64,000 bases of DNA from assembly GCA_041741375.1 (NCBI GenBank), contig JBGSKF010000143.1, positions 18,633 through 82,632 on the forward strand. Reading direction: 5' to 3'. Numbering within the stretch: position 1 is the first letter of the stretch; each line of letters starts with the position of its first letter. A program made the position numbers and the translations under genes. Below the pieces are notes generated by a model, which saw only the letters and a list, made by a program, of their open reading frames with translations, did no database searches and was not told the origin of the DNA. Of this stretch, positions 1 to 64,000 are shown piece by piece. This stretch comes from Gemmatimonadales bacterium (GTDB taxonomy: Bacteria; Gemmatimonadota; Gemmatimonadetes; Gemmatimonadales; GWC2-71-9).

Positions 1-1525
1 GGGCCAGTCGGTCCGCCGCCTCATTCACGGGAAGGCGGGCCCGAAGGTGCTCCTTCTGGGTTGCGATGCCCACCGGGCAGTTGCTGGTGTGACAGGCGCG
101 CATGGCGAGGCATCCGATGGCCTGGATGGCGCTGTTGGAGACGGCCACGGCGTCCGCTCCGAGGGCGAGGGCCTTGGCAAAGTCTTCCGGCACCCGGAGG
201 CCGCCGGTGATGATGAGGGAGACGTCCGATCGCCCGGCCTGGTCGAGGTGGCGGCGGGCCCGGGCCAGGGCGGGAATGGTGGGGACGGAGATGTTGTCGC
301 GGAAGAGCAGCGGTGCCGCGCCGGTGCCTCCGCCGCGCCCATCGAGGATGATGTAGTCCACCCCGACCTCCAGCGCCGCGTCGATGTCCTCCTCGATGTG
401 CTGGGCCGAGAGCTTGTAGCCGATCGGAATGCCTCCGGTGTATTCACGCACTTGATCGGCAAAGGCCCGGATCGGATCGAGGGAGTCCCAGTCGGGAAAC
501 CGGGAGGGAGACACCGCCGGTTCCCCGGCCCGGAGTCCCCGCACCTCGGCGATCTCCCGTGTCACCTTGGGTCCCGGCAGGTGTCCTCCGGTCCCGGTCT
601 TGGCGCCCTGGCCTCCCTTGAAATGAAAGGCCTGCACCCGACGCAGCTTCTCCATCGCAAACCCGAACCGTCCCGAGGCGAGTTCGTAGAAATACCGGGA
701 GCATTCGGCCTGCTCCGCCGGGAGCATTCCCCCCTCGCCGGAACAGATCCCCGTTCCCGCCTGCTCCGCTCCCCGAGCCAGGGCGATCTTCGCCTCGGCG
801 GAGAGGGCCCCGAAGCTCATGTCACTCACCAGGATCGGGAGGGCGAGCCGAAGCGGCTTCGCGGCGCTCGGGCCGATGACGACGTCGGTGCCCACCGGGG
901 CCTCGTCGAGCAGGGGGACCCGGGCCAGTTGGGCCGTGACGAACTGGAGGTCCCTCCACTGCGGAAGCTCGGGGCCCGGCACCCCCATGGCGTCCACCCG
1001 TCCATGGTGCCCGGTGCGGGAGAGACCATGTGAGGCCAGCTCCCGAATCCACCCGGTGTGGGGCTCCTCGGGCGTCCCGTGGGCATCGGCCCAGGATCCC
1101 TGATAGGCCATCCGGTCGAATGGCTGGGGATGTTTCCGCTCCCAGGCTGCGATTTCGTCCTCATCCACCCACACCTGGTCCGCCTCGATCCAGGCCGAGA
1201 ACCGGTGAAGCTGCTCCTCGGGGTTGTAGGCGCTGATGCCGGTACGGAATCGAAAGTCCCACCGATGCACGCCGCAGATCAGGTCTTCCCCCTCCACCGA
1301 TCCGTCGGCCAGGAGGGCGCCGCGATGGAGGCACCGGCCGAAGAGCACGGAAACTTCCTCGGCATCGGGCCAGCGGACGATGACGAGATCCACGTTGGCC
1401 ACAAGGGCGTGGGTCGGGGTGACCGGGGGAAGTTCCGACCAGGTGGCGATGGGAACCTTGCGCATCACACTCTCCGGCGAGGGGATGGGAAATTCGGGGC
1501 CGGTACGGGTGTCCGGCTGCAACAT
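1..1525 (-). CDS. Rieske [2Fe-2S] domain fused to glutamate-synthase-like FMN oxidoreductase (GltB domain-2 family); C-terminus lies beyond the left window edge
   Basis: Not in the ORF track because there is no stop inside the window. Own translation of the minus frame from ATG at 1525 gives MLQPDTRTGPEF... It contains the Rieske motif CLHRG...CGVHRWDF, then ...GVDYIILDGRGGGTGAAPLLF..., typical of the GltS FMN domain family. Confidence 0.8.
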   Translation of the reverse strand, partial: MLQPDTRTGPEFPIPSPESVMRKVPIATWSELPPVTPTHALVANVDLVIVRWPDAEEVSVLFGRCLHRGALLADGSVEGEDLICGVHRWDFRFRTGISAYNPEEQLHRFSAWIEADQVWVDEDEIAAWERKHPQPFDRMAYQGSWADAHGTPEEPHTGWIRELASHGLSRTGHHGRVDAMGVPGPELPQWRDLQFVTAQLARVPLLDEAPVGTDVVIGPSAAKPLRLALPILVSDMSFGALSAEAKIALARGAEQAGTGICSGEGGMLPAEQAECSRYFYELASGRFGFAMEKLRRVQAFHFKGGQGAKTGTGGHLPGPKVTREIAEVRGLRAGEPAVSPSRFPDWDSLDPIRAFADQVREYTGGIPIGYKLSAQHIEEDIDAALEVGVDYIILDGRGGGTGAAPLLFRDNISVPTIPALARARRHLDQAGRSDVSLIITGGLRVPEDFAKALALGADAVAVSNSAIQAIGCLAMRACHTSNCPVGIATQKEHLRARLPVNEAADRLA

Positions 1526-1594
1526 AAACTCCCCCGCACGCCACGCTGGAGCGTGGCGATCCCAGGGGGTGTCCATCCCAGGGGGTGTCGATCC

Positions 1595-2095
1595 CTACGT
1601 GATCAGTGTCATCAGGGCACGAAGAACCATCCATGCCAGAACGACCGATGCGGCGGTCACGAGTGTCAGGCCCAGTGCCACGACCGCCATCCATCGTGCG
1701 CTGGCTGCCCCGGCGCCTCGGGGGTCGCGACAGTATGCCTCCAGCAACACCATGTTCCGCTGGTTGGCGCGAAACACCACATCATGAATGTCCCCGACCA
1801 CCGGAATGGTTCCCACCACCGCATCGCGGCCCAGGTTCCAGAGCATCCGGGCCAGGATGGCGGGAGGTGCGCCCCGGTGGCCGGCCTCCGCCAGGATCAG
1901 CGATCCGACCACGAGACCGATCACGTCGCCCAGACCGGGAATCACCCCGATCACGGGATCGATCCCGATCCGAATCCCGGTGCCGGGGATGCGTACCGCC
2001 GAGTCCATCCACCACGCCAGGCGTCGGAGGGAGCGGATCCGGGCATCCACCGACGAATCCGAAGGCGGAGGTGCGGGCGACCCGGAGAGGCTCAT
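1595..2095 (-). CDS. DUF4112 family membrane protein
   Basis: C-terminal 166 aa of ORF 1595..2527. Internal ATG at 2095 (MSLSGSPAPP...). Sequence VRIPGTGIRIGIDPVIGVIPGLGDV...GTIPVVGDIHDVVFRANQRN matches the DUF4112 pattern. ATGA overlap with the upstream gene. Confidence 0.6.
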   Translation of the reverse strand: MSLSGSPAPPPSDSSVDARIRSLRRLAWWMDSAVRIPGTGIRIGIDPVIGVIPGLGDVIGLVVGSLILAEAGHRGAPPAILARMLWNLGRDAVVGTIPVVGDIHDVVFRANQRNMVLLEAYCRDPRGAGAASARWMAVVALGLTLVTAASVVLAWMVLRALMTLIT

Positions 2096-3009
2096 CCTCG
2101 ATCCTCGGCGCGCTTCCGGTGATAGCGTGCGAGCCCTGCCCAGCTCGCCCTGACGCCATCGGGGTGCACCGGAAGCGGCATTCCCGGCGGAAGGTGTGCC
2201 CCGTATTCGCGGAGGAAATCCTCCGCGAAGGCGGTGGCCATCGCCCGCTCGTCCTGGCCAGTTCCGCATTCCTTCGCCACTCGAGCACTCCACCGCCGGA
2301 GACGAGTGTCGTGGTCGTTGAGATGGCGGGTGACATCGCGATAGGGACCGAAGTGAGCGAGGAAGAGGTGCGTGGGATGCCAGCGACGAATCGCCGCGGT
2401 GCTGGTGAGCATGGCCTCGACGTCGATGTCCGGCGGCGGGGTCACGGGGATCACCATGGTCGTGCGGGGGAACCGCTCTCCCGTGGCATCGCCCACGAAG
2501 ACGGTCCCCGTCGTGTCGTCCAGCCACGCCATGTGATGAACGGCGTGCCCCGGGGTGGCGAGCGAGCGGAAACGGCGCCCGCCGAGGTCAAACTCCTCAC
2601 CCCCGTCGAGGGGGACGAGGTTCCGCTCCGGCACCGGGTGGATGGCGCCCCAGAGAGAATCCATCTGGTCCCCATAGAGGCGGGTGGCGCTGGCCAGGAG
2701 CCGGGACGGGTCGAGGAGATGGCGGGCGCCCGCCCGGTGCACATGAATCCGGACCCGCGGGTTCCGCTCGGCCAATATCCCCGCGGCGCCGGCGTGATCG
2801 AGGTGGATGTGGGTCAGGAGGATCGCGGAAACGTCCTTCAGGGAGGCGCCGAGGTCCGCAAGCCCCTGTTCGAGGGCCGGGAGGGTGCTGGACGGGCCGG
2901 GATCGACCAGGATCGGGCCCTCCGCACCGTTGAGGACTCCGGTGGCGATGTACTCCGCCTGACCCTGAAAGTGGAGGTCGACCAGGTGAACGGCGGAATG
3001 AGGGGACAT
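2092..3009 (-). CDS. MBL-fold metallo-hydrolase
   Basis: ORF 2092..3198 trimmed to ATG 3009 (MSPHSAVHLVDLHF...). Contains the HxHxDH motif LLTHIHLDHAG and later conserved His residues. Confidence 0.8.
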   Translation of the reverse strand: MSPHSAVHLVDLHFQGQAEYIATGVLNGAEGPILVDPGPSSTLPALEQGLADLGASLKDVSAILLTHIHLDHAGAAGILAERNPRVRIHVHRAGARHLLDPSRLLASATRLYGDQMDSLWGAIHPVPERNLVPLDGGEEFDLGGRRFRSLATPGHAVHHMAWLDDTTGTVFVGDATGERFPRTTMVIPVTPPPDIDVEAMLTSTAAIRRWHPTHLFLAHFGPYRDVTRHLNDHDTRLRRWSARVAKECGTGQDERAMATAFAEDFLREYGAHLPPGMPLPVHPDGVRASWAGLARYHRKRAEDRG

Positions 3010-3101
3010 CGGGCTCCGGGTGTCGGAGTGAAGGGTTCCGGGGTGGGGAAGTATAGATTGTCTGGCAACGAAGGATGGTGCCGACGCACCAGGGAGACAG
3101 C

Positions 3102-3776
3102 ATGAGACGTTCATGGATCGGATGCGCACTGATGATCGGCGCCATTGTGGTGCCGGGCAGGTCGGACCTCGTGGCTCAGGATGGGGCCTCGAAACCAATG
3201 GTCATGTGGACTCCGCTGTCGGCCGTGGGGGTCCTTCGCGCCTCGGCGCAGGTGGACTCGGTCTTCATCGATCGGGTGGTACGGGAGGCGACCGTGGAGG
3301 GCGGGGATTGGGTCTCCTATCTTGCCGTCCGGCTCGGGGTCGACACCCTGCCCGAACCGAATGGAATCCGGGTCGCGGTCGACAGCGCCCGGATCTTCGT
3401 GGATGGGCGGCTCATGGATCTCCCCGCCGAAACCCGCGCGCTCTTCGGCCCCCTCTCGATGATGCTCGACTCCACGACCGCCCTCCGAGCCGAAATCGTC
3501 CTCGGGAACAGCGGCCCCGGCCTGGTGCGTTTCATCCTTCGCCGCATGCTGGTGAACGGATTCCCCATTCCGGAGTCGTTGCTCGGCCCCTTCCTGGCCC
3601 GGGTGGGGAAGCAATATCCCGTGCTCACACCCACGGGCAGGGAACTCCGGGTGCAGATCCCCGAGGACGGCGCGGTGCTTCTGCGGCCGGCCGGAGTGAT
3701 TCTGCAGCGCGAACTGGCCGAGGCCGCACTCTCCACCGACAGCACGACCCGCGCATCGGCGACCCGGCCGCGCTGA
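3102..3776 (+). CDS. hypothetical secreted protein
   Basis: ORF 3075..3776. ATG 3102 is preceded by gggaga. N-terminus [19 protein letters not shown] looks like a signal peptide. No recognisable domain. Confidence 0.4.
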
Positions 3777-3805
3777 ACCTCCGCCGGATGGAAGCGGGCA
3801 TGGAG

Positions 3806-3841
3806 GGTTTTGGGTGTTGGTGCTGGGTATTGGGTGTTGGG
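3806..3841. repeat. GGGT(G/A)TT-type heptad tandem array
   Basis: gggttttgggtgttggtgctgggtattgggtgttggg. Reverse complement of the CCCAAYA array at 23342. Confidence 0.8.
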
Positions 3842-3904
3842 CCTCTCCTCCCCCCCGGGGGATCTGAGGAGATTGCCGAGGAACTGGAGGCCCCGCGGTG
3901 GCGT

Positions 3905-4441
3905 ATGCGGAGCATGCCTGACCACGGAGCCCCTGTGCTGTGCCGCTTCCATGCCACCATGACCGTGCCCCGCCCCCGGGATCAGGTCTTCGCCTTCTTT
4001 GCCAGCGCCGACAATCTCGAGCGGATCACGCCACCCGAGCTACGATTTCAGATCCTGACACCCGGACCCATCGTCATTGCGGAGGGGAGCCTGATCGACT
4101 ACCGGCTGCGCTTGCACGGGGTTCCCCTGCGTTGGCGCACGCGCATTGCGCGCTGGGATCCGCCGCGCGAGTTCGTGGACGAGCAGCTGCGCGGACCCTA
4201 TGCGGTGTGGCACCACGCGCATCGGTTCCGGGCCCTCACCGACGGCGGAACTGGAGTGGAGGACGAGGTGCTCTACCGTCTCCCTTTCGGTGTGCTCGGT
4301 CGCCTCGTCACCCCCCTGGTGCGGAGGCAGGTGGAACAGATCTTTGCATACCGGCAGGCGCGGATTCGGGACCTGCTCACCCGGGAGTTGTCACTGCCGG
4401 AGCTCGTGCATTGCCCGGGGCCGGTTGGTGATGATGCCTGA
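3905..4441 (+). CDS. SRPBCC (cyclase/dehydrase-like) family protein
   Basis: C-terminal part of ORF 3113..4441 from ATG 3905. Contains ...[21 protein letters not shown]...[13 protein letters not shown]... Confidence 0.7.
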
Positions 4442-5143
4442 TACCCCCCGGCGCCAGAGCTGGAGGGCGCGACCCGGGTCGTCCACGGTCCAGACATGGA
4501 GGGGAGCGTCGTTGCTCCGTGCCAGGGCCACGGCCCGGGTCGTGGGGATCTCGAGGCCGTGCCACTGATCGGGTACCGCGAAACAGGCCACAGGGGGCAG
4601 GGAGACGGGGAGGCGGGTCCGGGCCCGGAGTGTGAGCCGGGCGATGTCCCGCCGGGAGGCCCCGACCGCGATCGGCCCTCCGCGGAACACGCCGAGGGCC
4701 CGGTGCTCGAAGGCGGCGACCACCACTCGCTTCGCGGCTCCGAGTCGCGTGACCACTTCGACCACCGCCGACTGCGCCGCTTCGGCCTTGATCTCGATCA
4801 GCAGCGGGAGGTCCCGTACTCCGTCCAGCACCTCCGCGAGGGAGGGCACCCGGACCTGCCGGGCGGCCCAGGTTGCATCGGAGTGGCGGGCTCCGGCGTT
4901 GGCCCGCTGGATCTCGGCCCAGGTGAGCGCGGCGACCGATCCGGTCCTGTCGGTGGTCCGGTCGAGAGTGGGATCGTGAATGACGACAGGGATCCGGTCG
5001 CGGGAGAGGTGGACATCCAACTCCAGGGCGTCGGCTCCATCCTCGAGGGCACACTGGAACGCGTCCAGTGTGTTCTCGGGTGCGCGATCAGAGGCACCCC
5101 GGTGGGCGATGACGAGCTGGACCTTCGGGTCGGTGAGCAGCAT
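4391..5143 (-). CDS. glycerophosphodiester phosphodiesterase family protein
   Basis: ORF 4391..5143. N-terminal [14 protein letters not shown] and [17 protein letters not shown] are GDPD hallmarks. Confidence 0.8.
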
Positions 5144-5252
5144 CAGGGGCGCATCGAATGACCATCGGGTGGAAGTGACGACGACCGCAAGCTACCTTCC
5201 TGACCGATCCTCCGACAGCCGTCACCCCCTCCAGACCTGGAGCCCACCCGCG

Positions 5253-6926
5253 ATGCCCTCCCCCTCCTCCCCCTCGTCCGACCCATTCTCCCTCAACCGG
5301 CGCAGCTTCCTCAAGTCGGGTGTCGCCGCCGGGGCCCTCACCGCGTCAGGAGCGACACTCGGCGCGGCGTGCGCTCCCGCCGCCCCGCCCGTGGATCCGT
5401 CCCGGGCGGCGCCCCCCGCCTTTGCCCTCGACGAGATCACGGTCGATGAACTGCAACGCCGGATGGCGTCGGGGGCGCTCACGGCGGTCTCCATCACGGA
5501 GCAGTACCTGGGCCGGATCGCCGCGGTCAACCGAGAGGGACCGAACCTCCGCGCGGTGCTGGAAACCAATCCCGATGCCCTCGCGGAGGCGGCGCGGCTC
5601 GACCAGGAAAGGAAGGATGGCCAGGTCCGGGGGCCGCTGCACGGGATCCCGATCCTGATCAAGGGGAACATCGCCACCGCGGACCGGATGACCACCACCG
5701 CGGGATCGCTCGCGCTCGAAGGAGTGATCGCCCCCGCCGATGCCTTCCTCGTGTCCCGGCTGCGCGAAGCGGGCGCCATCCTGCTCGGCAAGTCCAACCT
5801 CAGCGAATGGGCCAACTTCCGGTCCACCCGAAGCAGCAGCGGTTGGAGCGGGATCGGGGGACAATGCCGCAACCCCTACGCGCTCGATCGAAACACGTCG
5901 GGATCGAGCTCCGGTTCCGGCGCGGCGGCGGCAGCCAACCTCGCCGCGATCACGATAGGCACCGAGACCGACGGATCGATCACCTCGCCCTCGGGGGTCT
6001 GCGGCGTGGTCGGAATCAAGCCCACCCTCGGGCTCGTGAGCCGAACCGGCATCATCCCCATCGCCCACAGCCAGGATACCGCCGGCCCCCTGGCGCGCAC
6101 CGTTCGGGACGCCGCCATCCTCCTGGGGGCCATGGTGGGAACCGATCCGGCGGATGCGATCACCGAGGCGGCGGCGAGCCGGGGAGTGACCGACTACACC
6201 CAGTTTCTGGACCCGACCGGGCTTCGGGGCGCCCGGATCGGCGTGGTCCGGAAGGAGTACTCCGGGTTTCACCCCCGGGCCGATCTGGTTTTCGAGAGCG
6301 CCCTGGAGGCCCTGAAGGCCGGCGGGGTGGAACTGGTCGACCCGGCCGACATTCCCACCGCCGGCCAGTTCGATGAAGCGGAATACGAAGTGCTCCTCTA
6401 CGAGTTCAAGGCCGATCTCGAGGCGTATTTCGCCTCGCTCGGTTCCTCCACCTCACTGCGGACGATGGCTGATCTCGTCGCCTTCAACGAGGCCAACGCC
6501 GAGCGGTCGATGCCCTGGTTTGGACAGGAGATCATCATCGCCGCGGCCGCCAAGGGGCCCCTCACCGATCCCGCCTATCGGACGGCGCTCGCGAACTCCA
6601 AGCGGCTCGCCGGGCGCGAAGGAATCGATGCGGTGATGGATCGCCACCGGCTCGACGCCCTCGTGGCGCCCACCAACGCTCCCGCCTGGCCGATCGATTT
6701 GATCAATGGAGATCACTACCTGGGCGGAAGCTCGTCTCCCGCGGCCGTGGCGGGATACCCCAACATCACGGTGCCCGCCGGCGCGGTGTTCGGCTTGCCT
6801 GTCGGCATCAGCTTCTTCGGCCGGGCTTTCAGCGAAGGGGTGTTGCTTCGGCTGGCCCACGCCTTCGAGCAGGCCACCACCCGGCGGCGGCAGCCGACCT
6901 TTCTGAGGACGGTGGATCTGGGGTAG
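5253..6926 (+). CDS. amidase (amidase-signature family) with Tat signal
   Basis: ORF 4980..6926 trimmed to ATG 5253. Twin-arginine signal NRRSFLKSGVAAGAL, plus the amidase signature region GSSSGSGAAAAANL...GTETDGSI. Confidence 0.85.
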   Translation: MPSPSSPSSDPFSLNRRSFLKSGVAAGALTASGATLGAACAPAAPPVDPSRAAPPAFALDEITVDELQRRMASGALTAVSITEQYLGRIAAVNREGPNLRAVLETNPDALAEAARLDQERKDGQVRGPLHGIPILIKGNIATADRMTTTAGSLALEGVIAPADAFLVSRLREAGAILLGKSNLSEWANFRSTRSSSGWSGIGGQCRNPYALDRNTSGSSSGSGAAAAANLAAITIGTETDGSITSPSGVCGVVGIKPTLGLVSRTGIIPIAHSQDTAGPLARTVRDAAILLGAMVGTDPADAITEAAASRGVTDYTQFLDPTGLRGARIGVVRKEYSGFHPRADLVFESALEALKAGGVELVDPADIPTAGQFDEAEYEVLLYEFKADLEAYFASLGSSTSLRTMADLVAFNEANAERSMPWFGQEIIIAAAAKGPLTDPAYRTALANSKRLAGREGIDAVMDRHRLDALVAPTNAPAWPIDLINGDHYLGGSSSPAAVAGYPNITVPAGAVFGLPVGISFFGRAFSEGVLLRLAHAFEQATTRRRQPTFLRTVDLG

Positions 6927-6982
6927 GGAGTAGGGAATAGGGAATTATAGGGAATAGGGAATAGGGAGTAGGGAGTAGGGAT
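6924..6982. repeat. TAGGGA(A/G) heptad tandem array (about 8 units)
   Basis: tagggagtagggaatagggaattatagggaatagggaatagggagtagggagtagggat. The first triplet is the amidase TAG stop. Confidence 0.9.
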
Positions 6983-7057
6983 CTTGGGGCTCTCACAGAT
7001 CCCACTCCCTTCAAACGTCACAGTGGATCTCCAGGCCGCGAACGAACTCTCCCTTCC

Positions 7058-7975
7058 TCACGGTCCTGGTGGAAGCTGCCAGATCTCAACCAGATTGAGC
7101 ACGACGTAAGGGACCATCACCCGGCGCCGCCGGGTGTCGATGCCGATGTCCGCCGGCCGTCCGGGGAGTCGGGCGAGGACGCGGGCCGAGTCGGTGGTGA
7201 CGAGTTGCAGGGTGGAATCGACCTGGCTGGAGACGATCAGTTTCCCGTCCACGATCTCGACACCGTCCCGCCGACCTCCCGGGCTCGGTCCCACCACGGT
7301 CAGATCCCCGGTGTCGGCCCTCCACGCCAGAACGCTGTCCCCGCTCCAGGGGACCAGGATGAACCGGCTGGCGGCCGAGTCCCAGGTGATCCCGTTGGGA
7401 GAGGAGAGACCGGGGCCGCCGACGGCGATCTCCGCCACTCCTCCGTTGATCCGATAGACTCGGGACTCGCCGGTGTCGGTCACGTGGAGGGCTCCATCCG
7501 CGCCGATCGTGATGTCGTTCGGGAATCCCGGCGACAATGCCACGAGGGAGACCGAGGCCAGGTGGGCGCCGCTGCGCCGGTCGAAGCCGTGGACCGCCTC
7601 GAGATCAACGGCCCAGAGGGTGTCGCCCGAGAGGACCATGCCCCGCGGCGAATGCATCGGGGCCGACGCCGTTCCCGTGGCGAACCGGAGCGATTCCACC
7701 ACTCCCTCCCCGCTGACCCGGCTGATGAACCCGTTCCCGTCCCGTTCGCCGGCATCGCCGTTGAAGTTGGAGACGAAGAACACGTCCTGGTCCGGATCGT
7801 AGCGGACCGCCTCCGGGCCCGAGAATCCCTCTACCACAGCGACACGAGCACCCTCATCGAGCGGGCCCCACTCGGAGGCTACCTCGGCGGGAGCGGGGTC
7901 AGGAGTCTGGCAGCCGGCCAGGGCCAAGAGGAGGAAAACCGGCAGGGGCCGGGCACGGCGGAGTGGAGCTCTCAC
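7058..7975 (-). CDS. SMP-30/gluconolactonase/NHL-like beta-propeller lipoprotein
   Basis: C-terminal 305 aa of ORF 7058..8857. GTG at 7975 gives VRAPLRRARPLPVFLLLALAGC (lipobox). Repeated propeller-like strands follow. The upstream part of the ORF is antisense to the M42 peptidase. Confidence 0.6.
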   Translation of the reverse strand: MRAPLRRARPLPVFLLLALAGCQTPDPAPAEVASEWGPLDEGARVAVVEGFSGPEAVRYDPDQDVFFVSNFNGDAGERDGNGFISRVSGEGVVESLRFATGTASAPMHSPRGMVLSGDTLWAVDLEAVHGFDRRSGAHLASVSLVALSPGFPNDITIGADGALHVTDTGESRVYRINGGVAEIAVGGPGLSSPNGITWDSAASRFILVPWSGDSVLAWRADTGDLTVVGPSPGGRRDGVEIVDGKLIVSSQVDSTLQLVTTDSARVLARLPGRPADIGIDTRRRRVMVPYVVLNLVEIWQLPPGP

Positions 7976-8131
7976 GGAACGCCTCCATCGGTCAGGAACA
8001 TGGGGGAATGACACAAGGTGGCACCGGAACGACCCGAGGGGAAGGGGACCCCGGCGGGTGGCCCTCTCGATTGCCCCCGAGCTGGTGTCCCGCCTACCTT
8101 GGGGCTCCATCATACCAGCGGAGATCGTCCC

Positions 8132-9202
8132 ATGGAACCTCGTGCCCTGGCCTTTCTGAACTCCCTCCTGGATGCTCCGGGCCCCTCGGGGTTCGAGACG
8201 CTCCCGGCCAGGGTCTGGCGCACCGAGGCCGCCACCATCGCCGACACTGTCCGCGCCGATGTCAGCGGAAACTCCCACGCCACCCTCGGCGATCCCGACG
8301 CCCGGCCCCAGATCATGTTCGCGGGGCACATCGACGAAATCGGTCTCATGGTGGTGCACGTCGATGACGATGGGTTTCTGATGTTCGATCCGATCGGCGG
8401 GTGGGACCACCAGGTGTTCGTGGGGCAGCGGGTGACCCTCCTCGGCCGGGACGGCATGGTGGATGGGGTGATCGGCAAGAAGGCGATCCATCAGATCGAG
8501 CCGCCCGACCGGGAAAAAGTGTCCAAACCCGCCGACCTGTGGATCGACATCGGATCCACCTCGAAGCAGGAGACGCTGAGCCGGATCCGGATCGGCGATC
8601 CGGGAGTGCTGGCCGGGGGGGCGATGGCCTTTCCCAATGGACGGATCGTGAGCCGCTGCCTCGACAACCGGATCGGGGCCTTCGTGGTGCTCGAGGCGCT
8701 GCGATTGCTCTCCCACGACCGGCCCGCCGCCACCGTCACCGCCGTCGCCACCTCGCAGGAGGAGATCAGCTACACGGGAGGGGGGGCGCGCACCTCCGCC
8801 TCGGGCCTCCTCCCCACGGTGGCACTCGTCGTGGATGTGACCCACGCCTCGGATCACCCCGGCGCACCCAAGAAACGGCAGGGACCGGTCACCCTCGGCG
8901 GAGGACCGGTGCTGTCACGCGGAGCAGCCGTGAACGGGCCGGTGTTCGATCTGCTGGTGGACACGGCGGAGGCGGAAGGAATCCCCTACGCCCTCCAGGC
9001 GGCGCCCCGGATCACCGGCACCGACGCCGATGCCATCTTCACCGCCGCGGCCGGCGTCCCCACCGGACTCGTCTCCGTCCCCAACCGGTACATGCACAGC
9101 CCGAACGAGATGGTGGCGTTGGAAGATCTGGTGCTCACTGCCCGGCTGCTCGCCGCCTTCGCCCGGCGGGTCACCCCCGCCCACGACTTCATCCCGCGGT
9201 GA
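8132..9202 (+). CDS. M42 family metallopeptidase (glutamyl aminopeptidase / FrvX-like)
   Basis: ORF 8018..9202 from ATG 8132. Contains MFAGHIDEIGLMV, DNRIGAFVVLEAL and VATSQEEI. Confidence 0.85.
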   Translation: MEPRALAFLNSLLDAPGPSGFETLPARVWRTEAATIADTVRADVSGNSHATLGDPDARPQIMFAGHIDEIGLMVVHVDDDGFLMFDPIGGWDHQVFVGQRVTLLGRDGMVDGVIGKKAIHQIEPPDREKVSKPADLWIDIGSTSKQETLSRIRIGDPGVLAGGAMAFPNGRIVSRCLDNRIGAFVVLEALRLLSHDRPAATVTAVATSQEEISYTGGGARTSASGLLPTVALVVDVTHASDHPGAPKKRQGPVTLGGGPVLSRGAAVNGPVFDLLVDTAEAEGIPYALQAAPRITGTDADAIFTAAAGVPTGLVSVPNRYMHSPNEMVALEDLVLTARLLAAFARRVTPAHDFIPR

Positions 9203-9237
9203 ACAATCTTCTTGTCCCAATGGGACCGCCACGGCCC

Positions 9238-9316
9238 GTCATTCCCGCGAACGCGGGAATCCATTTTCCTCCTCAATCCCGCGTGTACATGGATCCCCGC
9301 TTCCGCGGGGATGACG
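9238..9316. repeat. REP/MITE-like palindromic element
   Basis: gtcattcccgcgaacgcgggaatcc ... ggatccccgcttccgcggggatgac. Two internal hairpins and inverted termini. A half copy lies at 13952. Confidence 0.7.
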
Positions 9317-9335
9317 ATTGATCCGCGATTTCCTT

Positions 9336-9406
9336 TCATTGATCATTGATCATTGATCGTTGGTCATTGATCATTGATCATTGGTCATTGATCATTGATC
9401 ATTGAT
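9336..9406. repeat. TCATTGA heptad tandem array (about 10 units)
   Basis: tcattgatcattgatcattgatcgttggtcattgatcattgatcattggtcattgatcattgatcattga. Overlaps the last codons and stop of the HEAT gene. Confidence 0.9.
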
Positions 9407-10885
9407 TCTTGCGATCGCCTCCTCCGCCGCACGCGCCACCACCTCATCCGAGTCCTTCTCCAGGGCACGGAGCGCGGGGACCGCGGCGGGCCCTGCCAGG
9501 GCGAGGGCACCCACCGCGCCGAGCCGCTCACTGCGCGGACGACTCCGGAAGCGCTTCGCCTCCGGCTGAGCCGCCCGCAGAATCGCCTGGATCGTGTCCG
9601 GAGTTCCGATCCGCCCCAGAGTCCGGAGCATCTCGCGCCGGACGTCGGAGTGGGTCTCCCGTTCCAGCAGCGCCGCCAGCACCATCCCGATGGAACGCCC
9701 GCGTCGCCGGCCATCGAGGTGCATCAAGGCCTCGAGGCGCACCGGGGCCGCGGGGTCCCGGAGCATCTGGCGGATCGGTTCCATTGCCTGGGAGGTGCCA
9801 AGTTTGGCCAGGGCTCCCGCCACCGAGCGACGCACCCTCTCATCCTCGTGATGAATCCTCCTGGCCAGTTCAGGGATCGCCTCCACCAGGTCCATGTCGC
9901 CGCAGAGATCCGCCGCGTTCCGCACCACGTACCACACCGGGTGGCTCAGGTAATCGATGATGATCCCCGCGTTTTCTTTCATCTGCGTCAGGGCTGTGTA
10001 ATATCCCCGCCGTTCCGCCATGCCATCCGCCGTCGCCAGCATCTCCATGAGCACCTCGGCGGAGCGGCCCCCGACGTGACGAAGCAAGGTGGTCGCTTCC
10101 CGCCGGCGGGTCCCGGTCCCCGTGGCTCGCGCCAGACGGTTCAGTGCCTCACCCCCGATCAGACGCTGGAGCTCGATCCGGCAGGTGCGCTGGAACTCCT
10201 GGGTCGCGGCCGACACCAGAAGTTCCTCGATGGCCACTCCCACTGTGAGAAGGTCATCCCACTGCTCGGTGTCCCGGGCCATCGTGCCCCTCTCGACCAG
10301 ATGGGCGAGTTCCTCCCGGGCCGGGGAGGTATCCACATCCACCGGGGCGGATGCCCCTTGGACCAGGTCGAAATCCCGGATCAGGTCGGCTGTGGTCTCC
10401 TCCCCATGCGAAACGACACCACTCGCCGGCGCCGGGGAACTCTCCAACGTGATGGGATCCTCCGCGGCCAGGTTGTGGATGACCAGATCGGTCCCGCTTT
10501 CACGCAGCGTCACCTGGGTCCTGACGGCATCCCCGAGAGAACCGGCGAACGAGGCGAACGAGGCGTACGTACCTCCCGGTGCCGCCAGAGCGCGTGCCAC
10601 TGCCAGGACAGGTCCCTCGCCACAATTCCGGGGGAATTCCACGACCCCGACATGGTGGATCAGCAATGTATCGCTGAGAAGGGTCGCGCCCGGGGCCTCG
10701 GGGTGGATCGCATGCCCATTCACCCAGAGGGTCCGGACCTCCGCCGCCATCGAGAGCCCCGTTTCGGCGATGCCTTGCAGAACGCGGTCGGTCACGGCCC
10801 GGACGGTTCGATCCTTACCCGGAATGTGGCCGAGAACGTGCACCAGAAGGGCGAAATCCGTTGTCAAGATGTGCGGCGTCATCAT
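9392..10885 (-). CDS. HEAT-repeat domain protein
   Basis: ORF 9392..10903 (TTG); first ATG at 10885. The C-terminal half shows HEAT-like repeats: VRRSVAGALAKLG, VRLEALMHL, VRREMLRTLGRIG, VVARAAEEAI. Confidence 0.65.
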   Translation of the reverse strand: MMTPHILTTDFALLVHVLGHIPGKDRTVRAVTDRVLQGIAETGLSMAAEVRTLWVNGHAIHPEAPGATLLSDTLLIHHVGVVEFPRNCGEGPVLAVARALAAPGGTYASFASFAGSLGDAVRTQVTLRESGTDLVIHNLAAEDPITLESSPAPASGVVSHGEETTADLIRDFDLVQGASAPVDVDTSPAREELAHLVERGTMARDTEQWDDLLTVGVAIEELLVSAATQEFQRTCRIELQRLIGGEALNRLARATGTGTRRREATTLLRHVGGRSAEVLMEMLATADGMAERRGYYTALTQMKENAGIIIDYLSHPVWYVVRNAADLCGDMDLVEAIPELARRIHHEDERVRRSVAGALAKLGTSQAMEPIRQMLRDPAAPVRLEALMHLDGRRRGRSIGMVLAALLERETHSDVRREMLRTLGRIGTPDTIQAILRAAQPEAKRFRSRPRSERLGAVGALALAGPAAVPALRALEKDSDEVVARAAEEAIARINDQ

Positions 10886-10906
10886 GTGACGTGACCAGAG
10901 CAAGGA

Positions 10907-11713
10907 TCATGCACGCTCAGTCGCCAATCGGTGAGCGAGTCGGTCACGTCTCCATTCCCACTCTCCAAGCTCAAGTTTCGCAACGATATCCAACAGCGGA
11001 TGCCGAGGAACACCGGGCGTGGCGGAGCGGGACAGCAATCGGGAAACCGGGAGGTCATGGACAATCTTTCCGCCCTCGAGAACCACACCCCGGTCCAGAG
11101 TTTCCGCTGCGAATACCGGATCATGTGTCACCGCGAAGACACTTCCCCCGCCGTGGAGATGCTCCCGAAGGAGACGATGGACCAGCTCGCGACTCCTCAG
11201 GTCCAGCCCCGCGGTCGGTTCATCCAGGATGAGGAGACTCGGCTCCGTCACCAATATTGTCGCCATGGCCACCAGGCGGCGGTGCGGAGCCGGAAGATCC
11301 CAGGGATTTTCCAACCGGGCGCCCGGAAGACCCACCCTCTCCAGCACCTCCGCCGTCCTCCTCCTCGTCTCTTCCCGGCCTACCCCCATCTGTTCGAGCC
11401 CGAAGGTCACCTCCGCCTCCACCGTTCGGGCAAAGAGTTGGGCCTCCGGGTGCTGGAAGAGGTAGCCCGCCCGACCGGCAAGATCCTCCGGGTGACGCCC
11501 CCCGGTGCCGGTCCCCAGCGTGGTGACGGTCCCCGAGGTGGGATGCAGGAGTGCCATGGCGAGGCGGGTCAGGGTGGTCTTGCCCGCGCCGTTGGAGCCG
11601 AAGAGGCCCACGGCTTCGCCGGCTCCCACCTGGAAGGAGACGGCGTCCAGCACCGGCGGGCCATTGCGGTAATGGAAGGAGACATCAGAGAAATCGAGAT
11701 GGGGTGTCGTCAT
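10907..11713 (-). CDS. ECF/ABC transporter ATP-binding protein (canonical Walker A, degenerate signature)
   Basis: C-terminal 268 aa of ORF 10907..12466 from ATG 11713. Walker A GSNGAGKTT, Walker B LLILDEPTAGLD, H-loop AVTHD. LPAPH replaces LSGGQ. Confidence 0.85.
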   Translation of the reverse strand: MTTPHLDFSDVSFHYRNGPPVLDAVSFQVGAGEAVGLFGSNGAGKTTLTRLAMALLHPTSGTVTTLGTGTGGRHPEDLAGRAGYLFQHPEAQLFARTVEAEVTFGLEQMGVGREETRRRTAEVLERVGLPGARLENPWDLPAPHRRLVAMATILVTEPSLLILDEPTAGLDLRSRELVHRLLREHLHGGGSVFAVTHDPVFAAETLDRGVVLEGGKIVHDLPVSRLLSRSATPGVPRHPLLDIVAKLELGEWEWRRDRLAHRLATERA

Positions 11714-12552
11714 CTCCGCCACCGTTCCAGAAACTCCTCCGTGAAGACGGGAAGGGGATTCCTGGTCCGGGGAGATTCGGGGATGAGCCGCCGAATCGAC
11801 TCCGCCAGCAGAGCCACACTGGTGTTTCCCGCCTCGCTTCCCCGGCAAGCCGTGGTGCGCAGCACCTCCCCGGGCCGTCCGTCGGCGGCGACCCGGCCAC
11901 CGGAGAGGAACACGAGGCGGTGTGCCACCGGAGCCAGGAGATCGGCATCCTCGCTCGCCACCACAACGGCGGCACCACGCCGCGCCTCCTCCCGGAGGAG
12001 GGCGGTCAACTGGTTGCGTCCCGCATCGTCGAGCGCCAGGGCCGGTTCGTCGAGGAGCCAGAGATCGGGATTTGTGGCCGCGAGTGCCGCCAGCAGGACG
12101 CGTCTCGTTTCCCCCCCCGACAGTGTCCCCGGGTGGCGGTCCCGGAGATGATCCACCGCGAGCCGGGTGAGGGAGCGATCCACCGTTGCCGTGATCCGGG
12201 AACGGGGCCAGCCGAGCGTGGCGGGGGTGAAGGCCACCTCCTCCCAGACGGTGTTGGCGACGCCGGAAAGCTGGAGCGTGGGGGACGGGAGCAACTGGGC
12301 CACACGGCCGGCCAGCGCGGCAGGCGCCGACGGGTCGGAGCCGAGGGTCCGGATCCGGCCCGACACGATCCCGCCCAGGTGTCGCGGCGCCGCCCCCGAC
12401 GCGAGGGCGAGAAGGGTGCTTGCCCCCGCCCCGGCCGGCCCGAAGAGCCAGGAAATCTCCCCGCATTCGAGGTCGAGCGTGAGGCCGCGGATCGCGGGGT
12501 CGGGAGTCTCCGGATAGCGGTAGGTAACCTCTTCGAAGCGCACGCCTCTCAT
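11710..12552 (-). CDS. ECF/ABC transporter ATP-binding protein (degenerate Walker A, intact signature)
   Basis: C-terminal 280 aa of ORF 11710..12888 from ATG 12552. GPAGAGAST (no Lys), LSGGETRR, LWLLDEPALALD. ATGA overlap with the next gene. Confidence 0.8.
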   Translation of the reverse strand: MRGVRFEEVTYRYPETPDPAIRGLTLDLECGEISWLFGPAGAGASTLLALASGAAPRHLGGIVSGRIRTLGSDPSAPAALAGRVAQLLPSPTLQLSGVANTVWEEVAFTPATLGWPRSRITATVDRSLTRLAVDHLRDRHPGTLSGGETRRVLLAALAATNPDLWLLDEPALALDDAGRNQLTALLREEARRGAAVVVASEDADLLAPVAHRLVFLSGGRVAADGRPGEVLRTTACRGSEAGNTSVALLAESIRRLIPESPRTRNPLPVFTEEFLERWRR

Positions 12553-13298
12553 CGGAAGATCCGGTACAGGATGGCGGCGATGACGGCCAGTGCGATTCCC
12601 CAGCGGAGCAGGTGATCCAGGAGTGTGACCGCGGGCGGTGCCAGGGGAGTCCGCGGCCGGCGGGAGGGGAGCCCCCGCGTCTCCAGTCCCAACGCCCTTT
12701 CGTCCACCTCGATCAAGGCGCCGAGCAGGAGGGGGACGAGAAGAGGCCGAAGGGCGCGGATCCGGCGCACGGGGGATCCGGTGAGCCGGAGCCCCCGGGC
12801 CCGCTGGGCCGCCAGGATGGCCCGGGTACGGTCCTGAAAGCGATGGATGGTGTGGAGGGTGGCGATGGCGAGCCAGGTTCCGGTCCACGCCACCCGCCCT
12901 CCCCGGGCGGCCACAGCGTCAAGAAGGCGTGAGGTGTCAAGGGTACGGTACCAGGTGAGGGTCACCAAAATGATGACGCCCAGCCGGCTCCCCTGCGTCA
13001 GGGAGAGGTACAGGCCGTCCCGGGCCAGGGTGCGACCCCCGAACATCACCGGGTTGGACCCCGGATCCGCCAGCACGGCGTGGATCAACACCAGAAAGAA
13101 CCAGAGTGGCGCCACCAGCAGGAACCCATGCCACAGCGTGTCCCGCACTCGGCTGGCCAGAACCACGAGTGCCACCACAAGGAAATGGAGGAGCGGCCCC
13201 TCCCAGGGGGGAAGTGCCAGCGAGAGGATCGCGGTGCCGGTGGCGAGCACGGCGCTGGTGAAGGGATGCACGCGTGTGGGTGACGGTCCCCCGGTCAT
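12549..13298 (-). CDS. energy-coupling factor transporter transmembrane (EcfT/CbiQ-like) protein
   Basis: C-terminal 249 aa of ORF 12549..13949 from ATG 13298. Multi-pass membrane protein with ...AAQRARGL... and the coupling-helix region ALIEVDERALGLETRG. Confidence 0.75.
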   Translation of the reverse strand: MTGGPSPTRVHPFTSAVLATGTAILSLALPPWEGPLLHFLVVALVVLASRVRDTLWHGFLLVAPLWFFLVLIHAVLADPGSNPVMFGGRTLARDGLYLSLTQGSRLGVIILVTLTWYRTLDTSRLLDAVAARGGRVAWTGTWLAIATLHTIHRFQDRTRAILAAQRARGLRLTGSPVRRIRALRPLLVPLLLGALIEVDERALGLETRGLPSRRPRTPLAPPAVTLLDHLLRWGIALAVIAAILYRIFR

Positions 13299-13876
13299 GA
13301 CAGCGGTTCCGATCCGATGGCCCGGGCCGCGAGGGGGAAACGGGCCCGCATCCGGCGCGGGAGCGACACGAGCAGGAAGCCGACCAGCGCGAACGACGCC
13401 GCCTTGTCCGCCAGGTCGGTGGCGAGACTCGCCGCCAGCACCGCCCGGTCGAGCGGCACCCCCATGCCGTTGAGAAGGGAGACGAGGGCCGTGACCCCCG
13501 TCGCGGTGACCCCCCGGAAGAGCAGGTAGGAGATGACCGCCGACACCGCTCCCGCCACCGTGCCGGTGAGCAGACCCCAGCCCACTGCGGGGAGCACCCC
13601 ACGGAATCCCGCCCGGCGCGCCGCGAGCCAGGTGGCCACCGCGATGATCACCTGGATCGGGGCAAAGGCGAGCCACTGGTACCCCGACAAGAGCCCCGAG
13701 AGGAGCTGGCTCAGGAGCCCGGCGGCGATCCCCGCGCCGAGTCCCCCCAGGGCGGTGGCGAGCATCGTCCCGACCGTGTCGAGATAGACCGGGAGCCCGA
13801 TTTCGGCCACCAGCCGCCCGATCACCAGGTTGATCGCCACCGCGGCGGGCACCAGCGCCAGGGTCCGGGGGCTCAT
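13295..13876 (-). CDS. ECF transporter S-component-like membrane protein (substrate unknown)
   Basis: C-terminal 193 aa of ORF 13295..14431 from ATG 13876. Highly hydrophobic. First gene of a four-gene unit linked by overlaps. Confidence 0.55.
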   Translation of the reverse strand: MSPRTLALVPAAVAINLVIGRLVAEIGLPVYLDTVGTMLATALGGLGAGIAAGLLSQLLSGLLSGYQWLAFAPIQVIIAVATWLAARRAGFRGVLPAVGWGLLTGTVAGAVSAVISYLLFRGVTATGVTALVSLLNGMGVPLDRAVLAASLATDLADKAASFALVGFLLVSLPRRMRARFPLAARAIGSEPLS

Positions 13877-13951
13877 CGGCGATGACGGGGGAGCGGTTTC
13901 GGTGTATGATCCATGGGCAGTAGTTGGGTATCGGTGAATGCAATGACAACC

Positions 13952-13976
13952 GTCATTCCCGCGCAAGCGGGAATCC
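13952..13976. repeat. half copy of the REP-like hairpin
   Basis: gtcattcccgcgcaagcgggaatcc, near-identical to the 9238 element arm. Confidence 0.6.
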
Positions 13977-13996
13977 AGTTCTCCAATCAGGTGTGC

Positions 13997-15271
13997 ATGA
14001 TGAAGATCCAGTCTCGCCTCGTTCTGGCCGGCATGGCGTTGGTCCTTGCCGCCGTCCCCGTTCAACCAATCCTCCACGCCCAGGCCACCGCCGTCACGGC
14101 CGACGTCGCCTACCTGGCGGCGGACCGCCTCGAAGGCCGCCGCATCGGATCTCCCGGGGCCGACAGCGCCGCCGAGTACATTGCCCGGCGGTTCGCGGCG
14201 CTCGGGCTCACGGCGCCCGAGGGCGGCTGGTTCCAGACCTTCACCGTGTCGCCTTCCGCGCCCGCGGCTCACGGAACTCCGTTCGGCGGTGTGCAGGGCC
14301 GGAACGTGATCGGCATTCTCCCCGGAAGCAACCCGGCGCTCCGTGACGAGTATGTGATCATCGGCGCGCATTACGATCACCTGGGGCTCGGGGGACCGGG
14401 GAGTCTCGATCCCGAGTCGCACGCCATTCACAACGGCGCCGACGACAACGCGTCCGGCACCGCGGCCCTCTTCGAGATCGCCCGGCGGCTCCGGGAGTAT
14501 CCTCCCGCCCGCTCCGTCCTCTTTCTCGCCTTCAGCGGCGAGGAACTCGGTCTCCTTGGCTCGGCGGAGTACGTCAAGGCGCCGGTGGTGCCGATCGCAC
14601 AGTCGGTGGCGATGATCAACCTCGACATGGTGGGCCGCTTGCGAAACGACCGGCTCATCGTGTACGGGGTGGAGACGGCGCGGGAGTTACGGCCTCTGCT
14701 CGATTCGCTCAACGTCCAAGCCGGGTTTGACATGCATGCGCAGGGAGACGGGTACGGCCCCTCCGATCACTCCTCGTTCTACGCCGCGCGGATGCCGGTG
14801 CTCCATCTCTTCACGGACCTGCACGAGGACTATCACCGCCCGAGCGACGACGCCGAGCGGATCGATGCGGAGGGGATCGTGCGGGTGGCGGCGTTCGCGG
14901 GCCAGATCGCCACGGCGGTGGGGAACCGTCCCCAGCGGTTGGCGGTGGTGGATCTCCCGAGGCCCGCGCCGCCGGTGGGATCGGAGAGTGCCACCGGCGG
15001 GTACGGGGCCTATCTGGGGAGCATCCCCGACATGACCGACAGTCCCGGGGGCGTGCGGTTGTCGGGTGTGCGGAGCGGGAGTCCGGCGGACCAGGCGGGG
15101 CTCGTGCAGGGGGATATCCTCATCCGGATAGGGGAGCACGACGTAGCCGACCTCATGGCGATGACCACGGCGCTCCGGGCCCATCGCCCGGGCGACACGG
15201 TGGAGGTGGTCTATCTCCGGAACGGTGAGCGTCACTCGGCGCGGGTCACCTTTGGCAAGAGAGAGGGCTGA
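13997..15271 (+). CDS. M28 family peptidase with C-terminal PDZ domain
   Basis: ORF 13913..15271 from ATG 13997. Signal peptide MMKIQSRLVLAGMALVLAAVP. Contains GAHYDHLG, NGADDNASG, FSGEELGLLGS and the PDZ-like GSPADQAGLVQGDILIRIG. Confidence 0.85.
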   Translation: MMKIQSRLVLAGMALVLAAVPVQPILHAQATAVTADVAYLAADRLEGRRIGSPGADSAAEYIARRFAALGLTAPEGGWFQTFTVSPSAPAAHGTPFGGVQGRNVIGILPGSNPALRDEYVIIGAHYDHLGLGGPGSLDPESHAIHNGADDNASGTAALFEIARRLREYPPARSVLFLAFSGEELGLLGSAEYVKAPVVPIAQSVAMINLDMVGRLRNDRLIVYGVETARELRPLLDSLNVQAGFDMHAQGDGYGPSDHSSFYAARMPVLHLFTDLHEDYHRPSDDAERIDAEGIVRVAAFAGQIATAVGNRPQRLAVVDLPRPAPPVGSESATGGYGAYLGSIPDMTDSPGGVRLSGVRSGSPADQAGLVQGDILIRIGEHDVADLMAMTTALRAHRPGDTVEVVYLRNGERHSARVTFGKREG

Positions 15272-15273
15272 CC

Positions 15274-15729
15274 GTGGCGGTGCTCGAGGGAGAACGGATA
15301 GTGGCGGCGCTGCGCGGGGCGTTCATGCACGAGGCCACGCGGGAGGAGCTGCTGCAGCTTGCCGCAGACCGGATTCGCGAGGCGGGCCCGCCGTATACTT
15401 CTGTCTATCTGTACATGCTCCACGGCGACACCCTGGTGCTGGAGGCGTACGCGGGTCGGGAGACGGACCATGTGCGGATCCCGGTCGGGACGGGGGTCTG
15501 CGGCACGGCGGTGGCGACCGGGGAGGACCAGAACGTGGGAGACGTGCAGGCGGTGGGGAACTACCTCGCGTGCAATCTCGACACCCGGTCGGAACTCGTG
15601 GTGCTGATCCGGCGGGGGGCGTTGATCCTGGGTCAGATCGACATCGACAGCGACGTGGCGGGGACGTTTGCGGAGGAGGAGGTGGCGGCGGTGCGGACGG
15701 TGGCGGACGGGCTGGCGATCCTGCTGTAG
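15274..15729 (+). CDS. GAF domain protein
   Basis: ORF 15274..15729 (GTG start 2 nt after the upstream stop). Contains ...IPVGTGVCGTAVATGEDQNVGDV...YLACNLDTRSELVVLI..., a free-methionine-sulfoxide-reductase-like GAF. Confidence 0.75.
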   Translation: MAVLEGERIVAALRGAFMHEATREELLQLAADRIREAGPPYTSVYLYMLHGDTLVLEAYAGRETDHVRIPVGTGVCGTAVATGEDQNVGDVQAVGNYLACNLDTRSELVVLIRRGALILGQIDIDSDVAGTFAEEEVAAVRTVADGLAILL

Positions 15730-15740
15730 GCGGTCTGTAG

Positions 15741-15805
15741 GGGCGCGGCGTGCCGCGCCCGGAATCGGGGTGTAGGGAATGGTACGGGCCGTTCGTGAAC
15801 GGCCC
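15741..15805 (+). terminator. two GC-rich hairpins downstream of the GAF gene (REP-like / terminator candidates)
   Basis: gggcgcggcgtgccgcgccc (15741-15760) and gggccgttcgtgaacggccc (15786-15805). No T-tract. Confidence 0.35.
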
Positions 15806-16207
15806 CGAGTCCCGTCGTCCGGGCCTTGATGTTTATGGAACTGCCTCAACGCAGAGGCGCAAGGGCGCAGAAGAGCCTGGTGCCCCCCCTCTCCCCGGAT
15901 GTAACCGCTGAGGGCGCGGAGGACGCAGAGGGTTGAGGGCACCCACGACACGTTCCCAGTCTCGGACGGCGGGCATCGGCAGGATGGGGGCCCATCCACC
16001 CCCCAACAAAAGCAGCCGATCTCAGCGCGCGAAACGTTGAGCGACGGGAATCGTTCGGAGACCCTCCGCGACCTCCGTGCTCTCTGCGGTGCCCTCTTCT
16101 AGGGGTGGAAACTACCGATAACACAGATGACGCAGAGGGATAACGGAGCGGCTCCCGCTTCCCGCTTCACACTTCGAACTTCCGATGGTCGTCTCCGGGA
16201 GGATGGC

Positions 16208-16735
16208 ATGCATAGTCGAGCGTTGATAGCGGCCCTCGGTTTGATGGTAGCTGCAGCTCCATCTGTGTCCGCCCAGGCGGCGCCCTTGGGCCAGTCGATC
16301 CAGGGAAGGACCTTTCAAGAAGTCCACGATCTGGACCGAGCGGTGATCGAATGGTTCACCGGCAATGTGCGAGGCGCCAGGAAGGCCGTTGTCCCTCCTG
16401 ATGTCACGGCGGGGCAGGGAGATGCCTTGCCGTTTGACGATTCCACCAGGGCCATGAAAGCGCGGGCGTCCATTACTCGGAATGGCGGCGTTAAGGCCGC
16501 CGCAGGGGCCGCTAAGGACTGCCTGGGGAGGTCGGAGGATGCGTGCTTCATGGCGGCTGACGTGGTGCTGGTGATGCGTCCGTTCCGTCGGCGAGGAGAG
16601 GGAGGCCGATTCCGCGCAGGATATGTGATTTTTACAAAGTATGGTGACACGATCCATCTCACGACGTGGTATGTTGGCTTTGAGGTGTCGGCGGAAGGGA
16701 TCACCGTGACCGATGTCATCGCGGCTATGAGTTGA
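16208..16735 (+). CDS. hypothetical secreted protein
   Basis: ORF 16127..16735 from ATG 16208. Signal peptide MHSRALIAALGLMVAAAPSVSAQA. Lies in an AT-richer region. Confidence 0.45.
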   Translation: MHSRALIAALGLMVAAAPSVSAQAAPLGQSIQGRTFQEVHDLDRAVIEWFTGNVRGARKAVVPPDVTAGQGDALPFDDSTRAMKARASITRNGGVKAAAGAAKDCLGRSEDACFMAADVVLVMRPFRRRGEGGRFRAGYVIFTKYGDTIHLTTWYVGFEVSAEGITVTDVIAAMS

Positions 16736-17028
16736 AGCGAGTTTTGGTCTCGGATCGGGGAGGTGTAGCCGGGCACCTCGTATGGTGCTGCGGGAAGCAC
16801 CGAAAGGGGTGTTGCGGCCTGGAGAATCGTTTGTTGGGGTTTGTGACCGTGAGCCCGGAGGCGTGGCGAGGAGCACAAGTCGGATTCGCAAGGCGCTTGG
16901 CGCCCGATTTTCTGGGGGATGCCTGTAACCCCTGACAGGGGAATGGCGGTAGGAAGTGGCACAACGCCCGCCCCCCACCCATCGCGTCGATTACGACAGG
17001 GGGAGGCACAGGCTTGTGAACTCGAGAC

Positions 17029-17057
17029 TTGCCGCCTCGATGCTGGTCTCGTAGGAT
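17029..17057 (+). promoter_or_regulatory. sigma70-like promoter, copy A (TTGCCG-17 nt-TAGGAT)
   Basis: ttgccg 17029-17034, 17-nt spacer, taggat 17052-17057. The same arrangement is conserved at 19058. Confidence 0.45.
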
Positions 17058-17094
17058 CAGGGGGTCTGTGAAACCCCCGTCATTGAGGTCGATA

Positions 17095-17517
17095 ATGCGC
17101 ATCTTGGCCATTCCCGTCACCCTCTTTCTCTCCCTCGCCGCCTCCGGCCCTCTCACGGCCCAGGCCGACCATGTGGGCCACGGCTTCGGTGAGGTCCTCC
17201 GCATCAAGGCCATGGTGCAACAGGATTCCCTCTACCGAAATGCCCCCCGGGACACCACTCTCCTTCTTCTGATCGAACGGGACGACACCGGGCGGATGCG
17301 CGTGGTCGGCACCGACGACCCTGATATTCCCGATGATGGTCATTTCCGCAATGTCAGCTGCGGGAGAGTGTGCGAGGGCTTCATCAAGCTGGCGAAAGTT
17401 GTGGGTACCGATATCCTTGGGGGTATCGCTGGCTTCTTCGGGAGTGGCGGCTCACTGGTGGGAACCCTTGCTGGGGCAGCGTCAGCCTCGACTGGATTCA
17501 TGCTCGCCGACATGTAA
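17095..17517 (+). CDS. secreted protein, paralog A (conserved N-domain, glycine-zipper-like C-tail)
   Basis: ORF 17029..17517 from ATG 17095. Signal MRILAIPVTLFLSLAASGPLTAQA. The N-domain is shared with 19124. The tail is ILGGIAGFFGSGGSLVGTLAGAASASTGFMLADM. Confidence 0.55.
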   Translation: MRILAIPVTLFLSLAASGPLTAQADHVGHGFGEVLRIKAMVQQDSLYRNAPRDTTLLLLIERDDTGRMRVVGTDDPDIPDDGHFRNVSCGRVCEGFIKLAKVVGTDILGGIAGFFGSGGSLVGTLAGAASASTGFMLADM

Positions 17518-17931
17518 TCGGTGGTTGGCTGGCGCCAGGCCATAGGCCAATATCGTGAGGACGCCGTCTGCACAAAAAGGCGCGCGTCTTCACGTTATTG
17601 CCTTTCAGGTGACGTCGGCATGTCTTCCGATGGCATCGCCGGCGTGAAAGAGCTCTCAACATCCCTGCCTAGGTCGGACCAGGCTCTGGAATTGCGCGTC
17701 TTGTTATGGCATGATTGAAACACGTTCCGCCCCCTGGCTTCGAAAGGTCGAGGGGAGGGACAGGTGGCACACGATGGCTCGGGGCCCGGACCTTGGACCG
17801 GAGACCGGGCGGGGAAAACGGGCCAGTCCTCCTCCGCAGGGTTGCCTGGAAAGGATCCCCGCGTGTTGGGGAAACGAGATCTCGCATGGGGAGGACTGAG
17901 ACCACGGGACCATGGAAGGGGTCGTCACGAA

Positions 17932-18909
17932 GTGGAAGACGCTGTCGCTCTGAGGAATGAAGGCCACTGTGGCCCTCCGCTCAAGACGGACGGGTCGTGG
18001 ATCGCGTTCACCGAAAGGGACGGGCGCGTCTGGCGGATCTGTGAGGTGTGCGGGAGGTGGACCCCTCTCTCTGATGACCTCACGGTGGAGGGACTGGCGC
18101 AACGGTTTGCTGCGGCGGACGACATCGTGTCGGGCCCGGGGTTCTCGACGGCCGCGACCCCAGGTGGTGGCGTGGTGATCCGGATGGAGGACGCCATGGC
18201 CGACTGGGTAGCGCATCCTCTCGAGAAGGCGGAAGAGCCGATCTGGAATCGCCGGAATGTTGAGCTCGGATGGATCGCGGCCAAGAGTGTGGTGATCGCT
18301 GCGGCCCTGCTCTGGCGGCGTGAACTGTGGGATCCCTTTCCGAATTTCTTGGCCTGGCTGGGTGCTCTTATCCTCATTCTCGGGATCGAGCGGGTCCGCC
18401 TGACCGCCGGGTTGCGGCTTGCCGGGCGGGTTGTACGAGGGAGGCGGGCAATCAAGGATGCGGTCCTTGTCCCCATGCTGGGCCCCTGTGGTCACGAGAT
18501 CACCGTGGGCGTGAGAACGGGGGGACCTGATCCGATCACTCTGAGTGATGCGGAGGCCGAGGAGGCACTCCTCAAGATACTGCGACGCGTGAACCGGCTG
18601 GGCTTGGATCTCGACCTCGGTCAAAAGGAACGCAAGGCGGCACGATCTGCTGTTCGCGCGGCGGGTGGCCCGAGGGGATTCCTCGCCACACTCGTTTCTG
18701 ACGGGGAGCGGCCAGTGCGGCAACTCAGCCGTGTCGAACAATTTGCCCTGGAACTCTCCGTGCGTCACGTTGCCGAGGAGGGCCGGGTCCGTTCCCTGAT
18801 ACGGTTTGTGGCAGGGAAGGGTGGATGGATACCGAAGGGAAACGCCATGGGGGAGATCCAGGGGGAAGCACGGCCCGACCTCGCGGTGCAAGGGGGTCGG
18901 CAGCCCTGA
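17932..18909 (+). CDS. hypothetical membrane protein with CxxC motif
   Basis: ORF 17764..18909. Plausible GTG start at 17932 after ggaagggg. Contains RICEVCGRW plus two hydrophobic helices (IAAKSVVIAAALLW, FLAWLGALILILGI). Confidence 0.35.
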   Translation: MEDAVALRNEGHCGPPLKTDGSWIAFTERDGRVWRICEVCGRWTPLSDDLTVEGLAQRFAAADDIVSGPGFSTAATPGGGVVIRMEDAMADWVAHPLEKAEEPIWNRRNVELGWIAAKSVVIAAALLWRRELWDPFPNFLAWLGALILILGIERVRLTAGLRLAGRVVRGRRAIKDAVLVPMLGPCGHEITVGVRTGGPDPITLSDAEAEEALLKILRRVNRLGLDLDLGQKERKAARSAVRAAGGPRGFLATLVSDGERPVRQLSRVEQFALELSVRHVAEEGRVRSLIRFVAGKGGWIPKGNAMGEIQGEARPDLAVQGGRQP

Positions 18910-19057
18910 GGACCGCCCGGATGAAACGACAGATGACACGGATGACGCGGAGGGCGTTCGACGGATGACCCATCTCCCCCCCATCCCCCCCTCCGTCCAA
19001 GTACTCGTACTCTTACGCGAGTTGCTGCCAAGTTCCACAACCGTTTGTTTCTCGCTC

Positions 19058-19086
19058 TTGCCGCCTCGATGCTGGTCGCGTAGGAT
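19058..19086 (+). promoter_or_regulatory. sigma70-like promoter, copy B (TTGCCG-17 nt-TAGGAT)
   Basis: ttgccg 19058-19063, taggat 19081-19086. Part of the duplicated block. Confidence 0.45.
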
Positions 19087-19123
19087 CAGGGGGCCGGTGA
19101 AACCCCTGTCATCGAGGTCACCC

Positions 19124-19513
19124 ATGCGCGTCATGGCCATGTCCGTCACCCTCCTTCTCTCCCTCGCCGCCTCCGGTACTCTCGCGGCCCAGGCCGACCA
19201 CGTAGGCCACGGCTTCGGCGAGGTCCTCCGTATCAAGGCGATGGTGCAGCAGGACTCCCTCTACCGGGCGGCCCCCCGGGACACCACGCTCCTTCTTCTG
19301 ATCGAGCGGGACGACACCGGGCGGCTGCGCGTGGTCGGCACCGCGGCGGACCGTCCGGCCCTGCGACTCCTGAGCCTCGAACGGGGGAGAGGGGCGCTGA
19401 GCGGGCACTTCCCGCCGGGAAGGGGGGTCCCGGCCCGGGTGTACTACTACGTGGTACAGGGGGTCGCGCGCTCCCCTCGTGCCCTGATTCCCGCCGAGGG
19501 AACAGGTAGCTGA
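19124..19513 (+). CDS. secreted protein, paralog B (same N-domain, unrelated C-tail)
   Basis: ORF 18806..19513 from ATG 19124. Begins MRVMAMSVTLLLSLAASGTLAAQADHVGHGFGEVLRIKAMVQQDSLYR... Confidence 0.45.
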   Translation: MRVMAMSVTLLLSLAASGTLAAQADHVGHGFGEVLRIKAMVQQDSLYRAAPRDTTLLLLIERDDTGRLRVVGTAADRPALRLLSLERGRGALSGHFPPGRGVPARVYYYVVQGVARSPRALIPAEGTGS

Positions 19514-19551
19514 CCCCGTCGGCATCCGGCCTGACGGATCCTTTCCCTCCC

Positions 19552-19590
19552 CGTACCCGTACTCGTACCCGTACTCGTACTCGTACACGA
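19552..19590. repeat. CGTAC(T/C) hexamer tandem array
   Basis: cgtacccgtactcgtacccgtactcgtactcgtacacg. A short related copy lies at 19001-19016. Confidence 0.8.
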
Positions 19591-19694
19591 GCGGTTCCTT
19601 CGAGGCCACTTCTTGACTTGTCCACGACTTCAGGCGTTCGTAAGTGTGACTCCATTCAAGAGAACGGGTCCCGAATCAGCGGAGGGGAGTCGCC

Positions 19695-19979
19695 ATGTCC
19701 ACCAGCACAACGATTCATGCCTTTGTCCTTGCCGTGTCTGGCGGTGGCTTGCTGGCGAGTGCCGTTCTGGACATGCGAGGACGCGATCGAGCCGTGATAC
19801 TGCTCCTGGTTCCCCTCCAGCTTGCCCTGGTCATCCAGTCGGTGGGGGCCCTGTTCCTGTCGGGGCGGAGTGCGATCGCTGCCGTCATTGTCTCCATGGT
19901 GCTGTTGATTCCTGCCGCTGTCCATAGCATGCGGTTGATTCGGCAATACAGAGCCAAGTCGGCTGTTGGTTCTCGATGA
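19695..19979 (+). CDS. small three-helix membrane protein
   Basis: ORF 19695..19979. Three hydrophobic segments. 4-nt overlap with the next ORF. Confidence 0.4.
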   Translation: MSTSTTIHAFVLAVSGGGLLASAVLDMRGRDRAVILLLVPLQLALVIQSVGALFLSGRSAIAAVIVSMVLLIPAAVHSMRLIRQYRAKSAVGSR

Positions 19980-20535
19980 CTCGCTTCGGCCCGCCGTTAC
20001 TCGCCTTGTTCGTCGCTTCTGCCCTTGTCCACACCACCCGGCCCGCTGGCCTGACGGCGCAAACAGGCCCGGCACGGCCATCGGTCTGGCTTCAGGGCGG
20101 GGTCGCTCCACGATCGGACGCGATGGTTTCCGCCGGGCTGGAGGTTCGGGGAGGCTGGGGCCATCGGGTGACGCCGGTCCTCGCGGTGGTCGGTGTCTGG
20201 CGCGCCTCCGGATGTGACCAGGTGGTCGGCGTCCCGTGCGACGACAGCGGATGGGCGCCGAGCATCGGTGCCCTGATCTCCGTGACCCCGCCGGCAGGGT
20301 CGGCGCGGCGTACGTTGCCCCCCGGGTGGGGGCCATCTTCTACGACGGCTTCGAACGCGGGGTCTGGAACCCGAGTCTCGGGCTCGGCGTGGCGTGGGCC
20401 GGGCAGGGGGCGGTCGGTTTCATGGGCGAAGTGCGGTACAATGCGGTCACCGATTCCCGCTCGAGAAACCGCCCGAACCGTCCCGACACGGGGGACTTCG
20501 TGACGTTCCTTGTTGGACTCACCCTACGGATGTGA
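19976..20535 (+). pseudogene. small outer-membrane beta-barrel-like protein, frameshifted
   Basis: Signal peptide MTRFGPPLLALFVASALVHT is in frame 19976. The beta-barrel-like C-terminus (...GLGVAWAGQGAVGFMGEVRYNAV...FVTFLVGLTLRM) is in frame 20236. The frames switch near 20285. Confidence 0.4.
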
Positions 20536-20536
20536 C

Positions 20537-20923
20537 ATGAGCGCAAAGGGATTGAAGGTTTTTCTGCTGTCGCTTGCGAGCCTGGGGTGCGGTTTGGTCG
20601 ACTCGGACACCGACATCTTCGTGATCCGGGTCGACAGCGTCTCGGTTCCTGCCGCCATCGCACCGGCCGACACCATCACCGTTCGCTTTTTCGGGTCCAT
20701 CGGGCCCAACGGATGCTATTCCCTCGTCGGCGTCCCCACCACGCGCACCCCAGCCTTGTTGGAGGTCCGATTCAATGGCAAGAGGGTGGACGCACTCTGT
20801 ATCCAGACGCCCATCTTCCTCGATCACACGCAGCGATTGGTGCCGCCGTTTGTGGATCCGTTCACCATCCGGGTCCTGCAACCCGATGGAGCGGCACTCG
20901 AACACATCGTGCGGGTTGAATAA
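20537..20923 (+). CDS. hypothetical lipoprotein
   Basis: ORF 20510..20923 from ATG 20537. Lipobox in MSAKGLKVFLLSLASLGC. Confidence 0.5.
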   Translation: MSAKGLKVFLLSLASLGCGLVDSDTDIFVIRVDSVSVPAAIAPADTITVRFFGSIGPNGCYSLVGVPTTRTPALLEVRFNGKRVDALCIQTPIFLDHTQRLVPPFVDPFTIRVLQPDGAALEHIVRVE

Positions 20924-20941
20924 GGCCAGCGGGAGGATCGA

Positions 20942-21211
20942 GTGCGTCTGTCGCGGCGGGAACGACGCCTCCTGGTGCGGCTGGTCCGTGCGGGAGGGAG
21001 GAGCCATCCCATCCCGAACTGGGAACCCGGGGAGAGATCCACAGGAGCGCGCCTCTGCGACATGGGTCTCCTGGTTCCCGATGGCGACCAGAAGTTCTTC
21101 GTCGATGTGAATGCCTTTCATCGTGCGCGCCGGGTGTGGCGGCTCCGGGCGGCGGCCGTCTGGATCCTCGTCGCGCTTGTGTTGGGCGTGGTGGGAAGGA
21201 TGATACTGTGA
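20942..21211 (+). CDS. small hypothetical protein with C-terminal TM helix
   Basis: ORF 20942..21211 (GTG). C-terminal AAAVWILVALVLGVVG. Confidence 0.3.
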   Translation: MRLSRRERRLLVRLVRAGGRSHPIPNWEPGERSTGARLCDMGLLVPDGDQKFFVDVNAFHRARRVWRLRAAAVWILVALVLGVVGRMIL

Positions 21212-21240
21212 TCCGCATGCAGAGGCGGAAAACCTCGGGA

Positions 21241-21615
21241 CTAGGCAGTCGGTGGAAAGGGACCGATGGTGTCCTGGCGGCTTTCGGCAAGCTGTACCAA
21301 CGGCTCACCGGCCTCGAGCAGGGTGAGTGCGTCTTTGAATGTCAGCGTGAGGAAACGGCGGAGTGCGATGTTGGAGGTGTTTCCACATGTCACCCAGACG
21401 ATCTGGGGTGGCGCTCCATGTCGCTGGACCAGTTCACAGAAGTCGGCATCCTTCGAGAGGATGATGGCACCGGCTGCTCGTGCCTCGCGGAAGATCTCAG
21501 CGTCCGGGGCGTCGCGAAGACCAAGGGAGCGGACCGCAATGGCCTCGATGCCATACTCCGATTCAAGCCAGGCGCACAGGCCGGGAGGAAGTTGTGCGTC
21601 GAGCCAGACCTTCAC
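21241..21615 (-). CDS. DUF5615 (PIN-like) toxin-type protein
   Basis: ORF 21241..21615. MKVWLDAQLPPGL...ILSKDADF pattern. 4-nt overlap with the upstream DUF433 gene. Confidence 0.75.
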   Translation of the reverse strand: MKVWLDAQLPPGLCAWLESEYGIEAIAVRSLGLRDAPDAEIFREARAAGAIILSKDADFCELVQRHGAPPQIVWVTCGNTSNIALRRFLTLTFKDALTLLEAGEPLVQLAESRQDTIGPFPPTA

Positions 21616-21836
21616 GCGGCCACGATGGGGTGATCCAACTGGCGGCTTGCAAACCGCAAGCTGGCATCGATGTCCTCGGCCACGAGGTCAGGATAATCAG
21701 CGAGGATCTGCTCGCGGGAGACCCCGGCCGCCAGCAAGTCAAGTACATCGGTGACCCGAATCCGCATCCCCCGGATGCAGGGACGGCCACCGCACTGGCC
21801 AGGATCGACGGTGATCCGATCCGCAAGCTGGGTCAT
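21612..21836 (-). CDS. DUF433 antitoxin-type protein
   Basis: ORF 21612..21896 from ATG 21836. ITVDPGQCGGRPCIRGMRIRV is the DUF433 hallmark. Confidence 0.8.
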   Translation of the reverse strand: MTQLADRITVDPGQCGGRPCIRGMRIRVTDVLDLLAAGVSREQILADYPDLVAEDIDASLRFASRQLDHPIVAA

Positions 21837-22058
21837 GGGTTCCTCCGGAGGTAATTTCCATTGGGAAAGATATCCTCGTCCCGACCAGCCCCTCAAGGGA
21901 GGACCCGGATGCTCTCGACAGCAAGGAGGAACTCGTGGTCACCTTCAACAGGGCGGTGTCGCAGCAACGGGCATCACACCTCGGACGACGGGAAGTACTC
22001 CTCCATGGTTCTCAGATCCCCTCGCGGGGCTCGGGGCAGGCTCCTCACTGCGTTCGGA

Positions 22059-23294
22059 ATGGCTTCCCTCTCACAGCCCCTCTCCCTCTCCCTCTCCCTC
22101 TCCCTCTCTCTCCTCCTCGGCTGCAGCGCACCGGAGGTCGATCCGCCGTCGGTGAGCACCGCCGACTCCGCGGGCGTCACCCTCGTCCACGTCCATCGGC
22201 TCGATGACCTCGACCTCCCGGTCTGGAAATCCGAGGTCGTCTTCTCCACCGGCTCTTCCGACTCGCTACTCTTCAACCGATTCGGTGTCGCCCTCTTCCT
22301 CCCCGACGGCTCCCTCCTCGTGGGGTCCGGCGTCGATCTCTTCCAACTCGACGCAAACGGTGCGTTGCGGCGCCGGATCGGACGCGCGGGAGATGGCCCC
22401 GGGGAGTTCCGCGGAATTGGACGCCTCCTGGTCACCGAGGACTCCCTGATCGCCGTGAGCGAAGCCTGGTTCGGGTCCGGGCGCATGACCGTGCTGCGGC
22501 CCGACGGGTCGGTGGCACAATACATCGCCCGGTTAGGCGGCGCGGTCTCCACCACCGAACGGGAGCCGATTGCGATCCTGGGCCGCGGAGTGATTCTGTC
22601 GACGTTCGGGCAATTCATGCCCAACCGGGGGGAACTGCCCGGCGTCCCCTCGGGCGAGCTGGAGCGGGATCCGATGCCTCTCTTCATCCACGACTCCACC
22701 GGCACGATCCGCGACACCCTCGGCTCCTGGCTCGGTCTGGAACGGGCCCGCCTGCTCCGGGACGGCCACACGGTCCGGATCACGGTACCCTTTGCCCGGA
22801 GCGTGGTCCACGACGGCCGAGGCGGGGTGGCGGTCATCGGGCCCACCGACTCGCTCGATCTGTCGGTGTATGACGGGGGGCGTCTGGCCCTGCGGATCAC
22901 CGGAACGGCACCCCATCGTCCCGTCACTCCGAAGCACCTCGAAGGGTGGCGGGCCGTGATGCAGACCTGGAATGGGAGTGATGGCCAGACCTTCCTCGAC
23001 CTGATGAAGAACGCTCCCCGGGTTCCCGAGCTCCCCGCAGTGGGTGCCGTGGTGGTGGACGACCAGCGGAATCTCTGGGTCGGCGGGTATGCTTCGGTGG
23101 GGGACACGGTGCGCACCTGGACCGTCTTTTCGCGGGAGGGCGTGCCGCTCGCACGGATCGACCTGCCGGCCGTGACCGATCCGGTGTTCCACGGGCCCCA
23201 TGAGCTGCTCGATGTCCAGGGGGATCGACTCGCGGTGCTCCGACCGGGTGAGGACGGGGAAGCAATCATCAAAGTCTGGCAGCTGCGGCGGTGA
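22059..23294 (+). CDS. six-bladed beta-propeller family lipoprotein
   Basis: ORF 21861..23294 from ATG 22059. Signal MASLSQPLSLSLSLSLSLLLGC. Contains the GDGPGEFRGIGRL motif and repeated blades. Confidence 0.65.
   Translation: MASLSQPLSLSLSLSLSLLLGCSAPEVDPPSVSTADSAGVTLVHVHRLDDLDLPVWKSEVVFSTGSSDSLLFNRFGVALFLPDGSLLVGSGVDLFQLDANGALRRRIGRAGDGPGEFRGIGRLLVTEDSLIAVSEAWFGSGRMTVLRPDGSVAQYIARLGGAVSTTEREPIAILGRGVILSTFGQFMPNRGELPGVPSGELERDPMPLFIHDSTGTIRDTLGSWLGLERARLLRDGHTVRITVPFARSVVHDGRGGVAVIGPTDSLDLSVYDGGRLALRITGTAPHRPVTPKHLEGWRAVMQTWNGSDGQTFLDLMKNAPRVPELPAVGAVVVDDQRNLWVGGYASVGDTVRTWTVFSREGVPLARIDLPAVTDPVFHGPHELLDVQGDRLAVLRPGEDGEAIIKVWQLRR
22079..22116. repeat. CTCTCC hexamer array inside a signal-peptide coding region
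   Basis: ctctccctctccctctccctctccctctctctcctcct, encoding (SL)n. Confidence 0.85.
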
Positions 23295-23298
23295 ACCG

Positions 23299-24531
23299 AT
23301 GACCAACTTGAAGGGCTCCCAAATGGGGAGTGGAGGCTGGGCCCAATACCCAATACCCAACACCCAGTACCCAATACGCAGTACCCGGTGGACGGGGTTG
23401 GGGGTGGTGCTCCTGGCCTTGGCTGCATGTACGGAACAGAAGGCTCCGCCGCCAGCCCTCTCGTCCGCCGATCTCGCGGAATGCTTTGCGGACGGGACCG
23501 AGGATCCCTGGCGCCCCGGCGCTGATGTGGAGTTGACCGGTACTCCCGCCGAATGGGCCCCGTTGTCTGCCGGAGGTCTGGTGGCCTTTGGAGAGGGGAT
23601 CATCGCCTACGACAGACACGCCGGCTCCGTGCATCTGATCCGGTCCCTCACCGAGCCCGCGGACTCTTTCGGGAGACTGGGGCAGGGGCCCGGCGAGTTT
23701 GCGTCGCCCGGAAACCGCGTCCTTTCGACCCCCGGGGTCGAGTGGATCGACCTGTTTCAGGACACCCTTGCCGTGCTCGATGGACGCGAGGTCCAGCTCT
23801 TCCGGACCGATGGCACCTTCCTCTCCCGGCTTCGAAGTTTCGACGACGCTGCAGGGCACATGCAGGTGTCGCGGAGGGTGCGCCGGGTACCCGGAGGGGT
23901 GGTGCTCGATCTCGAGCCCTGGGAGGGGAGGCGCGGTCCCGGGGGAGAGGTGCCACCGCGGCAATTCGATCTCTGGGCAATCCGGAACGACGCCGAGCGG
24001 CTCTGGTCCCTGTCACTCCCCGCCTTGCCGGTGTCACGCGACGGAGGAACCTATCACGGAGTCAACGAGGCGGATCCGCTGTGGGACCTCTCCGGACCCT
24101 GCTTCATCGTGAGCGACGGAGCGACGCCCCGCCTCTTCGTCGGGAGGATCGACCGGCGGGGTGTGGATACCATCCAGATCGAACTCCCGCCTGTCAGAAC
24201 CTCTCTCCCGCGGGACGATGAGAGTCGGGAAATGCTGCAACAACTCGGTGTGCGCGCAAGCACCCTTCCAGCACCGTCCGCTCGACGGAGGGTTCTGGAC
24301 ATGGTCATCGACCCCGCCGGCTGGGCGTGGATCCTCCCGGTTCAGGAGCGGTTGCCCGATGGGAGAGTGACCGTGGGCCGGATGGCGTTAAGAAGCGGGC
24401 ACACTCTGACCGACACGGTGCCGGTGTTTCCGAAGACATTCGGCGCTCCGGGGGTCCTCTGGGGATGGGCCGCGCCCGATTCGCTCGGCGATCAGCGTCT
24501 CGTCAGGGTGTCTCTTCGCCCGGCCAGGTAG
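23299..24531 (+). CDS. six-bladed beta-propeller family lipoprotein (paralog)
   Basis: ORF 23200..24531 from ATG 23299. Lipobox in ...GLGVVLLALAAC. Contains the GQGPGEFASPGN motif. Confidence 0.6.
   Translation: MTNLKGSQMGSGGWAQYPIPNTQYPIRSTRWTGLGVVLLALAACTEQKAPPPALSSADLAECFADGTEDPWRPGADVELTGTPAEWAPLSAGGLVAFGEGIIAYDRHAGSVHLIRSLTEPADSFGRLGQGPGEFASPGNRVLSTPGVEWIDLFQDTLAVLDGREVQLFRTDGTFLSRLRSFDDAAGHMQVSRRVRRVPGGVVLDLEPWEGRRGPGGEVPPRQFDLWAIRNDAERLWSLSLPALPVSRDGGTYHGVNEADPLWDLSGPCFIVSDGATPRLFVGRIDRRGVDTIQIELPPVRTSLPRDDESREMLQQLGVRASTLPAPSARRRVLDMVIDPAGWAWILPVQERLPDGRVTVGRMALRSGHTLTDTVPVFPKTFGAPGVLWGWAAPDSLGDQRLVRVSLRPAR
23342..23386. repeat. CCCAA(T/C)A heptad array within the N-terminal coding region
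   Basis: cccaatacccaatacccaacacccagtacccaatacgcagtaccc. Confidence 0.8.
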
Positions 24532-24585
24532 GCAGGATCACCGCATTCGTGGTGCGGCCCGGGCGAACTCATGAACAAGGAATCA

Positions 24586-24678
24586 ACCACAGAGACACAG
24601 AGAACACAGAGGTGCGTCAGGCAAGCCAGAACCCTTCGCCTGAGCCAACGCTCTCTGTGCCCTCTGTGTCTCCGTGGT
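24586..24678. repeat. MITE-like hairpin element, copy 1
   Basis: Arms accacagagacacagag and ctctgtgtctccgtggt (one mismatch) about 60 nt apart. Copy 2 lies near 25603-25690. This is the source of the HRDTENTE-type spurious ORFs. Confidence 0.6.
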
Positions 24679-24750
24679 GAACCCACTTACGGCGAGGGGT
24701 GTGGGGCTTCGTGCCTTCGTGGCTTCGTGTGAAGGATGTTGCCCCTACAC

Positions 24751-24840
24751 GCTGGGCGAATGTGATTCGCCCCTACCGCCCCTGGGCGAATGTGATTCGC
24801 CCCTACCGCCCCTGGGCGAATGTGATTCGCCCCTACACCG
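24751..24840. repeat. 30-bp tandem repeat x3, each with the hairpin gggcgaatgtgattcgccc
   Basis: Three contiguous units (g/c)ctgggcgaatgtgattcgcccctac(c/a)(g/c)c(c/g). The last unit contains the VapC stop codon. Confidence 0.9.
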
Positions 24841-25246
24841 GCATGATCACGGGTATCCGCTGCCGGCGGTTCCGGCGATAAATGGCGAAGTCTCGATCGA
24901 GGGTGACGACCACGCTGTCCCCGTCGAGTTCACTCATCCGGACCAGGCAGGCATCGGCGAGTGACATCGGCACCGAGGCGTACCGCGCCATCAGGGCGCG
25001 CAGGGCGGGAATCTCCGCGGACATCGAGAACACAGGCTCGATCACCCGGTGCTCGAGCAGGGCGAGCACGGCGTCCTGTCCACCCGGGAAGCGCCGCAGG
25101 AGAAAGCAGGTTTCCGACAGGACGGCCTCGCAGGTGCCGAGCGGCGGTTCGATGGTGTCGAACACCTCGCGCGCCCAGCGGTGATGCCGGTCGCGACGGT
25201 TCAGCAGCGCGACCAGAGGACCGGTGTCGACCAGGACATGGCTCAC
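24833..25246 (-). CDS. vapC: PIN-domain toxin (VapC-like), copy 1
   Basis: ORF 24833..25246. MSHVLVDTGPLVALL... with acidic residues in a PIN arrangement. 4-nt overlap with the antitoxin. Confidence 0.85.
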   Translation of the reverse strand: MSHVLVDTGPLVALLNRRDRHHRWAREVFDTIEPPLGTCEAVLSETCFLLRRFPGGQDAVLALLEHRVIEPVFSMSAEIPALRALMARYASVPMSLADACLVRMSELDGDSVVVTLDRDFAIYRRNRRQRIPVIMPV

Positions 25247-25482
25247 GTACCGTAGCCGGACAAGTGCCTGGGGTTGGTGGAGAGATCCTGGGGTCCCTCG
25301 ATGGTCTCGGCGACCTCATCCGTGATGGAGGTCACCGATCGGGCGGGGCAAGCAGTGAAGGCCACCAGAGCCTCGCGTACCAGGCTGGAGCGGCTGGTGT
25401 TCCTCTGCTGCGCCAGGTCGGTCAGCAGCTCGTCGAGCCCGGGAGGGAGCTTGAAGGAGACGGTGCGCATCGGTTTCGGCAT
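25243..25482 (-). CDS. ribbon-helix-helix (CopG-like) antitoxin, copy 1
   Basis: ORF 25243..25608 from ATG 25482. MPKPMRTVSFKLPPGLDELLTDLAQQRNTSRSSLVREAL. Confidence 0.8.
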   Translation of the reverse strand: MPKPMRTVSFKLPPGLDELLTDLAQQRNTSRSSLVREALVAFTACPARSVTSITDEVAETIEGPQDLSTNPRHLSGYGT

Positions 25483-25513
25483 GGTATTACCTTTCGTACA
25501 TAATCGTAATACC
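25483..25513 (-). promoter_or_regulatory. inverted repeat abutting the antitoxin start (candidate operator), copy 1
   Basis: ggtattac (25483-25490) and gtaatacc (25506-25513) with a 15-nt spacer. The arms are conserved in copy 2. Confidence 0.45.
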
Positions 25514-25759
25514 ACCAAGTGGACAGTCAAGACTCCTTCCCCACGTCTGTACCATCCTGCCCTCTGTACCTCTGCGGCGAACCCCCTCATGATGGACGAA
25601 TCAACCACAGAGACACAGAGAACACAGAGGGTACGTCAGGCAGGCCAGAGCCATCGCCTGCGCCAGTGCTCTCTGTGTCTCCGTGGTGGACCCACTTACG
25701 GCGAGGGGTGTGGGGCTTCGTGCCTTCGTGGCTTCGTGTGAAGGATGTTGCCCCTACAC

Positions 25760-25819
25760 GCTGGGCGAATGTGATTCGCCCCTACCGCCCCTGGGCGAAT
25801 GTGATTCGCCCCTACACCG
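25760..25819. repeat. 30-bp tandem repeat x2 (same unit as 24751)
   Basis: Two units. The last overlaps the VapC copy 2 stop. Confidence 0.9.
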
Positions 25820-26225
25820 GCATGATCACGGGTATCCGCTGCCGGCGGTTCCGGCGATAAATGGCGAAGTCCCGATCGAGGGTGACGACCACGCTGTCCC
25901 CCTCGAGTTCGCTCATCCGGACCAGGCAGGCATCGGCGAGCGACATCGGCACCGAGGCGTACCTCGCCATCAGGGTGCGCAGTTCGGGAATCTCGGCGGA
26001 CATCGAGAACGCCGGCTCGATCACCCGGTGCTCGAGCAGGGCGAGCACGGCATCCTGTCCGCCCGGGAACCGGCGGAGGAGGAAGCAGGCTTCCGACAGG
26101 ACGGCCTCGCAGGTGCCGAGCGGCGGTTCGATGGTGTCGAACACCTCGCGCGCCCACCGGTGATGCCGGTCCCGACGATTCAGCAGGGCGACCAGCGGAC
26201 CGGTGTCGACGAGGACATGGGTCAC
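25812..26225 (-). CDS. vapC: PIN-domain toxin (VapC-like), copy 2
   Basis: ORF 25812..26225. Differs from copy 1 at 6 of 137 residues. Confidence 0.85.
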   Translation of the reverse strand: MTHVLVDTGPLVALLNRRDRHHRWAREVFDTIEPPLGTCEAVLSEACFLLRRFPGGQDAVLALLEHRVIEPAFSMSAEIPELRTLMARYASVPMSLADACLVRMSELEGDSVVVTLDRDFAIYRRNRRQRIPVIMPV

Positions 26226-26461
26226 CTGCCGTAGCCGGACAGGTGCCTGGGGTGGATGGAGAGATCCGGGGGTCCCTCGATGGTCCCGGCGACCTGATCC
26301 GTGATGGAGGTTACCGATCGCGTGGGACGTGCGGTGAAGGCCACCAGAGCCTCGCGCACCAGACTGGAGCGGCTGGTGTTCCTCTGCTGCGCCAGTTCTG
26401 TCAGCAGCTCGTCGAGCCCGGGAGGGAGCTTGAAGGAGACGGTGCGCATTGGTTTCGGCAT
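26222..26461 (-). CDS. ribbon-helix-helix antitoxin, copy 2
   Basis: ORF 26222..26539 from ATG 26461. Differs from copy 1 at 9 of 79 residues. Confidence 0.8.
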   Translation of the reverse strand: MPKPMRTVSFKLPPGLDELLTELAQQRNTSRSSLVREALVAFTARPTRSVTSITDQVAGTIEGPPDLSIHPRHLSGYGR

Positions 26462-26492
26462 GGTATTACCTCTTGTACAAGAACGTAATACC
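26462..26492 (-). promoter_or_regulatory. inverted repeat abutting the antitoxin start (candidate operator), copy 2
   Basis: ggtattac (26462-26469) and gtaatacc (26485-26492). The spacer contains the palindrome cttgtacaag. Confidence 0.45.
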
Positions 26493-26559
26493 AACAAGCG
26501 GGCGGTCAACCCTTTCCCCCTGCCCCGACCCTCCCACACCTCGGGCGAATGTAATTCAC

Positions 26560-26625
26560 CCCTACACCCTACACACTACACCCCATTCCCTATTCCCTAC
26601 TCCCGACTCCCTACTTTCGCCCCTA
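26560..26625. repeat. CCCTAC-type degenerate heptad array
   Basis: cccctacaccctacacactacaccccattccctattccctactcccgactccctactttcgcccctac. The last unit gives the hydrolase TAG stop on the minus strand. Confidence 0.8.
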
Positions 26626-27579
26626 CGGGGTGTCGGCGCGCCGGAGAAAATCCCGGACCAAGCCGTAGATCGCCTCGGGGTTGTCATTCTCTGTTGCATG
26701 CCCCGCGCCGGGGATCACCGCGAACTGGGCGCCCGGCACGAGCCGGGAGAACTCCTCCGTCGCGGCCGGGGTCGCCTCGTCGAATTCGCCGGTGACGAAC
26801 AGGGCCGGCACCCGGATGCTTCGGAGCCAGTCGGTCCCATCGAAGGTTTTGAGCGTACCGGTCGAGGTGAACTCGCTCGGGCCCCACATGTAGTTGTAGA
26901 CAAAGCTCCCGCTCCGCTGACGGGCGCTGTCGGCGTCGGCGGCGAATCGCGGCGGCGTCCGGCGCAGGAACTGCGCGTAGTAGGCCTCCATCGCCGCCTG
27001 ATACTCCGGGTGGTCGGTGGTGCCCGCCGCCTCGTGCTCGGCGATGTGCCGTTGCATCGAGTCCGGGAGAAACCGGATCAGCGAGTCGGCGTCATGCTCC
27101 CAGCGGGCCGTGGTGACCAGCGGACTGGAGAAGGTGACGCTGCGGACTCCGGTGGGATTGGTGCCCATGTAGGCCTGGAGCAGCATGGCGCCCCAGGAAC
27201 GGCCGTAGAGGTGAACCTCCGTGAGGCCCAGGGAGTCCCGCAGGGCCTGCAGCTCCTGCACGTAGCGATCCACGGTGTAGAGGGTGGTGTCGGTGGGGTG
27301 ATCCGACTTGCCCGATCCCAGCTGGTCGTACCGGATCACCGGTCGGTCGTCGCCCAGGATGGCCCAGCCCTTGAGGCCGAAACTGGAACTGCCCGGGCCG
27401 CCATGGATCACGACGAGCGGGGTGCCGGGACCGTTCCCCATCCGGGCCCAGTAGATCCGGCCGCCGGGTACGGTGATGAATCCCTCGTCCGCGGGAGGGA
27501 GGGGGGGGACCGGAGGCGCCGCCGTGCACGAGAGCAGAACGGCGGCAAGGGAGAGGGGGAGCATTGGGCTCGATCGCAC
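26623..27579 (-). CDS. proline-iminopeptidase-family alpha/beta hydrolase, lipoprotein
   Basis: ORF 26623..27579. MRSSPMLPLSLAAVLLSC, HGGPGSSS, nucleophile elbow GRSWG, C-terminal GAGH. Confidence 0.8.
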   Translation of the reverse strand: MRSSPMLPLSLAAVLLSCTAAPPVPPLPPADEGFITVPGGRIYWARMGNGPGTPLVVIHGGPGSSSFGLKGWAILGDDRPVIRYDQLGSGKSDHPTDTTLYTVDRYVQELQALRDSLGLTEVHLYGRSWGAMLLQAYMGTNPTGVRSVTFSSPLVTTARWEHDADSLIRFLPDSMQRHIAEHEAAGTTDHPEYQAAMEAYYAQFLRRTPPRFAADADSARQRSGSFVYNYMWGPSEFTSTGTLKTFDGTDWLRSIRVPALFVTGEFDEATPAATEEFSRLVPGAQFAVIPGAGHATENDNPEAIYGLVRDFLRRADTP

Positions 27580-28007
27580 GGCAGGTCCTGGGAAACGGTG
27601 GGAGAGGGGGAGGTGGACGAGAGATCATATCGTGGGAACTCAACGGAGGGAAGTGAAGAACCCGGTTGCCGACCCTGGCTATGAGTCATCCCGAGCCGGC
27701 GGCGAGGGATTCGTGAACGTCGTTAGGGTGCTTCCCGTCATCCGGACCGTGAAGAGCGTTGCGGCAGGAGGGCCGAAGCACGGGGTCGAACAACTCACTG
27801 AATACACGGAGACGGTACCGGAGGGAAGGGGTGTGGGGTGCCGAGCCGAGCCTTCAAACCGGGAGAAACTGAAGGCTCACGCGAAGCCGCGAAGGGCACG
27901 AAGGAAAGGCGGAGTGGGCACCCGGCCGTGTGACCGGCCGCAGGGCCAAACCCGGGGCGAGAGCCCCGGGGAAAAGACTATCTCATGCCGGGATTGGCGT
28001 CACTTCG

Positions 28008-28706
28008 CTATCTTCGCCCAGCCCCCAGCCCCCAGCCCCCAGCCCCCAGCCCCCGCCGGACGGCCGCCTCCAATGGCCACTCCCACCCCGGCCGTTGGTT
28101 GTAGTCACGGAGCGATACTCCAAGTCCGCGAACCAGGTCGCGGAGGTGGGTGGCGGCGGTTAACGCTTCCTCGGCAAGAGCGTCGACGGTGGGACGGCAC
28201 CGTGGCAGGGTGGCCACCCGGTAAAGGCGGACCAGATCGCTGACCCGGCGGTGGAGCACCTTGGGCACGATCCGCTGGAGGTTGCGGAGGCTGAGACCCT
28301 CCGGAATCGGATGGGGTGAGGTGGTGACAGCCTCGCAGACGATGTCCTCCAGGATCGGGTTTCCAAGACGGGCGGCGAGCCATGCCCCCATTCGCTCTGG
28401 CGACAAGCGAGGCCGTGCGTTGACGGCGGCCACGATCTCAGCCGGGGAGATGGAGGTCCCGGTAGGAACCAGTGCCAGCTGTCGCTCGCGGAAGTCGAGT
28501 GGAGGGGAAAGAGGTTCAGGCCCATTTGCCGGGATGGCGGAAACGACAGGGACCATGAGAGGGAGGCTGGCGATTCCGTCGTGCAGGTAGGTCGTTGCAA
28601 TGCTGGAAGAGGGTGAGAGGATCCCGATCGTGCCGAGTGGATGATCGGCGACCGGCGCACCGACAGCAATGGTGTCGTAGGGTGGTGGCACATGATACGG
28701 TCTCAT
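28008..28706 (-). CDS. hypothetical protein (C-terminus encoded by the repeat array)
   Basis: ORF 28008..28706. No recognised domain. Ends ...RRGLGAGGWGLGAGRR inside the CCCCAGC array. Confidence 0.3.
   Translation of the reverse strand: MRPYHVPPPYDTIAVGAPVADHPLGTIGILSPSSSIATTYLHDGIASLPLMVPVVSAIPANGPEPLSPPLDFRERQLALVPTGTSISPAEIVAAVNARPRLSPERMGAWLAARLGNPILEDIVCEAVTTSPHPIPEGLSLRNLQRIVPKVLHRRVSDLVRLYRVATLPRCRPTVDALAEEALTAATHLRDLVRGLGVSLRDYNQRPGWEWPLEAAVRRGLGAGGWGLGAGRR
28017..28055. repeat. CCCCAGC heptad tandem array
   Basis: cccagcccccagcccccagcccccagcccccagccccc. Confidence 0.85.
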
Positions 28707-29272
28707 CTTGGCATCCCTCCGCGCTTAACCAGTTAAACATCACCATCCTCCAGCCCCAATCTATGCCCTTCTGCAAAGATACTCACAAGAGCGTAGTCCG
28801 CAAGACGGCTCCGTGCCCTTGGGCTGCAGTGTTCTGGAAGTCAGCTTACTGCGATTGTCGGGAGGTCACGTTACAGACGGAGAAGTGTGCCCCTGAAAGC
28901 GTTGCCGTCGGCAAAGCATGACGACAACGACCGGGCAAATCGTTGTCGAAGAACCCGACCAGGGGTCATTCCGGGGGCGTTCCTGGAATCTCCAGGCGGA
29001 GGACCAGTATCCGCTCCTCGAGTGGAACCTTCGCCGAGAAGCGGTATGCATCGTCGTTGACCCGGATGTCGAGAGGGAGGCCAACCGGAACGGAACAGAG
29101 ATGGAAGCGGCCCTCCGCACCGACTGTGATCTCGGCAGTCCGCATGCTCGATTTCACTCCCACCCCTTCGCCGACGACGAAGGCGCTGGCCTGGTTCCAG
29201 GAGATTGTCATGGAGAGGGGTGTCGAGTCCCCCGGGTTGATCACCTGGCCCAGGATTCCGCCCACCCTTTCA

Positions 29273-30748
29273 TCACGGGCAATGCGGGCTCCGCACTGTT
29301 CCCGTGAGCCATGTCGTGGAGGAGGGTGTTGCCAGATCGAGGCGGGCTGTCCCGCCCGGTTGCACGGACACCTCGTGACGGGAAGGAATCCCGAACACCT
29401 GCAGGCGAGGATGCGACACACGGACACGCATCTGCCCGCTCGTGGCGATGCTCAGGGAAAACCCCCCGTTCGCGTCTGTGACGACCCCGTTGGCGCCCCC
29501 TTCCAGGGCCACCTCGACTCCACTGAGGCCGGTACCGGCGACGGAATCGTGAATGACCCCGGCAATCGTGCCGCTACTCACCAACGCAGGGCGCCGTCTC
29601 CCCTGAGCATTCACCAGCTCCGCACTTCCGGTCTGTTCAACCACTCCTTGCTGTAGAAAACGTCTTTGGAGATCAGGAGACACTCTGTCCAGGTCGACGT
29701 CCCCGAACCGCGTGACCCAGCGACGCCCCGATCCGGACATTCTCCTGACGTTGTCGCTCGGCGTTGGCCCCACCATCACCACCACCCTGGGAATCCGGAT
29801 CATCCAGTCGTTCACGATCCAGCCAAGGCCCTCGACCCTCTGAAAGCGCACAAAGCCGTCGGCGTGGAGACCATCCCAGGGTGGTGGCACGTTGACAAAC
29901 TTGAACTCCACTTCCTGGAGAAGATTCTCGACGGCGTCCAGCCAGAGAGTCCCCGTGATGTCAGGGACGGTGCGCCCAGGGGTGGGCATGAACTGCAACC
30001 CGACACGATGGATCCCACCGGTCCGGTCCTCGGTCAGCGCAAAGCAGTGAGTCTCGAGAAAGCCATCGTGGAGAAGGATTCTCGCGTCGGGTGCATAGAA
30101 CATGCGACTGTCCCCCTCCTCCCGGGAGAACCCCTCGCTCATCAGGGTGTCGACGGGAAGGGTATGGAAGGGAGCTCCCGTGCCTCGTCGCACATACGAG
30201 GTGTCCTCCCGCACCAGGCGGCCCCCGGCGTCCCGTTCCCGCTCGTACCCGGTCACCTGCAGAACCGGGCGGAACTGTTGTCGCGTCAGAACCGCGGACG
30301 TGAGGGCCTTCCGTGCCTCCTCCCAGACGGCACTGATGTCCCGGCGGGCCACTCCTCCGGTCGTGCACTTCGATTCCGCCTGGACGGTCACCTCGGGGAG
30401 CGTGAATCGAGTCATCGGCAGGGTGAGGCGGAGAGTCACGGTGCGGCCCGCGAAGAGTTCCACCGGGTCGGAGGTGCGCCCGACGAAGCCGATGCGGTCC
30501 CCGCGGACCAGGTATCGGCCCGGTTGCGGGGCGGAAAGCGTGACCTGACCGACCTGGTCGGTCAGTCCCTGGGCGACCCTGACCCCTGACACCAGGAGCA
30601 GGGAGACCAGGCTGCTGGCGGCCGGGTTGCCCGATCCCTCTTCGACCACGATGACGCGGATGGTCTGGGCCGTCACGGGGCTCAGTTCCAGTGTCAATGC
30701 AAAGAGCCCGACAAGTGCCGTGCGATATCTCCAGGTCTTCAGCATCAT
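29273..30748 (-). CDS. CarboxypepD_reg-like multi-domain secreted protein (probably continues to 28966 after a frameshift)
   Basis: ORF 29273..30841 from ATG 30748. Signal MMLKTWRYRTALVGLFALTLELSPVTAQ. Contains IRVIVVEEGSGNPAASSLVSL and GVIHDSVAGTGLSGVEVAL...TDANGGFSL. Confidence 0.6.
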   Translation of the reverse strand: MMLKTWRYRTALVGLFALTLELSPVTAQTIRVIVVEEGSGNPAASSLVSLLLVSGVRVAQGLTDQVGQVTLSAPQPGRYLVRGDRIGFVGRTSDPVELFAGRTVTLRLTLPMTRFTLPEVTVQAESKCTTGGVARRDISAVWEEARKALTSAVLTRQQFRPVLQVTGYERERDAGGRLVREDTSYVRRGTGAPFHTLPVDTLMSEGFSREEGDSRMFYAPDARILLHDGFLETHCFALTEDRTGGIHRVGLQFMPTPGRTVPDITGTLWLDAVENLLQEVEFKFVNVPPPWDGLHADGFVRFQRVEGLGWIVNDWMIRIPRVVVMVGPTPSDNVRRMSGSGRRWVTRFGDVDLDRVSPDLQRRFLQQGVVEQTGSAELVNAQGRRRPALVSSGTIAGVIHDSVAGTGLSGVEVALEGGANGVVTDANGGFSLSIATSGQMRVRVSHPRLQVFGIPSRHEVSVQPGGTARLDLATPSSTTWLTGTVRSPHCP

Positions 30749-31461
30749 GGTCACCCAGGCGGAACAGTGACCCCACCCGCACCGATCCAAGCGGGTGGAA
30801 CGCTCGTGGGCACTGCGGAAAGGCGCCACGAGGATGTCCATCTGATATCAGATACCATAATAGAGAGATTGTGGGAGTCGCGCCAGCACGAATCTGCGCC
30901 AGAAGCGCAGCCCTGGCTCAGCCCACCCCTGACCATCCCCCAGCTCGATGTGGGGGTAAAGCTGACGGGATTCGGTGGGAAGTGGCGTCGAATCGGCCGC
31001 TGGGTGAACCCGACAGCCCGGCGGTCCGCCGCGTACCTCGGTGTGTCCGTGATTCTCAGGCAGCGACACTCTCCTGGCGCGGATCCGTGCTGGCGGCACT
31101 TGGCTGGAAGCGTTAGCGTGATGGGCGGGCATAGCGAACGGACGGCGGAACTCAGTCGAGCACCTCGATAGGGATGGAACTGGACTCGGCGTCTGCTGCT
31201 TGCGAGAGAGAAGGATGTCAGCCCATCTCAGGGAGCAGCGCCGTTCTTGGCGCGAATCCGTGCTGGCGGCACTCAACCTGAAGCGTTAGCGTATTAGCCG
31301 TCGCCAAGCAGGGGAATCGCACCCTGGGGTCCGGCCTTGTGAGGTGGAGGGTTATCGTGACTCATATGGACAGCGCTGCACGAATTGCAACCAGCCAACG
31401 CCCACGGTTTTCTCAGGGCTGGCACGGGGTCAAGAGAGGTCCCTTGGCGCGTAGTCGTGTA

Positions 31462-31914
31462 TTGGATCATCGAACGTGGCCGTGGGTCCGACTGTTGCTG
31501 GTGATTGGCTCCACAATGGTCGGGTGCTCGTCGAACGACATCGAACGGTTGCCACTGTCGGACGGTGCGCGGTTGAGTGACCTTACTTCGGGCGACAACG
31601 TGGCGATCCTCGTAATCGACCCGGCTGAGTGTGGCTCCTGCTCTCCAATTGTAACAACATGGATCCAACGGCACAGAGTGGATCCAGCGCAGGTGAAGTT
31701 GGTGTTGAGTCGGGCTCCCACGAGTCGAGAGCGCATCGATCTGAAACTGCAGCACATATCGGAAGACGGGGTGTTGAAGGATGGACTCGCTCGTCGGCTG
31801 ATCCTTGGATCAGGTGGGAGACGGCATCGCCCGGTGGCCATTGTCATGGAGAATGGCACCGCGGTGACCAGGTCGGACTTGGCCAGTGCACCTTGGGAAT
31901 CTGGAGGGCAATGA
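31462..31914 (+). CDS. thioredoxin-fold-like lipoprotein with CxxC
   Basis: ORF 31339..31914. TTG at 31462 gives (M)DHRTWPWVRLLLVIGSTMVGC (lipobox). AILVIDPAECGSCSP resembles a redoxin active site. Confidence 0.4.
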   Translation: MDHRTWPWVRLLLVIGSTMVGCSSNDIERLPLSDGARLSDLTSGDNVAILVIDPAECGSCSPIVTTWIQRHRVDPAQVKLVLSRAPTSRERIDLKLQHISEDGVLKDGLARRLILGSGGRRHRPVAIVMENGTAVTRSDLASAPWESGGQ

Positions 31915-31984
31915 CCGCGATTCGTTAGGTGCCAGCAGGTTGTGTGCCACGGCGGCATGCAAGAACCCTAGCAAGGAGAGCAGG

Positions 31985-32174
31985 ATGCGTCGTATCGTGC
32001 TGTTGACGGGTCTTTTTGGCCATCGGGTTCCTTGGAACCCTGTCCACCCGCACCTCGGCGGCCAGCGGAGGGCAGTACTGGGCTGATCTCTTCGGTTTCC
32101 CTGACTGCGTCTACAGTTGCGGGAACAATTCGGGGCACGACAAGTGCACGTGCTCCGAACCTCTCAACCCGTGA
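31985..32174 (+). CDS. small secreted four-cysteine peptide, readable only across a 1-nt shift in a T5 run
   Basis: aaggagag Shine-Dalgarno 5 nt before ATG 31985 (MRRIVLLTGL...). Dropping one T of 32013-32017 joins it to ...LAIGFLGTLSTRTSAASGGQYWADLFGFPDCVYSCGNNSGHDKCTCSEPLNP, stop at 32172-32174. Confidence 0.35.
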
Positions 32175-32210
32175 CGGTGAGTGCGGGTTGAGGAGTCGAC
32201 CCGCTGGAGT

Positions 32211-32248
32211 GCTTGTCCGGGGGCTGTGCGCATAACCCCCGGACAAGC
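32211..32248 (+). terminator. 13-bp perfect stem hairpin downstream of the small peptide ORF
   Basis: gcttgtccggggg (32211-32223), 12-nt loop, cccccggacaagc (32236-32248). No T-tract. Confidence 0.45.
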
Positions 32249-32367
32249 ATCGTCGTTGGAGAGAGGTTCGGCGGCGAGGTCGCGCCCGGGGGTCGTGTAG
32301 AAGTCCCCAGTGAACATGTAGAAGTTAGTCATCACCCGCCATCCCATGGAGTGACAATTACCTACCT

Positions 32368-33485
32368 ATGAAACAACCACATATCCTTCTGCTCGTCCTG
32401 GCCCTCGTGTCGACTTCTTGTATCGCCCCCTCAGGGTCGGACTCCAACTCCGGATCCGAAGAAGGTGCACCCGCACTCTCTCTCGTTGACTCCACCATTC
32501 TGCTCCTTCCAGACTCGGTACCCTGGGCAGGTTCGTCCATGTGGCGCGGGATGGAAGGAGACGGACCTACCTGAGTGATGTGGCATCGGGCAGGGTGATC
32601 CGGTTCAGCCGCAATGGCAATCTGGAGGCCATCTGGGGAAGGCGAGGATCTGGCCCAGGGGAATACAGGAGCATAGGGATGGTACACCCCCTCCCTGGCG
32701 ATACCCTTGCCGCCGTTTTCGATGAGGCATCCGCTCGTATTGACGTGCTTAGTCTCGATGATGGGGCGCTCCGGCGGACTCTGAGCGTGCCATTCCGAAG
32801 CACAGGAAAACAATGGACTTGGAAGGGAGATCGTGCTGTCTTCAGTCTTCCAGGCAGTCCATCGCTGATCGGAGTGTGGCATGCCGGACAGGACTCAACG
32901 GAGGTGTTGGGGATGGTACCGCCGGAGGTCATGGCGGGCTTGCCAACCTACATGCAGTACGGGCACTTGGAGCTGATCCCGTGGAGCGACGGGTTCCTTG
33001 CCCAGGTGCCCACCATGCCGGGTCTTCACCAGCTCGATGCCGCTGGCCTTGTCGTGGGTCATGTGCCTCTCCCGGCCGTGAAAAGGCGCGGACAGCCAAC
33101 GGACCTCCTGTTGCGCCATCAGGAAAAGGAATCCGCGGGACAACCGTTTGCGTACATCGGATCTGCAGCTGCCACCCTGGGCCATCTTTCCAGCGGAGAG
33201 GTGGCCGTAGTCCAGGTGGATATTGATGTAGAGAACGGCCCGCAGCGACAGGAGTTCACGAACCTGCGCTATTACGTCTCTATCGTCTCGGCCGACCTGC
33301 AACGAACATGTGCCGATGCCCTCGTCCCCTTCACCAGTGACTCTCCATTCCCAATCCCCCACCTGACTGGGGATACCTTGGTTGCTTTGGCTAGGGTAGT
33401 AAGCCCGAACGACAGCGTGCATACCATCGTGTACCGGTACGCGATCAGCTCCAACGGGTGCCGGTGGATGCCGAATCAAAGGTAG
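32368..33485 (+). pseudogene. six-bladed beta-propeller family lipoprotein, frameshifted after the signal peptide
   Basis: Lipoprotein signal MKQPHILLLVLALVSTSC is in ORF 32368..32574. The propeller body (GSGPGEYRSIG...) is in ORF 32541..33485. The frames differ by one nt. Confidence 0.55.
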
Positions 33486-34102
33486 GTCTGGACGGGGACC
33501 CTCCTCAGCGAACTGTTCCCGCCTCCGTCGTGGCGAAGGTGTGATGATGGATGCATGGCGCCATCCTCCCGGTCCAAGGACTCACCACCATCAGCGCCCA
33601 AGGAAGATGCGTCTTGAGTGTACACCGGAGCGTCACTCCGGCGAAGGCCACGTAGCGCAAAGTGCGGTGATGCCGGAAGTGCTGTGCGCTGCGCCCGCAG
33701 ATGCCACTACGCTCGGTCGCCATCCGAATTGCTAGCGGGTGGCGGCCGGGTCGCGTACGAGGCGGATGACCTCCAGGCTCACTCGACCCAGAAGTACGCG
33801 TGCCTTTGGAACCGTGTTGTTGTGATCGCACTCCAGGTATGGCTGGATTGGGAATGGCAATCGACGGGAGGGCTGGGACGCGGAAAGGTGGATGCCACAA
33901 GGAACTGCTGGGCGTCGGTGTACTCCTCTCCGGAGAGCTGGACGCCGCTCATGCGTCGTGGATTGCCAAGGTCTCGTTAGGTCTTGTAGGGGCGGCGACG
34001 GTTCCGTAAGAAACGTTGTATCTTGCCCGGCGGGCAGTGCAATGCGGTCGGCTGTGGGCTGTGTGGCTACCGGACGAGCGCGATGTTCCAAGGAGAGACG
34101 AC

Positions 34103-34940
34103 ATGGGTTGGAAGCGGCACGGTCTTATTGGCCCGATGAACGGCTCTCGATGGGGGGCGGGGACGAGCCTGATGGCGCTGGTTCTGGGCGTCCCTCCGCT
34201 CCATGCCCAGGGAGGTCTGAGAGGCAAGGTGGTTGACTCCGAAGGCGTGCGCCTCCCGGGAGTGGAAGTGGTGCTGCCGGAGGTGGGGCGTCAGGCGATG
34301 ACCGACAGTTCGGGCCTGAACCGCGTCATGGATATTCGAAAAGGCCGGTTCGAGGTCCTGTTCCGGCGGGTGGGGTACCAGCCCCTCCGGTTGCTGGTGA
34401 GTTTCACCGGGGGTTCAGGCGATGCCGTAGTGAATGTCGAGATGTCGCCGGAGGCCGTGGTGTTGCCGGAGGTGGAGACCAAGGCCCGGGGGCCGGAGGA
34501 GGTGCCCGTGAAGCTTCGGGAATGGGCCCGGCGCCGGCAGTTCAACGTGGGCGGGAAGTTCTGGGACGATTCGCTGTTGCGAACCCAGGAGTACAGACAG
34601 CTCCCGGAAGTGCTCCATGCCGTTCCCGGTGTCAGGATCATCCGGGCGATGGGTGGCCGGTATCTGGCCATCGGGGGGGGGGCGGGGAGCGAACGGCGTG
34701 CGAGGGGGTATGGATCCGAGGATTCCACCCGCGTGCTACGTCGAAGTATATCTCGATGGGGCGCGGCTCTCGTCGGCAGGAGTTCCCGTTAATCTCGACA
34801 ATATCCCGGTCCAGCAGATCGCCGCCATGGAGTTGTATCGCTCTGCCTCCGAGATGCCCGTCGAATTCAACTCCCCGGGAGCATCCTGTGGCGTCCTTGC
34901 CATCTGGACCCGGGTGGAAAGTGAGAAGGATGAAGGTTGA
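34103..34940 (+). pseudogene. CarboxypepD_reg plus plug-like secreted protein, interrupted at a G10 tract
   Basis: aaggagag before ATG 34103. N-part is in ORF 34016..34792 (GLRGKVVDSEGVRLPGVEVVL). C-part is in ORF 34617..34940 (CYVEVYLDGARL...CGVLAIWTR). The switch is at the G10 run 34673-34682. Confidence 0.6.
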
Positions 34941-35034
34941 AGGGAGAGGGGGGATCGGGCCCTCGCGATGAGGGGATTGTGGCTATCGCCTTACCGTCCA
35001 CCGCCCATAGCCAAATCGCCGGTAACGGTGGTCC

Positions 35035-35135
35035 CCCCACTCCCCACTCCCTATAGCTCCCTATCGCATATTCCCTACCGCCTACTCCCTACCGCCTACT
35101 CCCTACCGCCTACTCCCTACCGCCTACCCCTACCC
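35035..35135. repeat. CCCTAC-type array including CTACTCCCTACCGC x4
   Basis: ...ttccctaccgcctactccctaccgcctactccctaccgcctactccctaccgcctacccctacccctca. Abuts the ADOP stop codon. Confidence 0.85.
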
Positions 35136-35136
35136 C

Positions 35137-37584
35137 TCACCCGCCCCGCATCACCATCGCCGGATCCACCCGCGCAGCACGCAGCGCCGGAAGCCAGCAC
35201 GCCACGAGCCCCACCGTCACCATTACCAGTGCTACGAGGATCAGTGTCACCGGATCGTGCGGGGCCACGCCGAACAGGAGACCGCGGATGATGCGGGTCG
35301 CGAACAGCGCCCCGGCGATCCCCAGCACCAGGCCGATGCCGAGCAGTGTGCCACCCTCGCGGATCACCATTCCCTGCACCCGGCTCTGGTCGGCGCCCAG
35401 GCTCATCCGGATCCCGATCTCCAGGGTCCGGGCGCTCACCGAGAATGCCAGCACCCCGGCGATGCCGACGGCGGCGATGAGCACCGCCAGGAGTCCGAAG
35501 GCGCCGATGAGGGCGGCGTTCAGGCGGCGGGGCGCCACGCTCTGGCCCTTGATCTCCGACAGGGTCAGCACGTTCTCGATCGGATCCCGGGGGGCGATGT
35601 TCCGCACCAGCCGGGTCGCAGCCGCTCCCAGAGCGGACGCATCCTGCTCGGAGCGGATCACCAGGCCGCCGGCGAACACCACCTCCTGGGCAAAGGGCTG
35701 GAACAGAACGGGGCGTGGCTCGACATCGAGTCCTCCGTCCCGCGTGTCGCCCACCACGCCAACCACCGTGCGCCAGTCGCCCGTCACCGGAATGAATCGC
35801 AGCACGTCCCCGGTCCACGCCACCCGCTGACCGATCGGGTCCCGGTCCCCGAAGAGCCGTTTGCTCAGCGTCTCGTTGAGGATCACCACCAGGGCGCTCC
35901 CCTCGATGTCGGTGGAGGTGAACTCCCGTCCCCGCAGCACCGGGATCCCGGCCGCCCGGAAATACTCGGGACTCGCCGTGCGATACTCGGCGCGCGGGAT
36001 CGCCTCGCCGACGGCCAGGGCCCGCCCTTCCGCCTTCAACTCGAGTTGGAAGTCCGAGGAGCGGAGGGGGATCACCGAACCGACTCCCACGTCGCGCACC
36101 CCGGGGATCGCGGCGATCTCGTACTTCATCCGGTCGTAGAGCGCCCTGGTGGCGTCGTTGTCTCCATCTCCGCCGCTGACCGGCACTTCCATCGTGAGGA
36201 CCTCGCTCTCGCCCCCGGTGAGACCGGTGTCCACCTCCGAGAGTCGGAGCATGGTGCGGGTCAGGAGGCCCGCTCCGGTCAGGAGGATCACGGAGACGGC
36301 GACCTGAGCCACGACAAGCGCGCGTTGGAGCCGTTGGCGGCGCAGGGTGCCGCTGGCGCGCGCCACGCCCTGGGCCATCCAGGTGCCGAGGGTTCCCTCC
36401 CGGGCGAGCCGCGGCGCGAAGGAGAGGAGGAGGGCCACGGCCACGGTCAGCACCAGGGTGAAGCCCAGGACCATGGCGTCGAGCCGGATTTCCCCGGCCC
36501 GGGGAGAAACCCGTTCCGCGAAGGCGATGAGGAGCTGCAACCCGCCCGCGGCCAGTACGAGACCCAGGACGGCGCCACCCAGGGCCAGCACCAGGTTCTC
36601 CACCAGAAGCAGGCGGCGGAGGCGGCCGGCCCCGGCCCCCAGCGCGGCCCGGATCACCAGTTCATGCTCGCGTCGCACCCCGCGCATCAGGGTCAGGTTG
36701 GCGACGTTGGCGGCGGAAATGATCATCACGAAGGCCGCGGCGCCCATCAGGAGCCAGAGGGTCAGGCGCGCGCGCTCGCCGAGCACCTCGTGGAAGGGAG
36801 TGAGGGTGACGCGGTATCCGGACGCGGCATCGTAGGCGTCGGGGTGATCGGCCTGGACCCGGGCGCGGATCGTCTCCACCTCGCTGCGGGCCTGGGGCAG
36901 CGTGGCGCCGGGAGCCAGGCGGGCGATCATCTCCGTCATCCGGTGGGTTCGGCCCGTCACCATCATGGCGCTGGTGTGGTGCTCGCTGATCACCATGTTC
37001 ATCAGCGCATCCATCCGGTTCGGGAAGGTGGGGGCAGGCTCCACCACGCCAACCACCGTCACCGCTCGTCCGTCCACCAGGATCGTCTGTCCGACGATCC
37101 CACTGTCCCCCTGGAACCGCTTCAACCAGTACTCGTGGGTCAGGACCATCACGGGAGGCACGGCGGTGCCGTCGTCTCCGTCGGTCAGCAGCCGGCCCAG
37201 GGCCGGAGCGAGGCCCATGACCTGGAAATAGTTTCCGGTGACGAGCCCGACGGTCATCCGGACCGCGTCGTTGTCCCCCTGGAGGGTGTAGGTCATGGGG
37301 GAGTACTCGGCGATCCCCCCAAGGGTACTGGCGCCTTCCCGGAAGTCGTCGATTTCGGGCACGGAGAAGAGCACGTTCTCTCCGCCCGGGCCTTCGACCG
37401 ACTGGCGGAGGTAGACCAGCCGGTCGCCGTCGCGATGGGGAAGGGGACGGAGGAGCACGCCGCGCACCACGCTGAAGATGGCGGTGTTGGCGCCGATGCC
37501 GAGCCCGAGCGTCAGGACCACGGTGAGGGTGAAGCCGTGGGCCTTGGCGAGGGAGCGCAGGGAGAAGCGGAGATCAGCGAGCAT
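35137..37584 (-). CDS. ADOP-family duplicated MacB/FtsX-like ABC permease
   Basis: ORF 35137..37584 (815 aa). MLADLRFSLRSLAKAHGFTLTVVLTLGLGIGANTAIFSVV..., two FtsX modules. Confidence 0.9.
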   Translation of the reverse strand: MLADLRFSLRSLAKAHGFTLTVVLTLGLGIGANTAIFSVVRGVLLRPLPHRDGDRLVYLRQSVEGPGGENVLFSVPEIDDFREGASTLGGIAEYSPMTYTLQGDNDAVRMTVGLVTGNYFQVMGLAPALGRLLTDGDDGTAVPPVMVLTHEYWLKRFQGDSGIVGQTILVDGRAVTVVGVVEPAPTFPNRMDALMNMVISEHHTSAMMVTGRTHRMTEMIARLAPGATLPQARSEVETIRARVQADHPDAYDAASGYRVTLTPFHEVLGERARLTLWLLMGAAAFVMIISAANVANLTLMRGVRREHELVIRAALGAGAGRLRRLLLVENLVLALGGAVLGLVLAAGGLQLLIAFAERVSPRAGEIRLDAMVLGFTLVLTVAVALLLSFAPRLAREGTLGTWMAQGVARASGTLRRQRLQRALVVAQVAVSVILLTGAGLLTRTMLRLSEVDTGLTGGESEVLTMEVPVSGGDGDNDATRALYDRMKYEIAAIPGVRDVGVGSVIPLRSSDFQLELKAEGRALAVGEAIPRAEYRTASPEYFRAAGIPVLRGREFTSTDIEGSALVVILNETLSKRLFGDRDPIGQRVAWTGDVLRFIPVTGDWRTVVGVVGDTRDGGLDVEPRPVLFQPFAQEVVFAGGLVIRSEQDASALGAAATRLVRNIAPRDPIENVLTLSEIKGQSVAPRRLNAALIGAFGLLAVLIAAVGIAGVLAFSVSARTLEIGIRMSLGADQSRVQGMVIREGGTLLGIGLVLGIAGALFATRIIRGLLFGVAPHDPVTLILVALVMVTVGLVACWLPALRAARVDPAMVMRGG

Positions 37585-37932
37585 CCGATACTCCTTTCAG
37601 TGGTCGGGGATGGGGTCAGGTCCTCAGCGAAACTAATTACCCGAAATGGGTTTCGGGCTTTTAAGTCGAGGCCCGGCCGCGGAGCGGCCGAAGAGCATGG
37701 CCCACGGCTTTAGCCGTGGGAGCAGGAGGCATCGACACTTTCCCGCGCCCCGTTGGGGCGCAAGACAACGGGGCGCGAATGGGACACACCCTGCGCCCGT
37801 TCGCCGACGCTCTCCCTGGCCAAGGTCATGCACACCTCAAGGGTGGCTCGTCGTGGTCGGTCGACGATGAGCTGCGAGGCCCACGTGGACTGACTTGCGC
37901 CCCTACGGGGCGCCACGCTCCTTTCCTGTCCG

Positions 37933-38190
37933 TCAGCCTTTGCCCCACCTCGCCACCAGCCCCTGCAACGTCGCCGAGGCCGTGCTCTCGTCATGGGGCA
38001 CCAGGAGGTACGTCCACGGCTTCTCAGCATATTCCGCCGCAAACACGCTCGCATGCCCACACCACTCCACCGCCGCTTGGGCCTTGGCCTGGACCTCGGG
38101 ATCCTCCATCTCATTGGCCGCCTTCACCTCGACCAGGAGTCCTCGTTCCCCCGCTTCCATCGCGAAGTTGGGTTCGTATTGACACTCCAT
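37933..38190 (-). pseudogene. remnant of a type III res gene (C-terminal about 80 codons only)
   Basis: ORF 37933..38190 (...LLVEVKAANEMEDPEVQAKAQAAVEWCGHASVFAAEYAEKPWTYLLVPHDESTASATLQGLVARWGKG) parallels the C-terminus of the intact res at 40212. Confidence 0.75.
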
Positions 38191-38385
38191 GCCGCCAGCG
38201 TGCTACTTGGCCGTTCGTGCAGCCTCAGCGAACACTCCTGATCGGCTGGGATCATGAAGACTGTACACCGCTCGGGAGCGGTGGCGCCTGAGGCCGTGCT
38301 TGAAGATGTGCTCTCGAACCCAGGCCCGCGGTGAAAGCTCAGGACGCCGTTGAGCCTTGCTGAAGTGTAACCCGTCGGAGACCGG

Positions 38386-39129
38386 CTATGGGCGAGGCCA
38401 GCCATCCGGATCGTGGGGGTCGAATGGACGTTTCATCGCCACAAGATACGGGTGGTCCTTGGCCCAAAATGATGCTTCGACCATGCGAGCCACAGGGAGG
38501 ATGAGGACGCTTTCAGCCCCTGCCTCCAGCAGGCATCCGGCCGAGCTGAGTGCCGTGGCTCCCGTCACCCACGTATCTTCGATCAAGACGATGCGCTTTC
38601 CGGTAGTCTTCTCCGACGCCCGGAATGCGGAGGGCTTGTACTCCTTGCGCCCGAGGGTTTCCGTCCTCTTGAACCTCACTGCCTCCACGAGCGCGTCCGC
38701 GAGCGGTCTGACGCGTGCCAGCGCCAACCGGAGTGGCTGGTGTTCGAAATCGACGCCGCGCTTTGAAGGAACTACAGTGATGAAGGACGGATCGCCACCC
38801 AGGGCGCTACGAATCTTCCCCTGGTGTGTCATCGTGTATTCGTATACGAGCGATGCGATGAGAGCGCCGTGCTCCTTCTGAAGCGTCTTGTAGGTTTGGA
38901 GTCTGGTGTACCAGGGACTCGGGTTGATGGCGGCGGTAATCGGCACGACACACTTCTGGAAAACCTCCGGAACCCCCGCCTTCCGGAAGAGCATGTGACA
39001 CGCGTGGCACATCTCGTACTCGTTCACCGGCCCGAGGCAGCAGCGGCAGACAGAGCCGGAGTTATCGAGTTTCGGAACGCTGCCGAGGATGCCGGCTGCT
39101 TGCGCCAGAATTTCTCGGGTTGTCGGCAT
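38386..39129 (-). CDS. ComF-type phosphoribosyltransferase with N-terminal zinc ribbon (ShosT-like)
   Basis: ORF 38386..39129. CRCC...CHAC zinc ribbon. PRTase motif IVLIEDTWVTGATAL. Confidence 0.75.
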   Translation of the reverse strand: MPTTREILAQAAGILGSVPKLDNSGSVCRCCLGPVNEYEMCHACHMLFRKAGVPEVFQKCVVPITAAINPSPWYTRLQTYKTLQKEHGALIASLVYEYTMTHQGKIRSALGGDPSFITVVPSKRGVDFEHQPLRLALARVRPLADALVEAVRFKRTETLGRKEYKPSAFRASEKTTGKRIVLIEDTWVTGATALSSAGCLLEAGAESVLILPVARMVEASFWAKDHPYLVAMKRPFDPHDPDGWPRP

Positions 39130-39135
39130 CCGGAA

Positions 39136-40071
39136 TCAAACGCCGACGGTGATCGGTCCCCGTAGTGCCACATCAAGGCGTTCAATCACATCGGCTGCCG
39201 ATGTGATCTCAACAGCCCTGGTTCCGAACGCCCCCTCGGTCACGTACTTCCTGGCCCACTCCCGAGTCCTCACCAGCTCGGAATGCAGGAACACGGTACG
39301 GCCATGCTGCAGCGCAACACGGGCTTGAATTCGTGCCCCGGATGTGTCTGAGGCCTCAACGACGATGGTCGCGAGTGACAGTCCGGACATCACGACGTTC
39401 CGCATCGGAAACGTCCACTTGGTCGGAGGTTGGTCCGGTGTGAACTGCGATATCAGCGTGCCTCCGGAAGCGAGGATCTCCTCCGCGAGGGTTGCATTCT
39501 CCGCAGGGTAGAGGCGTTTGAGCCCGCTGCCGAGCACCGCACAGGTTACTCCTCCAGCCTGCAGGGTGGCACGGTGAGCTGCCGTGTCTATCCCAACAGC
39601 CAGGCCGGAGAGGATGACAAAGCCATCACTGACGAGTTGTGAAGTGATCTCCGCCGCGATTCCCAGTGCCTTCGGTCCTGCGGCACGCGCCCCGACGATG
39701 GACACAGACCGTGTTCCCAAGGCAGCAGGCAACACGCCCCGGATGAAGAGGAGCGGTGGGCGGTTGAAGACGTCGTGAAGTGGCTCGGGGTATCCACTAT
39801 CCAGCACCGTCACCGGTTCCAGTCCCTGCGCACGCCAGACGGCGAGATCCTCTCTGGCCCGTTGCAGGTCCTCCGCTGTCACGGCGCCTATGAACTGATG
39901 TACTGGCTTTGGCCAGGCAAATAACCGATCCTCCTCGGCAAGTTCGACCAGACGCAACGCCGAACCAGTATGGCCGATCAGTGCCCCGAGGTGCTCCTGG
40001 GGAACAACCCGTGCACGCTGGAGCGCCAAGGTGGCCGCAGTCTCGTCAAGTGGGAAGTCGGCCGCTACCAT
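39136..40071 (-). CDS. DprA/Smf (SLOG) family protein (ShosA-like)
   Basis: ORF 39136..40230 from ATG 40071 (ggagga Shine-Dalgarno). SIVGARAAG...SGLAVGIDTAAHRATLQAGGVTCAVLGSGLKRLYPAEN. Confidence 0.8.
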   Translation of the reverse strand: MVAADFPLDETAATLALQRARVVPQEHLGALIGHTGSALRLVELAEEDRLFAWPKPVHQFIGAVTAEDLQRAREDLAVWRAQGLEPVTVLDSGYPEPLHDVFNRPPLLFIRGVLPAALGTRSVSIVGARAAGPKALGIAAEITSQLVSDGFVILSGLAVGIDTAAHRATLQAGGVTCAVLGSGLKRLYPAENATLAEEILASGGTLISQFTPDQPPTKWTFPMRNVVMSGLSLATIVVEASDTSGARIQARVALQHGRTVFLHSELVRTREWARKYVTEGAFGTRAVEITSAADVIERLDVALRGPITVGV

Positions 40072-40211
40072 CGTTCCTCCGTGCTGGCGACTCGGGTGGC
40101 CCTGTCCATGGGGTATGAAGCAATGCACCCGAATATATACCGAAATAGCCGCTTCCGAAAGCTCCACCCTTCTGCCCCAACCCGAAACATACGAGGACTC
40201 CTTGGCCCCAT

Positions 40212-42896
40212 CTACTCCCCTCTCCCCCACTTCGCCACCAGCCCCTGCAACGTCGCCGAGGCCGTGATCTCGTCATGGGGCACCAGGAGGTAGGTCCACG
40301 GCTTCTCGCCATATCCCGCCGCAAACACGCTCGCATGCCCGCACCACTCCACCGCCGCCCGGGCCTTGGCCTGGACCTCGGGATCCTCCATCTCATTCGC
40401 CGCCTTCACCTCGATCAGCAGCTTCCGGTCGGTGGTTTCCGCAACGAAATCCGGTTCGTAGGACTGGGACTGGCCGTGGCCCCAGAAGATCCGCGGCGGC
40501 GGCCCGGCGAGCCGAGCCCACTTCACCACCTCCGGCGCGTCATCGAGCAGAACCGCCATCCGCCGCTCGGCGTCCGAATCGAACCGGGCCTCCCTGTAGA
40601 TGGACTTCCGGAAGTGCCCGAACCGCATCCCCCGGATCCGGCTCGGCGCCTGCACCGCAAACCGGACATCGCGCACCTTCTCCGCCTGGTCCGCCGTGCT
40701 CGCCTGGGGGGGAAGCTGCTCGAATCCCTTGCTGATCCGCGCCTCGTAGCCCACCGCATCCTCCCAGGCATGTTCCGCGAGCTGCGCATGCACCAGCTCC
40801 CCAATCTGGCGCTCGTAGAACTGGAGCACGTTCTTCACCGCGTCATCGTCCGGCAGGTAGCTCCGGAGCCGCGCCACCACCTGCCCCGCCAGCTTGTACA
40901 GCAGCTCGGAGTGGCTGTCATACGACACGTCGGGCCGGCCCACCAATGACCGCACCACGAAGTTCTCCAACCGCGGCTCATCCATCCGCGACGTGACACC
41001 CGAGAGCGTTTCCCGTGTGCTTTCGGAGAGGTGCTGAATCAGAATGTCGTTGTCCACCGGCTGGAAGTTGATCTTCGAGACGTCGAGCTCGAAGTCGCGG
41101 AATCCCGTTCGTACCTCCCCCTTCGGCACCACGAGGATCCGCGGGATGTCGATGTTGATCAGGCTGTAGATTTCCACCGCTTTCGACACCGGCGCGTCGA
41201 GATCCTCGGTGGAGCGGAGCGGGAGTTCCGCCTGAATTCCGGCGAGATGTTCCCGAACAGCCTGGACCAGACGGCTTCGCGGTTCATCATCGAGGAGGGA
41301 GCGGGTGGAGGGATAGTGCGCAAAGGCTGGGTGGTGAATCACCTCCAACGTGGCCCGTGCCACCTGGATGTCCTCCTCCGAGGTGAACACCGGCGGGGGA
41401 GCCTCCGGTGCGCCGTCGGTCACGGGGGGAGGGAGGAACATTGCCTGCGCGGGAGACGGCACCACCACCGCCACCCGGCCCACGGGGAGCGATTCCTCGT
41501 TCCCGATGTATACCGGCACATACCGGATCGCCGAGTCGGAACGGTTGGCCTCGTCGATGATCTCCTGGAACCGGTCGTGCGCCACGATGGTGAGCCGGTC
41601 CACCGCCGAGACACCGGTGCGCCGGCCGTAGGGGAGCCGGAGTCCCCGTCCGATGGACTGCTCCACCAGAGTGCGGCTTGTGGCGGTGCGGAGCGGCACG
41701 ATGGTGTAGAGGTTGGTGACGTCCCATCCCTCCTTCAGCATGTTCACGTGAATCACGATCTCGGTCGGTTCGGCGGGGTCCTCCACCTTGAGGAGCCGCT
41801 CGACGTTCTCCTCCCTCTCGTCCCCGCGGAGCGTCGAGTGCACCGTAATGACCTTGGCCGCATACTGGCCGCCGAAGAACGCCTCTCCCTTGATCCGCGC
41901 CTCGAGTTCCGCGGCGTGGGTCGTGTCCTTTGCCACCACGAGCATGAACGGCTTGACCTGCGGCTTCCCCTCCCGGATGGCGTAGGTCTGCAGCTCGGCC
42001 TTCACCGCCTCATGGATCCGGACCCCGTCCTCCAGCTTGAGCAGTTCCAGTTGCTCCTCGGTATACACCCCGGCGTCGAAGTTCTCCCGGGTGGCCACGG
42101 CAGGCTCCTTCACGAAGCCGTCGCGGAGAGCGTGGGTCAAGGGGTAGGAATAGATCACGTTCTTGAACGGCACCGGGGGCCGGGCGCCCCGTTCGATCTG
42201 CGGCGTGGCGGTGACCTCGAGCCCCAGGACCGGCTTGAGCTCATTGATGGCGTTCATTCCGGCGGCGGCGCGGTAGCGGTGGGACTCATCCATGAGCAGC
42301 ACGAGATCGGGGAGCTTGGAGAGGTACTCGAAGTAGCTCTCCCCGATGTACTCGTTGAGTCGCTTGACCCGGGGGGCGCTCCCACCCCGTACCTCGGTGT
42401 TGATCTTGGAGATGTTGAAGAGGTTGATGTTCACATCCCCCTCGCCGAAGAGATCGCCGCGCAGCGCCCGGCCGCTCTCCCAGTTGTCCCCGGTGATGAG
42501 TTCCGGCGGGTGGGTGGCGAACTCGGCGAGCCCCTGGAACACGTATTTCGGGGTGTTCGGGGTGAAGTCCGCGATCAGCTTGTTGTAGATGGTGAGGTTG
42601 GGGGCCAGCACGAAGAAGTGCCGGATCCCCTTGACCCGCCGGAGCCAGGCGATGAAGGCGCCCATGAGCCGAGTCTTGCCGACCCCGGTGGCGAGGGCGA
42701 AGCAGAGGGAGGGGAAGTCGCGTTCGAAGTCCTGCACCGAGGGGTACGCGGCGCTGACCCGTTCCAAGGCCGCGGCGACGTCCTGGTTCTTGGTGAGGGG
42801 GATCAGTTCGGTCGCGGCGGCGAGGATCTCCAGCGCCTCCCGCTGGGGCGCGCGGAGCGAGAGCCGTCCGGCCACTGCCGCGACTTCCCGGCTCAT
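40212..42896 (-). CDS. res: type III restriction enzyme Res subunit (DEAD/DEAH helicase-nuclease)
   Basis: ORF 40212..42896. Motif I ATGVGKT, motif II LLMDESHRY, helicase C region. 4-nt overlap with mod. Confidence 0.85.
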   Translation of the reverse strand: MSREVAAVAGRLSLRAPQREALEILAAATELIPLTKNQDVAAALERVSAAYPSVQDFERDFPSLCFALATGVGKTRLMGAFIAWLRRVKGIRHFFVLAPNLTIYNKLIADFTPNTPKYVFQGLAEFATHPPELITGDNWESGRALRGDLFGEGDVNINLFNISKINTEVRGGSAPRVKRLNEYIGESYFEYLSKLPDLVLLMDESHRYRAAAGMNAINELKPVLGLEVTATPQIERGARPPVPFKNVIYSYPLTHALRDGFVKEPAVATRENFDAGVYTEEQLELLKLEDGVRIHEAVKAELQTYAIREGKPQVKPFMLVVAKDTTHAAELEARIKGEAFFGGQYAAKVITVHSTLRGDEREENVERLLKVEDPAEPTEIVIHVNMLKEGWDVTNLYTIVPLRTATSRTLVEQSIGRGLRLPYGRRTGVSAVDRLTIVAHDRFQEIIDEANRSDSAIRYVPVYIGNEESLPVGRVAVVVPSPAQAMFLPPPVTDGAPEAPPPVFTSEEDIQVARATLEVIHHPAFAHYPSTRSLLDDEPRSRLVQAVREHLAGIQAELPLRSTEDLDAPVSKAVEIYSLINIDIPRILVVPKGEVRTGFRDFELDVSKINFQPVDNDILIQHLSESTRETLSGVTSRMDEPRLENFVVRSLVGRPDVSYDSHSELLYKLAGQVVARLRSYLPDDDAVKNVLQFYERQIGELVHAQLAEHAWEDAVGYEARISKGFEQLPPQASTADQAEKVRDVRFAVQAPSRIRGMRFGHFRKSIYREARFDSDAERRMAVLLDDAPEVVKWARLAGPPPRIFWGHGQSQSYEPDFVAETTDRKLLIEVKAANEMEDPEVQAKARAAVEWCGHASVFAAGYGEKPWTYLLVPHDEITASATLQGLVAKWGRGE

Positions 42897-44515
42897 GTTT
42901 CGTTCTCCGCGAAGATCTCCGCCTGGTCCGGAACGACCCGCGGGGCATCGGGGAGGTCCCGGATCTCCAGGGAGTAGTCATCCCGGCCCCACTCGCACTT
43001 GGAGAGCACCGCCTGGGGAATCTTCTTGAGGGTCAGGTTGGGCCATTGGCTCGCCTTCCCCTTGAACGCGCCGCAGCAGACCAGCAGCGACCGCTCGGGC
43101 CCCACCTCCTCGCTCAACTGGTCGAGTTGCGCCTTGGTGAGGGTCTGGGTGGTGACGTAGAGGAAGTCCCGTTCGGTGGACTGCCCCTGCTGCCACCACC
43201 GCTCCTCGCTCGGCGCGTAGCGGAACCCTTCCAGCTTGGCCACCGCCTCTGCAAGCATCGCGGCGTTGTATTCCTTCGACACCACCCAGTTGCCCCAGCG
43301 GTCCTGTTCCATGAGGGAGGGGGCGAGCCGGTAGTAGCGGAACCCACCGCCGCCCTTCCACTTCACCGCCTCGGTAATTCCGCCCGGATCCTCGCCGTCG
43401 ATCACCTTGCGGAGGCGGGGGATGATGTGGGTGTGACAGTGTTCTCCGAGCTCGATCATGATCCAGCGGCGTCCCATCTTGTGGGCCACGGCGCCGGTGG
43501 TGCCGGAACCGGCGAAGGAGTCGAGGACGAGGTCGCCACGATTCGATGCGATCTGAAGTATTCGGGAAATGAGCCTCTCTGGCTTGGGGGTAAGAAACGC
43601 CTCCTCTTTGCCAAACAGCTCGTGGATCTCCTTCCGGGCTTCGTCCGTATGCCCGACCTCCTCATGTGGCCACCATGTCCACGGCACCATTCCTTCGACT
43701 TCGTCGAGAAAGCGGATCACATTGGGCTGGCTGTTATTGTCCTTGCCAAAGTAGATACGACCCGTGGCGAGTAGTTTCTGGTACTCAGTCTCGACCATTG
43801 ACCAACATCGACCCTCCGGCGGCAGATGCTCTTTCCCGCCGGGTGCTGTGATTACATACATCTGATTCGGTCGATACCCCTGTGCTGTCATCGGGGTCGG
43901 CCGCCAGCGCCCACGAATGTTGCCATCGGGATTCTTGTATACCCTCGCCTGTGCCTCGGTTATCGGAACTCGATTCCTTGTCGCCTTAAACCTGCTGGTG
44001 TCCCTGGCGTACACCAAGACATAGTCGTGCGCGTCCCCGATTGCTTCTCGGTTTTCGCGCGAATAGCGCTTTTGCCAAATGATGTTGGCGATGAACTGGC
44101 TTCGTCCGAAGATCTCATCACACAACACCTTCAGGTAGTGCGCCTCGTTGTCGTCGATGGTGATCCAGAGGGAACCGTCCTCGGAGAGGAGGTTCCGGAT
44201 GATCTCCAGCCGGTCCCGCATCAGGGAGAGCCAGAGGGAGTGTTCCAGGCCGTCGTCGTAGTGGGTGAAGGCGCTGCCGGTATTGTAGGGCGGGTCGATG
44301 AAGACGCACTTCACCTTGCCGGTGAATTCCTGTTCCAGGGCCTTGAGGGCCAGGAGATTGTCGCCGAAGATGAGGCGGTTGTCGAAGAGGTCGTGGTCGG
44401 TGACCCGGTGGGGGGCGTGATGGGACTTGGCCGGGTCCTCGATGAGGATCCGGGGTTCGAGGCGGGGGCGCTGGCCCTTGCCGACCCAGGTGAGTTCAAG
44501 GCGGGTGCGAGCCAT
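42893..44515 (-). CDS. mod: type III DNA methyltransferase Mod subunit (beta-class N6A/N4C)
   Basis: ORF 42893..44515. Catalytic VFIDPPYNTG precedes the AdoMet motif VLDSFAGSGTTG. Confidence 0.9.
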   Translation of the reverse strand: MARTRLELTWVGKGQRPRLEPRILIEDPAKSHHAPHRVTDHDLFDNRLIFGDNLLALKALEQEFTGKVKCVFIDPPYNTGSAFTHYDDGLEHSLWLSLMRDRLEIIRNLLSEDGSLWITIDDNEAHYLKVLCDEIFGRSQFIANIIWQKRYSRENREAIGDAHDYVLVYARDTSRFKATRNRVPITEAQARVYKNPDGNIRGRWRPTPMTAQGYRPNQMYVITAPGGKEHLPPEGRCWSMVETEYQKLLATGRIYFGKDNNSQPNVIRFLDEVEGMVPWTWWPHEEVGHTDEARKEIHELFGKEEAFLTPKPERLISRILQIASNRGDLVLDSFAGSGTTGAVAHKMGRRWIMIELGEHCHTHIIPRLRKVIDGEDPGGITEAVKWKGGGGFRYYRLAPSLMEQDRWGNWVVSKEYNAAMLAEAVAKLEGFRYAPSEERWWQQGQSTERDFLYVTTQTLTKAQLDQLSEEVGPERSLLVCCGAFKGKASQWPNLTLKKIPQAVLSKCEWGRDDYSLEIRDLPDAPRVVPDQAEIFAENET

Positions 44516-44551
44516 ATTGGCGTTCCTTATGTGACCCGTGGGTGAGGCCCG

Positions 44552-45058
44552 TCAGGACGTCGCCAAGTCGCCTGGGGGTTCCAGAGGAAGGGACCCCTGC
44601 TCGACGATCGGTTTGCGGATTGGTATCCCCACCAGCCTTCCCATCTGGAGCAGCTTGGTGTCATAGGTGAGAAACTCGTCAACATCCAACTCCAGAGCCG
44701 AAGCAAGGTGAATGGCGTCGGGTGGCCTCAGGTTTTGTCCATTCGTCAGTGCCTGACGAATGAGACCCCGGGCCTCACGAGCCAGGGAGGGATGCAGCTC
44801 AATCATCTTCACCGGTGATCCCGGTACCCATAGCGCATCAATACTCTGTTCGACTTCCGGGCTCAGTGTGCGACTGTCCTTCTCTTCCTTGGCGAAAGCC
44901 ACTTCTGTCATGGAGAGAACGGAGGTGGCAATCCGGCGCTTCCCGGCGTGGGCCTGCTCAAGCAGTTCCCGCAAGTCGGCGGTGCGGTCGCGGGCCCCCT
45001 CGATATAGGAGAGGAAGAGACAGGCATCCCAATATGAGGCCGGGACATCACCAGGCAT
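44552..45058 (-). CDS. PIN-domain protein
   Basis: ORF 44552..45058. WDACLFLSYIEG...SVLSMTEV...PDAIHLASAL...FLTYD. 11-nt overlap with the upstream gene. Confidence 0.75.
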   Translation of the reverse strand: MPGDVPASYWDACLFLSYIEGARDRTADLRELLEQAHAGKRRIATSVLSMTEVAFAKEEKDSRTLSPEVEQSIDALWVPGSPVKMIELHPSLAREARGLIRQALTNGQNLRPPDAIHLASALELDVDEFLTYDTKLLQMGRLVGIPIRKPIVEQGSLPLEPPGDLATS

Positions 45059-45830
45059 CGCGCACCAGCCTTATCGCCTCCTCTGCGGAAATCGTATTCG
45101 CGGCCGGAGCGATACCCATTGCCCGTCGCCAGCCTTCACGCTCCCCGTCCGCAACGAGCGACACCCTGGTCACGTTCCGGACCGCAAGCGGTCGTCCCGT
45201 TTCAGGATCGCGACTCACCAGGCCGACCACTTCGGCACGATGACCCCAGATATCCCGCATCGTCTCCTCGTACCCCGGACGGAGGTAGCACGATACCGCC
45301 TTGTCGTGCAGTTCATCGAACAGGGTGAAACGAAGCCCTCCACGATGGCTCAGCGTCTCAACCCGGCCGGTAACAGTACCAATCGCTGGCTGCAGTGCGA
45401 CGGTCGGAACAGCAGGCGATTCCCTGACGAGTTGCAGGTGACCCCTCGGCCGAACAATCACCTCGCGGTACTCCGTCTCAAACCGAATGGAAGGAACCGT
45501 ACCACTCTGGATCAGGCGCAGAAAGGTCTTGGATGCGCTTCGGACCCGCGGCGTGAGTTGCTCCACAGTATCATTTCGGATCGCCTCCCCCGTGGATTCG
45601 TAGGCTCGCACGACCTGATCCACTTGGCTCGCGGGCCCGATGCCACGAATCGTTGCCACCGCACTGCTCGTGTACAGGCTGTCCACGACCCACTGGACGC
45701 TGCTCAGGGGGTGTTCTCCCCCTACCTCGGTGGCAAGCGCAGCAACGAGCGATTCAAGCCCTGCCATGGCGTCGGAGAACGCCTTCAGGGAGACCTGACC
45801 GTCGACGGCCAGCGTGAGGGTGTCCGCCAT
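45048..45830 (-). CDS. unknown protein coupled to PIN (antitoxin-like C-tail)
   Basis: ORF 45048..45992. ATG 45830 is preceded by aggaaggg; alternative starts reach 45992. No recognised domain. The C-terminus ISAEEAIRLVRDAW resembles VapB-type tails. Confidence 0.5.
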   Translation of the reverse strand: MADTLTLAVDGQVSLKAFSDAMAGLESLVAALATEVGGEHPLSSVQWVVDSLYTSSAVATIRGIGPASQVDQVVRAYESTGEAIRNDTVEQLTPRVRSASKTFLRLIQSGTVPSIRFETEYREVIVRPRGHLQLVRESPAVPTVALQPAIGTVTGRVETLSHRGGLRFTLFDELHDKAVSCYLRPGYEETMRDIWGHRAEVVGLVSRDPETGRPLAVRNVTRVSLVADGEREGWRRAMGIAPAANTISAEEAIRLVRDAW

Positions 45831-46282
45831 GTATGCCCTTCCTGCCGGGAACCGTGGGATTGAGCCAAGCCGCCGAGAAATGGGGTGCCGATGGCGGATG
45901 GCGCCGCTGATCAAAATATACAGCGTTTCGGCGAGATCATGCTCTTCCTGGGGCATGCTCAGCGAACTTCGAGCAGCGTCGTAAACGGCCACCGCGCTGG
46001 TCGTTGGCGGCCCAAGTGCGTTCGAGGCGCTGTCCGGCCATCAGGGAATGATTACCTCGGGGTGTGACAATGGGAACCGTGGTTCGGCCGCCGGCTCCTC
46101 ATTCGTTGCTCCCCTTCCTCCACGGATTTCTTGTTTCCCCGGTCTCCCTCGTGCTCTTTCTGGGCGTTATCGGCATTGAGAGTCCGGCCTTCAGCGTTCA
46201 GGACGGTTTCTCCTCCAGGCTGTAATGGTCAAGTCCCAGTCTGACGGTCGGCCGCCCTTCCTGGCAAACGTGGGTAGGCTGG

Positions 46283-46917
46283 CTAGTCAAAGCAATCCGA
46301 GAGCCACCGGCTGTCGATGCGGATGAACGAGTTCACCGCGCTCGCCAGCTGCGCTCCCGGACCGGCGGAAACCGCGTAGACGCGCTTGCCGTGACGCCGT
46401 ACCGCCTCGACCGCTGGTGTGAAATCGCCGTCCGCTGAGAGTAGGTAGGCCGAATCGAATTGATCTCGTTCGGCCATGACGACCATGTCGACGGCCAACA
46501 TCACGTCGACAGCCTTCTCTACGAAGACGATCGGATTGGCATTGTGAGACGCGAGTCTCAGACAGCGCGCGATAAACTACAGGGTCGAGTCGCACCGGAA
46601 GCGTGCTCAGCAGTTGACGAAGCTCTTTCGCAACCGGTTGGGTGCGTGCCTGGATTCCAGTCGGCCGAAATGAATCGAGACCCTCGCATCTGAGGCCTTC
46701 AAAGCATCTACGAACCTCCGTTGCTTTGCGTACAGGTCAGGGTTTCCTTGCTGCTTTACCTCCCGATGTAGTAGCGAATCCCGGACAAGCTCCTTGGTCC
46801 GAGCAGCTTTGCGGCAAGTTTCGTGTAGCTCAACTGGAACAGATCGCTGAGGCCGATGTCCTTCAGCGAGTGGTACCAATTGTTGCCGTCGATGAAGAGG
46901 ACCGCGCGACCCGGCAT
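46283..46917 (-). pseudogene. NYN/LabA-like domain gene with at least three frameshifts
   Basis: Own translation gives four segments in different frames. (1) MPGRAVLFIDGNNWYHSLKDIGLSDLFQLSYTKLAAKLLG...YYIGR, ending in a stop. (2) VKQQGNPDLYAKQRRFVDALKASDARVSIHFGRLE. (3) AKELRQLLSTLPVRLDP. (4) NPIVFVEKAVDVMLAVDMV...SADGDFTPAVEAVRRHGKRVY. Confidence 0.7.
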
Positions 46918-47371
46918 GCAGGAGAGTCCTGGGGAAGAAGAACCCCGGCGTGTGGCCTTGCGACCAGACCCCGGGGGGATAAAGCCGATCTCCCGTGAGA
47001 GACCGTAGTTGAAAGATCGGCCAGCGGCTGCAAACTGTCAAGTTGCAGCACCAGCCAACCGTCAAGTGTTGCTTGACAGTTGCGTCCCGGCCGAGCTCAC
47101 CATTCTCATAAATGCTTTGTGCATAAACACTTACATTTCCGATTCTTCGGGTTTCGCGTGGGCCCCGGGGCTCTTGCCCTGGGCTCGGCGGGCGGGGGGC
47201 CGTTCACAAGGCCGGGTGCTCCTCGCTGCTCCCGGTGGTGTGACTCACCTCACTCGGCCGAGCAAGGGGCGTCAGCCAGTGCCGTGGGGCGGTTCTCGGA
47301 TGCCCAGAATCCCGTCATGCCGTGAACGAGCGTGTTCCGGGACCCGGTTCCGCCCTCATCGCCACCGGTTG

Positions 47372-47584
47372 TCAGTCCCAGTCGATACCATCGATGATGC
47401 CGGAAAAGTCGGCTCGTTGCCTCACGATGCCGATGAATTTGTGCGTTGGCTGGAACTCGGGTTCTTCATGCCAGTCGAATTCACGTTTTCGTCCGTCGAT
47501 CACCGGTGGCGCGGAGGACGCCCGACGGGGTGAGTCGACCGAAAGCGTGACGGTTCCGGGTACGTGGCTCTCGGTGTCGTTCAT
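47372..47584 (-). CDS. small hypothetical protein (second gene of a coupled pair)
   Basis: ORF 47372..47584. ATGA overlap with the upstream ORF. No recognised domain. Confidence 0.4.
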   Translation of the reverse strand: MNDTESHVPGTVTLSVDSPRRASSAPPVIDGRKREFDWHEEPEFQPTHKFIGIVRQRADFSGIIDGIDWD

Positions 47585-47931
47585 AACTGTGAAGTATCGG
47601 GTTCCGGGGGTGTTCGCGCAACCCAGTCGCCAAGCGCCCCGACCCGGCGAAGGGCGGCAAGCACCTCGGGAGGAAGTTCGTCACCCAGTGCATAAGATCC
47701 ATGGCTGCTCTCATGGCCGTACAGACCGGCGAGGTTCAACGTTCCATCGCGCCCCACCGCGATGGCGAGGACACGTCGGGGACCGAAATCCCACTCGAAA
47801 CGGAACTCGCCGTCCTGGTCGATCGCCACATAGGGCCGGGCAACGCATGCAGGGAGGGAACGCACGAAGCGCCACGCGCATGGCATGGTGCCGGGACCAA
47901 CCAAGGGCGTATCGTTGGGCGGCGCGGTCAT
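47581..47931 (-). CDS. hypothetical protein (first gene of a coupled pair)
   Basis: ORF 47581..48120. ATG candidates at 47931, 48045 and 48120. Core sequence YVAIDQDGEFRFEWDFGPRRVLAIAVGRDGTLNLAGLYG. Confidence 0.4.
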   Translation of the reverse strand: MTAPPNDTPLVGPGTMPCAWRFVRSLPACVARPYVAIDQDGEFRFEWDFGPRRVLAIAVGRDGTLNLAGLYGHESSHGSYALGDELPPEVLAALRRVGALGDWVARTPPEPDTSQL

Positions 47932-48254
47932 TCCCCGTACTCGTGACTGGAGGGATGCCTTCAAGGTAACGGGAACGACCGAGTCGAGCAAGCGGGAAAT
48001 GAGAACATAAACTGTTTTGTTGCAAGACGTTACGATGGTTGGCATCGGATCCGCTCCTGTCGAGCCACGAGAATGGCGCCTCAGTTGTGACGTGATCCCT
48101 AAAGTGTGGTTGCGTAGCACGAATCATGCTGTGAAGGATAGGAGATAGCACTTTCAGGGGACATTGCGCACATTTTCGGCACAAAAAGCACATTGCGGTT
48201 GCTATATTGTTCTCCAGGTGCTGGATGTCACTCTCCCGAAGCCCAGGAAGAACG

Positions 48255-49610
48255 ATGCTCCTCTCCTTTCGCTTCAAGAACTTCCGCTCGTTCAGGGACG
48301 AACAGGAATTCTCGATGGTGGCGAGCAACCTGAAGGGCCCCACCGAGCCACTCATCGAGACCGGCCGGAAAGACCTGAAGGTTCTTCCCGTGGCGGCGGT
48401 CTATGGGGCGAACGCCTCCGGGAAAACGAATTTCCTCAATGCGCTCGATTTCATGGCCTGGGCCGTCCGCGAATCCTTTCGTTCCTGGACGCCGGGCGGA
48501 GGAATTCCTGTTGAGCAGTTCAAGCTCGATACCGAGGGTGGCGTGCAGGCGATGCGTTTCGAGGTTGACCTGCTCCTCGACGCGGTTCGCTTCCAGTACG
48601 GCTTCCGCCTCGACCCCTCGCGCATTCTCGAAGAGTGGCTTTATGCGTTTCCGGAAGGGCGGCGTCAGCTCTGGTTCAGCCGTGAGCACGGTGACAGGAC
48701 CGAGCAGTTCAAGTTCGGGAAGAACCTGACCGGTCCGAACCAGTCGGTTCGTGAGGTGACGCGAGAGAACAGCCTCTTCCTCTCTGCAGCGGCGCAGAAC
48801 AACCATGGACGGGTTTTTCCAGTTTACCATTGGTTCGCGCATTACCTGGATGTCATCTGCGGCAGCCGGGCTGACTTGCTTCGTGATTCGACCAGGTGCT
48901 CCCTGGGCTCAGGATCACGCCAGCCGCTGATGGAGTTTCTGGCGGCTGCGGACCCAGGAATCACTAACGTCGAGTTCGAGGACGAGCCGGCAGGTATCCA
49001 GCGTTTGTTCAGATTCCCTGCCACCATTCACGAGGCATCTCGCCCGCACCATCTGCGGGCGGTAATCAACTCTGCCCCATCTCCGGGGGAGGTATCACCG
49101 AAGGGCTCCGGACTCCGCCCGGGCAGGACCACCCTTCCCGGGGTTCCGAGAATCACCTTTTCGCACTCCACAGGAGTGGGTGGGGCGGAGGTCAAGTTCG
49201 GGATCGAGGAGGAGTCTGAGGGAACCCGCGCCATCCTGGCCCTCGCGGTTCCGATCGTCCTCTGTCTGGAGCGAGGTAGTGTTCTCCTGGTTGACGAGCT
49301 GGAGGCGAGTCTCCACCCCTTGCTCGCCCGGGAGGTGATCCGGCTCTTCAGCCGGCGGGAGTCGAACCCGCGAGGGGCGCAGCTCATCTTCAACACACAC
49401 GATACGAATCTGCTCGATCCCGACCTCCTGCGGCGCGATCAGATCTGGTTCTGTGAGAAGGATCGTGAGGGAGCATCCAGGCTCTATCCACTCTCGGACT
49501 TTCGGCCGAGAAGAATGGAAAACGTGGAGCGTGGCTACCTGCAGGGCCGTTACGGGGCCATCCCGTTTCTCGGAGACCTGATTCCCTCGCTGGGTGAAAG
49601 CAGCGAATGA
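48255..49610 (+). CDS. AAA_21/ABC-type ATPase (AbiLi-like)
   Basis: ORF 48207..49610 from ATG 48255. MLLSFRFKNFRSFRDEQEF, Walker A GANASGKTN, Walker B LLVDELEASLHP, FNTHD. Confidence 0.85.
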   Translation: MLLSFRFKNFRSFRDEQEFSMVASNLKGPTEPLIETGRKDLKVLPVAAVYGANASGKTNFLNALDFMAWAVRESFRSWTPGGGIPVEQFKLDTEGGVQAMRFEVDLLLDAVRFQYGFRLDPSRILEEWLYAFPEGRRQLWFSREHGDRTEQFKFGKNLTGPNQSVREVTRENSLFLSAAAQNNHGRVFPVYHWFAHYLDVICGSRADLLRDSTRCSLGSGSRQPLMEFLAAADPGITNVEFEDEPAGIQRLFRFPATIHEASRPHHLRAVINSAPSPGEVSPKGSGLRPGRTTLPGVPRITFSHSTGVGGAEVKFGIEEESEGTRAILALAVPIVLCLERGSVLLVDELEASLHPLLAREVIRLFSRRESNPRGAQLIFNTHDTNLLDPDLLRRDQIWFCEKDREGASRLYPLSDFRPRRMENVERGYLQGRYGAIPFLGDLIPSLGESSE

Positions 49611-50254
49611 GTCGTGGCCGAGGGCGGGGAGGAAGCAGGGAGAACCTCCGGAGGAAGCCACCCACTCGTGACCCCCGCCCTCGCATTCTGGTGCTGTGCG
49701 AGGGCGCGAAGTGCGAGCCTGGCTACCTGAGGGCGTTCTGCCGACATTTCCGAGCTACGTCGGTCGTTCTTGACAAGGCGGCCGGTCTTGATCCCAAGGC
49801 ATTGGTGGAGGTCGCGCGTACTCGCCTTCGGGAATCCCGGCGCGAGGCGAAGCAATATCGGGACAAGAACCTGGAGTTTGACCAGGTATGGTGCGTTGTG
49901 GATGTCGACGATCACCGCCGATTGCAGGAAGCTCGGATCATGGCGCGGGACAATGGCATCGAGCTCGTGATCTCGAACCCCTGCTTCGAGTTGTGGCTGA
50001 TCCTGCATTTTCGAGATCAGACAGCGTACATCGACCGGTTTCAACTCAAATCGGCGTGCCGGAACCTGTCGGAGAGCGACCGCGCTGGATATCCACCGTT
50101 TGCGATCTGCGTTTCTCACTACGACACGGCGGTTGGCCGGGCCCGGCAACTTGACGACCGCAACGACAGGGATGGCGAGCCGGGCAGGAACCCCTCGACG
50201 AGCGTGTACCGCCTGACTGAACGGATTCTGGAGATCGTGAACCTTTCGACCTAG
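49607..50254 (+). CDS. RloB-like protein (AbiLii-like)
   Basis: ORF 49607..50254. ILVLCEGAKCEPGYL... and VWCVVDVDDH are typical of the RloB family. 4-nt overlap with the ATPase. Confidence 0.8.
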   Translation: MSRGRGRGGSRENLRRKPPTRDPRPRILVLCEGAKCEPGYLRAFCRHFRATSVVLDKAAGLDPKALVEVARTRLRESRREAKQYRDKNLEFDQVWCVVDVDDHRRLQEARIMARDNGIELVISNPCFELWLILHFRDQTAYIDRFQLKSACRNLSESDRAGYPPFAICVSHYDTAVGRARQLDDRNDRDGEPGRNPSTSVYRLTERILEIVNLST

Positions 50255-50591
50255 CAGGCTCACCGGCAGAGCGTAACGGAGACATCCGGTGCTTCGACGC
50301 TTGCTGCACCCCGGTGGGCGGTCCCTGGCGGGACGACCGTGGGGCCTCGCGGTTCCAGGGTAGCGCCTCCGGCGCAACCCTGGGCTCAAAGAACGATGCC
50401 CCGTTGGGGCATGGGGACGGATTTCGGCGTATTTCGGACACCGAGTTCGGTTTTGGTCATATAGCGCTCAAAGACGCAATGGCCTGACTGATGGTTCGAT
50501 TGTTGCGATTGTTGCGATTATGCCGTATCTTGTGTCTGCGGACGTAGCGGACAACGAAAGTCTCATTATTGACCTTGGGAGGAACCCCAAC

Positions 50592-51050
50592 ATGCTTCCC
50601 GCCACTCATCGCCCGAACGACCCTGCGGTCCCCAGTACCGAGGATGCGCACCTGGCCGAACAGGGCAGCCGATTGCTCGCTGCCTGCATCGGGCGGGGGC
50701 CCACGGCCAGACTGCGGGTCATTGACGGGGAAAAGGACATCACCGTGCCCGTCGCGGCACTCCATCTCCTGGTGGACATCCTCGCGCAGATGGCCCGGGG
50801 CAACGCGGTGACCGTCGTCCCGATCAACGCCGAACTGACCACCCAGCAGGCGGCCGATTTCCTCAACGTCTCCCGTCCCTTTCTCATCGGCTTGCTGGAA
50901 CAGGGAAAGGTGCCGTACCGGAAGGTGGGCACCCACCGGCGGGTGCGGTTCGATGACTTGGTCAAGTACCGCGAGGTGAGCTTGGCGGATCAGAAGGCGG
51001 CGGCTGATGAGCTGACCAGACAGGCACAGGAACTGGGGCTGGGATACTGA
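50592..51050 (+). CDS. excisionase/MerR-type HTH antitoxin
   Basis: ORF 50520..51050 from ATG 50592. LTTQQAADFLNVSRPFLIGLLEQGKVPYRKVGTHRRV. Confidence 0.7.
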   Translation: MLPATHRPNDPAVPSTEDAHLAEQGSRLLAACIGRGPTARLRVIDGEKDITVPVAALHLLVDILAQMARGNAVTVVPINAELTTQQAADFLNVSRPFLIGLLEQGKVPYRKVGTHRRVRFDDLVKYREVSLADQKAAADELTRQAQELGLGY

Positions 51051-51053
51051 CGG

Positions 51054-51623
51054 GTGGCCAGTTTCGTCGCGGTGTTCGACGCTTGCGTTCTCTACCCGGC
51101 TGCGGTCCGCGACCTGCTCGTCCGGTTGGGCAAGTCCGGGCTCTTCCGGGCTCGATGGTCCGACCTGATTCACGAGGAATGGGTCGGGTCTCTCCTCGAA
51201 CAGCGACCGGATCTCAACCACAATCAGCTTCAGCGCACCGTGGCACTTATGAACAGGGCAATCCCGGATGCCACGGTGACGGGCCACGAGGGTCTCATTG
51301 AAGGGCTGCATCTGCCGGATCCGAAGGACCGGCACGTCCTTGCAGCTGCGATCAGATGCCAGGCGGGTGTGATCGTTACCTACAACCTCAGAGATTTTCC
51401 ATCCGACGTGCTCGACCTCTACGGGCTCGAGACCCAGCACCCCGACGAGTTCGTCACCCATCTGTTCGATCTCGACCCGGCACGGGTCTGTGCGACTGTC
51501 CGGGATCAGCGGGCCGCGCTTCGATCACCACCGGTGTCCTTGCCAGAGCTGCTGGACACCTTCCGGCACGCAGGCCTCGCGACCTCCGTGTCGGCGCTGG
51601 AGTACATGTCGGAGCTGCTCTGA
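51054..51623 (+). CDS. PIN-domain toxin with C-terminal extension
   Basis: ORF 51054..51623 (GTG). VFDACVLYPA...DPKDRHVLAAAI...IVTYNLRDF. Confidence 0.75.
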   Translation: MASFVAVFDACVLYPAAVRDLLVRLGKSGLFRARWSDLIHEEWVGSLLEQRPDLNHNQLQRTVALMNRAIPDATVTGHEGLIEGLHLPDPKDRHVLAAAIRCQAGVIVTYNLRDFPSDVLDLYGLETQHPDEFVTHLFDLDPARVCATVRDQRAALRSPPVSLPELLDTFRHAGLATSVSALEYMSELL

Positions 51624-51627
51624 GCCC

Positions 51628-54516
51628 TTATGCGAGTACCCACCGGATCGTGAACAGCGTCCGCCGGGCGGTACTCTGCTCCAGCTTCCCCTCGATCCCC
51701 TCGATCAGGGCGTCCCGCCGAGCATCGATCGCGTCCTGAGCCTCGAAGAGAGTGCGTCGCTTCTGGTTCCGCTGGGTCTCCAGCGTCTTGATCCGCTTCT
51801 GGCCCTCCAGCTTTTCCTCCAGCGTCTGCATCAGCGCCGCCGCCCGCCGTGCCTCGCGGATCTCCCGGTCCATTTCCTTGATATCCCGTTCCAACCCCAC
51901 CTTCAAGTCGTCCGCCCAGCCGTCCAGCTTGGTCGCCTCGGCCTCGAAAAACCGGGCATTCCGTTCCGAGATGGTCCGCCGGATCTCCCCCTCCTGCTGC
52001 CCCCCGATCGCCGCCAGCGATGCCGGCACGTTCTCGGGATCGGCCGAGCCGGTGACCATGCCAGGAAGCGACAGAAGCCGCGAAACGATGTCGGGGTCGA
52101 GTGCCTCCCCGGTGTCGGTCTGTGCCGCCAGCAGGATGTGGTCTTCCCCCTGATCGAGCGTCTCGATGCTCAGCAGCGTCGCTGTCAACCAGCCGGATGT
52201 CCCGACCAGCGGCTCCAGAACGGAGATCCTCCCCTCATGGTCACTATACCGGAACTCGACCGTCGCAGGCCGGAGTGTGCGTGCGCCCGCGCGCTCCAGC
52301 AGCCACTGCGCCAGGGGGTGGCTCAAGCGGTACAGGTGCGCGTCGCCGGTCCGGCGGGGGAGTTCGTACCGCCCCAGGGGGACCTCGGTGTCCAGGACCC
52401 CGTCCGGCAGGCGGTGCAGGTCGAAACTCGCGTCGTCCAGAAAGTCTGCGTCCGCGCCGAGCTCGTGGCGGGTCAGTTCGATGAGCAGGCGTTCGTACCG
52501 GTTGAGTGAGGCCCTGGCGTCACTGTCGCGGGTCCGGAGTTTTTCGCGGACCTCGTCGTCGAAGTTCTCCAGGAGCTGTTGCCGGGTCCGTGCCATCGAT
52601 TCGCTGATTTCCAGGCTCAATTCCAGCTGCAGCTCATCGAAGGCCTGTTGAATTTCCTCGGGATGCCGGCAGGTCTGGTAGATGGCCGCGATCCGCTTCT
52701 CGAAATCAACTCCCGATTCCAGGGCGCCCAGGATGTCATCGCTGGCCCCGAAGACTCCCTCGAACAGCCGGAACTTCCGGGACAGCAGCTCATACACCCG
52801 TTGATCCGCTGCGTTCTTGCGGTTGATGAAGTTGACCACCACCACGTCGTGCCGCTGGCCGTACCGGTGGCACCGCCCGATCCGTTGTTCGATGCGTTGC
52901 GGGTTCCAGGGGAGGTCGTAGTTCACCACCAGGGAACAGAACTGCAGGTTGATCCCCTCGGCGCCGGCCTCGGTGGCGATCATGATCCGGCCCTGTTCGC
53001 GGAAATAGTCGACCAGCGCCGAGCGCATGTCCGCGGTGCGGGAGCCGGTGACGTGCTCGGTATCGCGATGCCGCTCGATCCACTCGGCGTAGATCGCCCG
53101 GGAGCGCTCGTCGGTGTTGGAGCCGTTGAACAGGACGATCCCCTCGCAAAAGGGGCTGTCCATGAGCAGGCGGAGGAGGTAGCTCTGGGTCCGGCGGCTC
53201 TCCGTGAAGATGATCGCCTTCTCGGCGCCGCCCAGCTCGGCGGTCCGGCGGAAGGCGACCTCCAACGCCCTGATCAGAGCCTTTCCCTTGGCATTGTGCT
53301 CGACGGAGGTTGCCAGCGCTATGAACGTATCGAGGTCCGCCATCTCGTGAACGATGCTCTCGCGGTCCTCGGCGGAAAGATCGTCGCCCGGAGGATCCTC
53401 CGGCCATTCCTCGGCCGTTTCGTCCAGCGCTTCGTAGTCGTGGTCCAGCTCCTCATCCAGTCGCTCCGACGGTTCCTCCTGTTGGAGTCGGCGGTGCAGG
53501 CGCTCCCGCATCGTCGTCAGGGCGCCCGCAATGGCGAAAGTCGATGACGCGAGAAGTTTCCGCAGCACCAGCGTGATGAGGGACCGCTGGCCGGCGGGGA
53601 GGGCCTGCAGGTTGGGGCGCTGCAGATACTCCGACACGAGGTGGTAGAGCCGGTCCTCGCCCTCTTCGGGGGTGAATTCTTCCACGAGAGGGAGCCGCCG
53701 GGTGTACGGGATGTAGGCGGTCACCTGGCGGCGCAGGGTTCGATGGCAGAGGGGACGGAGGCGGGCCCGCAGCTGGTCGAAGGCGCCGGGATGGTCCAGC
53801 GAGGAGAATTGGTCGCGGAAGCTCCGAATATCCCCGAAGAGATGATCATCGATGACGCTGACGAGCCCATACAGTTCCATCAGCGAGTTCTGAAGGGGCG
53901 TGGCGGTCAGCAGGAGCTTGTGACGTCCGGCCAGGGCCTGCTTCAGGGTATTCGCGATGACGTTCGCCGGTTTGTATACGTTGCGGAGGCGGTGGGCCTC
54001 GTCAATCACGACCAGATCCCAGGGCACGGAGCGGACGTCGTCCGCCTTGCTGCGGGCAAACTGGTAGGAACAGATGACGATGTCGGGCGCTTCGAACGGT
54101 CGGACCTCTCCCTGCCTGACAGAGGCGTTGTAGGACCTCGATTCCAGGATGCGGCAGGGAAGGAAGAACTTTTCGGTGAGTTCCTGCAGCCACTGCTTGC
54201 GGAGATTGGCCGGGGTGATCACCAGGATCCTCCGCTTCCGTTCCGCCCACCGTTGGGCCATCACCAGGCCCGCTTCGATGGTCTTTCCCAACCCCACCTC
54301 ATCGGCCAGGAGGGCTCCCTGGGCCAGGGGCGACGCGAAGGCAAAGAGGGCCGCATCCACCTGGTGCGGGTTCAGATCCACCTGCGCACTGGCCACGGCA
54401 CCGGCCAGGCGCTCGGGACTGTCCGGCGGGAACCGGCGGGTGAGCTGGTGGGCAATGAACATCGCGTGATAGTCCGTCAGCATCGTCACACCACCTCCGT
54501 TTCCAGTCATGGTCAT
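51628..54516 (-). CDS. SNF2-family helicase with long C-terminal domain and coiled coil
   Basis: ORF 51628..54516. LADEVGLGKT, VVIDEAHRLRN, LLLTATPLQN, helicase C QRIGRCHRYGQ. About 340 aa of C-terminal extension ends in a coiled coil. Confidence 0.9.
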   Translation of the reverse strand: MTMTGNGGGVTMLTDYHAMFIAHQLTRRFPPDSPERLAGAVASAQVDLNPHQVDAALFAFASPLAQGALLADEVGLGKTIEAGLVMAQRWAERKRRILVITPANLRKQWLQELTEKFFLPCRILESRSYNASVRQGEVRPFEAPDIVICSYQFARSKADDVRSVPWDLVVIDEAHRLRNVYKPANVIANTLKQALAGRHKLLLTATPLQNSLMELYGLVSVIDDHLFGDIRSFRDQFSSLDHPGAFDQLRARLRPLCHRTLRRQVTAYIPYTRRLPLVEEFTPEEGEDRLYHLVSEYLQRPNLQALPAGQRSLITLVLRKLLASSTFAIAGALTTMRERLHRRLQQEEPSERLDEELDHDYEALDETAEEWPEDPPGDDLSAEDRESIVHEMADLDTFIALATSVEHNAKGKALIRALEVAFRRTAELGGAEKAIIFTESRRTQSYLLRLLMDSPFCEGIVLFNGSNTDERSRAIYAEWIERHRDTEHVTGSRTADMRSALVDYFREQGRIMIATEAGAEGINLQFCSLVVNYDLPWNPQRIEQRIGRCHRYGQRHDVVVVNFINRKNAADQRVYELLSRKFRLFEGVFGASDDILGALESGVDFEKRIAAIYQTCRHPEEIQQAFDELQLELSLEISESMARTRQQLLENFDDEVREKLRTRDSDARASLNRYERLLIELTRHELGADADFLDDASFDLHRLPDGVLDTEVPLGRYELPRRTGDAHLYRLSHPLAQWLLERAGARTLRPATVEFRYSDHEGRISVLEPLVGTSGWLTATLLSIETLDQGEDHILLAAQTDTGEALDPDIVSRLLSLPGMVTGSADPENVPASLAAIGGQQEGEIRRTISERNARFFEAEATKLDGWADDLKVGLERDIKEMDREIREARRAAALMQTLEEKLEGQKRIKTLETQRNQKRRTLFEAQDAIDARRDALIEGIEGKLEQSTARRTLFTIRWVLA

Positions 54517-55679
54517 GATGGTGCGCCAGGGTTCGTCACCCGCCGCACCGGCACCTGCTGCCTGAGCACATCCGCGCCGGCAGCATAGCCACGCTCTGAT
54601 CGGCTGGCGAGGCCCATCGCGACCAGCGTCTCCAGATCCCGCTGCAAAGTCTTCCCCGACAGCGTTGCGTAGTCCCGGGCAATCGCCGGTGTCAGTTCCA
54701 TGACCTCCCTCACCGTGAGTACCCGGTCCCTCGGCAGCGCCAGCGCCAGCCGTCGTTGCCGCACGAAGGCCGACTTTTTGGTGTACTGCTTCTCCGCGAA
54801 CTGGTCGTAGATCAACTTGATCCAGGTGATGTCGAACTGGTTGGCTTGAATGGTCTGGAGAGTGCGCAGGAGCCCGTCACGAAACCCCTGGACCGCGTAG
54901 TCGATGAACGCGCTGAGATCCCGGCGGTCATGGGCCAGTTGGATCTGGCGGTAGTACTCCGTCCGCGTCTCGTTGTAGTGATTGGAGAGGATGTGCGAGG
55001 CGATGTCGGGGTTCCCCGCCCGCAGCAGGAGGTAGAACTCGACCAGGCGGCCAGTGCGTCCGTTGCCATCGGCGAAGGGGTGGATCCACTCAATGTACAC
55101 ATGGGTCACGATGGCCTGGATCACCGCCTCCGCGAAGGTTTGACCGTCCTCATACCGGAACTGCCGCGGCAGCCAGTCACAGAGCCGGGTCACCAGTTCC
55201 GGCACGTCCTGGTATGCCGGGGTGCGGTAGGGCCCCACCCGCCGGTGATCTTCCCGAAAGCGCCCCGGGATGGCATCGAAGTGCGGGCCCAGCTCCTTGC
55301 CGATCATCTGGTGGAAGCGGCGGAGCAGATCCGCCGAGATGCGTTCGGCGTTCCCCTGGACGGCCACCTCCTGGAGCAGAATGTTGAACGCGTCCAGGAT
55401 GTTCCGCACCTCCTGCTCCTGGTACTGCTTGCTGGGCGGGAGAGACTTTCCCTCGACGACCTGCTCAATCTCCTCCTCGGAGAGGGTGTTGCCCTCGATG
55501 GCGGTCGTGGCTTGAGCCCCCTTGGTCAGGGATACCAGCAGCAGGCGGCGATGGTACTCCGGCAGGAGCGGGGCGTTGGCGATCGCCTGGACGATGGCGT
55601 CGCACTGCCCCAGCTCGTAGTGTGTTTTTGAGCTGAGGTTCCAGTGCCTGTTGAAGTGGAGGTGATCGTATGCACTCAA
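54513..55679 (-). CDS. Fic-domain protein with N-terminal inhibitory motif and C-terminal winged helix
   Basis: ORF 54513..55679 (TTG). Fic motif HPFADGNGRTGRL. (S/T)xxxE(G/N)-type motif TTAIEGN. ATGA overlap with the SNF2 start. Confidence 0.9.
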   Translation of the reverse strand: MSAYDHLHFNRHWNLSSKTHYELGQCDAIVQAIANAPLLPEYHRRLLLVSLTKGAQATTAIEGNTLSEEEIEQVVEGKSLPPSKQYQEQEVRNILDAFNILLQEVAVQGNAERISADLLRRFHQMIGKELGPHFDAIPGRFREDHRRVGPYRTPAYQDVPELVTRLCDWLPRQFRYEDGQTFAEAVIQAIVTHVYIEWIHPFADGNGRTGRLVEFYLLLRAGNPDIASHILSNHYNETRTEYYRQIQLAHDRRDLSAFIDYAVQGFRDGLLRTLQTIQANQFDITWIKLIYDQFAEKQYTKKSAFVRQRRLALALPRDRVLTVREVMELTPAIARDYATLSGKTLQRDLETLVAMGLASRSERGYAAGADVLRQQVPVRRVTNPGAPS

Positions 55680-55703
55680 GACATCACCCCGGACAGTTGA
55701 AGA

Positions 55704-55727
55704 GACAAATAATATAGCCTATTTGTC
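55704..55727 (-). promoter_or_regulatory. perfect 8-bp inverted repeat overlapping a TATATT box upstream of fic
   Basis: gacaaata (55704-55711) and tatttgtc (55720-55727). On the minus strand it reads gacaaataggctatattatttgtc, about 25-50 nt before the TTG start. Confidence 0.4.
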
Positions 55728-55840
55728 CCCTACGCTATAACGCTATGCGTGTCAGCCTGATAGTAAATCGCTTTTATTATGACATTCTGGACAATAAAGT
55801 GGACATTTCCTTGGATAATCCTGCCGGAGACAAGGACGAT

Positions 55841-55891
55841 CTGCGCGAGAATGTCCACCAGGAGATGGAGTGCCGCGACCGGCACGGTGAT
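55841..55891 (-). pseudogene. fragment of an HTH-antitoxin gene, inverted copy of 50739-50789
   Basis: 49 of 51 nt match the reverse complement of 50739-50789. Encodes ITVPVAALHLLVDILAQ, then diverges without an HTH. Confidence 0.6.
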
Positions 55892-56242
55892 GATCAGATC
55901 GTGACTCACAGGCTGGCGGCCTGGCCGCAGAGCGGCCGCTTCACTGTACTGGTTCCCATGGCTGAAGCCGCAGGCCATCTCCTGTGGCCCAACCCCAGAT
56001 CCTGTCCTAATACTAGAGTCATGATTGTGATCTTATTCTGATGTGTTGCTCTATCTGGTTGGATTGCAATGCTTTATGCCATGCAACGATCTTTCTGACC
56101 ACTGTGCACCATGAAATACTTTCACGGTGATAGGCGAGCCCAGTAGCCCGCAGGGCTCCGGTGGCCAGGCGGGTAGGGGAACCAGTCTGGGCAGAATTCA
56201 CTCTGCGTCGTCGGTGTCATCAGTGGTTTCTTCCGGGGGGGG

Positions 56243-56292
56243 TAGGACATAGGACGTAGGACATAGGACGTAGGACATAGGACATGGGACAT
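56243..56292. repeat. TAGGAC(A/G) heptad tandem array
   Basis: taggacataggacgtaggacataggacgtaggacataggacatgggaca. Confidence 0.85.
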
Positions 56293-56304
56293 TGTCCCAA
56301 ACAC

Positions 56305-56363
56305 CCCACTCCCTACTCCCGATTCCCTACTCCCTACTCCCGATTCCCCACTCCCCACTCCCT
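56305..56363. repeat. CCCTACT-type heptad array
   Basis: ccccactccctactcccgattccctactccctactcccgattccccactccccactccc. Confidence 0.85.
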
Positions 56364-56375
56364 TATGTTTGACTC

Positions 56376-57236
56376 GTGCCAAATTCCGTCAGCGACACTC
56401 CTCACGCCCGAACTGCTCACCGGGAGGTACGCGGGGTCTCTCTCTTCGAGCGACGCCTCGGGTCGGGGCCGCCAGTGGTGGTGCTCCACGGGGGGCCCGG
56501 AGCTCATCATGACTACCTCCTCCCCGGTTTCGATACCCTCGCCACCGGTCGGGAGCTGATCTACTACGATCAGCGGGGCGGGGGGCAGTCGGCGGTGGAC
56601 CGGGAGGTTCCGGTCGGGTGGCGGGAACAGGTGGCCGATCTCGATGCGCTTCGCGACCTCTGGGACCTGGAGACGCTCACCCTCACCGGCTACTCCTGGG
56701 GCGGCCTCCTCGCCCTCCTCTACGCGCTGGAGCATCCGGGGCGCGTCGAGCGGCTCGCGCTGGTTTCTCCCGCGCCCTGCTGGCGCGGGGCAAGAGCGGC
56801 CTTCGAGGAACGGTTCGCCGAGCGGAGCAGGGCACCCGCGATTCTGACCGCGCGGCAGGAACTGCGGGAGAGCGGTTTGCAGGCCGAGAACCCCGAGGCG
56901 TACCAGCGTCGTTCCTTCGAATTGACCGTCGCCGGCTACTTCCACGATCCCGCTCGGGCCCGCGACCTGACCCCGTTCCGCGTCACCGGTCGCACTCAGC
57001 AGGAGGTCTGGTCCAGTCTCGGCGACTACGATCTCCGGCCCCGGCTCGCGGAACTCACCATGCCCTCCCTCGTGATTCACGGGGAAGACGACCCCATTCC
57101 GACCAGCGCCGCGGAGACCCTGGCGCGGGGACTCGGAGCCGAGTTCGTTCCCCTCCCGGCGTGCGGCCATGTACCATACGTCGAGTCGCTCGATCTCTTT
57201 CGCGAGGAGCTCCACCGGTTCCTTCCGCATGACTGA
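56376..57236 (+). CDS. alpha/beta hydrolase (proline iminopeptidase-like)
   Basis: ORF 56376..57236 (GTG). VVVLHGGPGAHHDY, nucleophile elbow GYSWGG, C-terminal ACGHVPY. Confidence 0.8.
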   Translation: MPNSVSDTPHARTAHREVRGVSLFERRLGSGPPVVVLHGGPGAHHDYLLPGFDTLATGRELIYYDQRGGGQSAVDREVPVGWREQVADLDALRDLWDLETLTLTGYSWGGLLALLYALEHPGRVERLALVSPAPCWRGARAAFEERFAERSRAPAILTARQELRESGLQAENPEAYQRRSFELTVAGYFHDPARARDLTPFRVTGRTQQEVWSSLGDYDLRPRLAELTMPSLVIHGEDDPIPTSAAETLARGLGAEFVPLPACGHVPYVESLDLFREELHRFLPHD

Positions 57237-57891
57237 GCCCCGTTCCACGCCGTTCCGGCATCTCCTGGCCCCGGTGGCCGAGGAGCGGTTTCCGGCGGTG
57301 AGTGAAACGCTGTGTGAGACGGGTGTCGATGCCCGGGATCGGGATGCCTTTCTCCTGGCCCCACCGGTGGCGGAGATGATTCGCGACCTGCGGCCGGAGG
57401 AAGGTCTGGGGGATGCGATCGACCCCTTCGTGGCGCTGATCCATGCCGCGTATCTTCACTGGGCGACGGGTGCGGTGGAACAGGAGGTGACCGGGCCGCG
57501 GCTCGCCGAGGCGCTTGCGGGGTTGCCGGGGACTCCGATCCCTCTCGACACCGGCACCCCGTACCTGCAACTTCCTCCCAGACGCCTGTGGGGTACCCCG
57601 GTGGAGGGTCAGCCCGCCGAGCCTCTCGATGGATGTTTCGTGACCCGGATGCGCGATCAACTCGCCGTGGTGGCTGCCTTCGGCTTTCATCCGGCGCGGT
57701 TCGGGTTGACGGTGGTGGAGGTGACCGGCGCCGATCCCGGTTCCCTAACGCGGCCCGATGGATCAGCTCTCTTTGCCCCCACCTTGCCGGGAGGTGCCGA
57801 GGCGGGCCTCGCGAGCGTGACCGGAATGGAGGAGCTGCTCTGTCTGGTCTGGCGTCTGGTGGGAGAGGGACTCGAGGGAAGGAGCCGATGA
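57229..57891 (+). CDS. hypothetical protein
   Basis: ORF 57169..57891 from ATG 57229. Overlaps the upstream stop, and has an ATGA overlap with polX. No recognised domain. Confidence 0.5.
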   Translation: MTEPRSTPFRHLLAPVAEERFPAVSETLCETGVDARDRDAFLLAPPVAEMIRDLRPEEGLGDAIDPFVALIHAAYLHWATGAVEQEVTGPRLAEALAGLPGTPIPLDTGTPYLQLPPRRLWGTPVEGQPAEPLDGCFVTRMRDQLAVVAAFGFHPARFGLTVVEVTGADPGSLTRPDGSALFAPTLPGGAEAGLASVTGMEELLCLVWRLVGEGLEGRSR

Positions 57892-59627
57892 TGCACACAG
57901 CCGTGATGGACAAGGCCGCGGTGGCGCAGGTGCTGGAGCAGATCGCGGCGATGATGGAACTGGTGGGCGAGAACCCCTTCCGGGTGAGGGCCTTCCGCAC
58001 GGCGGCCCGGGCGCTGGGGGGGCTGCACGGGGAGATCGCCCCCGCGCTGGCGGACGGAACCGTCGCGTCGATGAGCGGGATCGGCCCCGCGATTCTGCAG
58101 ATCGTGACGGACCTGGTGGGGACCGGGCACTCCCGGGTGCTGGAGGATCTCCGGGAGCGGGTCCCGCCGGGTCTTGTGGAGATGCTGGGCATCCCGGGGC
58201 TCGGCGTGTCCCGGATCCGGCAGATTCACGACCTCCTCGACATCGATTCCCTGCCGGAGCTCGAAACGGCCGCGCGGACCGGCCGACTCGCCGAGGTTCC
58301 CGGATTCGGCCCGAAAACGTGCGAGAACGTCCTCAAGGGAATTGCCTTTCTGCGCCGGGCGAGCGAGTTCCGGTTATTGCATCACGCCCGGGCCGAGATG
58401 GATCGCCTGGTGGGGATGCTGGAGGAGGTGCCGGGGGTGCTGCGGGCGATCCCGGCGGGAGAGGTGCGGCGCTGGAGCGAGGTGGTGCGGGACCTGGTGG
58501 TGGTGCTGGTGACGGATTCCGCTCCCGAGGAGGTGCTCCGCGCTCTCGGCGAGGTGCCGGGGATCAGCGAGTACTCCGAGCACGATGAGCGGGTGGCCAC
58601 GATCCGGGTGGCGGGTGGATCGGTGGCGCGGGTGATCGTGACGCCCCCGGTCAATCTCGGCGCCGTGCTGGTGCAGGCCACGGGGAGCGAGGGACATGTG
58701 GCCGAGCTGGGGGTGGTCGCGGCGGATCGGGGTTCCTCCCTGCGCGGCGGGGCGCTCTGGCAGGGGAGCACCTTCATCCCGACCCCCGATGAAGCCACCC
58801 TGTATCGCCATCTCGGCCTGCCGGAAATCCCGCCCGAGTTGCGGGAAGGCCGGGGGGAGACGCGGCGCTATGCGGGGGGCGTGCCGATGCTGGTGACGGA
58901 GAAGGACATCCTGGGATTGCTGCACTGCCACACCACCTACTCGGACGGCACCACCTCCGCAGAGGAACTGGCGCTCGCGTGCCACGAGGCGGGCTACCAG
59001 TACGTGGGCATCACCGATCACTCCCAGAGTGCCGCCTACGCCGGGGGCATCCGGACCGAGGACCTCCCCGCCCAGTGGACCGAGATCGACGAGGCGAACA
59101 CCCGGTTGGAGGGGATCCGGATCCTCAAGGGGATCGAGGCCGACATCCTGCCGGACGGGGGACTCGACTACGACGACGCGACCCTCGCGGGGTTCGACTT
59201 CGTCATCGCCTCGGTGCACAGCCGCTTCGGGCTCGACGCCGAGGCGATGACCGCGCGGGTGCTCGCGGCGATCGACAATCCGTACGTGGCGATCCTCGGG
59301 CATCCGAGCGGACGCTTGCTCCTGTCCCGCGATCCCTATCCCCTCGACTTTCCCGCGATCTTTGCCCGGGCCGCGGCCCGCGGGGTCGCCATCGAAATCA
59401 ACGCCGATCCCCACCGCCTCGACCTCGACTGGCGCCTCCTGGGCCAGGCCCGCGAGGCGGGGGTGATGATCTCCCTTGGCGCCGACGCCCACAGCCCCGC
59501 CGGCCTGGAACACATGCGCTATGGAGTGGCGATGGCCCGGAAGGGTGGTCTCGGCCCCGGGGACATCCTCAACACCCGGCCGGTCGAGGCGTTTCTCGCC
59601 TTTGCCCGGGCCCGGCGCCCGGAGTGA
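57888..59627 (+). CDS. polX: family X DNA polymerase with C-terminal PHP domain
   Basis: ORF 57588..59627 from ATG 57888 (gggaaggag Shine-Dalgarno). HhH motifs GIGPAI and GFGPKT. PHP domain HCHTTYSDG...ITDHS. Confidence 0.9.
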
Positions 59628-59629
59628 CG

Positions 59630-60304
59630 GTGGCACGCCGGACCGCGGCGGTCCCCTCCCCCCCGTCTCCCGCTCCCGCGCTCCGCACCCGGGCACGTGC
59701 CGTCCTCAGGCACCTGAAGAAGGCCTATCCCGATGCGCACTGCGCTCTGGACCATCGGACCCCGTTCGAACTCCTGGTGGCCACGATTCTCTCGGCCCAA
59801 TGCACCGACGTCCGGGTCAACCTCACGACCCCGGCCCTCTTCTCCCGGTACCCGACCCCGCGGGATCTGGCCGGCGCCGATCCGGGCGAGCTCGAGGCGC
59901 TCATCCGGCCGACCGGGTTCTTCCGGATGAAGGCGAGGAACCTGATCGGGATGGCGACGGCACTGGTGGAGACGCATGGGGGCGAGGTTCCCCGGACCAT
60001 GGAGGCGCTCCGGGACCTTCCCGGCGTGGGCCGGAAGACGGCGAATGTGATCCTCGGCAACGCCTTCGGGATGAACGAGGGGATCACCGTCGACACCCAC
60101 GTCGGACGGATCGCGCGTCTTCTCGAACTGACCCGGGCCACCGACCCGGAGCAGGTGGAACGGGATCTGATGGTCCTCATACCGCGGGGAGAGTGGACTC
60201 TCGTCTCCCATCTTCTCATCAGCCATGGCCGCGCCGTCTGCATCGCGCGCCGCCCCCGGTGTGACGACTGTGTCCTGCGCTCGGTCTGTCCGTCCGCCAC
60301 CTGA
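59630..60304 (+). CDS. nth: endonuclease III
   Basis: C-terminal 224 aa of ORF 58979..60304 from GTG 59630. Hh[17 protein letters not shown] and Fe-S cluster [17 protein letters not shown]. Confidence 0.9.
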
Positions 60305-60398
60305 ACGGCCCGGGCGACGTCCCCCATTACTATTCGGGCAGGTTTCACTCTGCTGGTTCACGGTGCACGGCACACAGACCCAAGGACACGACCGCCTC

Positions 60399-60845
60399 AT
60401 GAGCATTGCCACGATTGTCACTTCGCGCGGGACGATGACCGTTGAACTCTTCGACGACGAGGTCCCCGGGACAGTGGAAAACTTCCGGAAACTCGCCCAG
60501 GACGGGTTCTACGACGGTACCCGGTTCCACCGGGTGATCCCGAATTTCATGATTCAGGGCGGGGATCCTCTGAGCCGGACTCCCGGAGCGCGCGGAGTCG
60601 GGACCGGTGGCCCGGGGTACAAGATCAAGTGTGAAACCGACCGCAATGTGCACACCCATGTGGAGGGGACTCTCTCCATGGCGCATGCGGGACGGAACAC
60701 CGGCGGGAGCCAGTTCTTCATCTGTCACGGGCGGCAGGCCCATCTCGACGGCGTGCACACCGTGTTCGGGCAGGTAACCGAGGGGTTGGACGTGGTGCAC
60801 CAGATCCAGCAGAACGACGAGATCATCACTCTGGCCGTGAGCTGA
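60399..60845 (+). CDS. cyclophilin-type peptidyl-prolyl isomerase
   Basis: ORF 60225..60845 from ATG 60399. [22 protein letters not shown]. Confidence 0.9.
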
Positions 60846-61315
60846 CCCTGCAGATCGACTTCGCGGTCCTCGCCGACTATGCCCTGATCGACCAGCACGG
60901 GAAGCTGTCGGTTCTGGGGATGTTTCAGCACGTCTGGGTGGAGAGTTTCCCCGCAGTGCACGCCCGCACTCACCTGGTGCTCCGGGTCAGCGGGCGACGG
61001 ACCGAGATCGGGCAGCACCGCATCCGGATCCGGTTCCTGGACGACCAGGAGCAGGAGTTGCTGGGTGGTGAGGGCACCGTGCATTTCGGGGAGCCGCGGG
61101 CGGGAGTGACCGAGATCGAGGCGGGTGCGGTGCTGGTGTTCGACGTGCCGCTGCCCCGGGCGGGTCTCTACCATTTCCAGGTTGACCTGGGCCAGGCGAA
61201 GGCGCGGCGCATTCCGCTCTCCGTGTCCCAGGTGCAGCACGAGGGATCCAGCGGAGGAGGAGGCGAAGGGGGAGACGACGAGGAAGGTGATGCCCGTGAG
61301 GAGGGACCGTCATGA
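60842..61315 (+). CDS. hypothetical protein, probably CTG-initiated
   Basis: ORF 60920..61315 starts at MFQHV, but coding-looking sequence [26 protein letters not shown] precedes it in frame with no ATG/GTG/TTG. CTG 60842 overlaps the upstream TGA. Confidence 0.45.
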
Positions 61316-61899
61316 CGGGGGAATGGACCCGGGACCGGGCCCTCGCGCTGATGCACGAGATGACGGAATCAGTGGCGCTACGACGCCACATGTACGGGGT
61401 GGAGATCGCGATGCGCGCCATGGCGTCGCGATACGGGGAGGATCCCGAGGCCTGGGGTGTGGTCGGGCTCCTGCACGATCACGACTACGAGCGGTTTCCC
61501 AACGCGGAGCGGGCCCCCGATCGGGAGCATCCGGCGGAAGGGGTCCGGCGCCTGGCTGAAGCGGGACTTCCCGAGCCGTGGTGCCGGGCGATCCTGGGGC
61601 ATGCGGCGTACACCGGGGTGCCGCGGGAGTCGCTGCTGGCCCGGGCCCTCTTTGCGGTGGATGAGCTCTCGGGGTTTCTGGTGGCCTGCGCCCTGGTCCG
61701 GCCCGACCGGAGCCTGGCGGGGCTCGAGGTCCGGAGCGTGGTGAAGAAACTCAAGGACAAGGGGTTTGCGCGCGGTGTGAGCCGTGAGGATGTGCGGACG
61801 GGGGCGGAGGAACTCGGGATGCCGCTGGAGGAGTTGATCGTCATAGTGCGGGATGCCCTGATCCCTCACGAGGCACTGCTGGGTCTCGGCGTGGTGTGA
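61312..61899 (+). CDS. HD-domain phosphohydrolase
   Basis: ORF 61312..61899. GLLHDHDYERF. ATGA overlap upstream and GTGA overlap downstream. Confidence 0.8.
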   Translation: MTGEWTRDRALALMHEMTESVALRRHMYGVEIAMRAMASRYGEDPEAWGVVGLLHDHDYERFPNAERAPDREHPAEGVRRLAEAGLPEPWCRAILGHAAYTGVPRESLLARALFAVDELSGFLVACALVRPDRSLAGLEVRSVVKKLKDKGFARGVSREDVRTGAEELGMPLEELIVIVRDALIPHEALLGLGVV

Positions 61900-63308
61900 C
61901 TCCGGTGCCCGTGCCCAGGCTTGCGTCCGATGGAGGGGATGCCCTGACGCGGGCGCTGGACCGGGCCGCCGGGTGCCGACCGATTCCCGGCAACGAGGTC
62001 ACCCCCCTGGTGGATGGTCCCGCCATCTTCGAGGCGGGGCTCGCGGCAATCGCGGGGGCCACCCGCTGGATCCATGTCGACAACTACATCTTCCGGGGAG
62101 ACCACACCGGCCGGAGGTTTGCCGAGGCGCTGGCCCGGCGGGCCCGGGACGGGGTGCGGGTCCGGCTTCTGGTCGATTGGCTCGGATCGTTCGGGACGCC
62201 AAACGCGTTCTGGACCCTGCTCCGGGCGGCGGGGATCGAGGTGCGGCACTTCGGTCCCCCGCGGCTCCTCGATCTGGCGCAGAACCTGACACGAAATCAC
62301 CGCAAACTGATCATCGCCGACGGGGTGGTCGCCCTGACGGGCGGCTTCTGCATCGGGGATGAATGGGCCGGGGACCCGCGCACCGGGACGCTGCCGTGGC
62401 GCGAGACCGGCGTGCTGGTACGAGGACCCGCGGCTGCCCAGCTCGACCAGGCCTTTGCCGGCCCCTGGCGCGCGACCGGAGGGAACATCCCGCCTCACGA
62501 AACCCCGGGGGACGTCCCCGCGTCCGGTTCGAGTGTGGTCCGGGTGGTGGCCGGGGAGCCGTGGCGACTCCGGGCCTTCCGCACCCTGGAACTCATGCTG
62601 GCCTTGAGTGCCCGGCGGATCTGGCTCACCGACGCCTATTTCGTGGCGCCGCGCCGGGTGCGTGACGCGCTCCATGCCGCCGCGCGCGAGGGTGTCGATG
62701 TCCGGATTCTGGTTCCGGGAGCGAGTGACCTCCCCGTGGTGCGCAATCTCACCCGCACGGGGTACCGGAGCCTGCTCCGGCACGGGGTCCGGGTGTTCGA
62801 GTGGCAGGGACCGATGCTGCATGCCAAATCGGTGGTGGTGGACGGGCGCTGGGTGCGGATCGGGTCGAGCAACGTGAACGCGTCGAGCTTTCTGGGGAAC
62901 TGGGAAATCGACGTCCTCATCGAGGACGGGCCCCTCGCCGAACAAATGGAACGACAGTTTCGTCGCGACCTTGACCAGAGTGCCGAAGTGGTGCGCCGCC
63001 CGCGCGGTCCGGAAACCCTGGGTCGGCTCCAGCCGGTGACGCTGTCGGTGGATGCCGTCGACCCGGACATCGTCCTCCGCCATCACCCCAGCGGGAGGGA
63101 ACGCCGCCGCCGGGCGCTGCAGACCCTCTGGTCCGTGGCGGCCGGGACCCGGTGGTCGATTCTGGTGCCGGCCAGTGTCACGGCCTTCGGGGTCGGGGCC
63201 CTCTTCTTCTTCCTGCCTCGCACCATGGCGGTGGTGTTCGGGGTGCTCTTTCTCTGGCTCGCTCTGGGGGCCGCTCTCGCCGCGATCCACCGGCCGGACG
63301 TCTCATGA
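61896..63308 (+). CDS. phospholipase D / cardiolipin-synthase-like protein with C-terminal TM helices
   Basis: ORF 61896..63308 (GTG). Two HKD motifs, NHRKLIIADG and LHAKSVVVDG. Confidence 0.85.
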   Translation: MTPVPVPRLASDGGDALTRALDRAAGCRPIPGNEVTPLVDGPAIFEAGLAAIAGATRWIHVDNYIFRGDHTGRRFAEALARRARDGVRVRLLVDWLGSFGTPNAFWTLLRAAGIEVRHFGPPRLLDLAQNLTRNHRKLIIADGVVALTGGFCIGDEWAGDPRTGTLPWRETGVLVRGPAAAQLDQAFAGPWRATGGNIPPHETPGDVPASGSSVVRVVAGEPWRLRAFRTLELMLALSARRIWLTDAYFVAPRRVRDALHAAAREGVDVRILVPGASDLPVVRNLTRTGYRSLLRHGVRVFEWQGPMLHAKSVVVDGRWVRIGSSNVNASSFLGNWEIDVLIEDGPLAEQMERQFRRDLDQSAEVVRRPRGPETLGRLQPVTLSVDAVDPDIVLRHHPSGRERRRRALQTLWSVAAGTRWSILVPASVTAFGVGALFFFLPRTMAVVFGVLFLWLALGAALAAIHRPDVS

Positions 63309-63880
63309 GTCAACATTCACCCCCGACCCCGCGTACTCCGGATGTGGACGAGGCGAGGGACGCGCGAGCAGCCGTGGCCGGGGATGGCGAGGCCTTCGGG
63401 CGGCTGGCGGAGCGGTACGGTCTCGCGGCTCGCCGGGTGGCCATGGCGGTCCTCCGGAACCAGGAGGAGGCGGACGACGCGGTGCAGGATGGCCTCCTGG
63501 CCGCATGGCGGGCGATCGACCGGTTTGATCCCGCCCGTCCCTTCCGGCCCTGGTTGATGCGGATCGTGTCCAACGCCGCCCTGGATGCGGTCCGGCGGAG
63601 GCAGGTGCGGCGCACGGAGGAGATTCCGCACGCCGTGGAGAGCCGGGATGTCCTGCCCGACCGGGCCGCCGATCACTCGCTGATCCGGGAAACCCTGGAT
63701 GCGGCGCTGGCGGAATTGCCGGAACGGCAGCGGATCGCGGTGGTGTTGTTCGATGTCGAGGGATATGGACATGCAGATATTGCGGAGGTACTGCAGGTGC
63801 CGGAAGGGACGGTGCGGTCATATGTGTTTCACGCCCGCCGAGCCCTTCGGAAAACCTTGGCTCCGTTCATGGAGGAATGA
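63305..63880 (+). CDS. ECF-type RNA polymerase sigma factor
   Basis: ORF 63152..63880 from ATG 63305. Region 2 DDAVQDGLLAAWRAIDRFD, region 4 IAEVLQVPEGTVRSYVFHARRAL. Confidence 0.9.
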   Translation: MSQHSPPTPRTPDVDEARDARAAVAGDGEAFGRLAERYGLAARRVAMAVLRNQEEADDAVQDGLLAAWRAIDRFDPARPFRPWLMRIVSNAALDAVRRRQVRRTEEIPHAVESRDVLPDRAADHSLIRETLDAALAELPERQRIAVVLFDVEGYGHADIAEVLQVPEGTVRSYVFHARRALRKTLAPFMEE

Positions 63881-64000
63881 TGAGCGACTCACCCTTTGAC
63901 GTGCGACCGGATGCGGCCCTCGGCGACCTGCTCCGGAAACATTTGACGGGTTCGGACGTCTCCCTGTTCCGGGAGCGGATGCTCCGAGCCCTTGCGGATG
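63877..64000 (+). CDS. probable anti-sigma factor (N-terminal fragment, runs off the right edge)
   Basis: ATGA overlap with the sigma factor stop. MMSDSPFDVRPDAALGDLLRKHL... Assigned by position only. Confidence 0.35.
   Translation, partial: MMSDSPFDVRPDAALGDLLRKHLTGSDVSLFRERMLRALAD

Follow-up and report, generated by a model that had tools for sequence, protein, structure and literature searches.

A tandem pair of vapBC operons

Two toxin–antitoxin (TA) modules stand head to tail in the 64-kb stretch of DNA analysed here (the window), and they raise the question of whether the two cognate pairs have been diverging so as to become insulated from each other, as the first-pass annotation had proposed, and, if not, what has shaped the differences between them. 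The locus is flanked by a conserved hypothetical gene on one side and by a gene for a hydrolase of the proline-iminopeptidase family on the other, and both vapBC operons are intact. Going by the source names of the nearest homologues that carry one, the genome is probably a member of Gemmatimonadota. On the minus strand, each unit runs from a promoter with a putative inverted-repeat operator through a ribbon-helix-helix (RHH) antitoxin gene and a PIN toxin gene to 30-bp repeats, a CTTCGTG-rich spacer and a hairpin of about 100 nt. The four genes are:

24833–25246, minus strand: T1, PIN-domain (VapC-type) toxin of 137 aa with a GTG start (Pfam PIN, 4e-13)
25243–25482, minus strand: A1, RHH antitoxin of 79 aa (Pfam RHH_1 at 25.6 bits, cut-off 20.5; family alignment)
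25812–26225, minus strand: T2, PIN-domain toxin of 137 aa (Pfam PIN, 1e-12)
26222–26461, minus strand: A2, RHH antitoxin of 79 aa (Pfam RHH_1 at 29.0 bits, cut-off 20.5)

In both units the small DNA-binding antitoxin gene lies immediately upstream of the toxin gene and is translationally coupled to it, the antitoxin stop and the toxin start sharing 4 bp (GTGA); by their PIN ribonuclease toxin and coupled upstream RHH antitoxin, both units are predicted to function as type II vapBC modules. T1 and T2 match Pfam PF01850 at 50.4 and 49.2 bits (cut-off 23.6), and the RHH_1 matches of A1 and A2 both exceed the gathering score; the match of the toxin to TIGR00028 (the NCBIfam VapC subfamily) falls below the cut-off. 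T1 and T2 both have the five conserved acidic residues: in an alignment of 78 toxin family sequences, D7 and D98 never vary, and conservation of E45, D117 and D119 is 90% or higher. The nearest solved structure to the toxin, although distant (E=2.4e-4), is VapC26 (5x3t), a Glu of which aligns with E45.

As in VapBC systems with RHH antitoxins, such as VapBC26 of M. tuberculosis (PDB 5x3t), an upstream RHH antitoxin gene overlaps the downstream PIN toxin gene, the active site keeps its acidic residues, a putative operator with inverted repeats lies over the promoter, and the C-terminus of the antitoxin is more variable than its DNA-binding N-terminus. The present modules differ from the solved VapBC in being only their distant kin and in forming a tandem operon pair with an elaborate, repeated 3′ tail. 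N. gonorrhoeae FitAB is another module of this RHH-antitoxin/PIN-toxin kind. By analogy with the solved VapBC and FitAB complexes, the C-terminal tail of the antitoxin would block the PIN active site.

Predicted promoters and operators

25483–25530, minus strand: promoter and operator 1, with -35 TTGACT (25530–25525) and -10 TACGAT (25508–25503), from a promoter scan
26462–26509, minus strand: promoter and operator 2, with a putative -10 TACGTT (26487–26482) and -35 TTGACC (26509–26504), from homology with unit 1

Promoter 2 was not reported by the scan because its -10 fits only three of the six consensus positions. The inverted-repeat arms GGTATTAC and GTAATACC are the same in both units (25483–25490 and 25506–25513 in unit 1; 26462–26469 and 26485–26492 in unit 2), and the 15-nt spacers between them carry five differences, in agreement with the initial description of conserved arms around a different spacer. 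The unit-1 inverted repeat, GGTATTAC-N15-GTAATACC (25483–25513), covers the -10, which overlaps the left operator arm, and the ribosome-binding site, and it abuts the ATG. Relatives retain the arms, and distant homologues, too, have the half-site GTAATACC upstream. As in the solved VapBC and FitAB complexes, an antitoxin dimer would bind the GGTATTAC-N15-GTAATACC operator via its N-terminal beta-strand. Judged from sequence, each antitoxin probably represses both promoters, since the operators have the same arms and the N-terminal halves of the antitoxins scarcely differ; that the RHH halves differ by D22E only argues, together with the identical arms, for a shared rather than an insulated transcriptional control.

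The repeated 3′ tail

24583–24686, minus strand: hairpin 1, at the distal end of the unit-1 3′ tail, folding at -64.1 kcal/mol
24687–24751, minus strand: spacer 1, with CTTCGTG three times (CACGAAG on the mRNA strand), from alignment
24752–24836, minus strand: array 1, three GTAG-tagged REP-like units with a 30-bp period, the proximal one giving the T1 stop TAG
25601–25695, minus strand: hairpin 2, folding at -57.0 kcal/mol
25696–25760, minus strand: spacer 2, 100% identical to spacer 1 in the alignment
25761–25815, minus strand: array 2, two GTAG-tagged REP-like units, the proximal one giving the T2 stop codon
26543–26565, minus strand: a solo REP-like unit, GTAGGGGTGAATTACATTCGCCC, 5′ of the A2 promoter, from sequence

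The 30-bp unit, present three times in unit 1 and twice in unit 2 as had been noted at the outset, is identical in every copy, with none expected by chance. On the minus strand it reads GTAG followed by GGGCGAAT-CAC-ATTCGCCC, and the vapC stop codon lies within the GTAG head of the proximal unit. By definition, a GTAG-tagged REP lies downstream of an ORF and has a short perfect palindrome preceded by an unpaired GTAG tag (PMC3733652); the 30-bp units have this structure, tag, perfect palindrome and position included. Like known GTAG-tagged REPs (PMC3733652, PMC2817692), they combine an unpaired GTAG head with a palindrome of 8-bp stem and follow a coding region directly, on the strand that is transcribed; unlike them, they are arranged in direct tandem with a 30-bp period and not as inverted dimers (BIME/REPIN). 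Seven REP-like units are found in the 64 kb, all at the vapBC locus (six within 2 mismatches and one loop variant), in addition to one different GTAG palindrome at 15737. The REP hairpins, beginning at the stop codon, would probably stabilise or terminate the mRNA; a terminator scan found no intrinsic terminator.

The arms of hairpin 1, about 26 bp long, are made of CACAGAG/CTCTGTG octamer repeats, and hairpin 2 is 7.4% diverged from hairpin 1: the two are separated by 7 substitutions and by 11 gap columns, a 9-bp deletion among them. Against Rfam, the hairpins gave sub-threshold, miRNA-like matches only, as expected of generic hairpins, and a literature search with the octamer sequences returned nothing relevant. 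Octamer-arm hairpins are widespread, and the motif class of the CTTCGTG spacer is common across metagenomes. The label ‘MITE-like’, first attached to the hairpin, is not established: we found no terminal inverted repeats beyond the hairpin arms or at the ends of the inserted segment, and neither the rest of the 64-kb window nor the fetched loci contain another copy.

Reality and age of the duplication

In a pairwise alignment of 24560–25600 with 25577–26600, the two units are 92% identical (mean column identity) with a repeat period of about 1018 bp, so that the tandem duplication of units of about 1 kb, as originally described, is upheld. Homology extends from about 24562–24568 (25580–25586 in the second unit) to about 25545 (26510); its start is about 20 nt further left than the first-pass annotation had placed it. 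Between the units, homology to the left flank stops at GTTCGCC (about 25576) and homology to the region upstream of A2 restarts at about 25542, within the following feature:

25531–25600, unstranded: duplication junction, from hairpin 2 to the copy-1 promoter, with an orthologous junction in L142 and L143

A search of genome contigs yielded relatives at 61% identity or less only, and closer ones were reached through cluster members 92–95% identical. Two of these metagenome contigs, L142 (JGI 3300032024) and L143 (Logan SRR8512251), contain the hairpin end, the junction, a copy-1-type promoter (TTGACTGT...TGTACGAAAGG), the antitoxin gene and the toxin gene. Others show the surroundings of one copy: L139, L140, L141 and L002 have the copy-2 arrangement (hydrolase, antitoxin, toxin), and L001, like L142, has that of copy 1 (toxin, REP, left-flank gene). 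L140 and L142 share a sample, the sole ground on which we infer that they represent one genome.

Could the tandem have been created by assembly, two strain haplotypes of a single-copy locus having been joined? The source seems to be a metagenome-assembled contig and the contigs of relatives often end within the vapBC locus, as such an artefact would lead one to expect; however, the identical junction occurs in two independent assemblies from other samples, and the copies are 7% diverged with distinct promoters. Moreover, a k-mer mis-join is unlikely because the junction is a unique sequence sharing at most a 7-bp motif, which is too short. Both window copies are found on one 91,167-bp NCBI contig. 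We regard the artefact as largely refuted and its probability as extremely small. Since L142 and L143 are independent contigs from related populations and share the same junction, the duplication predates their split.

The module may have been duplicated when REP-like units on either side of it recombined unequally, one of them possibly the solo unit that lies 5′ of the A2 promoter. A clean REP-arm microhomology at the join was considered and rejected: TTCGCC, found at the window break, is not conserved at the junctions of L142 or L143, and the REP-mediated origin is therefore weakly supported.

Probable gene conversion between the copies

Identical tracts break up copies that are otherwise 6–9% diverged, and the one in the window is:

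24681–24892, unstranded: putative gene-conversion tract, 100% identical to 25690–25871 bar one 30-bp unit

This tract covers the hairpin end, the spacer, the REP array and the final 60 nt of vapC. The window copies differ by 69 substitutions over 936 columns, and their longest identical run extends across 182 ungapped columns (permutation P=3e-5); L142 and L141 share one of 264 bp, a length reached in 0 of 20,000 permutations. The two runs indicate gene conversion. Between L142 and L141, dS is 0.076 for the toxin and 0.33 for the antitoxin. Moreover, the toxins group by lineage and not by copy position, as judged from distance tables and counts of informative splits: nine informative sites in the toxin join W1 and W2, the window copies, against none for a complete split by position that would set every copy-1 sequence apart from every copy-2 sequence, and the quartet counts are 11:0:0. 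The antitoxin tree is star-like and uninformative, and the segment comprising the antitoxin and the promoter is the least homogenised part in both lineages.

The copies would thus undergo intermittent gene conversion, that is, concerted evolution. As in other bacterial duplicates evolving in concert (reviewed in PMC3924818), long identical tracts occur in diverged paralogues, and paralogues cluster by genome despite a duplication that predates the split of the lineages; here, by comparison with the general case, the duplicate is a TA operon and the tracts lie over the 3′ end and tail in the window and in mid-toxin in the relative. Conversion has replaced the sequence in parts of the units, so that the divergence between the copies is no clean post-duplication clock.

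The identical 3′ tract might instead reflect a recent independent insertion, or an inter-strain transfer, of a mobile cassette formed by REP, spacer and hairpin. The site in L001 is empty, with a single REP unit but neither spacer nor hairpin. Relative to L001, a possible 7-bp direct repeat, GGGCGAA, flanks the insertion; since this repeat belongs to the REP unit, it is ambiguous as a target-site duplication. In L002 the element is 98.9% identical to that of unit 1 over 176 bp, next to coding DNA about 8% diverged, the identity falling exactly at the stop codon, and RAYT transposases have been proposed to mobilise GTAG REPs (PMC3733652). The hairpin of L002 is also nearer to hairpin 1 of the window than hairpin 2 is, a closeness that also fits mobility of the 3′ element or recombination between lineages, as against simple intragenomic conversion. 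However, the last 60 nt of vapC, in which one would expect about 3.6 differences, are also identical between the window copies, and the hairpins show 7.4% divergence and indels. We also found no terminal inverted repeats on the element, and neither the window nor the 120 metagenome loci fetched contain another copy of it, apart from the generic octamer motif. A mobile cassette thus appears quite improbable, and we retain gene conversion as the probable origin of the tract.

Divergence, selection and the question of insulation

The residue counts from which insulation had been proposed are exact: T1 and T2 differ at 6 of 137 residues (95.6% identity) and A1 and A2 at 9 of 79 (88.6% identity), eight of the nine within residues 41–79. 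On that proposal, the C-terminal, toxin-binding regions of the antitoxins have diverged adaptively and A1/T1 and A2/T2 are becoming insulated. The concentration of changes in the C-terminal half (Fisher p=0.014) would agree with it, as would the antitoxin dN of the window pair (0.054), which, like its dN/dS, is at the top of all comparisons. However, the window copies give a dN/dS of 0.11 in the toxin gene and 0.27 in the antitoxin gene, with dS about 0.19–0.20 for both genes, and the C-terminal half of the antitoxin gives 0.38; all three ratios are well below 1, those of all ten pairwise comparisons lie between 0.08 and 0.27, and both operons are under purifying selection. For adaptive divergence at the antitoxin interface we looked for a dN/dS above 1 or a significant acceleration, and found neither in the window pair.

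The faster divergence of the antitoxin holds numerically, mostly in its C-terminal half, but its excess over the toxin is not significant (9/79 versus 6/137; Fisher p=0.09) and is the norm in the family, because distant homologous pairs show the same asymmetry (56–61% identity for the toxin and 38–47% for the antitoxin). The changed antitoxin positions are enriched at columns that vary in the family (Mann–Whitney p=0.02), in which the C-terminal half is in general more variable than the N-terminal half (mean entropy 1.14 versus 0.84). Likewise, in a sister lineage with the same duplication the antitoxins differ at four residues (D22E, R45H, A47S and V54T; dN/dS 0.09), three of them at positions 22, 45 and 47, which are variable in the window pair too. 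Together with the identical operator arms and the nearly identical RHH halves, these results leave the insulation of cognate pairs with no test in its favour.

Some changes do fall at conserved or nearly conserved sites: position 69 of A2 is I, against T in 17 of 17 family sequences; position 46 of T1, adjoining the catalytic E45, is T, against A in 72 of 76; and position 79 of A1 is T, against K or R in 14 of 17. These three make some functional divergence possible. Moreover, in other TA families a few antitoxin residues suffice to switch specificity, as in the reprogramming of ParDE (PMC7669267, PMC10160972). As in paralogous TA pairs whose insulation or cross-talk has been investigated, namely those of ParDE (PMC7669267, PMC10160972), M. 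tuberculosis VapBC with its cross-reactivity (PMC7472061) and S. aureus YefM-YoeB (PMC8717551), the presence of two related pairs in one genome poses the question of cognate specificity, and their differences gather in the toxin-binding part of the antitoxin; the copies described here are far closer to each other, adjacent, partly homogenised and sharing operator arms. A partial insulation of the two pairs at the protein level is possible. The antitoxin and promoter segment, moreover, has stayed unhomogenised in two lineages, as insulation would have it, although homogenisation of the toxin would counter the co-evolution of toxin–antitoxin pairs. Taken as a whole, adaptive insulation seems unlikely.

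The low homogenisation of the antitoxin and promoter could reflect selection against conversion of that segment. A bolder version, to which we give only a slim chance, is that the antitoxin and promoter are actively kept distinct, homogenising conversions being selected against, while nothing restrains homogenisation of the toxin and 3′ tail and the octamer-arm hairpins and stop-codon REPs tune the toxin:antitoxin ratio; if true, the locus would catch a tandem TA pair in nature at the onset of insulation, brought about via the antitoxin alone. The explanation that we consider likely, and the best overall, is that the tandem duplication, of a chromosomal type II vapBC operon and its non-coding 3′ tail, is genuine and fairly old and that its copies undergo intermittent gene conversion. 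With conversion intermittent, the divergence between the copies would therefore be a mosaic of conversion history and purifying selection and not a signature of adaptive insulation.

The locus is thus a routine vapBC duplicate, an ordinary case that changes no current view. Tandem TA paralogues that are still similar are a convenient natural system in which to ask how much change ends cross-talk; comparisons of such paralogues must, however, account for gene conversion first, as an apparently fast-evolving antitoxin can come from uneven homogenisation and ordinary constraint.

Organisation of the tandem units

When its two halves are aligned (window 24560-25600 against 25577-26600), the locus repeats every 1018 bp or so, at 92% mean column identity; homology between the units starts near 24562-24568/25580-25586 and dies out near 25545/26510, some 50 nt before each antitoxin promoter. 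On the minus strand, each unit runs from a promoter with an inverted repeat through a 79-aa ORF, a 137-aa ORF, a 30-bp array and a spacer to a hairpin:

25243-25482, minus: A1, 79-aa ORF (antitoxin, unit 1), Pfam RHH_1 above gathering score
24833-25246, minus: T1, 137-aa ORF (toxin, unit 1), Pfam PIN above gathering score
26222-26461, minus: A2, 79-aa ORF (antitoxin, unit 2), Pfam RHH_1 above gathering score
25812-26225, minus: T2, 137-aa ORF (toxin, unit 2), Pfam PIN above gathering score
Minus: 30-bp repeat array; unit 1 has three identical repeats and unit 2 has two
Each unit: 65-nt spacer with three CTTCGTG
Each unit, distal end: hairpin of roughly 100 nt
26543-26565: solo REP-like unit upstream of the A2 promoter

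Antitoxin and toxin ORFs overlap by GTGA in both units, and the nearest solved structure for the toxin is M. tuberculosis VapC26. Direct reading and alignment bear out the tandem duplication of about 1 kb, with 3 and 2 array units, described in the first-pass annotation, whose residue counts are exact (toxins differing at 6/137 positions, antitoxins at 9/79, with 8 of these 9 in residues 41-79).

On the mRNA strand the 30-bp repeat joins a GTAG head to the palindrome GGGCGAAT-CAC-ATTCGCCC, the same layout as in GTAG-tagged REP elements (PMC3733652). The vapC stop TAG lies within the tag (24833-24836 and 25812-25815), an arrangement kept in all close relatives (contigs L001, L002 and L141-L143) but absent from distant homologues, and the hairpin stem of the first REP-like unit begins directly past this stop. 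By analogy with E. coli REPs that lie near stop codons, the stop-embedded unit might reduce translation of the toxin or make its mRNA more stable. A different GTAG-tagged palindrome, GTAGGGGCGCGGC-GTG-CCGCGCCC, at 15737-15760 (plus strand) may indicate more than one REP-like type in this genome. Tandem arrays of 7-bp units (CCCTACT, TAGGGAA, TCATTGA, CCCAATA, CCCAGCC, TAGGACA) also occupy many apparently intergenic stretches (6924-6981, 9336-9406, 23342-23386, 26560-26615, 28017-28054, 35035-35142 and 56243-56363); several have GTAGGG in common with the REP head, and some adjoin REP-like units.

The hairpins fold at -64 (unit 1) and -57 (unit 2) kcal/mol, and neither matches an Rfam family above threshold. 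Relatives are polymorphic for the presence or absence of the spacer-hairpin segment: downstream of vapC, L001 has one REP unit only, without spacer or hairpin (520-570), and what L142 carries after copy 1 is a decayed version (876-1040). That of L002 is 98.9% identical to the segment of window unit 1, the adjoining coding DNA being about 8% diverged. Halfway through its hairpin L002 turns into unrelated sequence (1206-1248), through chimerism or a different arrangement. This lineage may be polymorphic in copy number and tail structure, and the variation leaves room for mobility of the 3' tail or inter-strain exchange. The label 'MITE-like', applied earlier to the hairpin, is not established, because the tail lacks terminal inverted repeats and the 64-kb window holds no further copy of it.

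Arrays of the octamer CTTCGTG-N (CACGAAG-N), present in the window at 24583-24751 and 25601-25760, are spread over at least 120 metagenome contigs (L019-L138) from many environments; they often form long hairpins, whose tails include GGTTCA and GGTGAA. At least 48 of at least 154 arrays have an inverted partner within 200 nt, and CACAGAG-type arms are found alongside the arrays (e.g. L019, L027, L051, L131). The arrays match no Rfam family and a literature search by sequence gave no paper; they may represent a very widespread kind of intergenic hairpin that has yet to be described.

Reality, age and origin of the duplication

Proteins 92-95% identical to T1, together with the 90% cluster of A2, led to short contigs of relatives from other samples. 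L142 (JGI 3300032024) and L143 (Logan SRR8512251) both begin within a CACAGAG-arm hairpin and continue into a junction that aligns with window 25514-25600, followed by a copy-1-type promoter (TTGACTGT ... TGTACGAAAGG), the antitoxin and the toxin. As the tandem junction is present in at least two other independent assemblies, the duplication is no assembly artefact, a possibility raised at first pass, and is older than the split of these lineages. L139, L140, L141 and L002 represent the opposite end, running from a proline-iminopeptidase-family hydrolase gene through REP-like units and a copy-2-type promoter to antitoxin and toxin, while in L001 and L142 the toxin is followed by a homologue of the window's left-flank gene. 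Several of these contigs end within the TA module, as expected for short-read assemblers at repeats. Breaks within the module or hairpins (ends of L139, L140 and L141, starts of L001 and L142, both ends of L143), including that of L140 exactly where the toxin tract that is nearly identical in the two copies of its lineage starts, are consistent with repeat-induced assembly breaks.

At the junction, left-flank homology stops at GTTCGCC (about 25576) and homology with the A2-upstream region resumes some 33 nt further on. Upstream of A2 the corresponding sequence is ATTCGCC, which forms the right arm of the solo REP-like unit; relatives carry several REP-like units at the matching place. The tandem duplication could stem from unequal recombination between REP-like units on either side of the module; REP-mediated duplications have been reported in enterobacteria. 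We give this origin low weight, because neither L142 nor L143 retains a TTCGCC-type motif at its junction.

RHH-PIN pairs that are nearly identical to one another, upstream regions included, are found in MAGs labelled Candidatus Latescibacterota and Gemmatimonadetes (L003-L009, L015), which points to horizontal transfer or to errors of binning or labelling.

Mosaic divergence of the copies

Divergence between the units is very uneven along their length:

Divergence between the two units, by segment
Region upstream of the promoter: 21%
Antitoxin: 8.5%
Toxin: 6.0%
Hairpin: 7.4%, with indels in addition
Spacer and REP array, with the final 60 nt of vapC: 0%

The 0% tract (24681-24892 against 25690-25871) spans 182 ungapped columns (permutation P=3e-5). 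For the relatives, L142 provided copy 1 and L141 copy 2 (matching L139, L140 and L002 within 0-1 differences). Here the antitoxins show 22/236 differences (dS 0.33) and the 5' half of the toxin 1/204, with a 264-bp identical run that was reached in 0/20,000 permutations. Toxin sequences group by lineage, not position: nine informative sites unite the two window copies, none supports a full positional split, and the first toxin quartet gives split counts of 11:0:0. For the antitoxins, the distances form a star-like pattern and the splits conflict. These patterns are most simply read as intermittent gene conversion between the copies, its tracts placed differently in each lineage, so that divergence of the copies would be no clean post-duplication clock.

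Selection and regulation

The first-pass annotation had read the faster divergence of the antitoxin as fitting post-duplication insulation of cognate pairs, and proposed dN/dS per gene as a check:

Nei-Gojobori estimates between the window copies
Toxin: dS 0.19, dN 0.022, dN/dS 0.11
Antitoxin: dS 0.20, dN 0.054, dN/dS 0.27
Antitoxin C-half: dS 0.26, dN 0.10, dN/dS 0.38

All are far under 1, and dN/dS is 0.08-0.27 across all ten pairwise comparisons of window and relative copies. Amino-acid changes are not significantly more frequent in the antitoxin than in the toxin (Fisher p=0.09); the contrast between antitoxin C- and N-halves is nominally significant (Fisher p=0.014). This latter contrast is the usual behaviour of the antitoxin family, for which a 20-sequence alignment gives mean column entropies of 1.14 (C-half) and 0.84 (N-half). 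The nine changed positions fall preferentially at variable columns (Mann-Whitney p=0.02). In distant homologous operons toxins are 56-61% identical to T1, antitoxins only 38-47% to A1. Three departures from the family at conserved or mostly conserved positions, I69 of A2 (T in 17/17), T46 of T1, next to catalytic E45 (A in 72/76), and T79 of A1 (K/R in 14/17), do not add up to a signal.

The predicted unit 1 promoter is sigma-70-like (-35 TTGACT, 16 nt, -10 TACGAT); at matching positions, TTGACC and TACGTT stand in unit 2 and in the relatives. An inverted repeat, GGTATTAC-N15-GTAATACC, covers the -10 and the ribosome-binding site and abuts the ATG. Its arms are identical in both units, as first noted, and essentially kept in relatives, and the half-site GTAATACC recurs upstream of distant homologues. 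Moreover, D22E is the sole difference between the RHH half of A1 and that of A2. Most likely, judging from these sequences, each antitoxin represses both promoters, which would argue for shared and against insulated transcriptional control.

Neither rates, family baseline, sister lineage nor regulatory sequences support insulation, although, because few residues can suffice to switch TA specificity (PMC7669267, PMC10160972), it keeps a low probability. The locus is an ordinary vapBC operon in tandem duplicate, real, common to relatives and fairly old, of which both copies are kept under purifying selection and, on the simplest reading, have been partly homogenised by gene conversion.

Follow-up and report, generated by a model that had tools for sequence, protein, structure and literature searches.

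A short open reading frame in a 64 kb stretch of Gemmatimonadales DNA (the window, 65.4% G+C) raises the question of whether a gene for a small secreted peptide is hidden there, and whether that gene is intact, misread or dead. Coordinates are those of the window and the features of the locus are on the + strand. The Shine-Dalgarno-like sequence AAGGAGAG is present at positions 31973–31980, 4 nt before an ATG at 31985, as the first-pass annotation had reported. The literal frame from this ATG stops after 33 codons (MRRIVLLTGLFGHRVPWNPVHPHLGGQRRAVLG), which agrees with the 33 aa product described there. The same annotation had proposed that removal of one T from a run of five (T5, positions 32013–32017) gives a product with a signal peptide and four cysteines. 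Translation after this removal reproduces the proposed sequence exactly, i.e. a 62 aa chain, MRRIVLLTGLLAIGFLGTLSTRTSAASGGQYWADLFGFPDCVYSCGNNSGHDKCTCSEPLNP. Rfam and tRNA scans of the window found nothing.

The peptide gene, in its frameshifted form, spans positions 31985–32177. Codons 1–10 are in the frame of the ATG and the remainder is in the +1 frame until TGA 32175–32177. The +1 frame is open from a TTG at 32016 to this TGA and holds the cysteine-rich part. In the repaired product a predicted signal peptide, MRRIVLLTGLLAIGFLGTLSTRTSAA, precedes 36 aa of mature peptide, which display an invariant Trp and the motif C-x3-C-x8-C-x-C. By inspection, the repaired product has the properties of a Sec-type signal peptide, namely a positive n-region (MRR), a hydrophobic h-region (IVLLTGLLAIGFLGTL) of the kind that extends over about 10–15 residues, and small residues at −3 and −1 (TSAA↓S). 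A charged n-region, an h-region and small −3/−1 residues are seen, also by inspection, in 12 of 12 members of the family described below.

The repaired product has intact homologs. It matches the 62 aa protein P0001 with an E-value of 9e-28 and 82% identity, and P0002, a cluster mate of P0001, is 87% identical to it. Both start with MRRIVLLTGLLAIGFLGTL, which is the junction predicted by removal of one T. The hidden peptide gene is therefore real, because the corrected reading matches intact 62 aa homologs at 82–87% identity, and judged from the sequences the match is far beyond chance. The gene of P0002 is present in the Gemmatimonadales MAG GCA_039794085.1 (Bin_42, locus L001), where the intact three-gene cassette described below spans 9421–11507, and independently in a Logan contig (L002). 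The window and L001 show 79.5% nucleotide identity over positions 31539–33489 only, and the flanks are unrelated. Approximately 45 nt around AAGGAGAG are nearly identical in L001, compared with the 79.5% across the whole homologous block. In the pairwise DNA alignment, CTTTTTG of the window is aligned with C-CTTCTG of L001, thus the window has one base too many. The dN/dS values between the window and L001 are 0.19 for the peptide gene, 0.15 for the propeller gene downstream and 0.12 for the CxxC protein gene upstream (both described below). This indicates past purifying selection on all three genes for most of the divergence of the window and L001.

A profile of three peptides, searched exhaustively with HMMER against 1.84 billion representatives, gave 13 matches. 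Eight of these are further signal-peptide proteins, 59–80 aa in length, which share the core [KY]W..L.GFPDC.YSCG.N.GH.KCTC. An additional family member comes from a GTDB genome (L021). In the alignment of 12 family sequences, with the repaired window copy included, one Trp and four Cys are invariant. The relatives all have a single unshifted open reading frame, and their predicted mature peptides are mostly anionic (pI 4–5.5). Neither the peptide nor the family alignment gave a meaningful match when searched against Pfam, NCBIfam and the PDB sequences. A metagenome contig scan with the family alignment gave no confirmed match, and a genome contig scan with P0001 gave none among the matches listed.

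Upstream of the peptide gene is an intact gene at positions 31357–31914, which is predicted to encode a membrane-anchored, lipoprotein-like protein with a thioredoxin fold. The open reading frame opens at GTG 31339, and the start supported by a GGAGG sequence, GTG 31357, gives a chain length of 185 aa, as in P0011, a protein 99% identical to that of the window. The CGSC codons are at positions 31630–31641, following a lipobox-like TMVGC. Homologs bearing a CxxC are found in six other loci; the CxxC is kept in 6 of 7 homologs and a conserved Pro also in 6 of 7, with the motif variants CGSC, CSSC, CLVC, CLQC and CLTC. The thioredoxin-like protein of L018 (positions 460–930 of that locus) displays LVSC in place of the CxxC and is without the conserved Pro, while the peptide and propeller there look normal. 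Redox help is therefore not universal, and the thioredoxin-like helper may not always act by redox chemistry.

An AF2 model of the mature CxxC protein, computed from a 3-sequence alignment, is of moderate confidence (pLDDT 68, pTM 0.64). In the model C36 and C39 start helix 33–49, which follows strand 27–31, and the conserved Pro103 precedes strand 104–109. The top 25 Foldseek matches in the PDB are ResA, DsbE, TlpA, FetE and membrane-anchored thioredoxin-family proteins, and StoA appears later; the E-values are 2e-4 to 1e-3, with a probability of 1.00 and TM scores of 0.4–0.5. Pfam shows no family for the window protein, P0011 or P0012 at E ≤ 0.1–1, Redoxin, AhpC-TSA and Thioredoxin_8 included, and the sole NCBIfam match is a weak sub-threshold one to GST. 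According to the model, the protein is thioredoxin-like in fold and extracytoplasmic, and it matches no curated family model. The earlier description of this upstream neighbour as a thioredoxin-like CGSC lipoprotein agrees with the CGSC, the lipobox-like TMVGC and the ResA/TlpA-like model.

Downstream, positions 32368–33485 carry a gene for a lipoprotein with a six-bladed beta-propeller of the NHL type. It is also frameshifted, which is absent from the earlier description of the locus. The gene is split into a segment at 32368–32574, whose first 52 codons include the lipoprotein signal LALVSTSC, and an open reading frame at 32541–33485, which holds the propeller body. The window reads GTACCCTGG, with a run of three Cs at 32521–32523 (C3), where relatives read DSVPLGRFVHVARDG and need four (C4). 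Insertion of one C gives a 372 aa lipoprotein collinear with that of L002.

The profile of the propeller family matches TRIM71 (4e-23), PAL (2e-9) and Bacteroides BF0058 (4raa, 2e-6) in the PDB, and it also matches the NHL domains of Thin and Pizza (E-values for NHL domains range from 3e-23 to 2e-9). An AF2 model of the homolog P0006, with a moderate pLDDT of 71, matches the Brat NHL domain, 4raa and 3s9j with E-values of about 1e-9. The designation of the downstream neighbour as a beta-propeller lipoprotein thus holds, on the LALVSTSC signal and the NHL profile and fold matches. For the Pfam family PF17170 (DUF5128), P0005 scores 23.1 bits against a cut-off of 22.9, other homologs score 10–17 bits and the window open reading frame shows no hit. 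A zinc enzyme of the PAL type is unlikely, given that the alignment of 10 propeller sequences has no (nearly) invariant His or Tyr; the similarity to PAL (3fvz) is confined to the NHL blades. Among GTDB species genomes the propeller family is overwhelmingly found in Gemmatimonadota (Gemmatimonadales, Longimicrobiales).

Elsewhere in the window, a 477 aa open reading frame at 21861–23294 is a distant propeller relative with NHL-like blades (profile E = 1.6e-9), and no Cys-rich small open reading frame is found beside it. Propeller genes also occur in tandem arrays: L021 has three of them, L001 has a pair side by side and one other, and arrays are noted for L029 as well.

Between the peptide and propeller genes, 34 nt after the peptide stop codon, is a GC-rich hairpin at 32211–32248. 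Its arms are at 32211–32223 and 32236–32248, which is the 13 bp perfect hairpin that had been claimed; pairing extends to about 15. The hairpin region has a predicted fold of −63 kcal/mol (z = −6.2), equalled by no shuffle. L001 retains the hairpin, with a T:A pair replaced in a compensatory way by A:T, and GC-rich hairpins of unrelated sequence are located 3′ of the peptide gene in at least L014, L016, L017 and L018. As a U tail is missing, the hairpin was not picked up by the terminator scan. Beyond the hairpin, and before the start codon of the propeller gene, there is also an imperfect 20 nt tandem repeat at 32285–32325 (CCCGGGGGTCGTGTAGAAGT / CCCAGTGAACATGTAGAAGT), which could be a promoter or operator element.

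The order of CxxC protein, peptide and propeller genes is found in L001/L002, L014/L015, L016, L017, L018/L019, L023 and L024. Every family peptide with fetched flanks is directly upstream of a propeller homolog of 370–380 aa, and where upstream sequence exists, the family peptides are directly downstream of a CGSC protein homolog of 146–190 aa; in L021, peptide and propeller are present. The co-occurrence of peptide and CxxC protein, which the first-pass annotation had named as a point to be checked, is seen in every family locus with enough flank, and the propeller lipoprotein is present there too. The relatives thus confirm what had been predicted, a hidden peptide gene with an oxidoreductase beside it. 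A CxxC homolog with 28% identity (CLQC) led to a further locus with the same three-gene order, L012. In L012 the peptide slot (1641–1850) is filled by an unrelated 69 aa signal-peptide open reading frame with six Cys and no Trp. L024 (954–1623) shows two tandem peptide genes in the same position, whose mature parts contain six or seven Cys. The peptide slot diversifies much faster than its partner genes.

The propeller is also found without the other two genes. Orthologs at 55–58% identity (L006–L011, L020) have no peptide or CxxC gene, therefore the partnership is not obligatory for the propeller. Propeller loci often have unrelated small open reading frames that display a signal peptide and a Cys-rich tail (L026, L029, L043, L047, L049 and L059; further L061, L062, L066, L073, L093 and L097). 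In L026, L029, L047, L049, L059, L061, L062, L066, L093 and L097 these small open reading frames are often paired and near distant propellers, also outside of the Gemmatimonadales, e.g. in Longimicrobium (L047, L049, L093) and Stygiobacter electus (L066). The same filter, a crude one with no controlled statistic, found none in the 64 kb window.

The cassette block at 31250–33750 has a G+C content of 59–61%, compared with 65% for the window and 68–72% for the flanking genes. The low G+C, together with the similarity to L001 that ends at the borders, therefore suggests from composition and alignment that the block is a distinct and movable unit. Upstream of the CxxC gene is a 48 nt direct repeat (31072–31119 and 31245–31292; 85% identical, 173 nt apart), with a partial inverted copy at 30875–30921. 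Each direct copy ends a small open reading frame (...SVLAAL..KR followed by a stop codon). Beyond these copies the window does not contain the repeat, nor do the fetched loci apart from L003, which has the same sequence as the window. L006 and L010 have an unbroken 302 aa gene whose counterpart in the Bin_42 MAG (L001, positions 8289–9199) is in two pieces of 140 and 163 aa; therefore broken genes beside the cassette are not unique to the window.

Whether the two frameshifts of the cassette are present in the organism was approached through Logan per-run assemblies, which were reached via the CxxC protein and the propeller fragment. L003 (SRR28170468), L004 (SRR28170467) and L005 (SRR28170466) show 100% identity to the window along 7077, 3270 and 1632 bp, respectively. 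T5 is present in L003 and L004, i.e. in two sequencing runs, and C3 is identical in all three; this evidence is at the assembly level, and SRR28170466–68 may be source data of the genome, so that a systematic error is possible. An intact 62 aa allele of the window peptide is not found in a collection of 5.8 billion proteins, and an exact-pattern scan of JGI metagenome contigs found neither a T4 nor a T5 allele. The window has only 8 runs of five or more Ts.

The frameshift burden of the window was checked by GC3 frame analysis and Pfam. The large genes in other parts of the window (815, 894 and 962 aa) are uninterrupted. The GC3 frameshift candidates at 3.1–4.4 kb, 10.9–12.9 kb and 12.5–14.4 kb have no Pfam support for a split gene. 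The pair of open reading frames at 3.1–4.4 kb has no family in common, and those at 10.9–14.4 kb carry separate domains of the ECF-transporter type (ABC_tran twice, CbiQ and a weak match to an S-component). The only site that held up is a third split gene at 34016–34940 (CarboxypepD_reg and Plug-like), 2.5 kb away, which is broken at a run of ten Gs (34673–34682); its relatives in L086 and L076 have one continuous open reading frame. The run could be phase-variable, the gene could be a pseudogene, or the assembly could be wrong at this long homopolymer; the split may point to problems in the local assembly or just as well to a region in decay.

We consider it probable, at roughly 60%, that the locus is a copy of a conserved three-gene peptide cassette of Gemmatimonadota that was recently inactivated here. 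Gene 1 of this cassette is that of the membrane-anchored or lipoprotein thioredoxin-fold CxxC protein, gene 2 that of a precursor of 55–80 aa, in which a Sec-type signal peptide is followed by roughly 30–40 mature residues bearing the invariant Trp and four Cys, and gene 3 that of the NHL-type six-bladed beta-propeller lipoprotein. The peptide would be exported by Sec and cleaved after SAA, and its four Cys could form two periplasmic disulfides, made or shuffled with the help of the co-encoded thioredoxin-like protein. It may then act with the propeller lipoprotein, most likely as a binding partner, either in self-protection or as the ligand of a receptor. The hairpin probably stabilises the peptide transcript, or it limits read-through or partially terminates, which would give more peptide than propeller. 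In the window copy, the change from T4 to T5 would truncate the peptide after the signal-peptide core, and that from C4 to C3 would part the propeller from its lipoprotein signal; the CxxC gene would be the sole intact cassette gene in this genome. The gene family, its gene order, the folds and the frameshifts with their recurrence are shown by the comparisons above, whereas export, disulfides, the pairing of peptide and propeller and the part played by the hairpin are inferred.

Inactivation has to be weighed against three ways in which a working peptide could still be made. The first-pass annotation had implied a sequencing error at T5, and if the extra T and the missing C both arose in sequencing or assembly, the organism would carry two unbroken genes and a working cassette. 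Each lesion alters the length of a homopolymer by one base, a third split gene is found close by at the G10 run, all three cassette genes display purifying selection and the translation start region is almost perfectly conserved, all of which would fit such errors. T5 and C3, however, are too short for typical error sites. They recur in two (T5) and three (C3) per-run assemblies that are 100% identical to the window over 1.6–7.1 kb, the large genes of the window are open while its other suspected frameshifts are separate genes, and the intact allele is assembled nowhere in the collections searched. Errors are thus unlikely. The peptide gene has an extra base relative to L001, repeated in per-run assemblies, and a second lesion is present in the same cassette, again at the assembly level; two short-homopolymer indels in one cassette, reproduced in run-level assemblies, are therefore best read as real mutations. 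Alternatively, the ribosome could shift by +1 at CUU_UUU_G, as in the P-site slip of prfB, or the polymerase could slip on the T run. A +1 slip of tRNA-Leu from CUU to UUU does give the exact family sequence ...TGLLAIGF..., and the CUU_U of a prfB-type site is present, but the other elements of such a site are missing: the A-site codon UUU is an ordinary sense codon and not a stop, there is no well-spaced internal Shine-Dalgarno stimulator, and the shift is not conserved, as the relatives all have a single open reading frame. The second lesion, GUA_CCC_UGG, has no slippery motif, and a run of five Ts is too short for transcriptional slippage. We consider programmed recoding very improbable. 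Translation from TTG 32016 would need no frameshift at all and would give a 52 aa product (MAIGFLGTLSTRTSAASGG...) from the open frame 32016–32174, which contains the whole mature part. Such a product, however, is without the positive n-region and half of the hydrophobic core present in every homolog, no Shine-Dalgarno sequence precedes the TTG, and the conserved Shine-Dalgarno and ATG at 31973–31987 would be wasted; this reading is given almost no weight. The sequence comparisons thus favor a peptide gene that is probably a real pseudogene in this genome, with both the peptide and propeller genes recently inactivated and most likely dead.

As to what the intact cassette does in its relatives, the first-pass annotation had offered a disulfide-rich bacteriocin or a signal peptide; the role of a subunit may be added to these. 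A family peptide could be a classical secreted bacteriocin, with the propeller as its immunity protein. The peptides are hypervariable, Cys-rich and sometimes in tandem (L024), propellers form tandem arrays and also occur as orphans without a peptide, and a thioredoxin-like helper is known for the four-Cys pediocin PA-1 (PedC, PMC4919988). Diversification, tandem copies and orphan propellers would fit a toxin/immunity logic. However, most predicted mature peptides are anionic (pI 4–5.5), and the cassette has no double-glycine leader, C39/ABC exporter or outer-membrane export route; the charge and the missing exporter therefore argue against a classical bacteriocin. With regard to class II bacteriocins in particular, the cassettes display a Sec-type signal instead of a GG leader and no C39/ABC exporter. 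A nearby ADOP/MacB-like permease (35137–37584) is on the opposite strand and outside of the block conserved with L001. RiPP modifying enzymes (radical SAM, YcaO, LanB/C/M) are absent from the Pfam/NCBIfam scans of the neighbouring window genes, and none is seen among the Pfam marks on the called genes of L001–L019. A classical bacteriocin is thus rather doubtful. Of wider scope is the tentative possibility that the cassette represents a peptide system in the periplasm of Gemmatimonadota that is as yet undescribed and has relatives in Longimicrobiales and in a small number of other phyla. Fast-diversifying Cys-rich peptides would there be paired with NHL propellers and served by a private thioredoxin-like maturase, as a polymorphic toxin/immunity or kin-recognition system. 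If true, this system would be unrelated in sequence to the known bacteriocin classes and the window copy would be one caught mid-decay.

Small secreted peptides are systematically missed by genome annotation, and the Gemmatimonadota, which are abundant in soil, are almost unexplored for peptide-based interactions. A single odd open reading frame has here led to a testable family of twelve aligned sequences whose gene partners, for the thioredoxin-like protein and the NHL propeller lipoprotein, are fixed, and to a broader pattern of unrelated Cys-rich small open reading frames beside related propellers. The cassette is a defined three-gene unit for heterologous expression. As the window copy is most likely a pseudogene of recent origin, it is better annotated in that way than repaired.

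The three components can be compared with several known systems. The CxxC protein finds its best structural matches in ResA, TlpA, CcmG (DsbE) and StoA, with which it would share membrane anchoring, orientation toward the periplasm, a CxxC that opens helix 1 and a conserved Pro ahead of a strand; with TM scores of 0.4–0.5 this is a likeness in fold only. Those proteins serve in cytochrome c or copper-centre maturation and not in that of a co-encoded peptide.

The propeller resembles the Bacteroidetes families DUF5128 (4raa, BF0058) and DUF4221 (3s9j), which are likewise exported lipoproteins with a six-bladed propeller of the NHL type. The likeness to DUF5128 differs in degree, as one homolog only (P0005) is just above the cut-off and the window protein shows no hit. 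To our knowledge, no function is known for either family. DUF5128 and DUF4221 lipoproteins adjoin small NVEALA peptides, which is of interest as a lead only. A literature search found no paper on DUF5128, DUF4221, NVEALA or such a cassette.

In the mau and qhp clusters, a beta-propeller subunit is encoded together with a small Cys-rich, Trp-containing subunit, and mau also has the thioredoxin-like MauD. The propeller subunits of these clusters are seven-bladed. The resemblance is architectural only, as the cassette has no MauG, radical SAM, haem or amicyanin gene and its propeller has six NHL-type blades. The peptide as the small subunit of a TTQ/CTQ quinoprotein was rejected, since there are no accessory genes and the L012 peptide is without a Trp.

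The nearest functional analogue is the operon of pediocin PA-1, where a small four-Cys exported peptide is also encoded beside a dedicated thioredoxin-like protein. PedC, a putative thiol-disulfide oxidoreductase, improves the correct disulfide formation of this peptide (PMC4919988). The two differ in most other respects and show no sequence similarity: the pediocin peptide is cationic (YGNGV), carries a double-glycine leader, leaves through an ABC/C39 exporter and comes with a small immunity protein, whereas the cassette peptide is anionic and has a signal peptide for Sec, no exporter is encoded, and the third gene is that of an NHL propeller lipoprotein. The peptide family and the three-gene cassette appear to be undescribed; the general plan, in which a secreted disulfide peptide is accompanied by a dedicated thioredoxin-like helper, would by analogy be one that is already known.

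Follow-up and report, generated by a model that had tools for sequence, protein, structure and literature searches.

In Mycobacterium tuberculosis, the 7C tract of glpK is the site of a reversible homopolymer frameshift, and both variants of the tract and their reversion have been seen in isolates and linked to phenotype. In Neisseria meningitidis, hmbR is ON at tract lengths of 9, 12 and 15 and is otherwise OFF (PMC3786947). We analyzed a 64,000-nucleotide stretch of DNA from a soil Gemmatimonadales bacterium (hereafter the window), in which a run of exactly ten consecutive G residues (34673-34682, plus strand), directly followed by CGGGG, lies within a gene for a secreted protein related to TonB-dependent receptors. 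According to the ORF list and the translations, this gene starts at 34103 and stops at 34940, and its reading frame switches inside the G10 tract. The tract is the longest homopolymer of the window and its sole run of at least nine identical bases; the next-longest are two G8 runs (27501-27508 and 56235-56242, the latter of which appears to be intergenic) and a C8 run (12111-12118).

On the plus strand, a Shine-Dalgarno-like sequence, AAGGAGAG (AAGGAG), can be read at 34090-34097, 6 nt before the ATG, and the start of the gene aligns with that of its ortholog P0001. The ORF list, the translation and Pfam define a 5′ part in the original frame (codons 1-190, 34103-34672), which reads MGWKRHG...GLRGKVVDSEGVRLPGVEVVL...GGRYLAIGGG up to the tract. 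It encodes a signal peptide (approximately aa 1-35, ending in ...PPLHA/QG), a CarbopepD_reg_2 domain (aa 40-124, nt 34220-34474; PF13715, E=2.6e-8) and, from aa 159 (nt 34577), the first half of a Plug domain (PF07715, E=4.1e-5). The 3′ part (34683-34940, plus strand), delimited by translation and tblastn, is displaced by +1. Its frame reads RGANGVRGGMDPRIPPACYVEVYLDGARL...CGVLAIWTR; the part encodes RGANGVRGG...CYVEVYLDG...CGVLAIWTRVESEKDEG, includes the peptide PACYVEVYLDGAR, and completes the Plug domain with its latter half and both conserved Cys residues, followed by a stop codon at 34938-34940. In this frame, tblastn gave 88% identity to the ortholog. With ten G residues, the readable ORF is shorter (34103-34792, plus strand): beyond the tract it continues as a 36-aa out-of-frame tail as far as a TAA codon at 34790-34792, giving a product of 229 aa that is identical to the database protein P0002. 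Promoter and terminator scans around the gene returned nothing useful.

The tract comprises GGG GGG GGG, which encodes three Gly residues, and an additional G, and the single-base gap in the alignment with the intact ortholog falls within it. A tract of nine G would open an ORF of 278 aa and a tract of twelve G an ORF of 279 aa, whereas G8, G10, G11 and G13 are all out of frame; the repeat therefore sets the reading frame of the gene, as the repeat of a contingency locus does. The original prediction, which had proposed a CarboxypepD_reg and plug-like gene that changes frame at the G10 run and would be repaired at G9 or G12, was thus confirmed on each of these points by the Pfam matches, by the ORFs and the position of the ortholog gap, and by the lengths of the repaired ORFs.

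In the repaired protein, the Pfam Plug match (aa 159-250) bridges the frameshift junction with a score of 24.5 bits, above the cut-off of 23.9, and accompanies the PF13715/PF13620 matches of the N-terminal part. No beta-barrel (PF00593) was matched after the plug, the protein ending at aa 278, approximately 20 residues past it, and the TIGR04056 (SusC/RagA) score of 20 bits is far below the cut-off of 368. Structural comparisons were made with the AlphaFold model of the ortholog P0001, which is 88% identical (mean pLDDT of 84). Foldseek matched its N-terminal beta-sandwich to transthyretin-like carboxypeptidase domains and to the SusC NTE (9hfj), and aligned its C-terminal domain with the plugs of CirA, BtuB and TbpA. 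The Gly run lies directly after strand 185-190 of the model and opens the part of the plug that is modelled with the lowest confidence, a loop spanning residues 191-212, at which the family alignments are rich in indels. We conclude that the gene product is a secreted protein of approximately 278 aa that combines a signal peptide, a CarboxypepD_reg domain resembling the NTE of SusC, and a TonB-receptor-type plug without a barrel.

Forty-eight homologs were found, each of approximately 250-310 aa, and none bears a functional name except 'carboxypeptidase regulatory-like domain-containing protein'. All of the homologs that could be traced come from Gemmatimonadota MAGs. The two Cys residues and the C-terminal CGVLAIWTR are nearly invariant across the family, and an A[TIV]GGGR motif is widely kept at the protein level. 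A scan of genome contigs returned 13 loci, none of them from the window's own species and 11 of them from a single MAG, Gemmatimonadales Bin_42 (L004-L014), which gave approximately 18 tblastn hits and in which the copies often stand two or three in tandem. The family is large, paralogous and restricted to Gemmatimonadota. Our literature searches found nothing on carboxypeptidase-regulatory-like proteins of Gemmatimonadota and nothing on homopolymer phase variation in MAGs.

In the closest ortholog (87% nucleotide and 88% amino acid identity), the homologous positions read ATC GGG GGA GGC CGC GGA, in frame and with the run interrupted; this ortholog is known from three records (L002, L003 and L021) of one lineage, the sole orthologous lineage compared. 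At approximately 20 paralog and ortholog loci, the homologous motif is written with mixed Gly codons and the longest G run is 6, so that the tract is not conserved across the one orthologous lineage and the approximately 20 paralog loci. In 18 confidently assigned genes of the window, GGG makes up 35% of the Gly codons and CGG 47% of the Arg codons. Given this usage of GGG, chance would make a G9 run of approximately 4% of Gly-Gly-Gly motifs. In the same 18 genes, there are nine further runs of at least three Gly residues, and all of them contain non-GGG codons.

These observations are best explained by a slippage mutation that happened recently, in a family with frequently inactivated members. 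It is a third option besides the consensus error and the classic contingency switch between which the original prediction had left the choice; the error is weakened by the evidence considered below, and the switch is not supported by the comparison of tract length among relatives that had been proposed as a check. With modest confidence, we favor the reading that a G9 run underwent a real +1 G slippage, recently, and that this knocked out one copy of a high-turnover family. The conserved Gly-Gly-Gly-Arg motif opens the variable loop of the plug; in this lineage, synonymous drift would have made all three Gly codons GGG, followed by CGG, creating a G9 run; and one extra G, most likely gained through slippage during replication, would then have turned G9 into G10. 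The plug would thereby lose its C-terminal half, with both Cys residues and the CGVLAIWTR end, leaving the 229-aa product, which is probably non-functional. The gene would then be a further example of how often genes are inactivated in this family and in this variable, defence-island-like region. Because a G10 run is intrinsically prone to slippage, reversion to G9 would be mechanistically possible.

The divergence from the ortholog bears on the age of the break. Upstream of the tract, the dN/dS ratio was 0.18-0.24; downstream of it, in the repaired frame, it was 0.088, with 23 synonymous and 8 non-synonymous differences, and no secondary stop or indel was found in the 86 codons downstream of the tract. 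The low downstream ratio indicates that the break is recent, and together with the lack of further lesions it led us to reject an old pseudogene. A very recent loss and a gene that is still used, through switching or recoding, fit the same ratio equally well.

A second frameshifted gene lies 5.4 kb upstream of the focal gene. It encodes a CarboxypepD_reg protein of the 594-aa type (28966-30748, minus strand), and its frameshift was recognized by tblastn in two frames and by DNA alignment. The break, at approximately 29301-29306, consists of an extra G (ACGGGAAC versus GC-GGAAC) at a GG/GGG site, and the dN/dS ratio past the break is 0.22. This gene is intact in L002 and L003, and in L002, L003 and L021 it stands in synteny with the focal gene; given this synteny in the related lineage, the two genes may have been lost together. 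Judging from the sequence comparisons, neither of the two is an old pseudogene; both breaks would be recent relative to a dS of approximately 0.3-0.5, or alternatively both genes may still be used part-time.

Lesions were also found in other copies of the family. In GCA_017973855.1, one copy (L017 3570-3600; also JGI 3300029891) has a frameshift at the equivalent motif: it reads AAG GGGGGGG CC GAAAAAG, with seven G, where eight would restore KGGGRKRGVPRAPGVPGACYAEVYLDG as in the intact relative P0016, and from this protein comparison a change from an ancestral G8 to G7 seems probable. In another paralog of GCA_017973855.1 (L022 3060-3075), an in-frame TAA, present in the NCBI, ENA and JGI assemblies, replaces a Tyr codon just before GGR. 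A Bin_42 paralog (L012 2100-2135) carries an additional A in an A3 run, within GTAAAAGCTG. The remainder of the gene is intact in each of these three copies. Inactivated copies are common in the family and arise by ordinary routes.

The surroundings of the two genes differ from those in the related lineage. The 3.2 kb between them (30905-34079) are not homologous to the 2 kb that separate them in L002 (2066-4061); the former show a weak coding signal and contain ORFs of 191 and 314 aa without a Pfam match, the latter contain genes of 364 and 160 aa, and the downstream flanks differ too. A spacer separates the focal gene from the 3′ end of a MacB/FtsX-type permease gene (35137-37584, minus strand), and it contains a tandem repeat (35057-35134) of 5.6 copies of the 14-nt unit CTCCCTACCGCCTA, which is also readable as degenerate CCCTAC(T) heptamers over 35035-35142. 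On a larger scale, approximately 24-56 kb of the window looks like a variable defence island and is lower in GC. It includes two tandem VapBC pairs (PIN and RHH; 24833-25608 and 25812-26539), DprA (39136-40230), a type III res gene with a C-terminal match to a TnsA-like endonuclease (40212-42896), a type III mod methylase gene (42893-44515), an AAA_21 and RloB pair (48207-50254), and SNF2 helicase and Fic genes (51628-55679). A screen of the window for frameshifts by codon usage and GC3 was noisy and missed the known break at 29301; the candidates that it returned were rejected, being adjacent different genes (MBL/DUF4112, CbiQ/ABC ATPase and hydrolase/PolX).

Of the alternatives to a recent slippage mutation, the one that survives best is that the true tract is G9 (or G12), that the gene is intact, and that the extra G is a homopolymer miscall in the consensus. 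Consistent with such an error, the frame breaks exactly at the longest homopolymer of the window, dN/dS is not relaxed downstream, and the sequence is derived from a MAG for which both available assemblies may come from the same reads. However, a Logan contig of 7,077 nt (SRR28170468_151853) is 100% identical to positions 28025-35101 of the window, G10 included, and is recorded in 3 samples. Logan is a separate de Bruijn assembly of run SRR28170468, probably made from the same reads as the NCBI assembly, and the two different assemblers agree over 7 kb; the exact 229-aa product is present both in Logan and in the NCBI assembly, there on a 91-kb contig. Downstream of the focal gene, the Logan contig breaks off within the 14-nt tandem repeat, as would be expected of a short-k assembly of accurate reads; with such reads, a majority miscall at G10 would be unlikely. 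Other long runs are found in intact genes: the C8 at 12111 is inside a contiguous ABC_tran match of an ABC ATPase, the G7 runs at 8615 and 8780 are within a full-length M42 peptidase match, and the G7 at 58016 is inside an uninterrupted PolX match. These G7-C8 runs argue against a general homopolymer problem in the assembly, and thus against a consensus error. Moreover, the frameshift of the neighbouring gene, at a GG/GGG site, has no homopolymer-error context, and its extra G is likewise reproduced in the Logan contig. A miscall is therefore unlikely, although it deserves to be reckoned with. We take the G10 allele to be real and, as judged from two assemblies that probably share reads, dominant in the sampled population.

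A further alternative is that G10 is kept for stochastic on/off switching of an envelope protein among G9, G10 and G11, and that the OFF state has been caught here. Several features are those expected of such a locus. The G10 run is within the ORF of a secreted TonB-receptor-related protein, and, being in frame at 9 and 12 G, it follows the same arithmetic as hmbR of Neisseria (PMC3786947). The downstream frame is fully preserved, with a dN/dS of 0.088, and another member of the family, from a different MAG, has a homologous G run that is one base away from the in-frame length. In addition, the tract opens a flexible, length-variable loop that could tolerate an extra Gly, and the family is large and varied, as is often the case for phase-variable surface families. 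By contrast, neither the closest ortholog nor any of the paralog loci read has the tract, the G runs of the latter not exceeding 6, and the tract occupies a mid-gene position, at codons 191-193 of 278. Public assemblies yielded neither a length variant nor an in-frame allele: G10 is the sole tract length in the NCBI and Logan assemblies, and the exact G9 and G12 products and the products of the downstream ORF are absent from a collection of 15 billion proteins. The public protein collection contained no homolog closer than the 88%-identical ortholog. A search of JGI metagenomes for the flank pattern TGGCCATC N6-14 CGSGGANCGAACGSCGT revealed no strain variants, its single hit (L019) being unrelated and due to chance.

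Nor are long tracts enriched in the 64-kb window, which has one run of at least nine where shuffles predict more. Dinucleotide-preserving shuffles of the window gave a mean of 6.2 G9/C9 matches, versus 2 overlapping matches observed. Long G/C runs are thus, if anything, depleted relative to the shuffles, and the tract is statistically unremarkable, the more so as chance predicts such a tract in approximately 4% of Gly-Gly-Gly motifs. In the type III mod gene of the window, the longest G run is only G6. Finally, other members of the family have been inactivated by nonsense mutations and by indels outside repeats. Adaptive phase variation is not supported by the comparative evidence, and we consider a maintained switch at this gene distinctly unlikely.

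It is also conceivable, if quite improbable, that the Gly-Gly-Gly(-Arg) loop motif is a recurrent slippage switch in soil Gemmatimonadota and that copies flip once their run reaches at least 8 G. Under such a reading, G10 here and G7 in GCA_017973855.1 would be two independent lineages caught OFF. The copies with a run of at least 8 G at the motif, counting L017 by its probable ancestral G8, are both out of frame (2/2), which leans towards switching or towards a systematic poly-G error. To our knowledge, no phase variation has been described in Gemmatimonadota, a free-living uncultured phylum. A recurrent switch, if real, would mean stochastic, copy-by-copy expression of a large family of envelope proteins.

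Runs of identical bases can support transcriptional and ribosomal slippage, although RNA polymerase slips less readily on G runs than on A/T runs. That the G10 gene is functional through RNA-polymerase slippage with loss of one G, or through +1 ribosomal slippage of tRNA-Gly on GGG-G, is nevertheless very improbable despite the perfect preservation of the downstream frame, since orthologs and paralogs use a single frame, no stimulatory element was identified (with no Rfam match between 30800 and 35300), and the lack of conservation of the shift site in the ortholog and paralogs led us to reject a programmed frameshift.

If the focal gene is a recent slippage knock-out, as we favor, the consequence is mainly one of annotation: its two ORFs represent one frameshifted gene, and the same applies to the neighbouring CarboxypepD_reg gene. 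If mixtures of tract lengths were true of this population, the locus would be a rare case of homopolymer phase variation outside host-associated pathogens. The large, uncharacterised family of barrel-less plugs may merit attention in itself, considering its approximately 18 copies in one MAG, its tandem arrays and its frequent inactivation.

Among known systems, the poly-G phase variation of HmbR and HpuA in Neisseria is the closest textbook analogue, and the focal gene fails the test of conservation that this analogue sets. Like hmbR and hpuA, which encode TonB-dependent haemoglobin receptors, it has a poly-G tract in the ORF of an envelope protein related to TonB receptors, with the same arithmetic of lengths. 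Unlike them, its tract is lineage-specific and was seen at one length, and its protein has no barrel, whereas the Neisseria tract is conserved across isolates, with documented length polymorphism and switching; its host, moreover, is an environmental bacterium of the Gemmatimonadota that is uncultured and for which no phasome is known. The 7C tract of glpK is similar in that gain or loss of one base in a short G/C run of an ordinary gene yields a revertible loss-of-function variant, but the population and phenotype observations belong to glpK, whereas the G10 allele is known from assemblies alone. At the level of the protein, SusC/RagA-type transporters share the NTE/CarboxypepD_reg domain and the plug, in the same order and with both folds found; the focal protein differs from them in having no beta-barrel, and its two Cys residues and CGVLAIWTR end are specific to its family. 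With families that evolve by birth and death, the focal family shares its multiple copies, approximately 18 in one MAG and often in tandem, and independent lesions in different genomes that leave the rest of each sequence intact. It departs from them in that the focal lesion, being located in a slippage-prone run, could revert at an appreciable rate.

Follow-up and report, generated by a model that had tools for sequence, protein, structure and literature searches.

A stranded copy of a type III restriction gene end beside a ShosTA-like cassette in Gemmatimonadales DNA: a possible scar of homologous recombination

The window analysed here is a 64,000-nt stretch of DNA from a Gemmatimonadales bacterium, in which a predicted type III restriction-modification (R-M) operon is followed by a ShosTA-like gene pair and a short fragment of the restriction gene. 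All genes at the locus lie on the minus strand. The features are listed below in the order in which they are read, with positions counted from the first nucleotide of the window; L numbers designate the loci and assemblies used for comparison.

42893..44515, minus strand: mod, type III methyltransferase of 540 aa (Pfam N6_N4_Mtase 7e-48; PADLOC MTase_III 2.8e-213)
40212..42896, minus strand: res, complete type III restriction subunit of 894 aa (PADLOC REase_III 1.5e-221; Pfam ResIII 1.9e-19)
40219-40460, minus strand: right (R) copy of the repeat, 242 nt at the res 3' end that stop 7 nt short of the gene end, with a high-identity core at 40219-40417
40072..40218, minus strand: junction block, in which res has three non-native final codons and a non-native stop (GRGE-stop), with the 'X' motif and the ShosA upstream region
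39136..40071, minus strand: ShosA-like DprA-family protein of 311 aa (PADLOC ShosA 3e-59; Pfam DNA_processg_A (DprA) 4.8e-57)
38386..39129, minus strand: ShosT-like phosphoribosyltransferase of 247 aa, with weak profile matches
38191..38385, minus strand: trailer of 195 nt after ShosT, missing from L093
37933-38190, minus strand: remnant ORF of 85 codons (REase_III model positions 785-862 of 871, E 1.1e-17)
38136..38190, minus strand: seg1', the 5' part of the remnant, assigned to another res allele (YEPNFAMEAGERGLLV), with the catalytic PD changed to PN and 84% identity to the L093 relic
37937-38135, minus strand: seg2, the left (L) repeat core, showing 93.5% identity to the end of the resident res and changes that are mostly private and largely non-synonymous
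37923..37936, minus strand: native-type res stop (WGKG-stop) with about 12 nt of 3' flank, matching the cassette-free res end in L097
37640..37922, no strand assigned: REP-like hairpin cluster at the right edge of a variable hotspot, between the remnant and the MacB/FtsX gene
35137..37584, minus strand: MacB/FtsX-type ABC permease of 815 aa (Pfam MacB_PCD and FtsX), a core gene bounding the hotspot

The mod gene is located upstream of res and overlaps its start by 4 nt. Res comprises an SF2 helicase region (ResIII, Helicase_C) and a C-terminal PD-(D/E)xK motif, visible in the translation as YEPDF...LIEVKA, and from their domains mod and res are predicted to encode the Mod and Res subunits of a type III R-M system. 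ShosTA is a toxin-antitoxin defence system in which the DprA-like ShosA is encoded adjacent to the phosphoribosyltransferase-like ShosT (PMC11961720, PMC12961424). In the window a ShosA-like gene adjoins a putative ShosT, which matches the models weakly, and the A gene precedes the T gene; the pair is a predicted ShosTA, whose coupling to type III R-M is found only in the small clade of the window. ShosA starts with the ATG at 40071, with GGAGGA ahead of it, and is identical to a 311-aa database protein (P0001); its stop is separated from the ShosT start by 6 nt. The matches of ShosT (PADLOC ShosT 0.0037; Pfam Pribosyltran 0.015, which is under the gathering score; PDB 2p1z 0.0036) are all confined to the PRPP-loop region, residues ~144-219. 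For the trailer no homology to L093 or to res was found, and the weak likeness of its first ~110 nt to the L083 trailer scored 25 against a shuffle maximum of 28. Within the junction block, the 'X' motif consists of GGGAGAGGGGAGTAGAT, 18 nt and GTATGTTTC, a conserved near-palindrome (TTCGGTATATATTCGG) is located at 40129-40144 in the ShosA upstream region, and the motif of the block is common to L093, L083 and the L099 intergenic region. Relatives of the ShosTA genes at ~60% identity occupy unrelated settings without res, and the cassette is therefore self-contained.

The original prediction had described a match in direct orientation of about 190 nt between 37945-38135 and 40225-40415, and alignment extends it to a gapless core in which 186 of 199 nt are identical (93.5%; 37937-38135 versus 40219-40417). 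The two segments form the one outstanding direct repeat of the region (37937-38178 versus 40219-40460; 242 nt, 211/242 or 87% identical), with a start-to-start distance of 2282 nt, and the repeat search detected no further repeats above 37 nt there. The weaker similarity that had been noted past the core (YEPNF versus YEPDF) is likewise present: identity steps down sharply to ~54-67%, with just 25 of the next 46 nt identical and PD changed to PN in the left copy. Between the copies, exact shared blocks of 37 and 35 nt persist. The structure is not an assembly artefact, because an independent Logan assembly (L081, SRR28170468) recovers window positions 38086-40261 at 100% identity and ends inside both repeat copies, precisely where 31-mers become shared; Logan unitigs of SRR28170468 and SRR28170467 carry both cassette junctions at 100% identity. 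A simple tandem duplication was ruled out as well, the cassette being single-copy and the flanks of the repeats unlike each other.

As had been proposed, the left copy is a stranded 85-codon res C-terminus without a helicase, and ShosT lies directly upstream instead. Its protein is 83% identical to res residues 813-893. Judged from the alignments, the remnant is a mosaic: another res allele supplied its first ~55 nt, and its last 200 nt represent the resident allele. Seg1' (the first ~55-70 nt) matches the resident res at ~54-67% and is unlike all four close res alleles, which are near-identical to one another in this part. Seg2 encodes the allele-specific stretch ASVFAAxYxEKPWTYLLVPHDE, which is otherwise present in the resident res and in the res fragment of L093 alone and is lacking in L097, L098 and L083, and the copy ends with WGKG-stop and then CGGACAGGA, as in L097. 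At least 6 of the 11 differences between the right and left copies are private to the left one and about 6-7 are non-synonymous, a pattern that, together with the loss of the catalytic aspartate to asparagine, fits a pseudogene. With 85 codons and PN in place of the catalytic motif, the remnant would not make a functional type III Res, and it probably has no function of its own.

The remnant lies at the edge of a hotspot that is bounded by core genes for an abhydrolase and MacB/FtsX (92-93% nt identity of the latter in L093, L099 and L100) and whose content differs among sister genomes; in these the hotspot is seen empty, as a 15-kb deletion derivative, or with a different cargo at this junction. 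L099, L100 and L101 have the same MacB/FtsX flank but no R-M genes, ShosTA or remnant; an empty site, as envisaged in the original prediction, was found for the hotspot and none for exactly this allele. The hairpin cluster contains inverted repeats (37745-37767/37891-37913) and a hairpin (37701-37720), and is homologous to L099 1893-2372. The identity of the window to L093 is 97.8% in the ShosTA region and 93% in the core, so recombination among these lineages does occur. L093 also carries a relic (15915-15986) which equals seg1' at 84% and lies at the same hotspot edge, with a start that differs by no more than ~10-40 nt; the gene ahead of it is a different one, ShosT is 3.6 kb away, and the tail of the relic, of the GRGE-stop-X rather than the native type, looks old, with ~69% identity to res over 45 nt. 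A 378-aa gene that precedes this relic was ruled out as an old res body for want of similarity, and a 22-nt res-tail-like string upstream of an Ank gene in L099 was dismissed, its score being no better than those of shuffles. No integrase was found in the subset of ORFs of the wider island that was scanned.

A comparison of res genes with and without the cassette showed that alleles 87-91% identical are followed by ShosTA in the window and L083 and by a GmrSD-like gene in L097 and L098, either cargo joining at the last codons of res and its type not tracking res similarity. L097, without ShosTA, has a res 90.6% identical to that of the window, and L083 shares 88% nt identity in res and 83% aa identity in ShosA. 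The homology to the cassette-free res of L097 ends at 40219, 7 nt before the res stop, where the ShosTA block begins. Since the res/ShosA junction is common to the window, L083 and L093, it is older than the repeat in the window genome.

We tentatively favour, at somewhat less than even probability, the interpretation of the direct repeat as a scar left by homologous recombination within the final ~200 nt of res, the simplest event being a single-crossover insertion. The order of blocks after res is a foreign three-codon tail, the ShosA upstream region, ShosA, ShosT, the 195-nt trailer and ~55 nt of res from another allele; beyond these follow the last 200 nt of res itself, stranded and decaying, with the original stop and 12 nt of native 3' flank. 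One event would suffice for such an arrangement: a unit of ~2.28 kb, either circular or circularly permuted, could have recombined with the 3' end of res through one RecA-type crossover (Campbell-type integration). Besides ShosTA, this unit would have contained the 3' fragment of a res allele from a previous host; neither a recombinase nor a transposase would be needed. Because exact blocks of 37 and 35 nt are shared, a reverse crossover between the copies would delete exactly 2282 nt and leave an intact res of 893 aa, and a crossover simulated within the 37-nt block indeed gave an intact res ORF; with res restored in this way, it should be possible for the cassette to be gained and lost through homologous recombination alone. 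The crossover point within seg2 is not locatable, because nearly all differences are private to the left copy. Of the two options in the original prediction, insertion with duplication of the res 3' end fits the anatomy (the native-type stop and flank on the left copy, the divergence of res from L097 at 40219) and is incomplete by itself; displacement of an older allele explains only the ~55-70 nt at the start of the remnant (PD to PN, 84% identity in L093), the rest being the resident allele. Counted against the preferred explanation are the res/ShosA junction, which predates the repeat, and the failure to find a circle, an empty site of the exact allele or a second bracketed example among 80 res loci, JGI metagenomes and viral contigs. 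Also against it, seg1' occurs in L093 near the same point, with another gene upstream, far from ShosT and with the GRGE-stop-X tail; in view of this different context, seg1' may be an old resident relic of the hotspot edge rather than a cassette-borne import.

This last observation leads to the strongest competitor, which we consider possible, if doubtful: an older res allele, truncated to its 3' end (seg1', old seg2, GRGE-stop-X), would have lain beside MacB/FtsX in the ancestor that L093 shares with the window genome, and DNA from a sister strain, with crossovers in seg2 of this relic and in the core gene, would later have overwritten it from seg2 onwards. The donor would have carried a resident-type res directly at the hotspot edge, with a native tail and without ShosTA. 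The L093 relic with its old-looking tail speaks for this sequence of events, as do the 97.8% identity of the ShosTA region against 93% in the core and the 320 nt between remnant and FtsX, which are non-homologous between window and L093 despite flanking core sequences that are 93% identical. It requires, however, an unobserved donor combining a VFAA-type seg2 and an L097-type tail beside the same REP cluster, an earlier event placing ShosTA between res and the relic is still needed, and for the window taken alone it is less parsimonious. More speculative, and in our estimate unlikely, is a reading in which the ShosTA operon, the trailer and a ~250-nt res 3' fragment would constitute a recombinase-free mobile unit that leaves as a 2.28-kb circle and enters, by RecA-dependent single crossover, whichever type III res allele resembles it at the 3' end, perhaps helped by the ssDNA-binding, RecA-loading DprA fold of ShosA; a conserved restriction-gene end would then be a portable docking site for defence cargo.

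Slightly less probable again is an intrachromosomal gene conversion, by which the neighbouring working res would have overwritten the middle 200 nt of a uniformly diverged old remnant. The sharp identity step at the boundary of seg1' and seg2 and the direct orientation of copies 2.3 kb apart would suit it, but the last codons, stop and 12-nt flank of the remnant match L097 instead of the neighbouring res, for which reason the donor was not the present-day right copy, and at 40315 the remnant has the state of L097, L098 and L083, the right copies of the window and L093 sharing a derived base. Site-specific integration of a mobile element bearing a replacement 3' end, with the repeats as attL and attR, predicts the same topology (an intact target with an element-borne end, the original end stranded at the far side) and is nevertheless very improbable, as the 2.3 kb from one repeat to the other encode ShosA and ShosT alone, with no recombinase gene (tyrosine and serine types included), excisionase or transposase, inverted repeats are absent from the cassette ends, and in place of a short core the repeats offer plain homology over 200 nt. 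A transposon or integron-like cassette was ruled out by the missing terminal inverted repeats and recombinase gene, and the duplication of 199-242 nt is not the short one of a transposon or IS-type element. Equally remote is a functional small protein, such as a regulator or decoy from the Res nuclease domain, with selection keeping the repeat: the ORF is open, has an ATG start and is annotated as protein P0121 in the source record, but its catalytic aspartate is replaced, most of its differences from res are non-synonymous, its counterpart in L093 has an internal deletion, no Shine-Dalgarno-like sequence is evident, and a search of 5.8 billion proteins gave no homologous short proteins beyond the ORF itself and a chimera.

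Several known systems resemble parts of this arrangement. Phage 21 and e14 in icd, like islands in tRNA genes, duplicate the 3' end of their target and leave the original end at the other side. The window shares with the icd elements the intact target gene and the duplicated 3' end as flanking direct repeats, but lacks an integrase and a short att core, its repeat being 200 nt at 93.5% and the element just 2.3 kb. In Rhs and CdiA toxin loci, 3' fragments of the main gene without the 5' part are located downstream of acquired DNA, and their homology allows recombination. Such orphan (displaced) C-terminal modules are documented (e.g. PMC3967940). The displaced fragment of the window similarly retains homology to the main gene (199 nt, 93.5%); unlike in Rhs/CDI loci, the acquired DNA is a separate two-gene defence operon, with no alternative C-terminus and immunity gene, the res protein is essentially unchanged (last three codons only), and there is a single displaced fragment, which is decaying. 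In defence-island hotspots, the cargo inside a pair of conserved flanks turns over, and R-M operons can have accessory defence genes attached to them, e.g. rlo and prr in type I loci. The window likewise has a variable region between core genes and a cassette joined to an R-M operon, but its inner breakpoint lies within the coding 3' end of res, leaving a duplicated gene end.

Defence islands turn over fast, but the molecular joints can seldom be seen. In this case the joint is readable at nucleotide level: a putative crossover falls within the final 200 nt of res, and the displaced end is still present. If the pattern were general, conserved R-M gene ends would be sites where accessory defence operons come and go through homologous recombination of the ordinary kind and need no mobility genes of their own; the evidence at present is a single, well-documented locus. 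The proposal that the res end serves as a handle for cargo swaps draws indirect support from ShosTA or GmrSD-like cargo at the last codons; none of 80 res loci from GTDB species representatives (<=68% aa identity) has a second res end or ShosTA. None of 33 loci with ShosA relatives in JGI metagenomes (<=58% identical) has a type III res, and there were 0 matches to the seg1' DNA pattern in JGI metagenomes and, in viral contigs, 0 to ShosA and 0 to a seg2 pattern. Among the close alleles, res sites informative between L097 and L083 are intermixed, with 110:57 upstream versus 32:30 in the last 480 nt, which is no more than suggestive of a recombination breakpoint inside res.

By sequence criteria, the mod-res pair is a type III restriction-modification (R-M) system, and it is followed by a gene pair resembling the ShosTA system (described in PMC11961720; PMC12961424), by a stranded res fragment and by a permease gene. 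All of these genes are located on the minus strand, in the following order:

44515-42893, minus strand, mod, first in the order
42896-40212, minus strand, res, 894 aa, directly after mod
140 nt, minus strand, spacer from res to ShosA
40071-39136, minus strand, ShosA, a clear ShosA/DprA homologue
39129-38386, minus strand, ShosT-like gene, weakly recognisable as a phosphoribosyltransferase
195 nt, minus strand, trailer after ShosT
38190-37933, minus strand, res fragment (the remnant), 85 codons
between the res fragment and the permease gene, a cluster of REP-like hairpins
37584-35137, minus strand, MacB/FtsX permease gene

The ShosTA cassette had been predicted to be bracketed by two direct copies of the res 3' end, and a repeat search recovered them there as one long direct repeat (37937-38178 and 40219-40460; 242 nt, 87% identity, period 2282 nt). 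Its core (37937-38135 and 40219-40417) is identical at 186 of 199 positions in gapless register, and in the 46 nt adjoining it 25 positions agree. The remnant matches positions 785-862 of the 871-position REase_III model of PADLOC (E 1.1e-17) and is 83% identical to residues 813-893 of the working Res protein. Two Logan unitigs from an independent assembly (L081 and L082) are 100% identical to window positions 38086-40261 and stop inside both repeat copies, exactly at the onset of the shared 31-mers, so that both cassette junctions are real. Neither a recombinase gene nor terminal inverted repeats were found for the 2.3 kb separating the repeat copies.

When the window res was aligned three-way with the remnant and with the res gene of a related lineage (L083), the remnant proved to be composed of two segments with opposite affinities. 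In the region of the first segment (seg1'; the first ~55-60 nt of the remnant, YEPNFAMEAGERGLLV), the res genes of the window and L083 differ at one position, whereas the remnant is only ~54-67% identical to both. Over the next 199 nt (seg2) the picture is reversed: remnant and window res are identical at 93.5% of positions, and it is L083 that differs from both by ~15%. At the protein level, the sequence ASVFAAxYxEKPWTYLLVPHDE is common only to the window res, the remnant and a res fragment of the relative L093, and is absent from the other close alleles (L097, L098, L083). The boundary between seg1' and seg2 is a recombination junction. Within seg2 the two copies show 11 differences, at least six of which are private to the remnant and about 6-7 non-synonymous; at position 40315 the remnant has the outgroup state, while the window and L093 have a derived base in common in their right-hand copies. 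In the PD...EVK motif of the remnant the catalytic Asp is changed to Asn, and the remnant is a decaying pseudogene.

The two copies also differ in their ends. In L097, a Logan contig (SRR21758761), a mod-res pair with 91% nucleotide identity to window positions 43599-40219 is present and ShosTA is absent. Its homology to the working res of the window ends at 40219, 7 nt short of the stop codon. The L097 res end (..KWGKG*, TGATGACGGACAGGA) instead finds its match in the remnant, over the last codons, the stop codon and 12 nt of 3'-flanking DNA (TGGGGCAAAGGCTGACGGACAGGA). The native end of the res lineage is therefore found in the stranded copy, and the tail of the working res (..KWGRGE*) is foreign and part of the ShosTA block. 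The four res alleles compared (window, L097, L083, L098) diverge within the final few codons.

The flanking permease places the organism in the Gemmatimonadota, and four relatives cover the same locus (L099, L100, L101 and L093). In L099, L100 and L101 the permease gene (permease 96-97% identical in amino acid sequence) is separated by an intergenic region from an ankyrin-repeat gene; R-M genes, ShosTA and the res fragment are all absent from their locus. The variable region from the abhydrolase gene of the left core to the permease gene spans 4 kb in L099 versus 18.7 kb in the window (37623-56374). The most informative relative is L093 (GCA_039794085.1; core 93% identical at the nucleotide level), in which a ~15-kb deletion, with microhomology of a few bases, has joined the Fic gene of the island after its first 104 codons to the last 145 nt (45 codons) of res (L093:10001-10441; window equivalents 55728-55366 and 40356-40212); the resulting ORF is a 146-aa chimera (P0122). 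Behind this res stump ShosA and ShosT are intact (97.8% identity to the window), and directly after the ShosT stop codon follow the native ankyrin gene, an AraC gene and a gene for a 378-aa protein (3.6 kb in total), and then a 73-nt seg1' homologue, which is 84% identical, likewise has PN and starts within ~10-40 nt of the equivalent point in the window. This relic is internally deleted; its res tail looks old (~69% identity over 45 nt) and terminates in GRGE* and the junction motif X described below. Window and L093 lack homology in the ~320 nt separating the remnant from the permease gene.

The order to be explained is res with seg1 and seg2, then the foreign tail, motif X, ShosA, ShosT, trailer and seg1', and then seg2, native tail and flank. 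As a single event, only a single crossover in seg2 would give this order, its partners being a res gene with its native end and a circular (or circularly permuted) 2.28-kb unit that would have carried ShosTA and a 3' piece of an earlier host res allele. The main rival accepts the L093 relic as it stands: the hotspot edge would already have had an old, truncated res end, and the res end of a sister strain would have recombined into it, with one crossover in seg2 and the other in the permease gene, giving rise to the remnant of the window. In either model a homologous crossover falls within the last 200 nt of res. The neighbouring res lacks the tail and flank seen in the remnant, which makes plain gene conversion from that gene unlikely. 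Exact blocks of 37 and 35 nt are kept between the repeat copies, and in a simulated crossover between them 2282 nt are lost and the 893-aa res that remains is intact, so that the cassette could plausibly be lost through homologous recombination.

In seven Logan contigs of the L083 lineage (L083-L089; DRR4385xx), res (89% amino acid identity), ShosA (83%) and ShosT (79%) are colinear with window positions 42365-38382, which indicates that the res-ShosTA junction predates the repeat of the window. All seven stop exactly 97 nt past the ShosT stop codon while their opposite ends vary, which implies a graph branch (a repeat or a strain polymorphism) at the downstream edge of the cassette in this lineage too. 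In L097 and L098, which are mutually colinear through this gene, a GmrSD-like gene is located behind res. Cargo type does not track res similarity: across 2139 shared columns, the allele most similar to the window res is that of L097 (90.6%; GmrSD-like), followed by L083 (88.1%; ShosTA) and L098 (87.1%). Neither the ShosTA relatives at ~60% identity nor 33 more distant ones from JGI metagenomes adjoin a type III res, and a second res end or ShosTA was found at none of 80 res loci of GTDB representatives (at most 68% amino acid identity). The centre of mod (43600-44102) has no nucleotide-level match to L097, although its flanks are 91% identical, and the Mod proteins are 73% identical overall; judged from sequence, this is probably a swapped target-recognition domain, which would confer a different specificity.

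The original prediction proposed either insertion of the cassette with duplication of the res 3' end, or displacement of an older res allele, the res end then serving as a handle for exchanging cargo. This interpretation is supported in part: the comparison with relatives gives evidence that alternative defence cargo is repeatedly joined at the end of this res family. Only one bracketed locus is known, and the events can be ordered in more than one way. The locus is a cleanly resolved recombination scar; it gives no evidence of a dedicated mobile element of a new kind. It resembles the orphan modules of Rhs/CDI systems (PMC3967940) in having a displaced 3' fragment with homology to the main gene, but the acquired DNA in the window is a separate operon. 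It also resembles integrase-driven islands in which the target gene has its 3' end restored, although an integrase is lacking here, and it agrees with what is generally seen of defence hotspots, which lie between core genes.

Motif X comprises the ..KWGRGE* tail and the next ~50 nt (GGGAGAGGGGAGTAGAT, 18 nt, GTATGTTyC); it covers ~55 nt at the res/ShosA junction (40226-40170) and is also present upstream of ShosA in L093 (L093:10438). A related form is found in intergenic DNA upstream of the MacB/FtsX gene in L093 (16032) and L099 (4972), in genomes or at positions without res, and could either be a scar left by a former res-ShosTA occupant or have supplied the junction sequence. A near-palindrome upstream of ShosA (TTCGGTATATATTCGG, 40129-40144) is identical in the window, L093 and L083 within a diverged spacer; it is a candidate for the cassette's operator or promoter, and GTATnTTCG-like repeats are close by.

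The rest of the island (44552-55679) is a run of defence-type genes:

44552-45058, PIN protein
48207-50254, AbiLi/AbiLii-like AAA_21 and RloB pair
50520-51050, HTH_17 protein
51628-54516, DrmD-like SNF2 helicase
54513-55679, SoFic-like Fic protein

REP-like hairpins (e.g. CCCACGGCTTTAGCCGTGGG, GCGCCCCGTTGGGGCGC) occur at both island edges (37640-37922 and 55743-55989), side by side in the island-free L099 (L099:1893-2372) and at the contig end of L097 (L097:10109-10160). On the far side of the permease gene, a second variable region of ~7.5 kb (27589-35143) has lower G+C and encodes CarboxypepD_reg-domain proteins; it is absent from L093 and L100, where the abhydrolase gene directly follows the permease gene. 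Two small neighbouring ORFs (137 aa and 105-121 aa) are duplicated in tandem (24568-25081 and 25586-26060; period ~1 kb, 96-99% identity), and both copies are matched in L093 and L100. Finally, the heptanucleotide TCATTGA is repeated 10 times in tandem at 9336-9406, and a related array is located right after the permease gene in L100.
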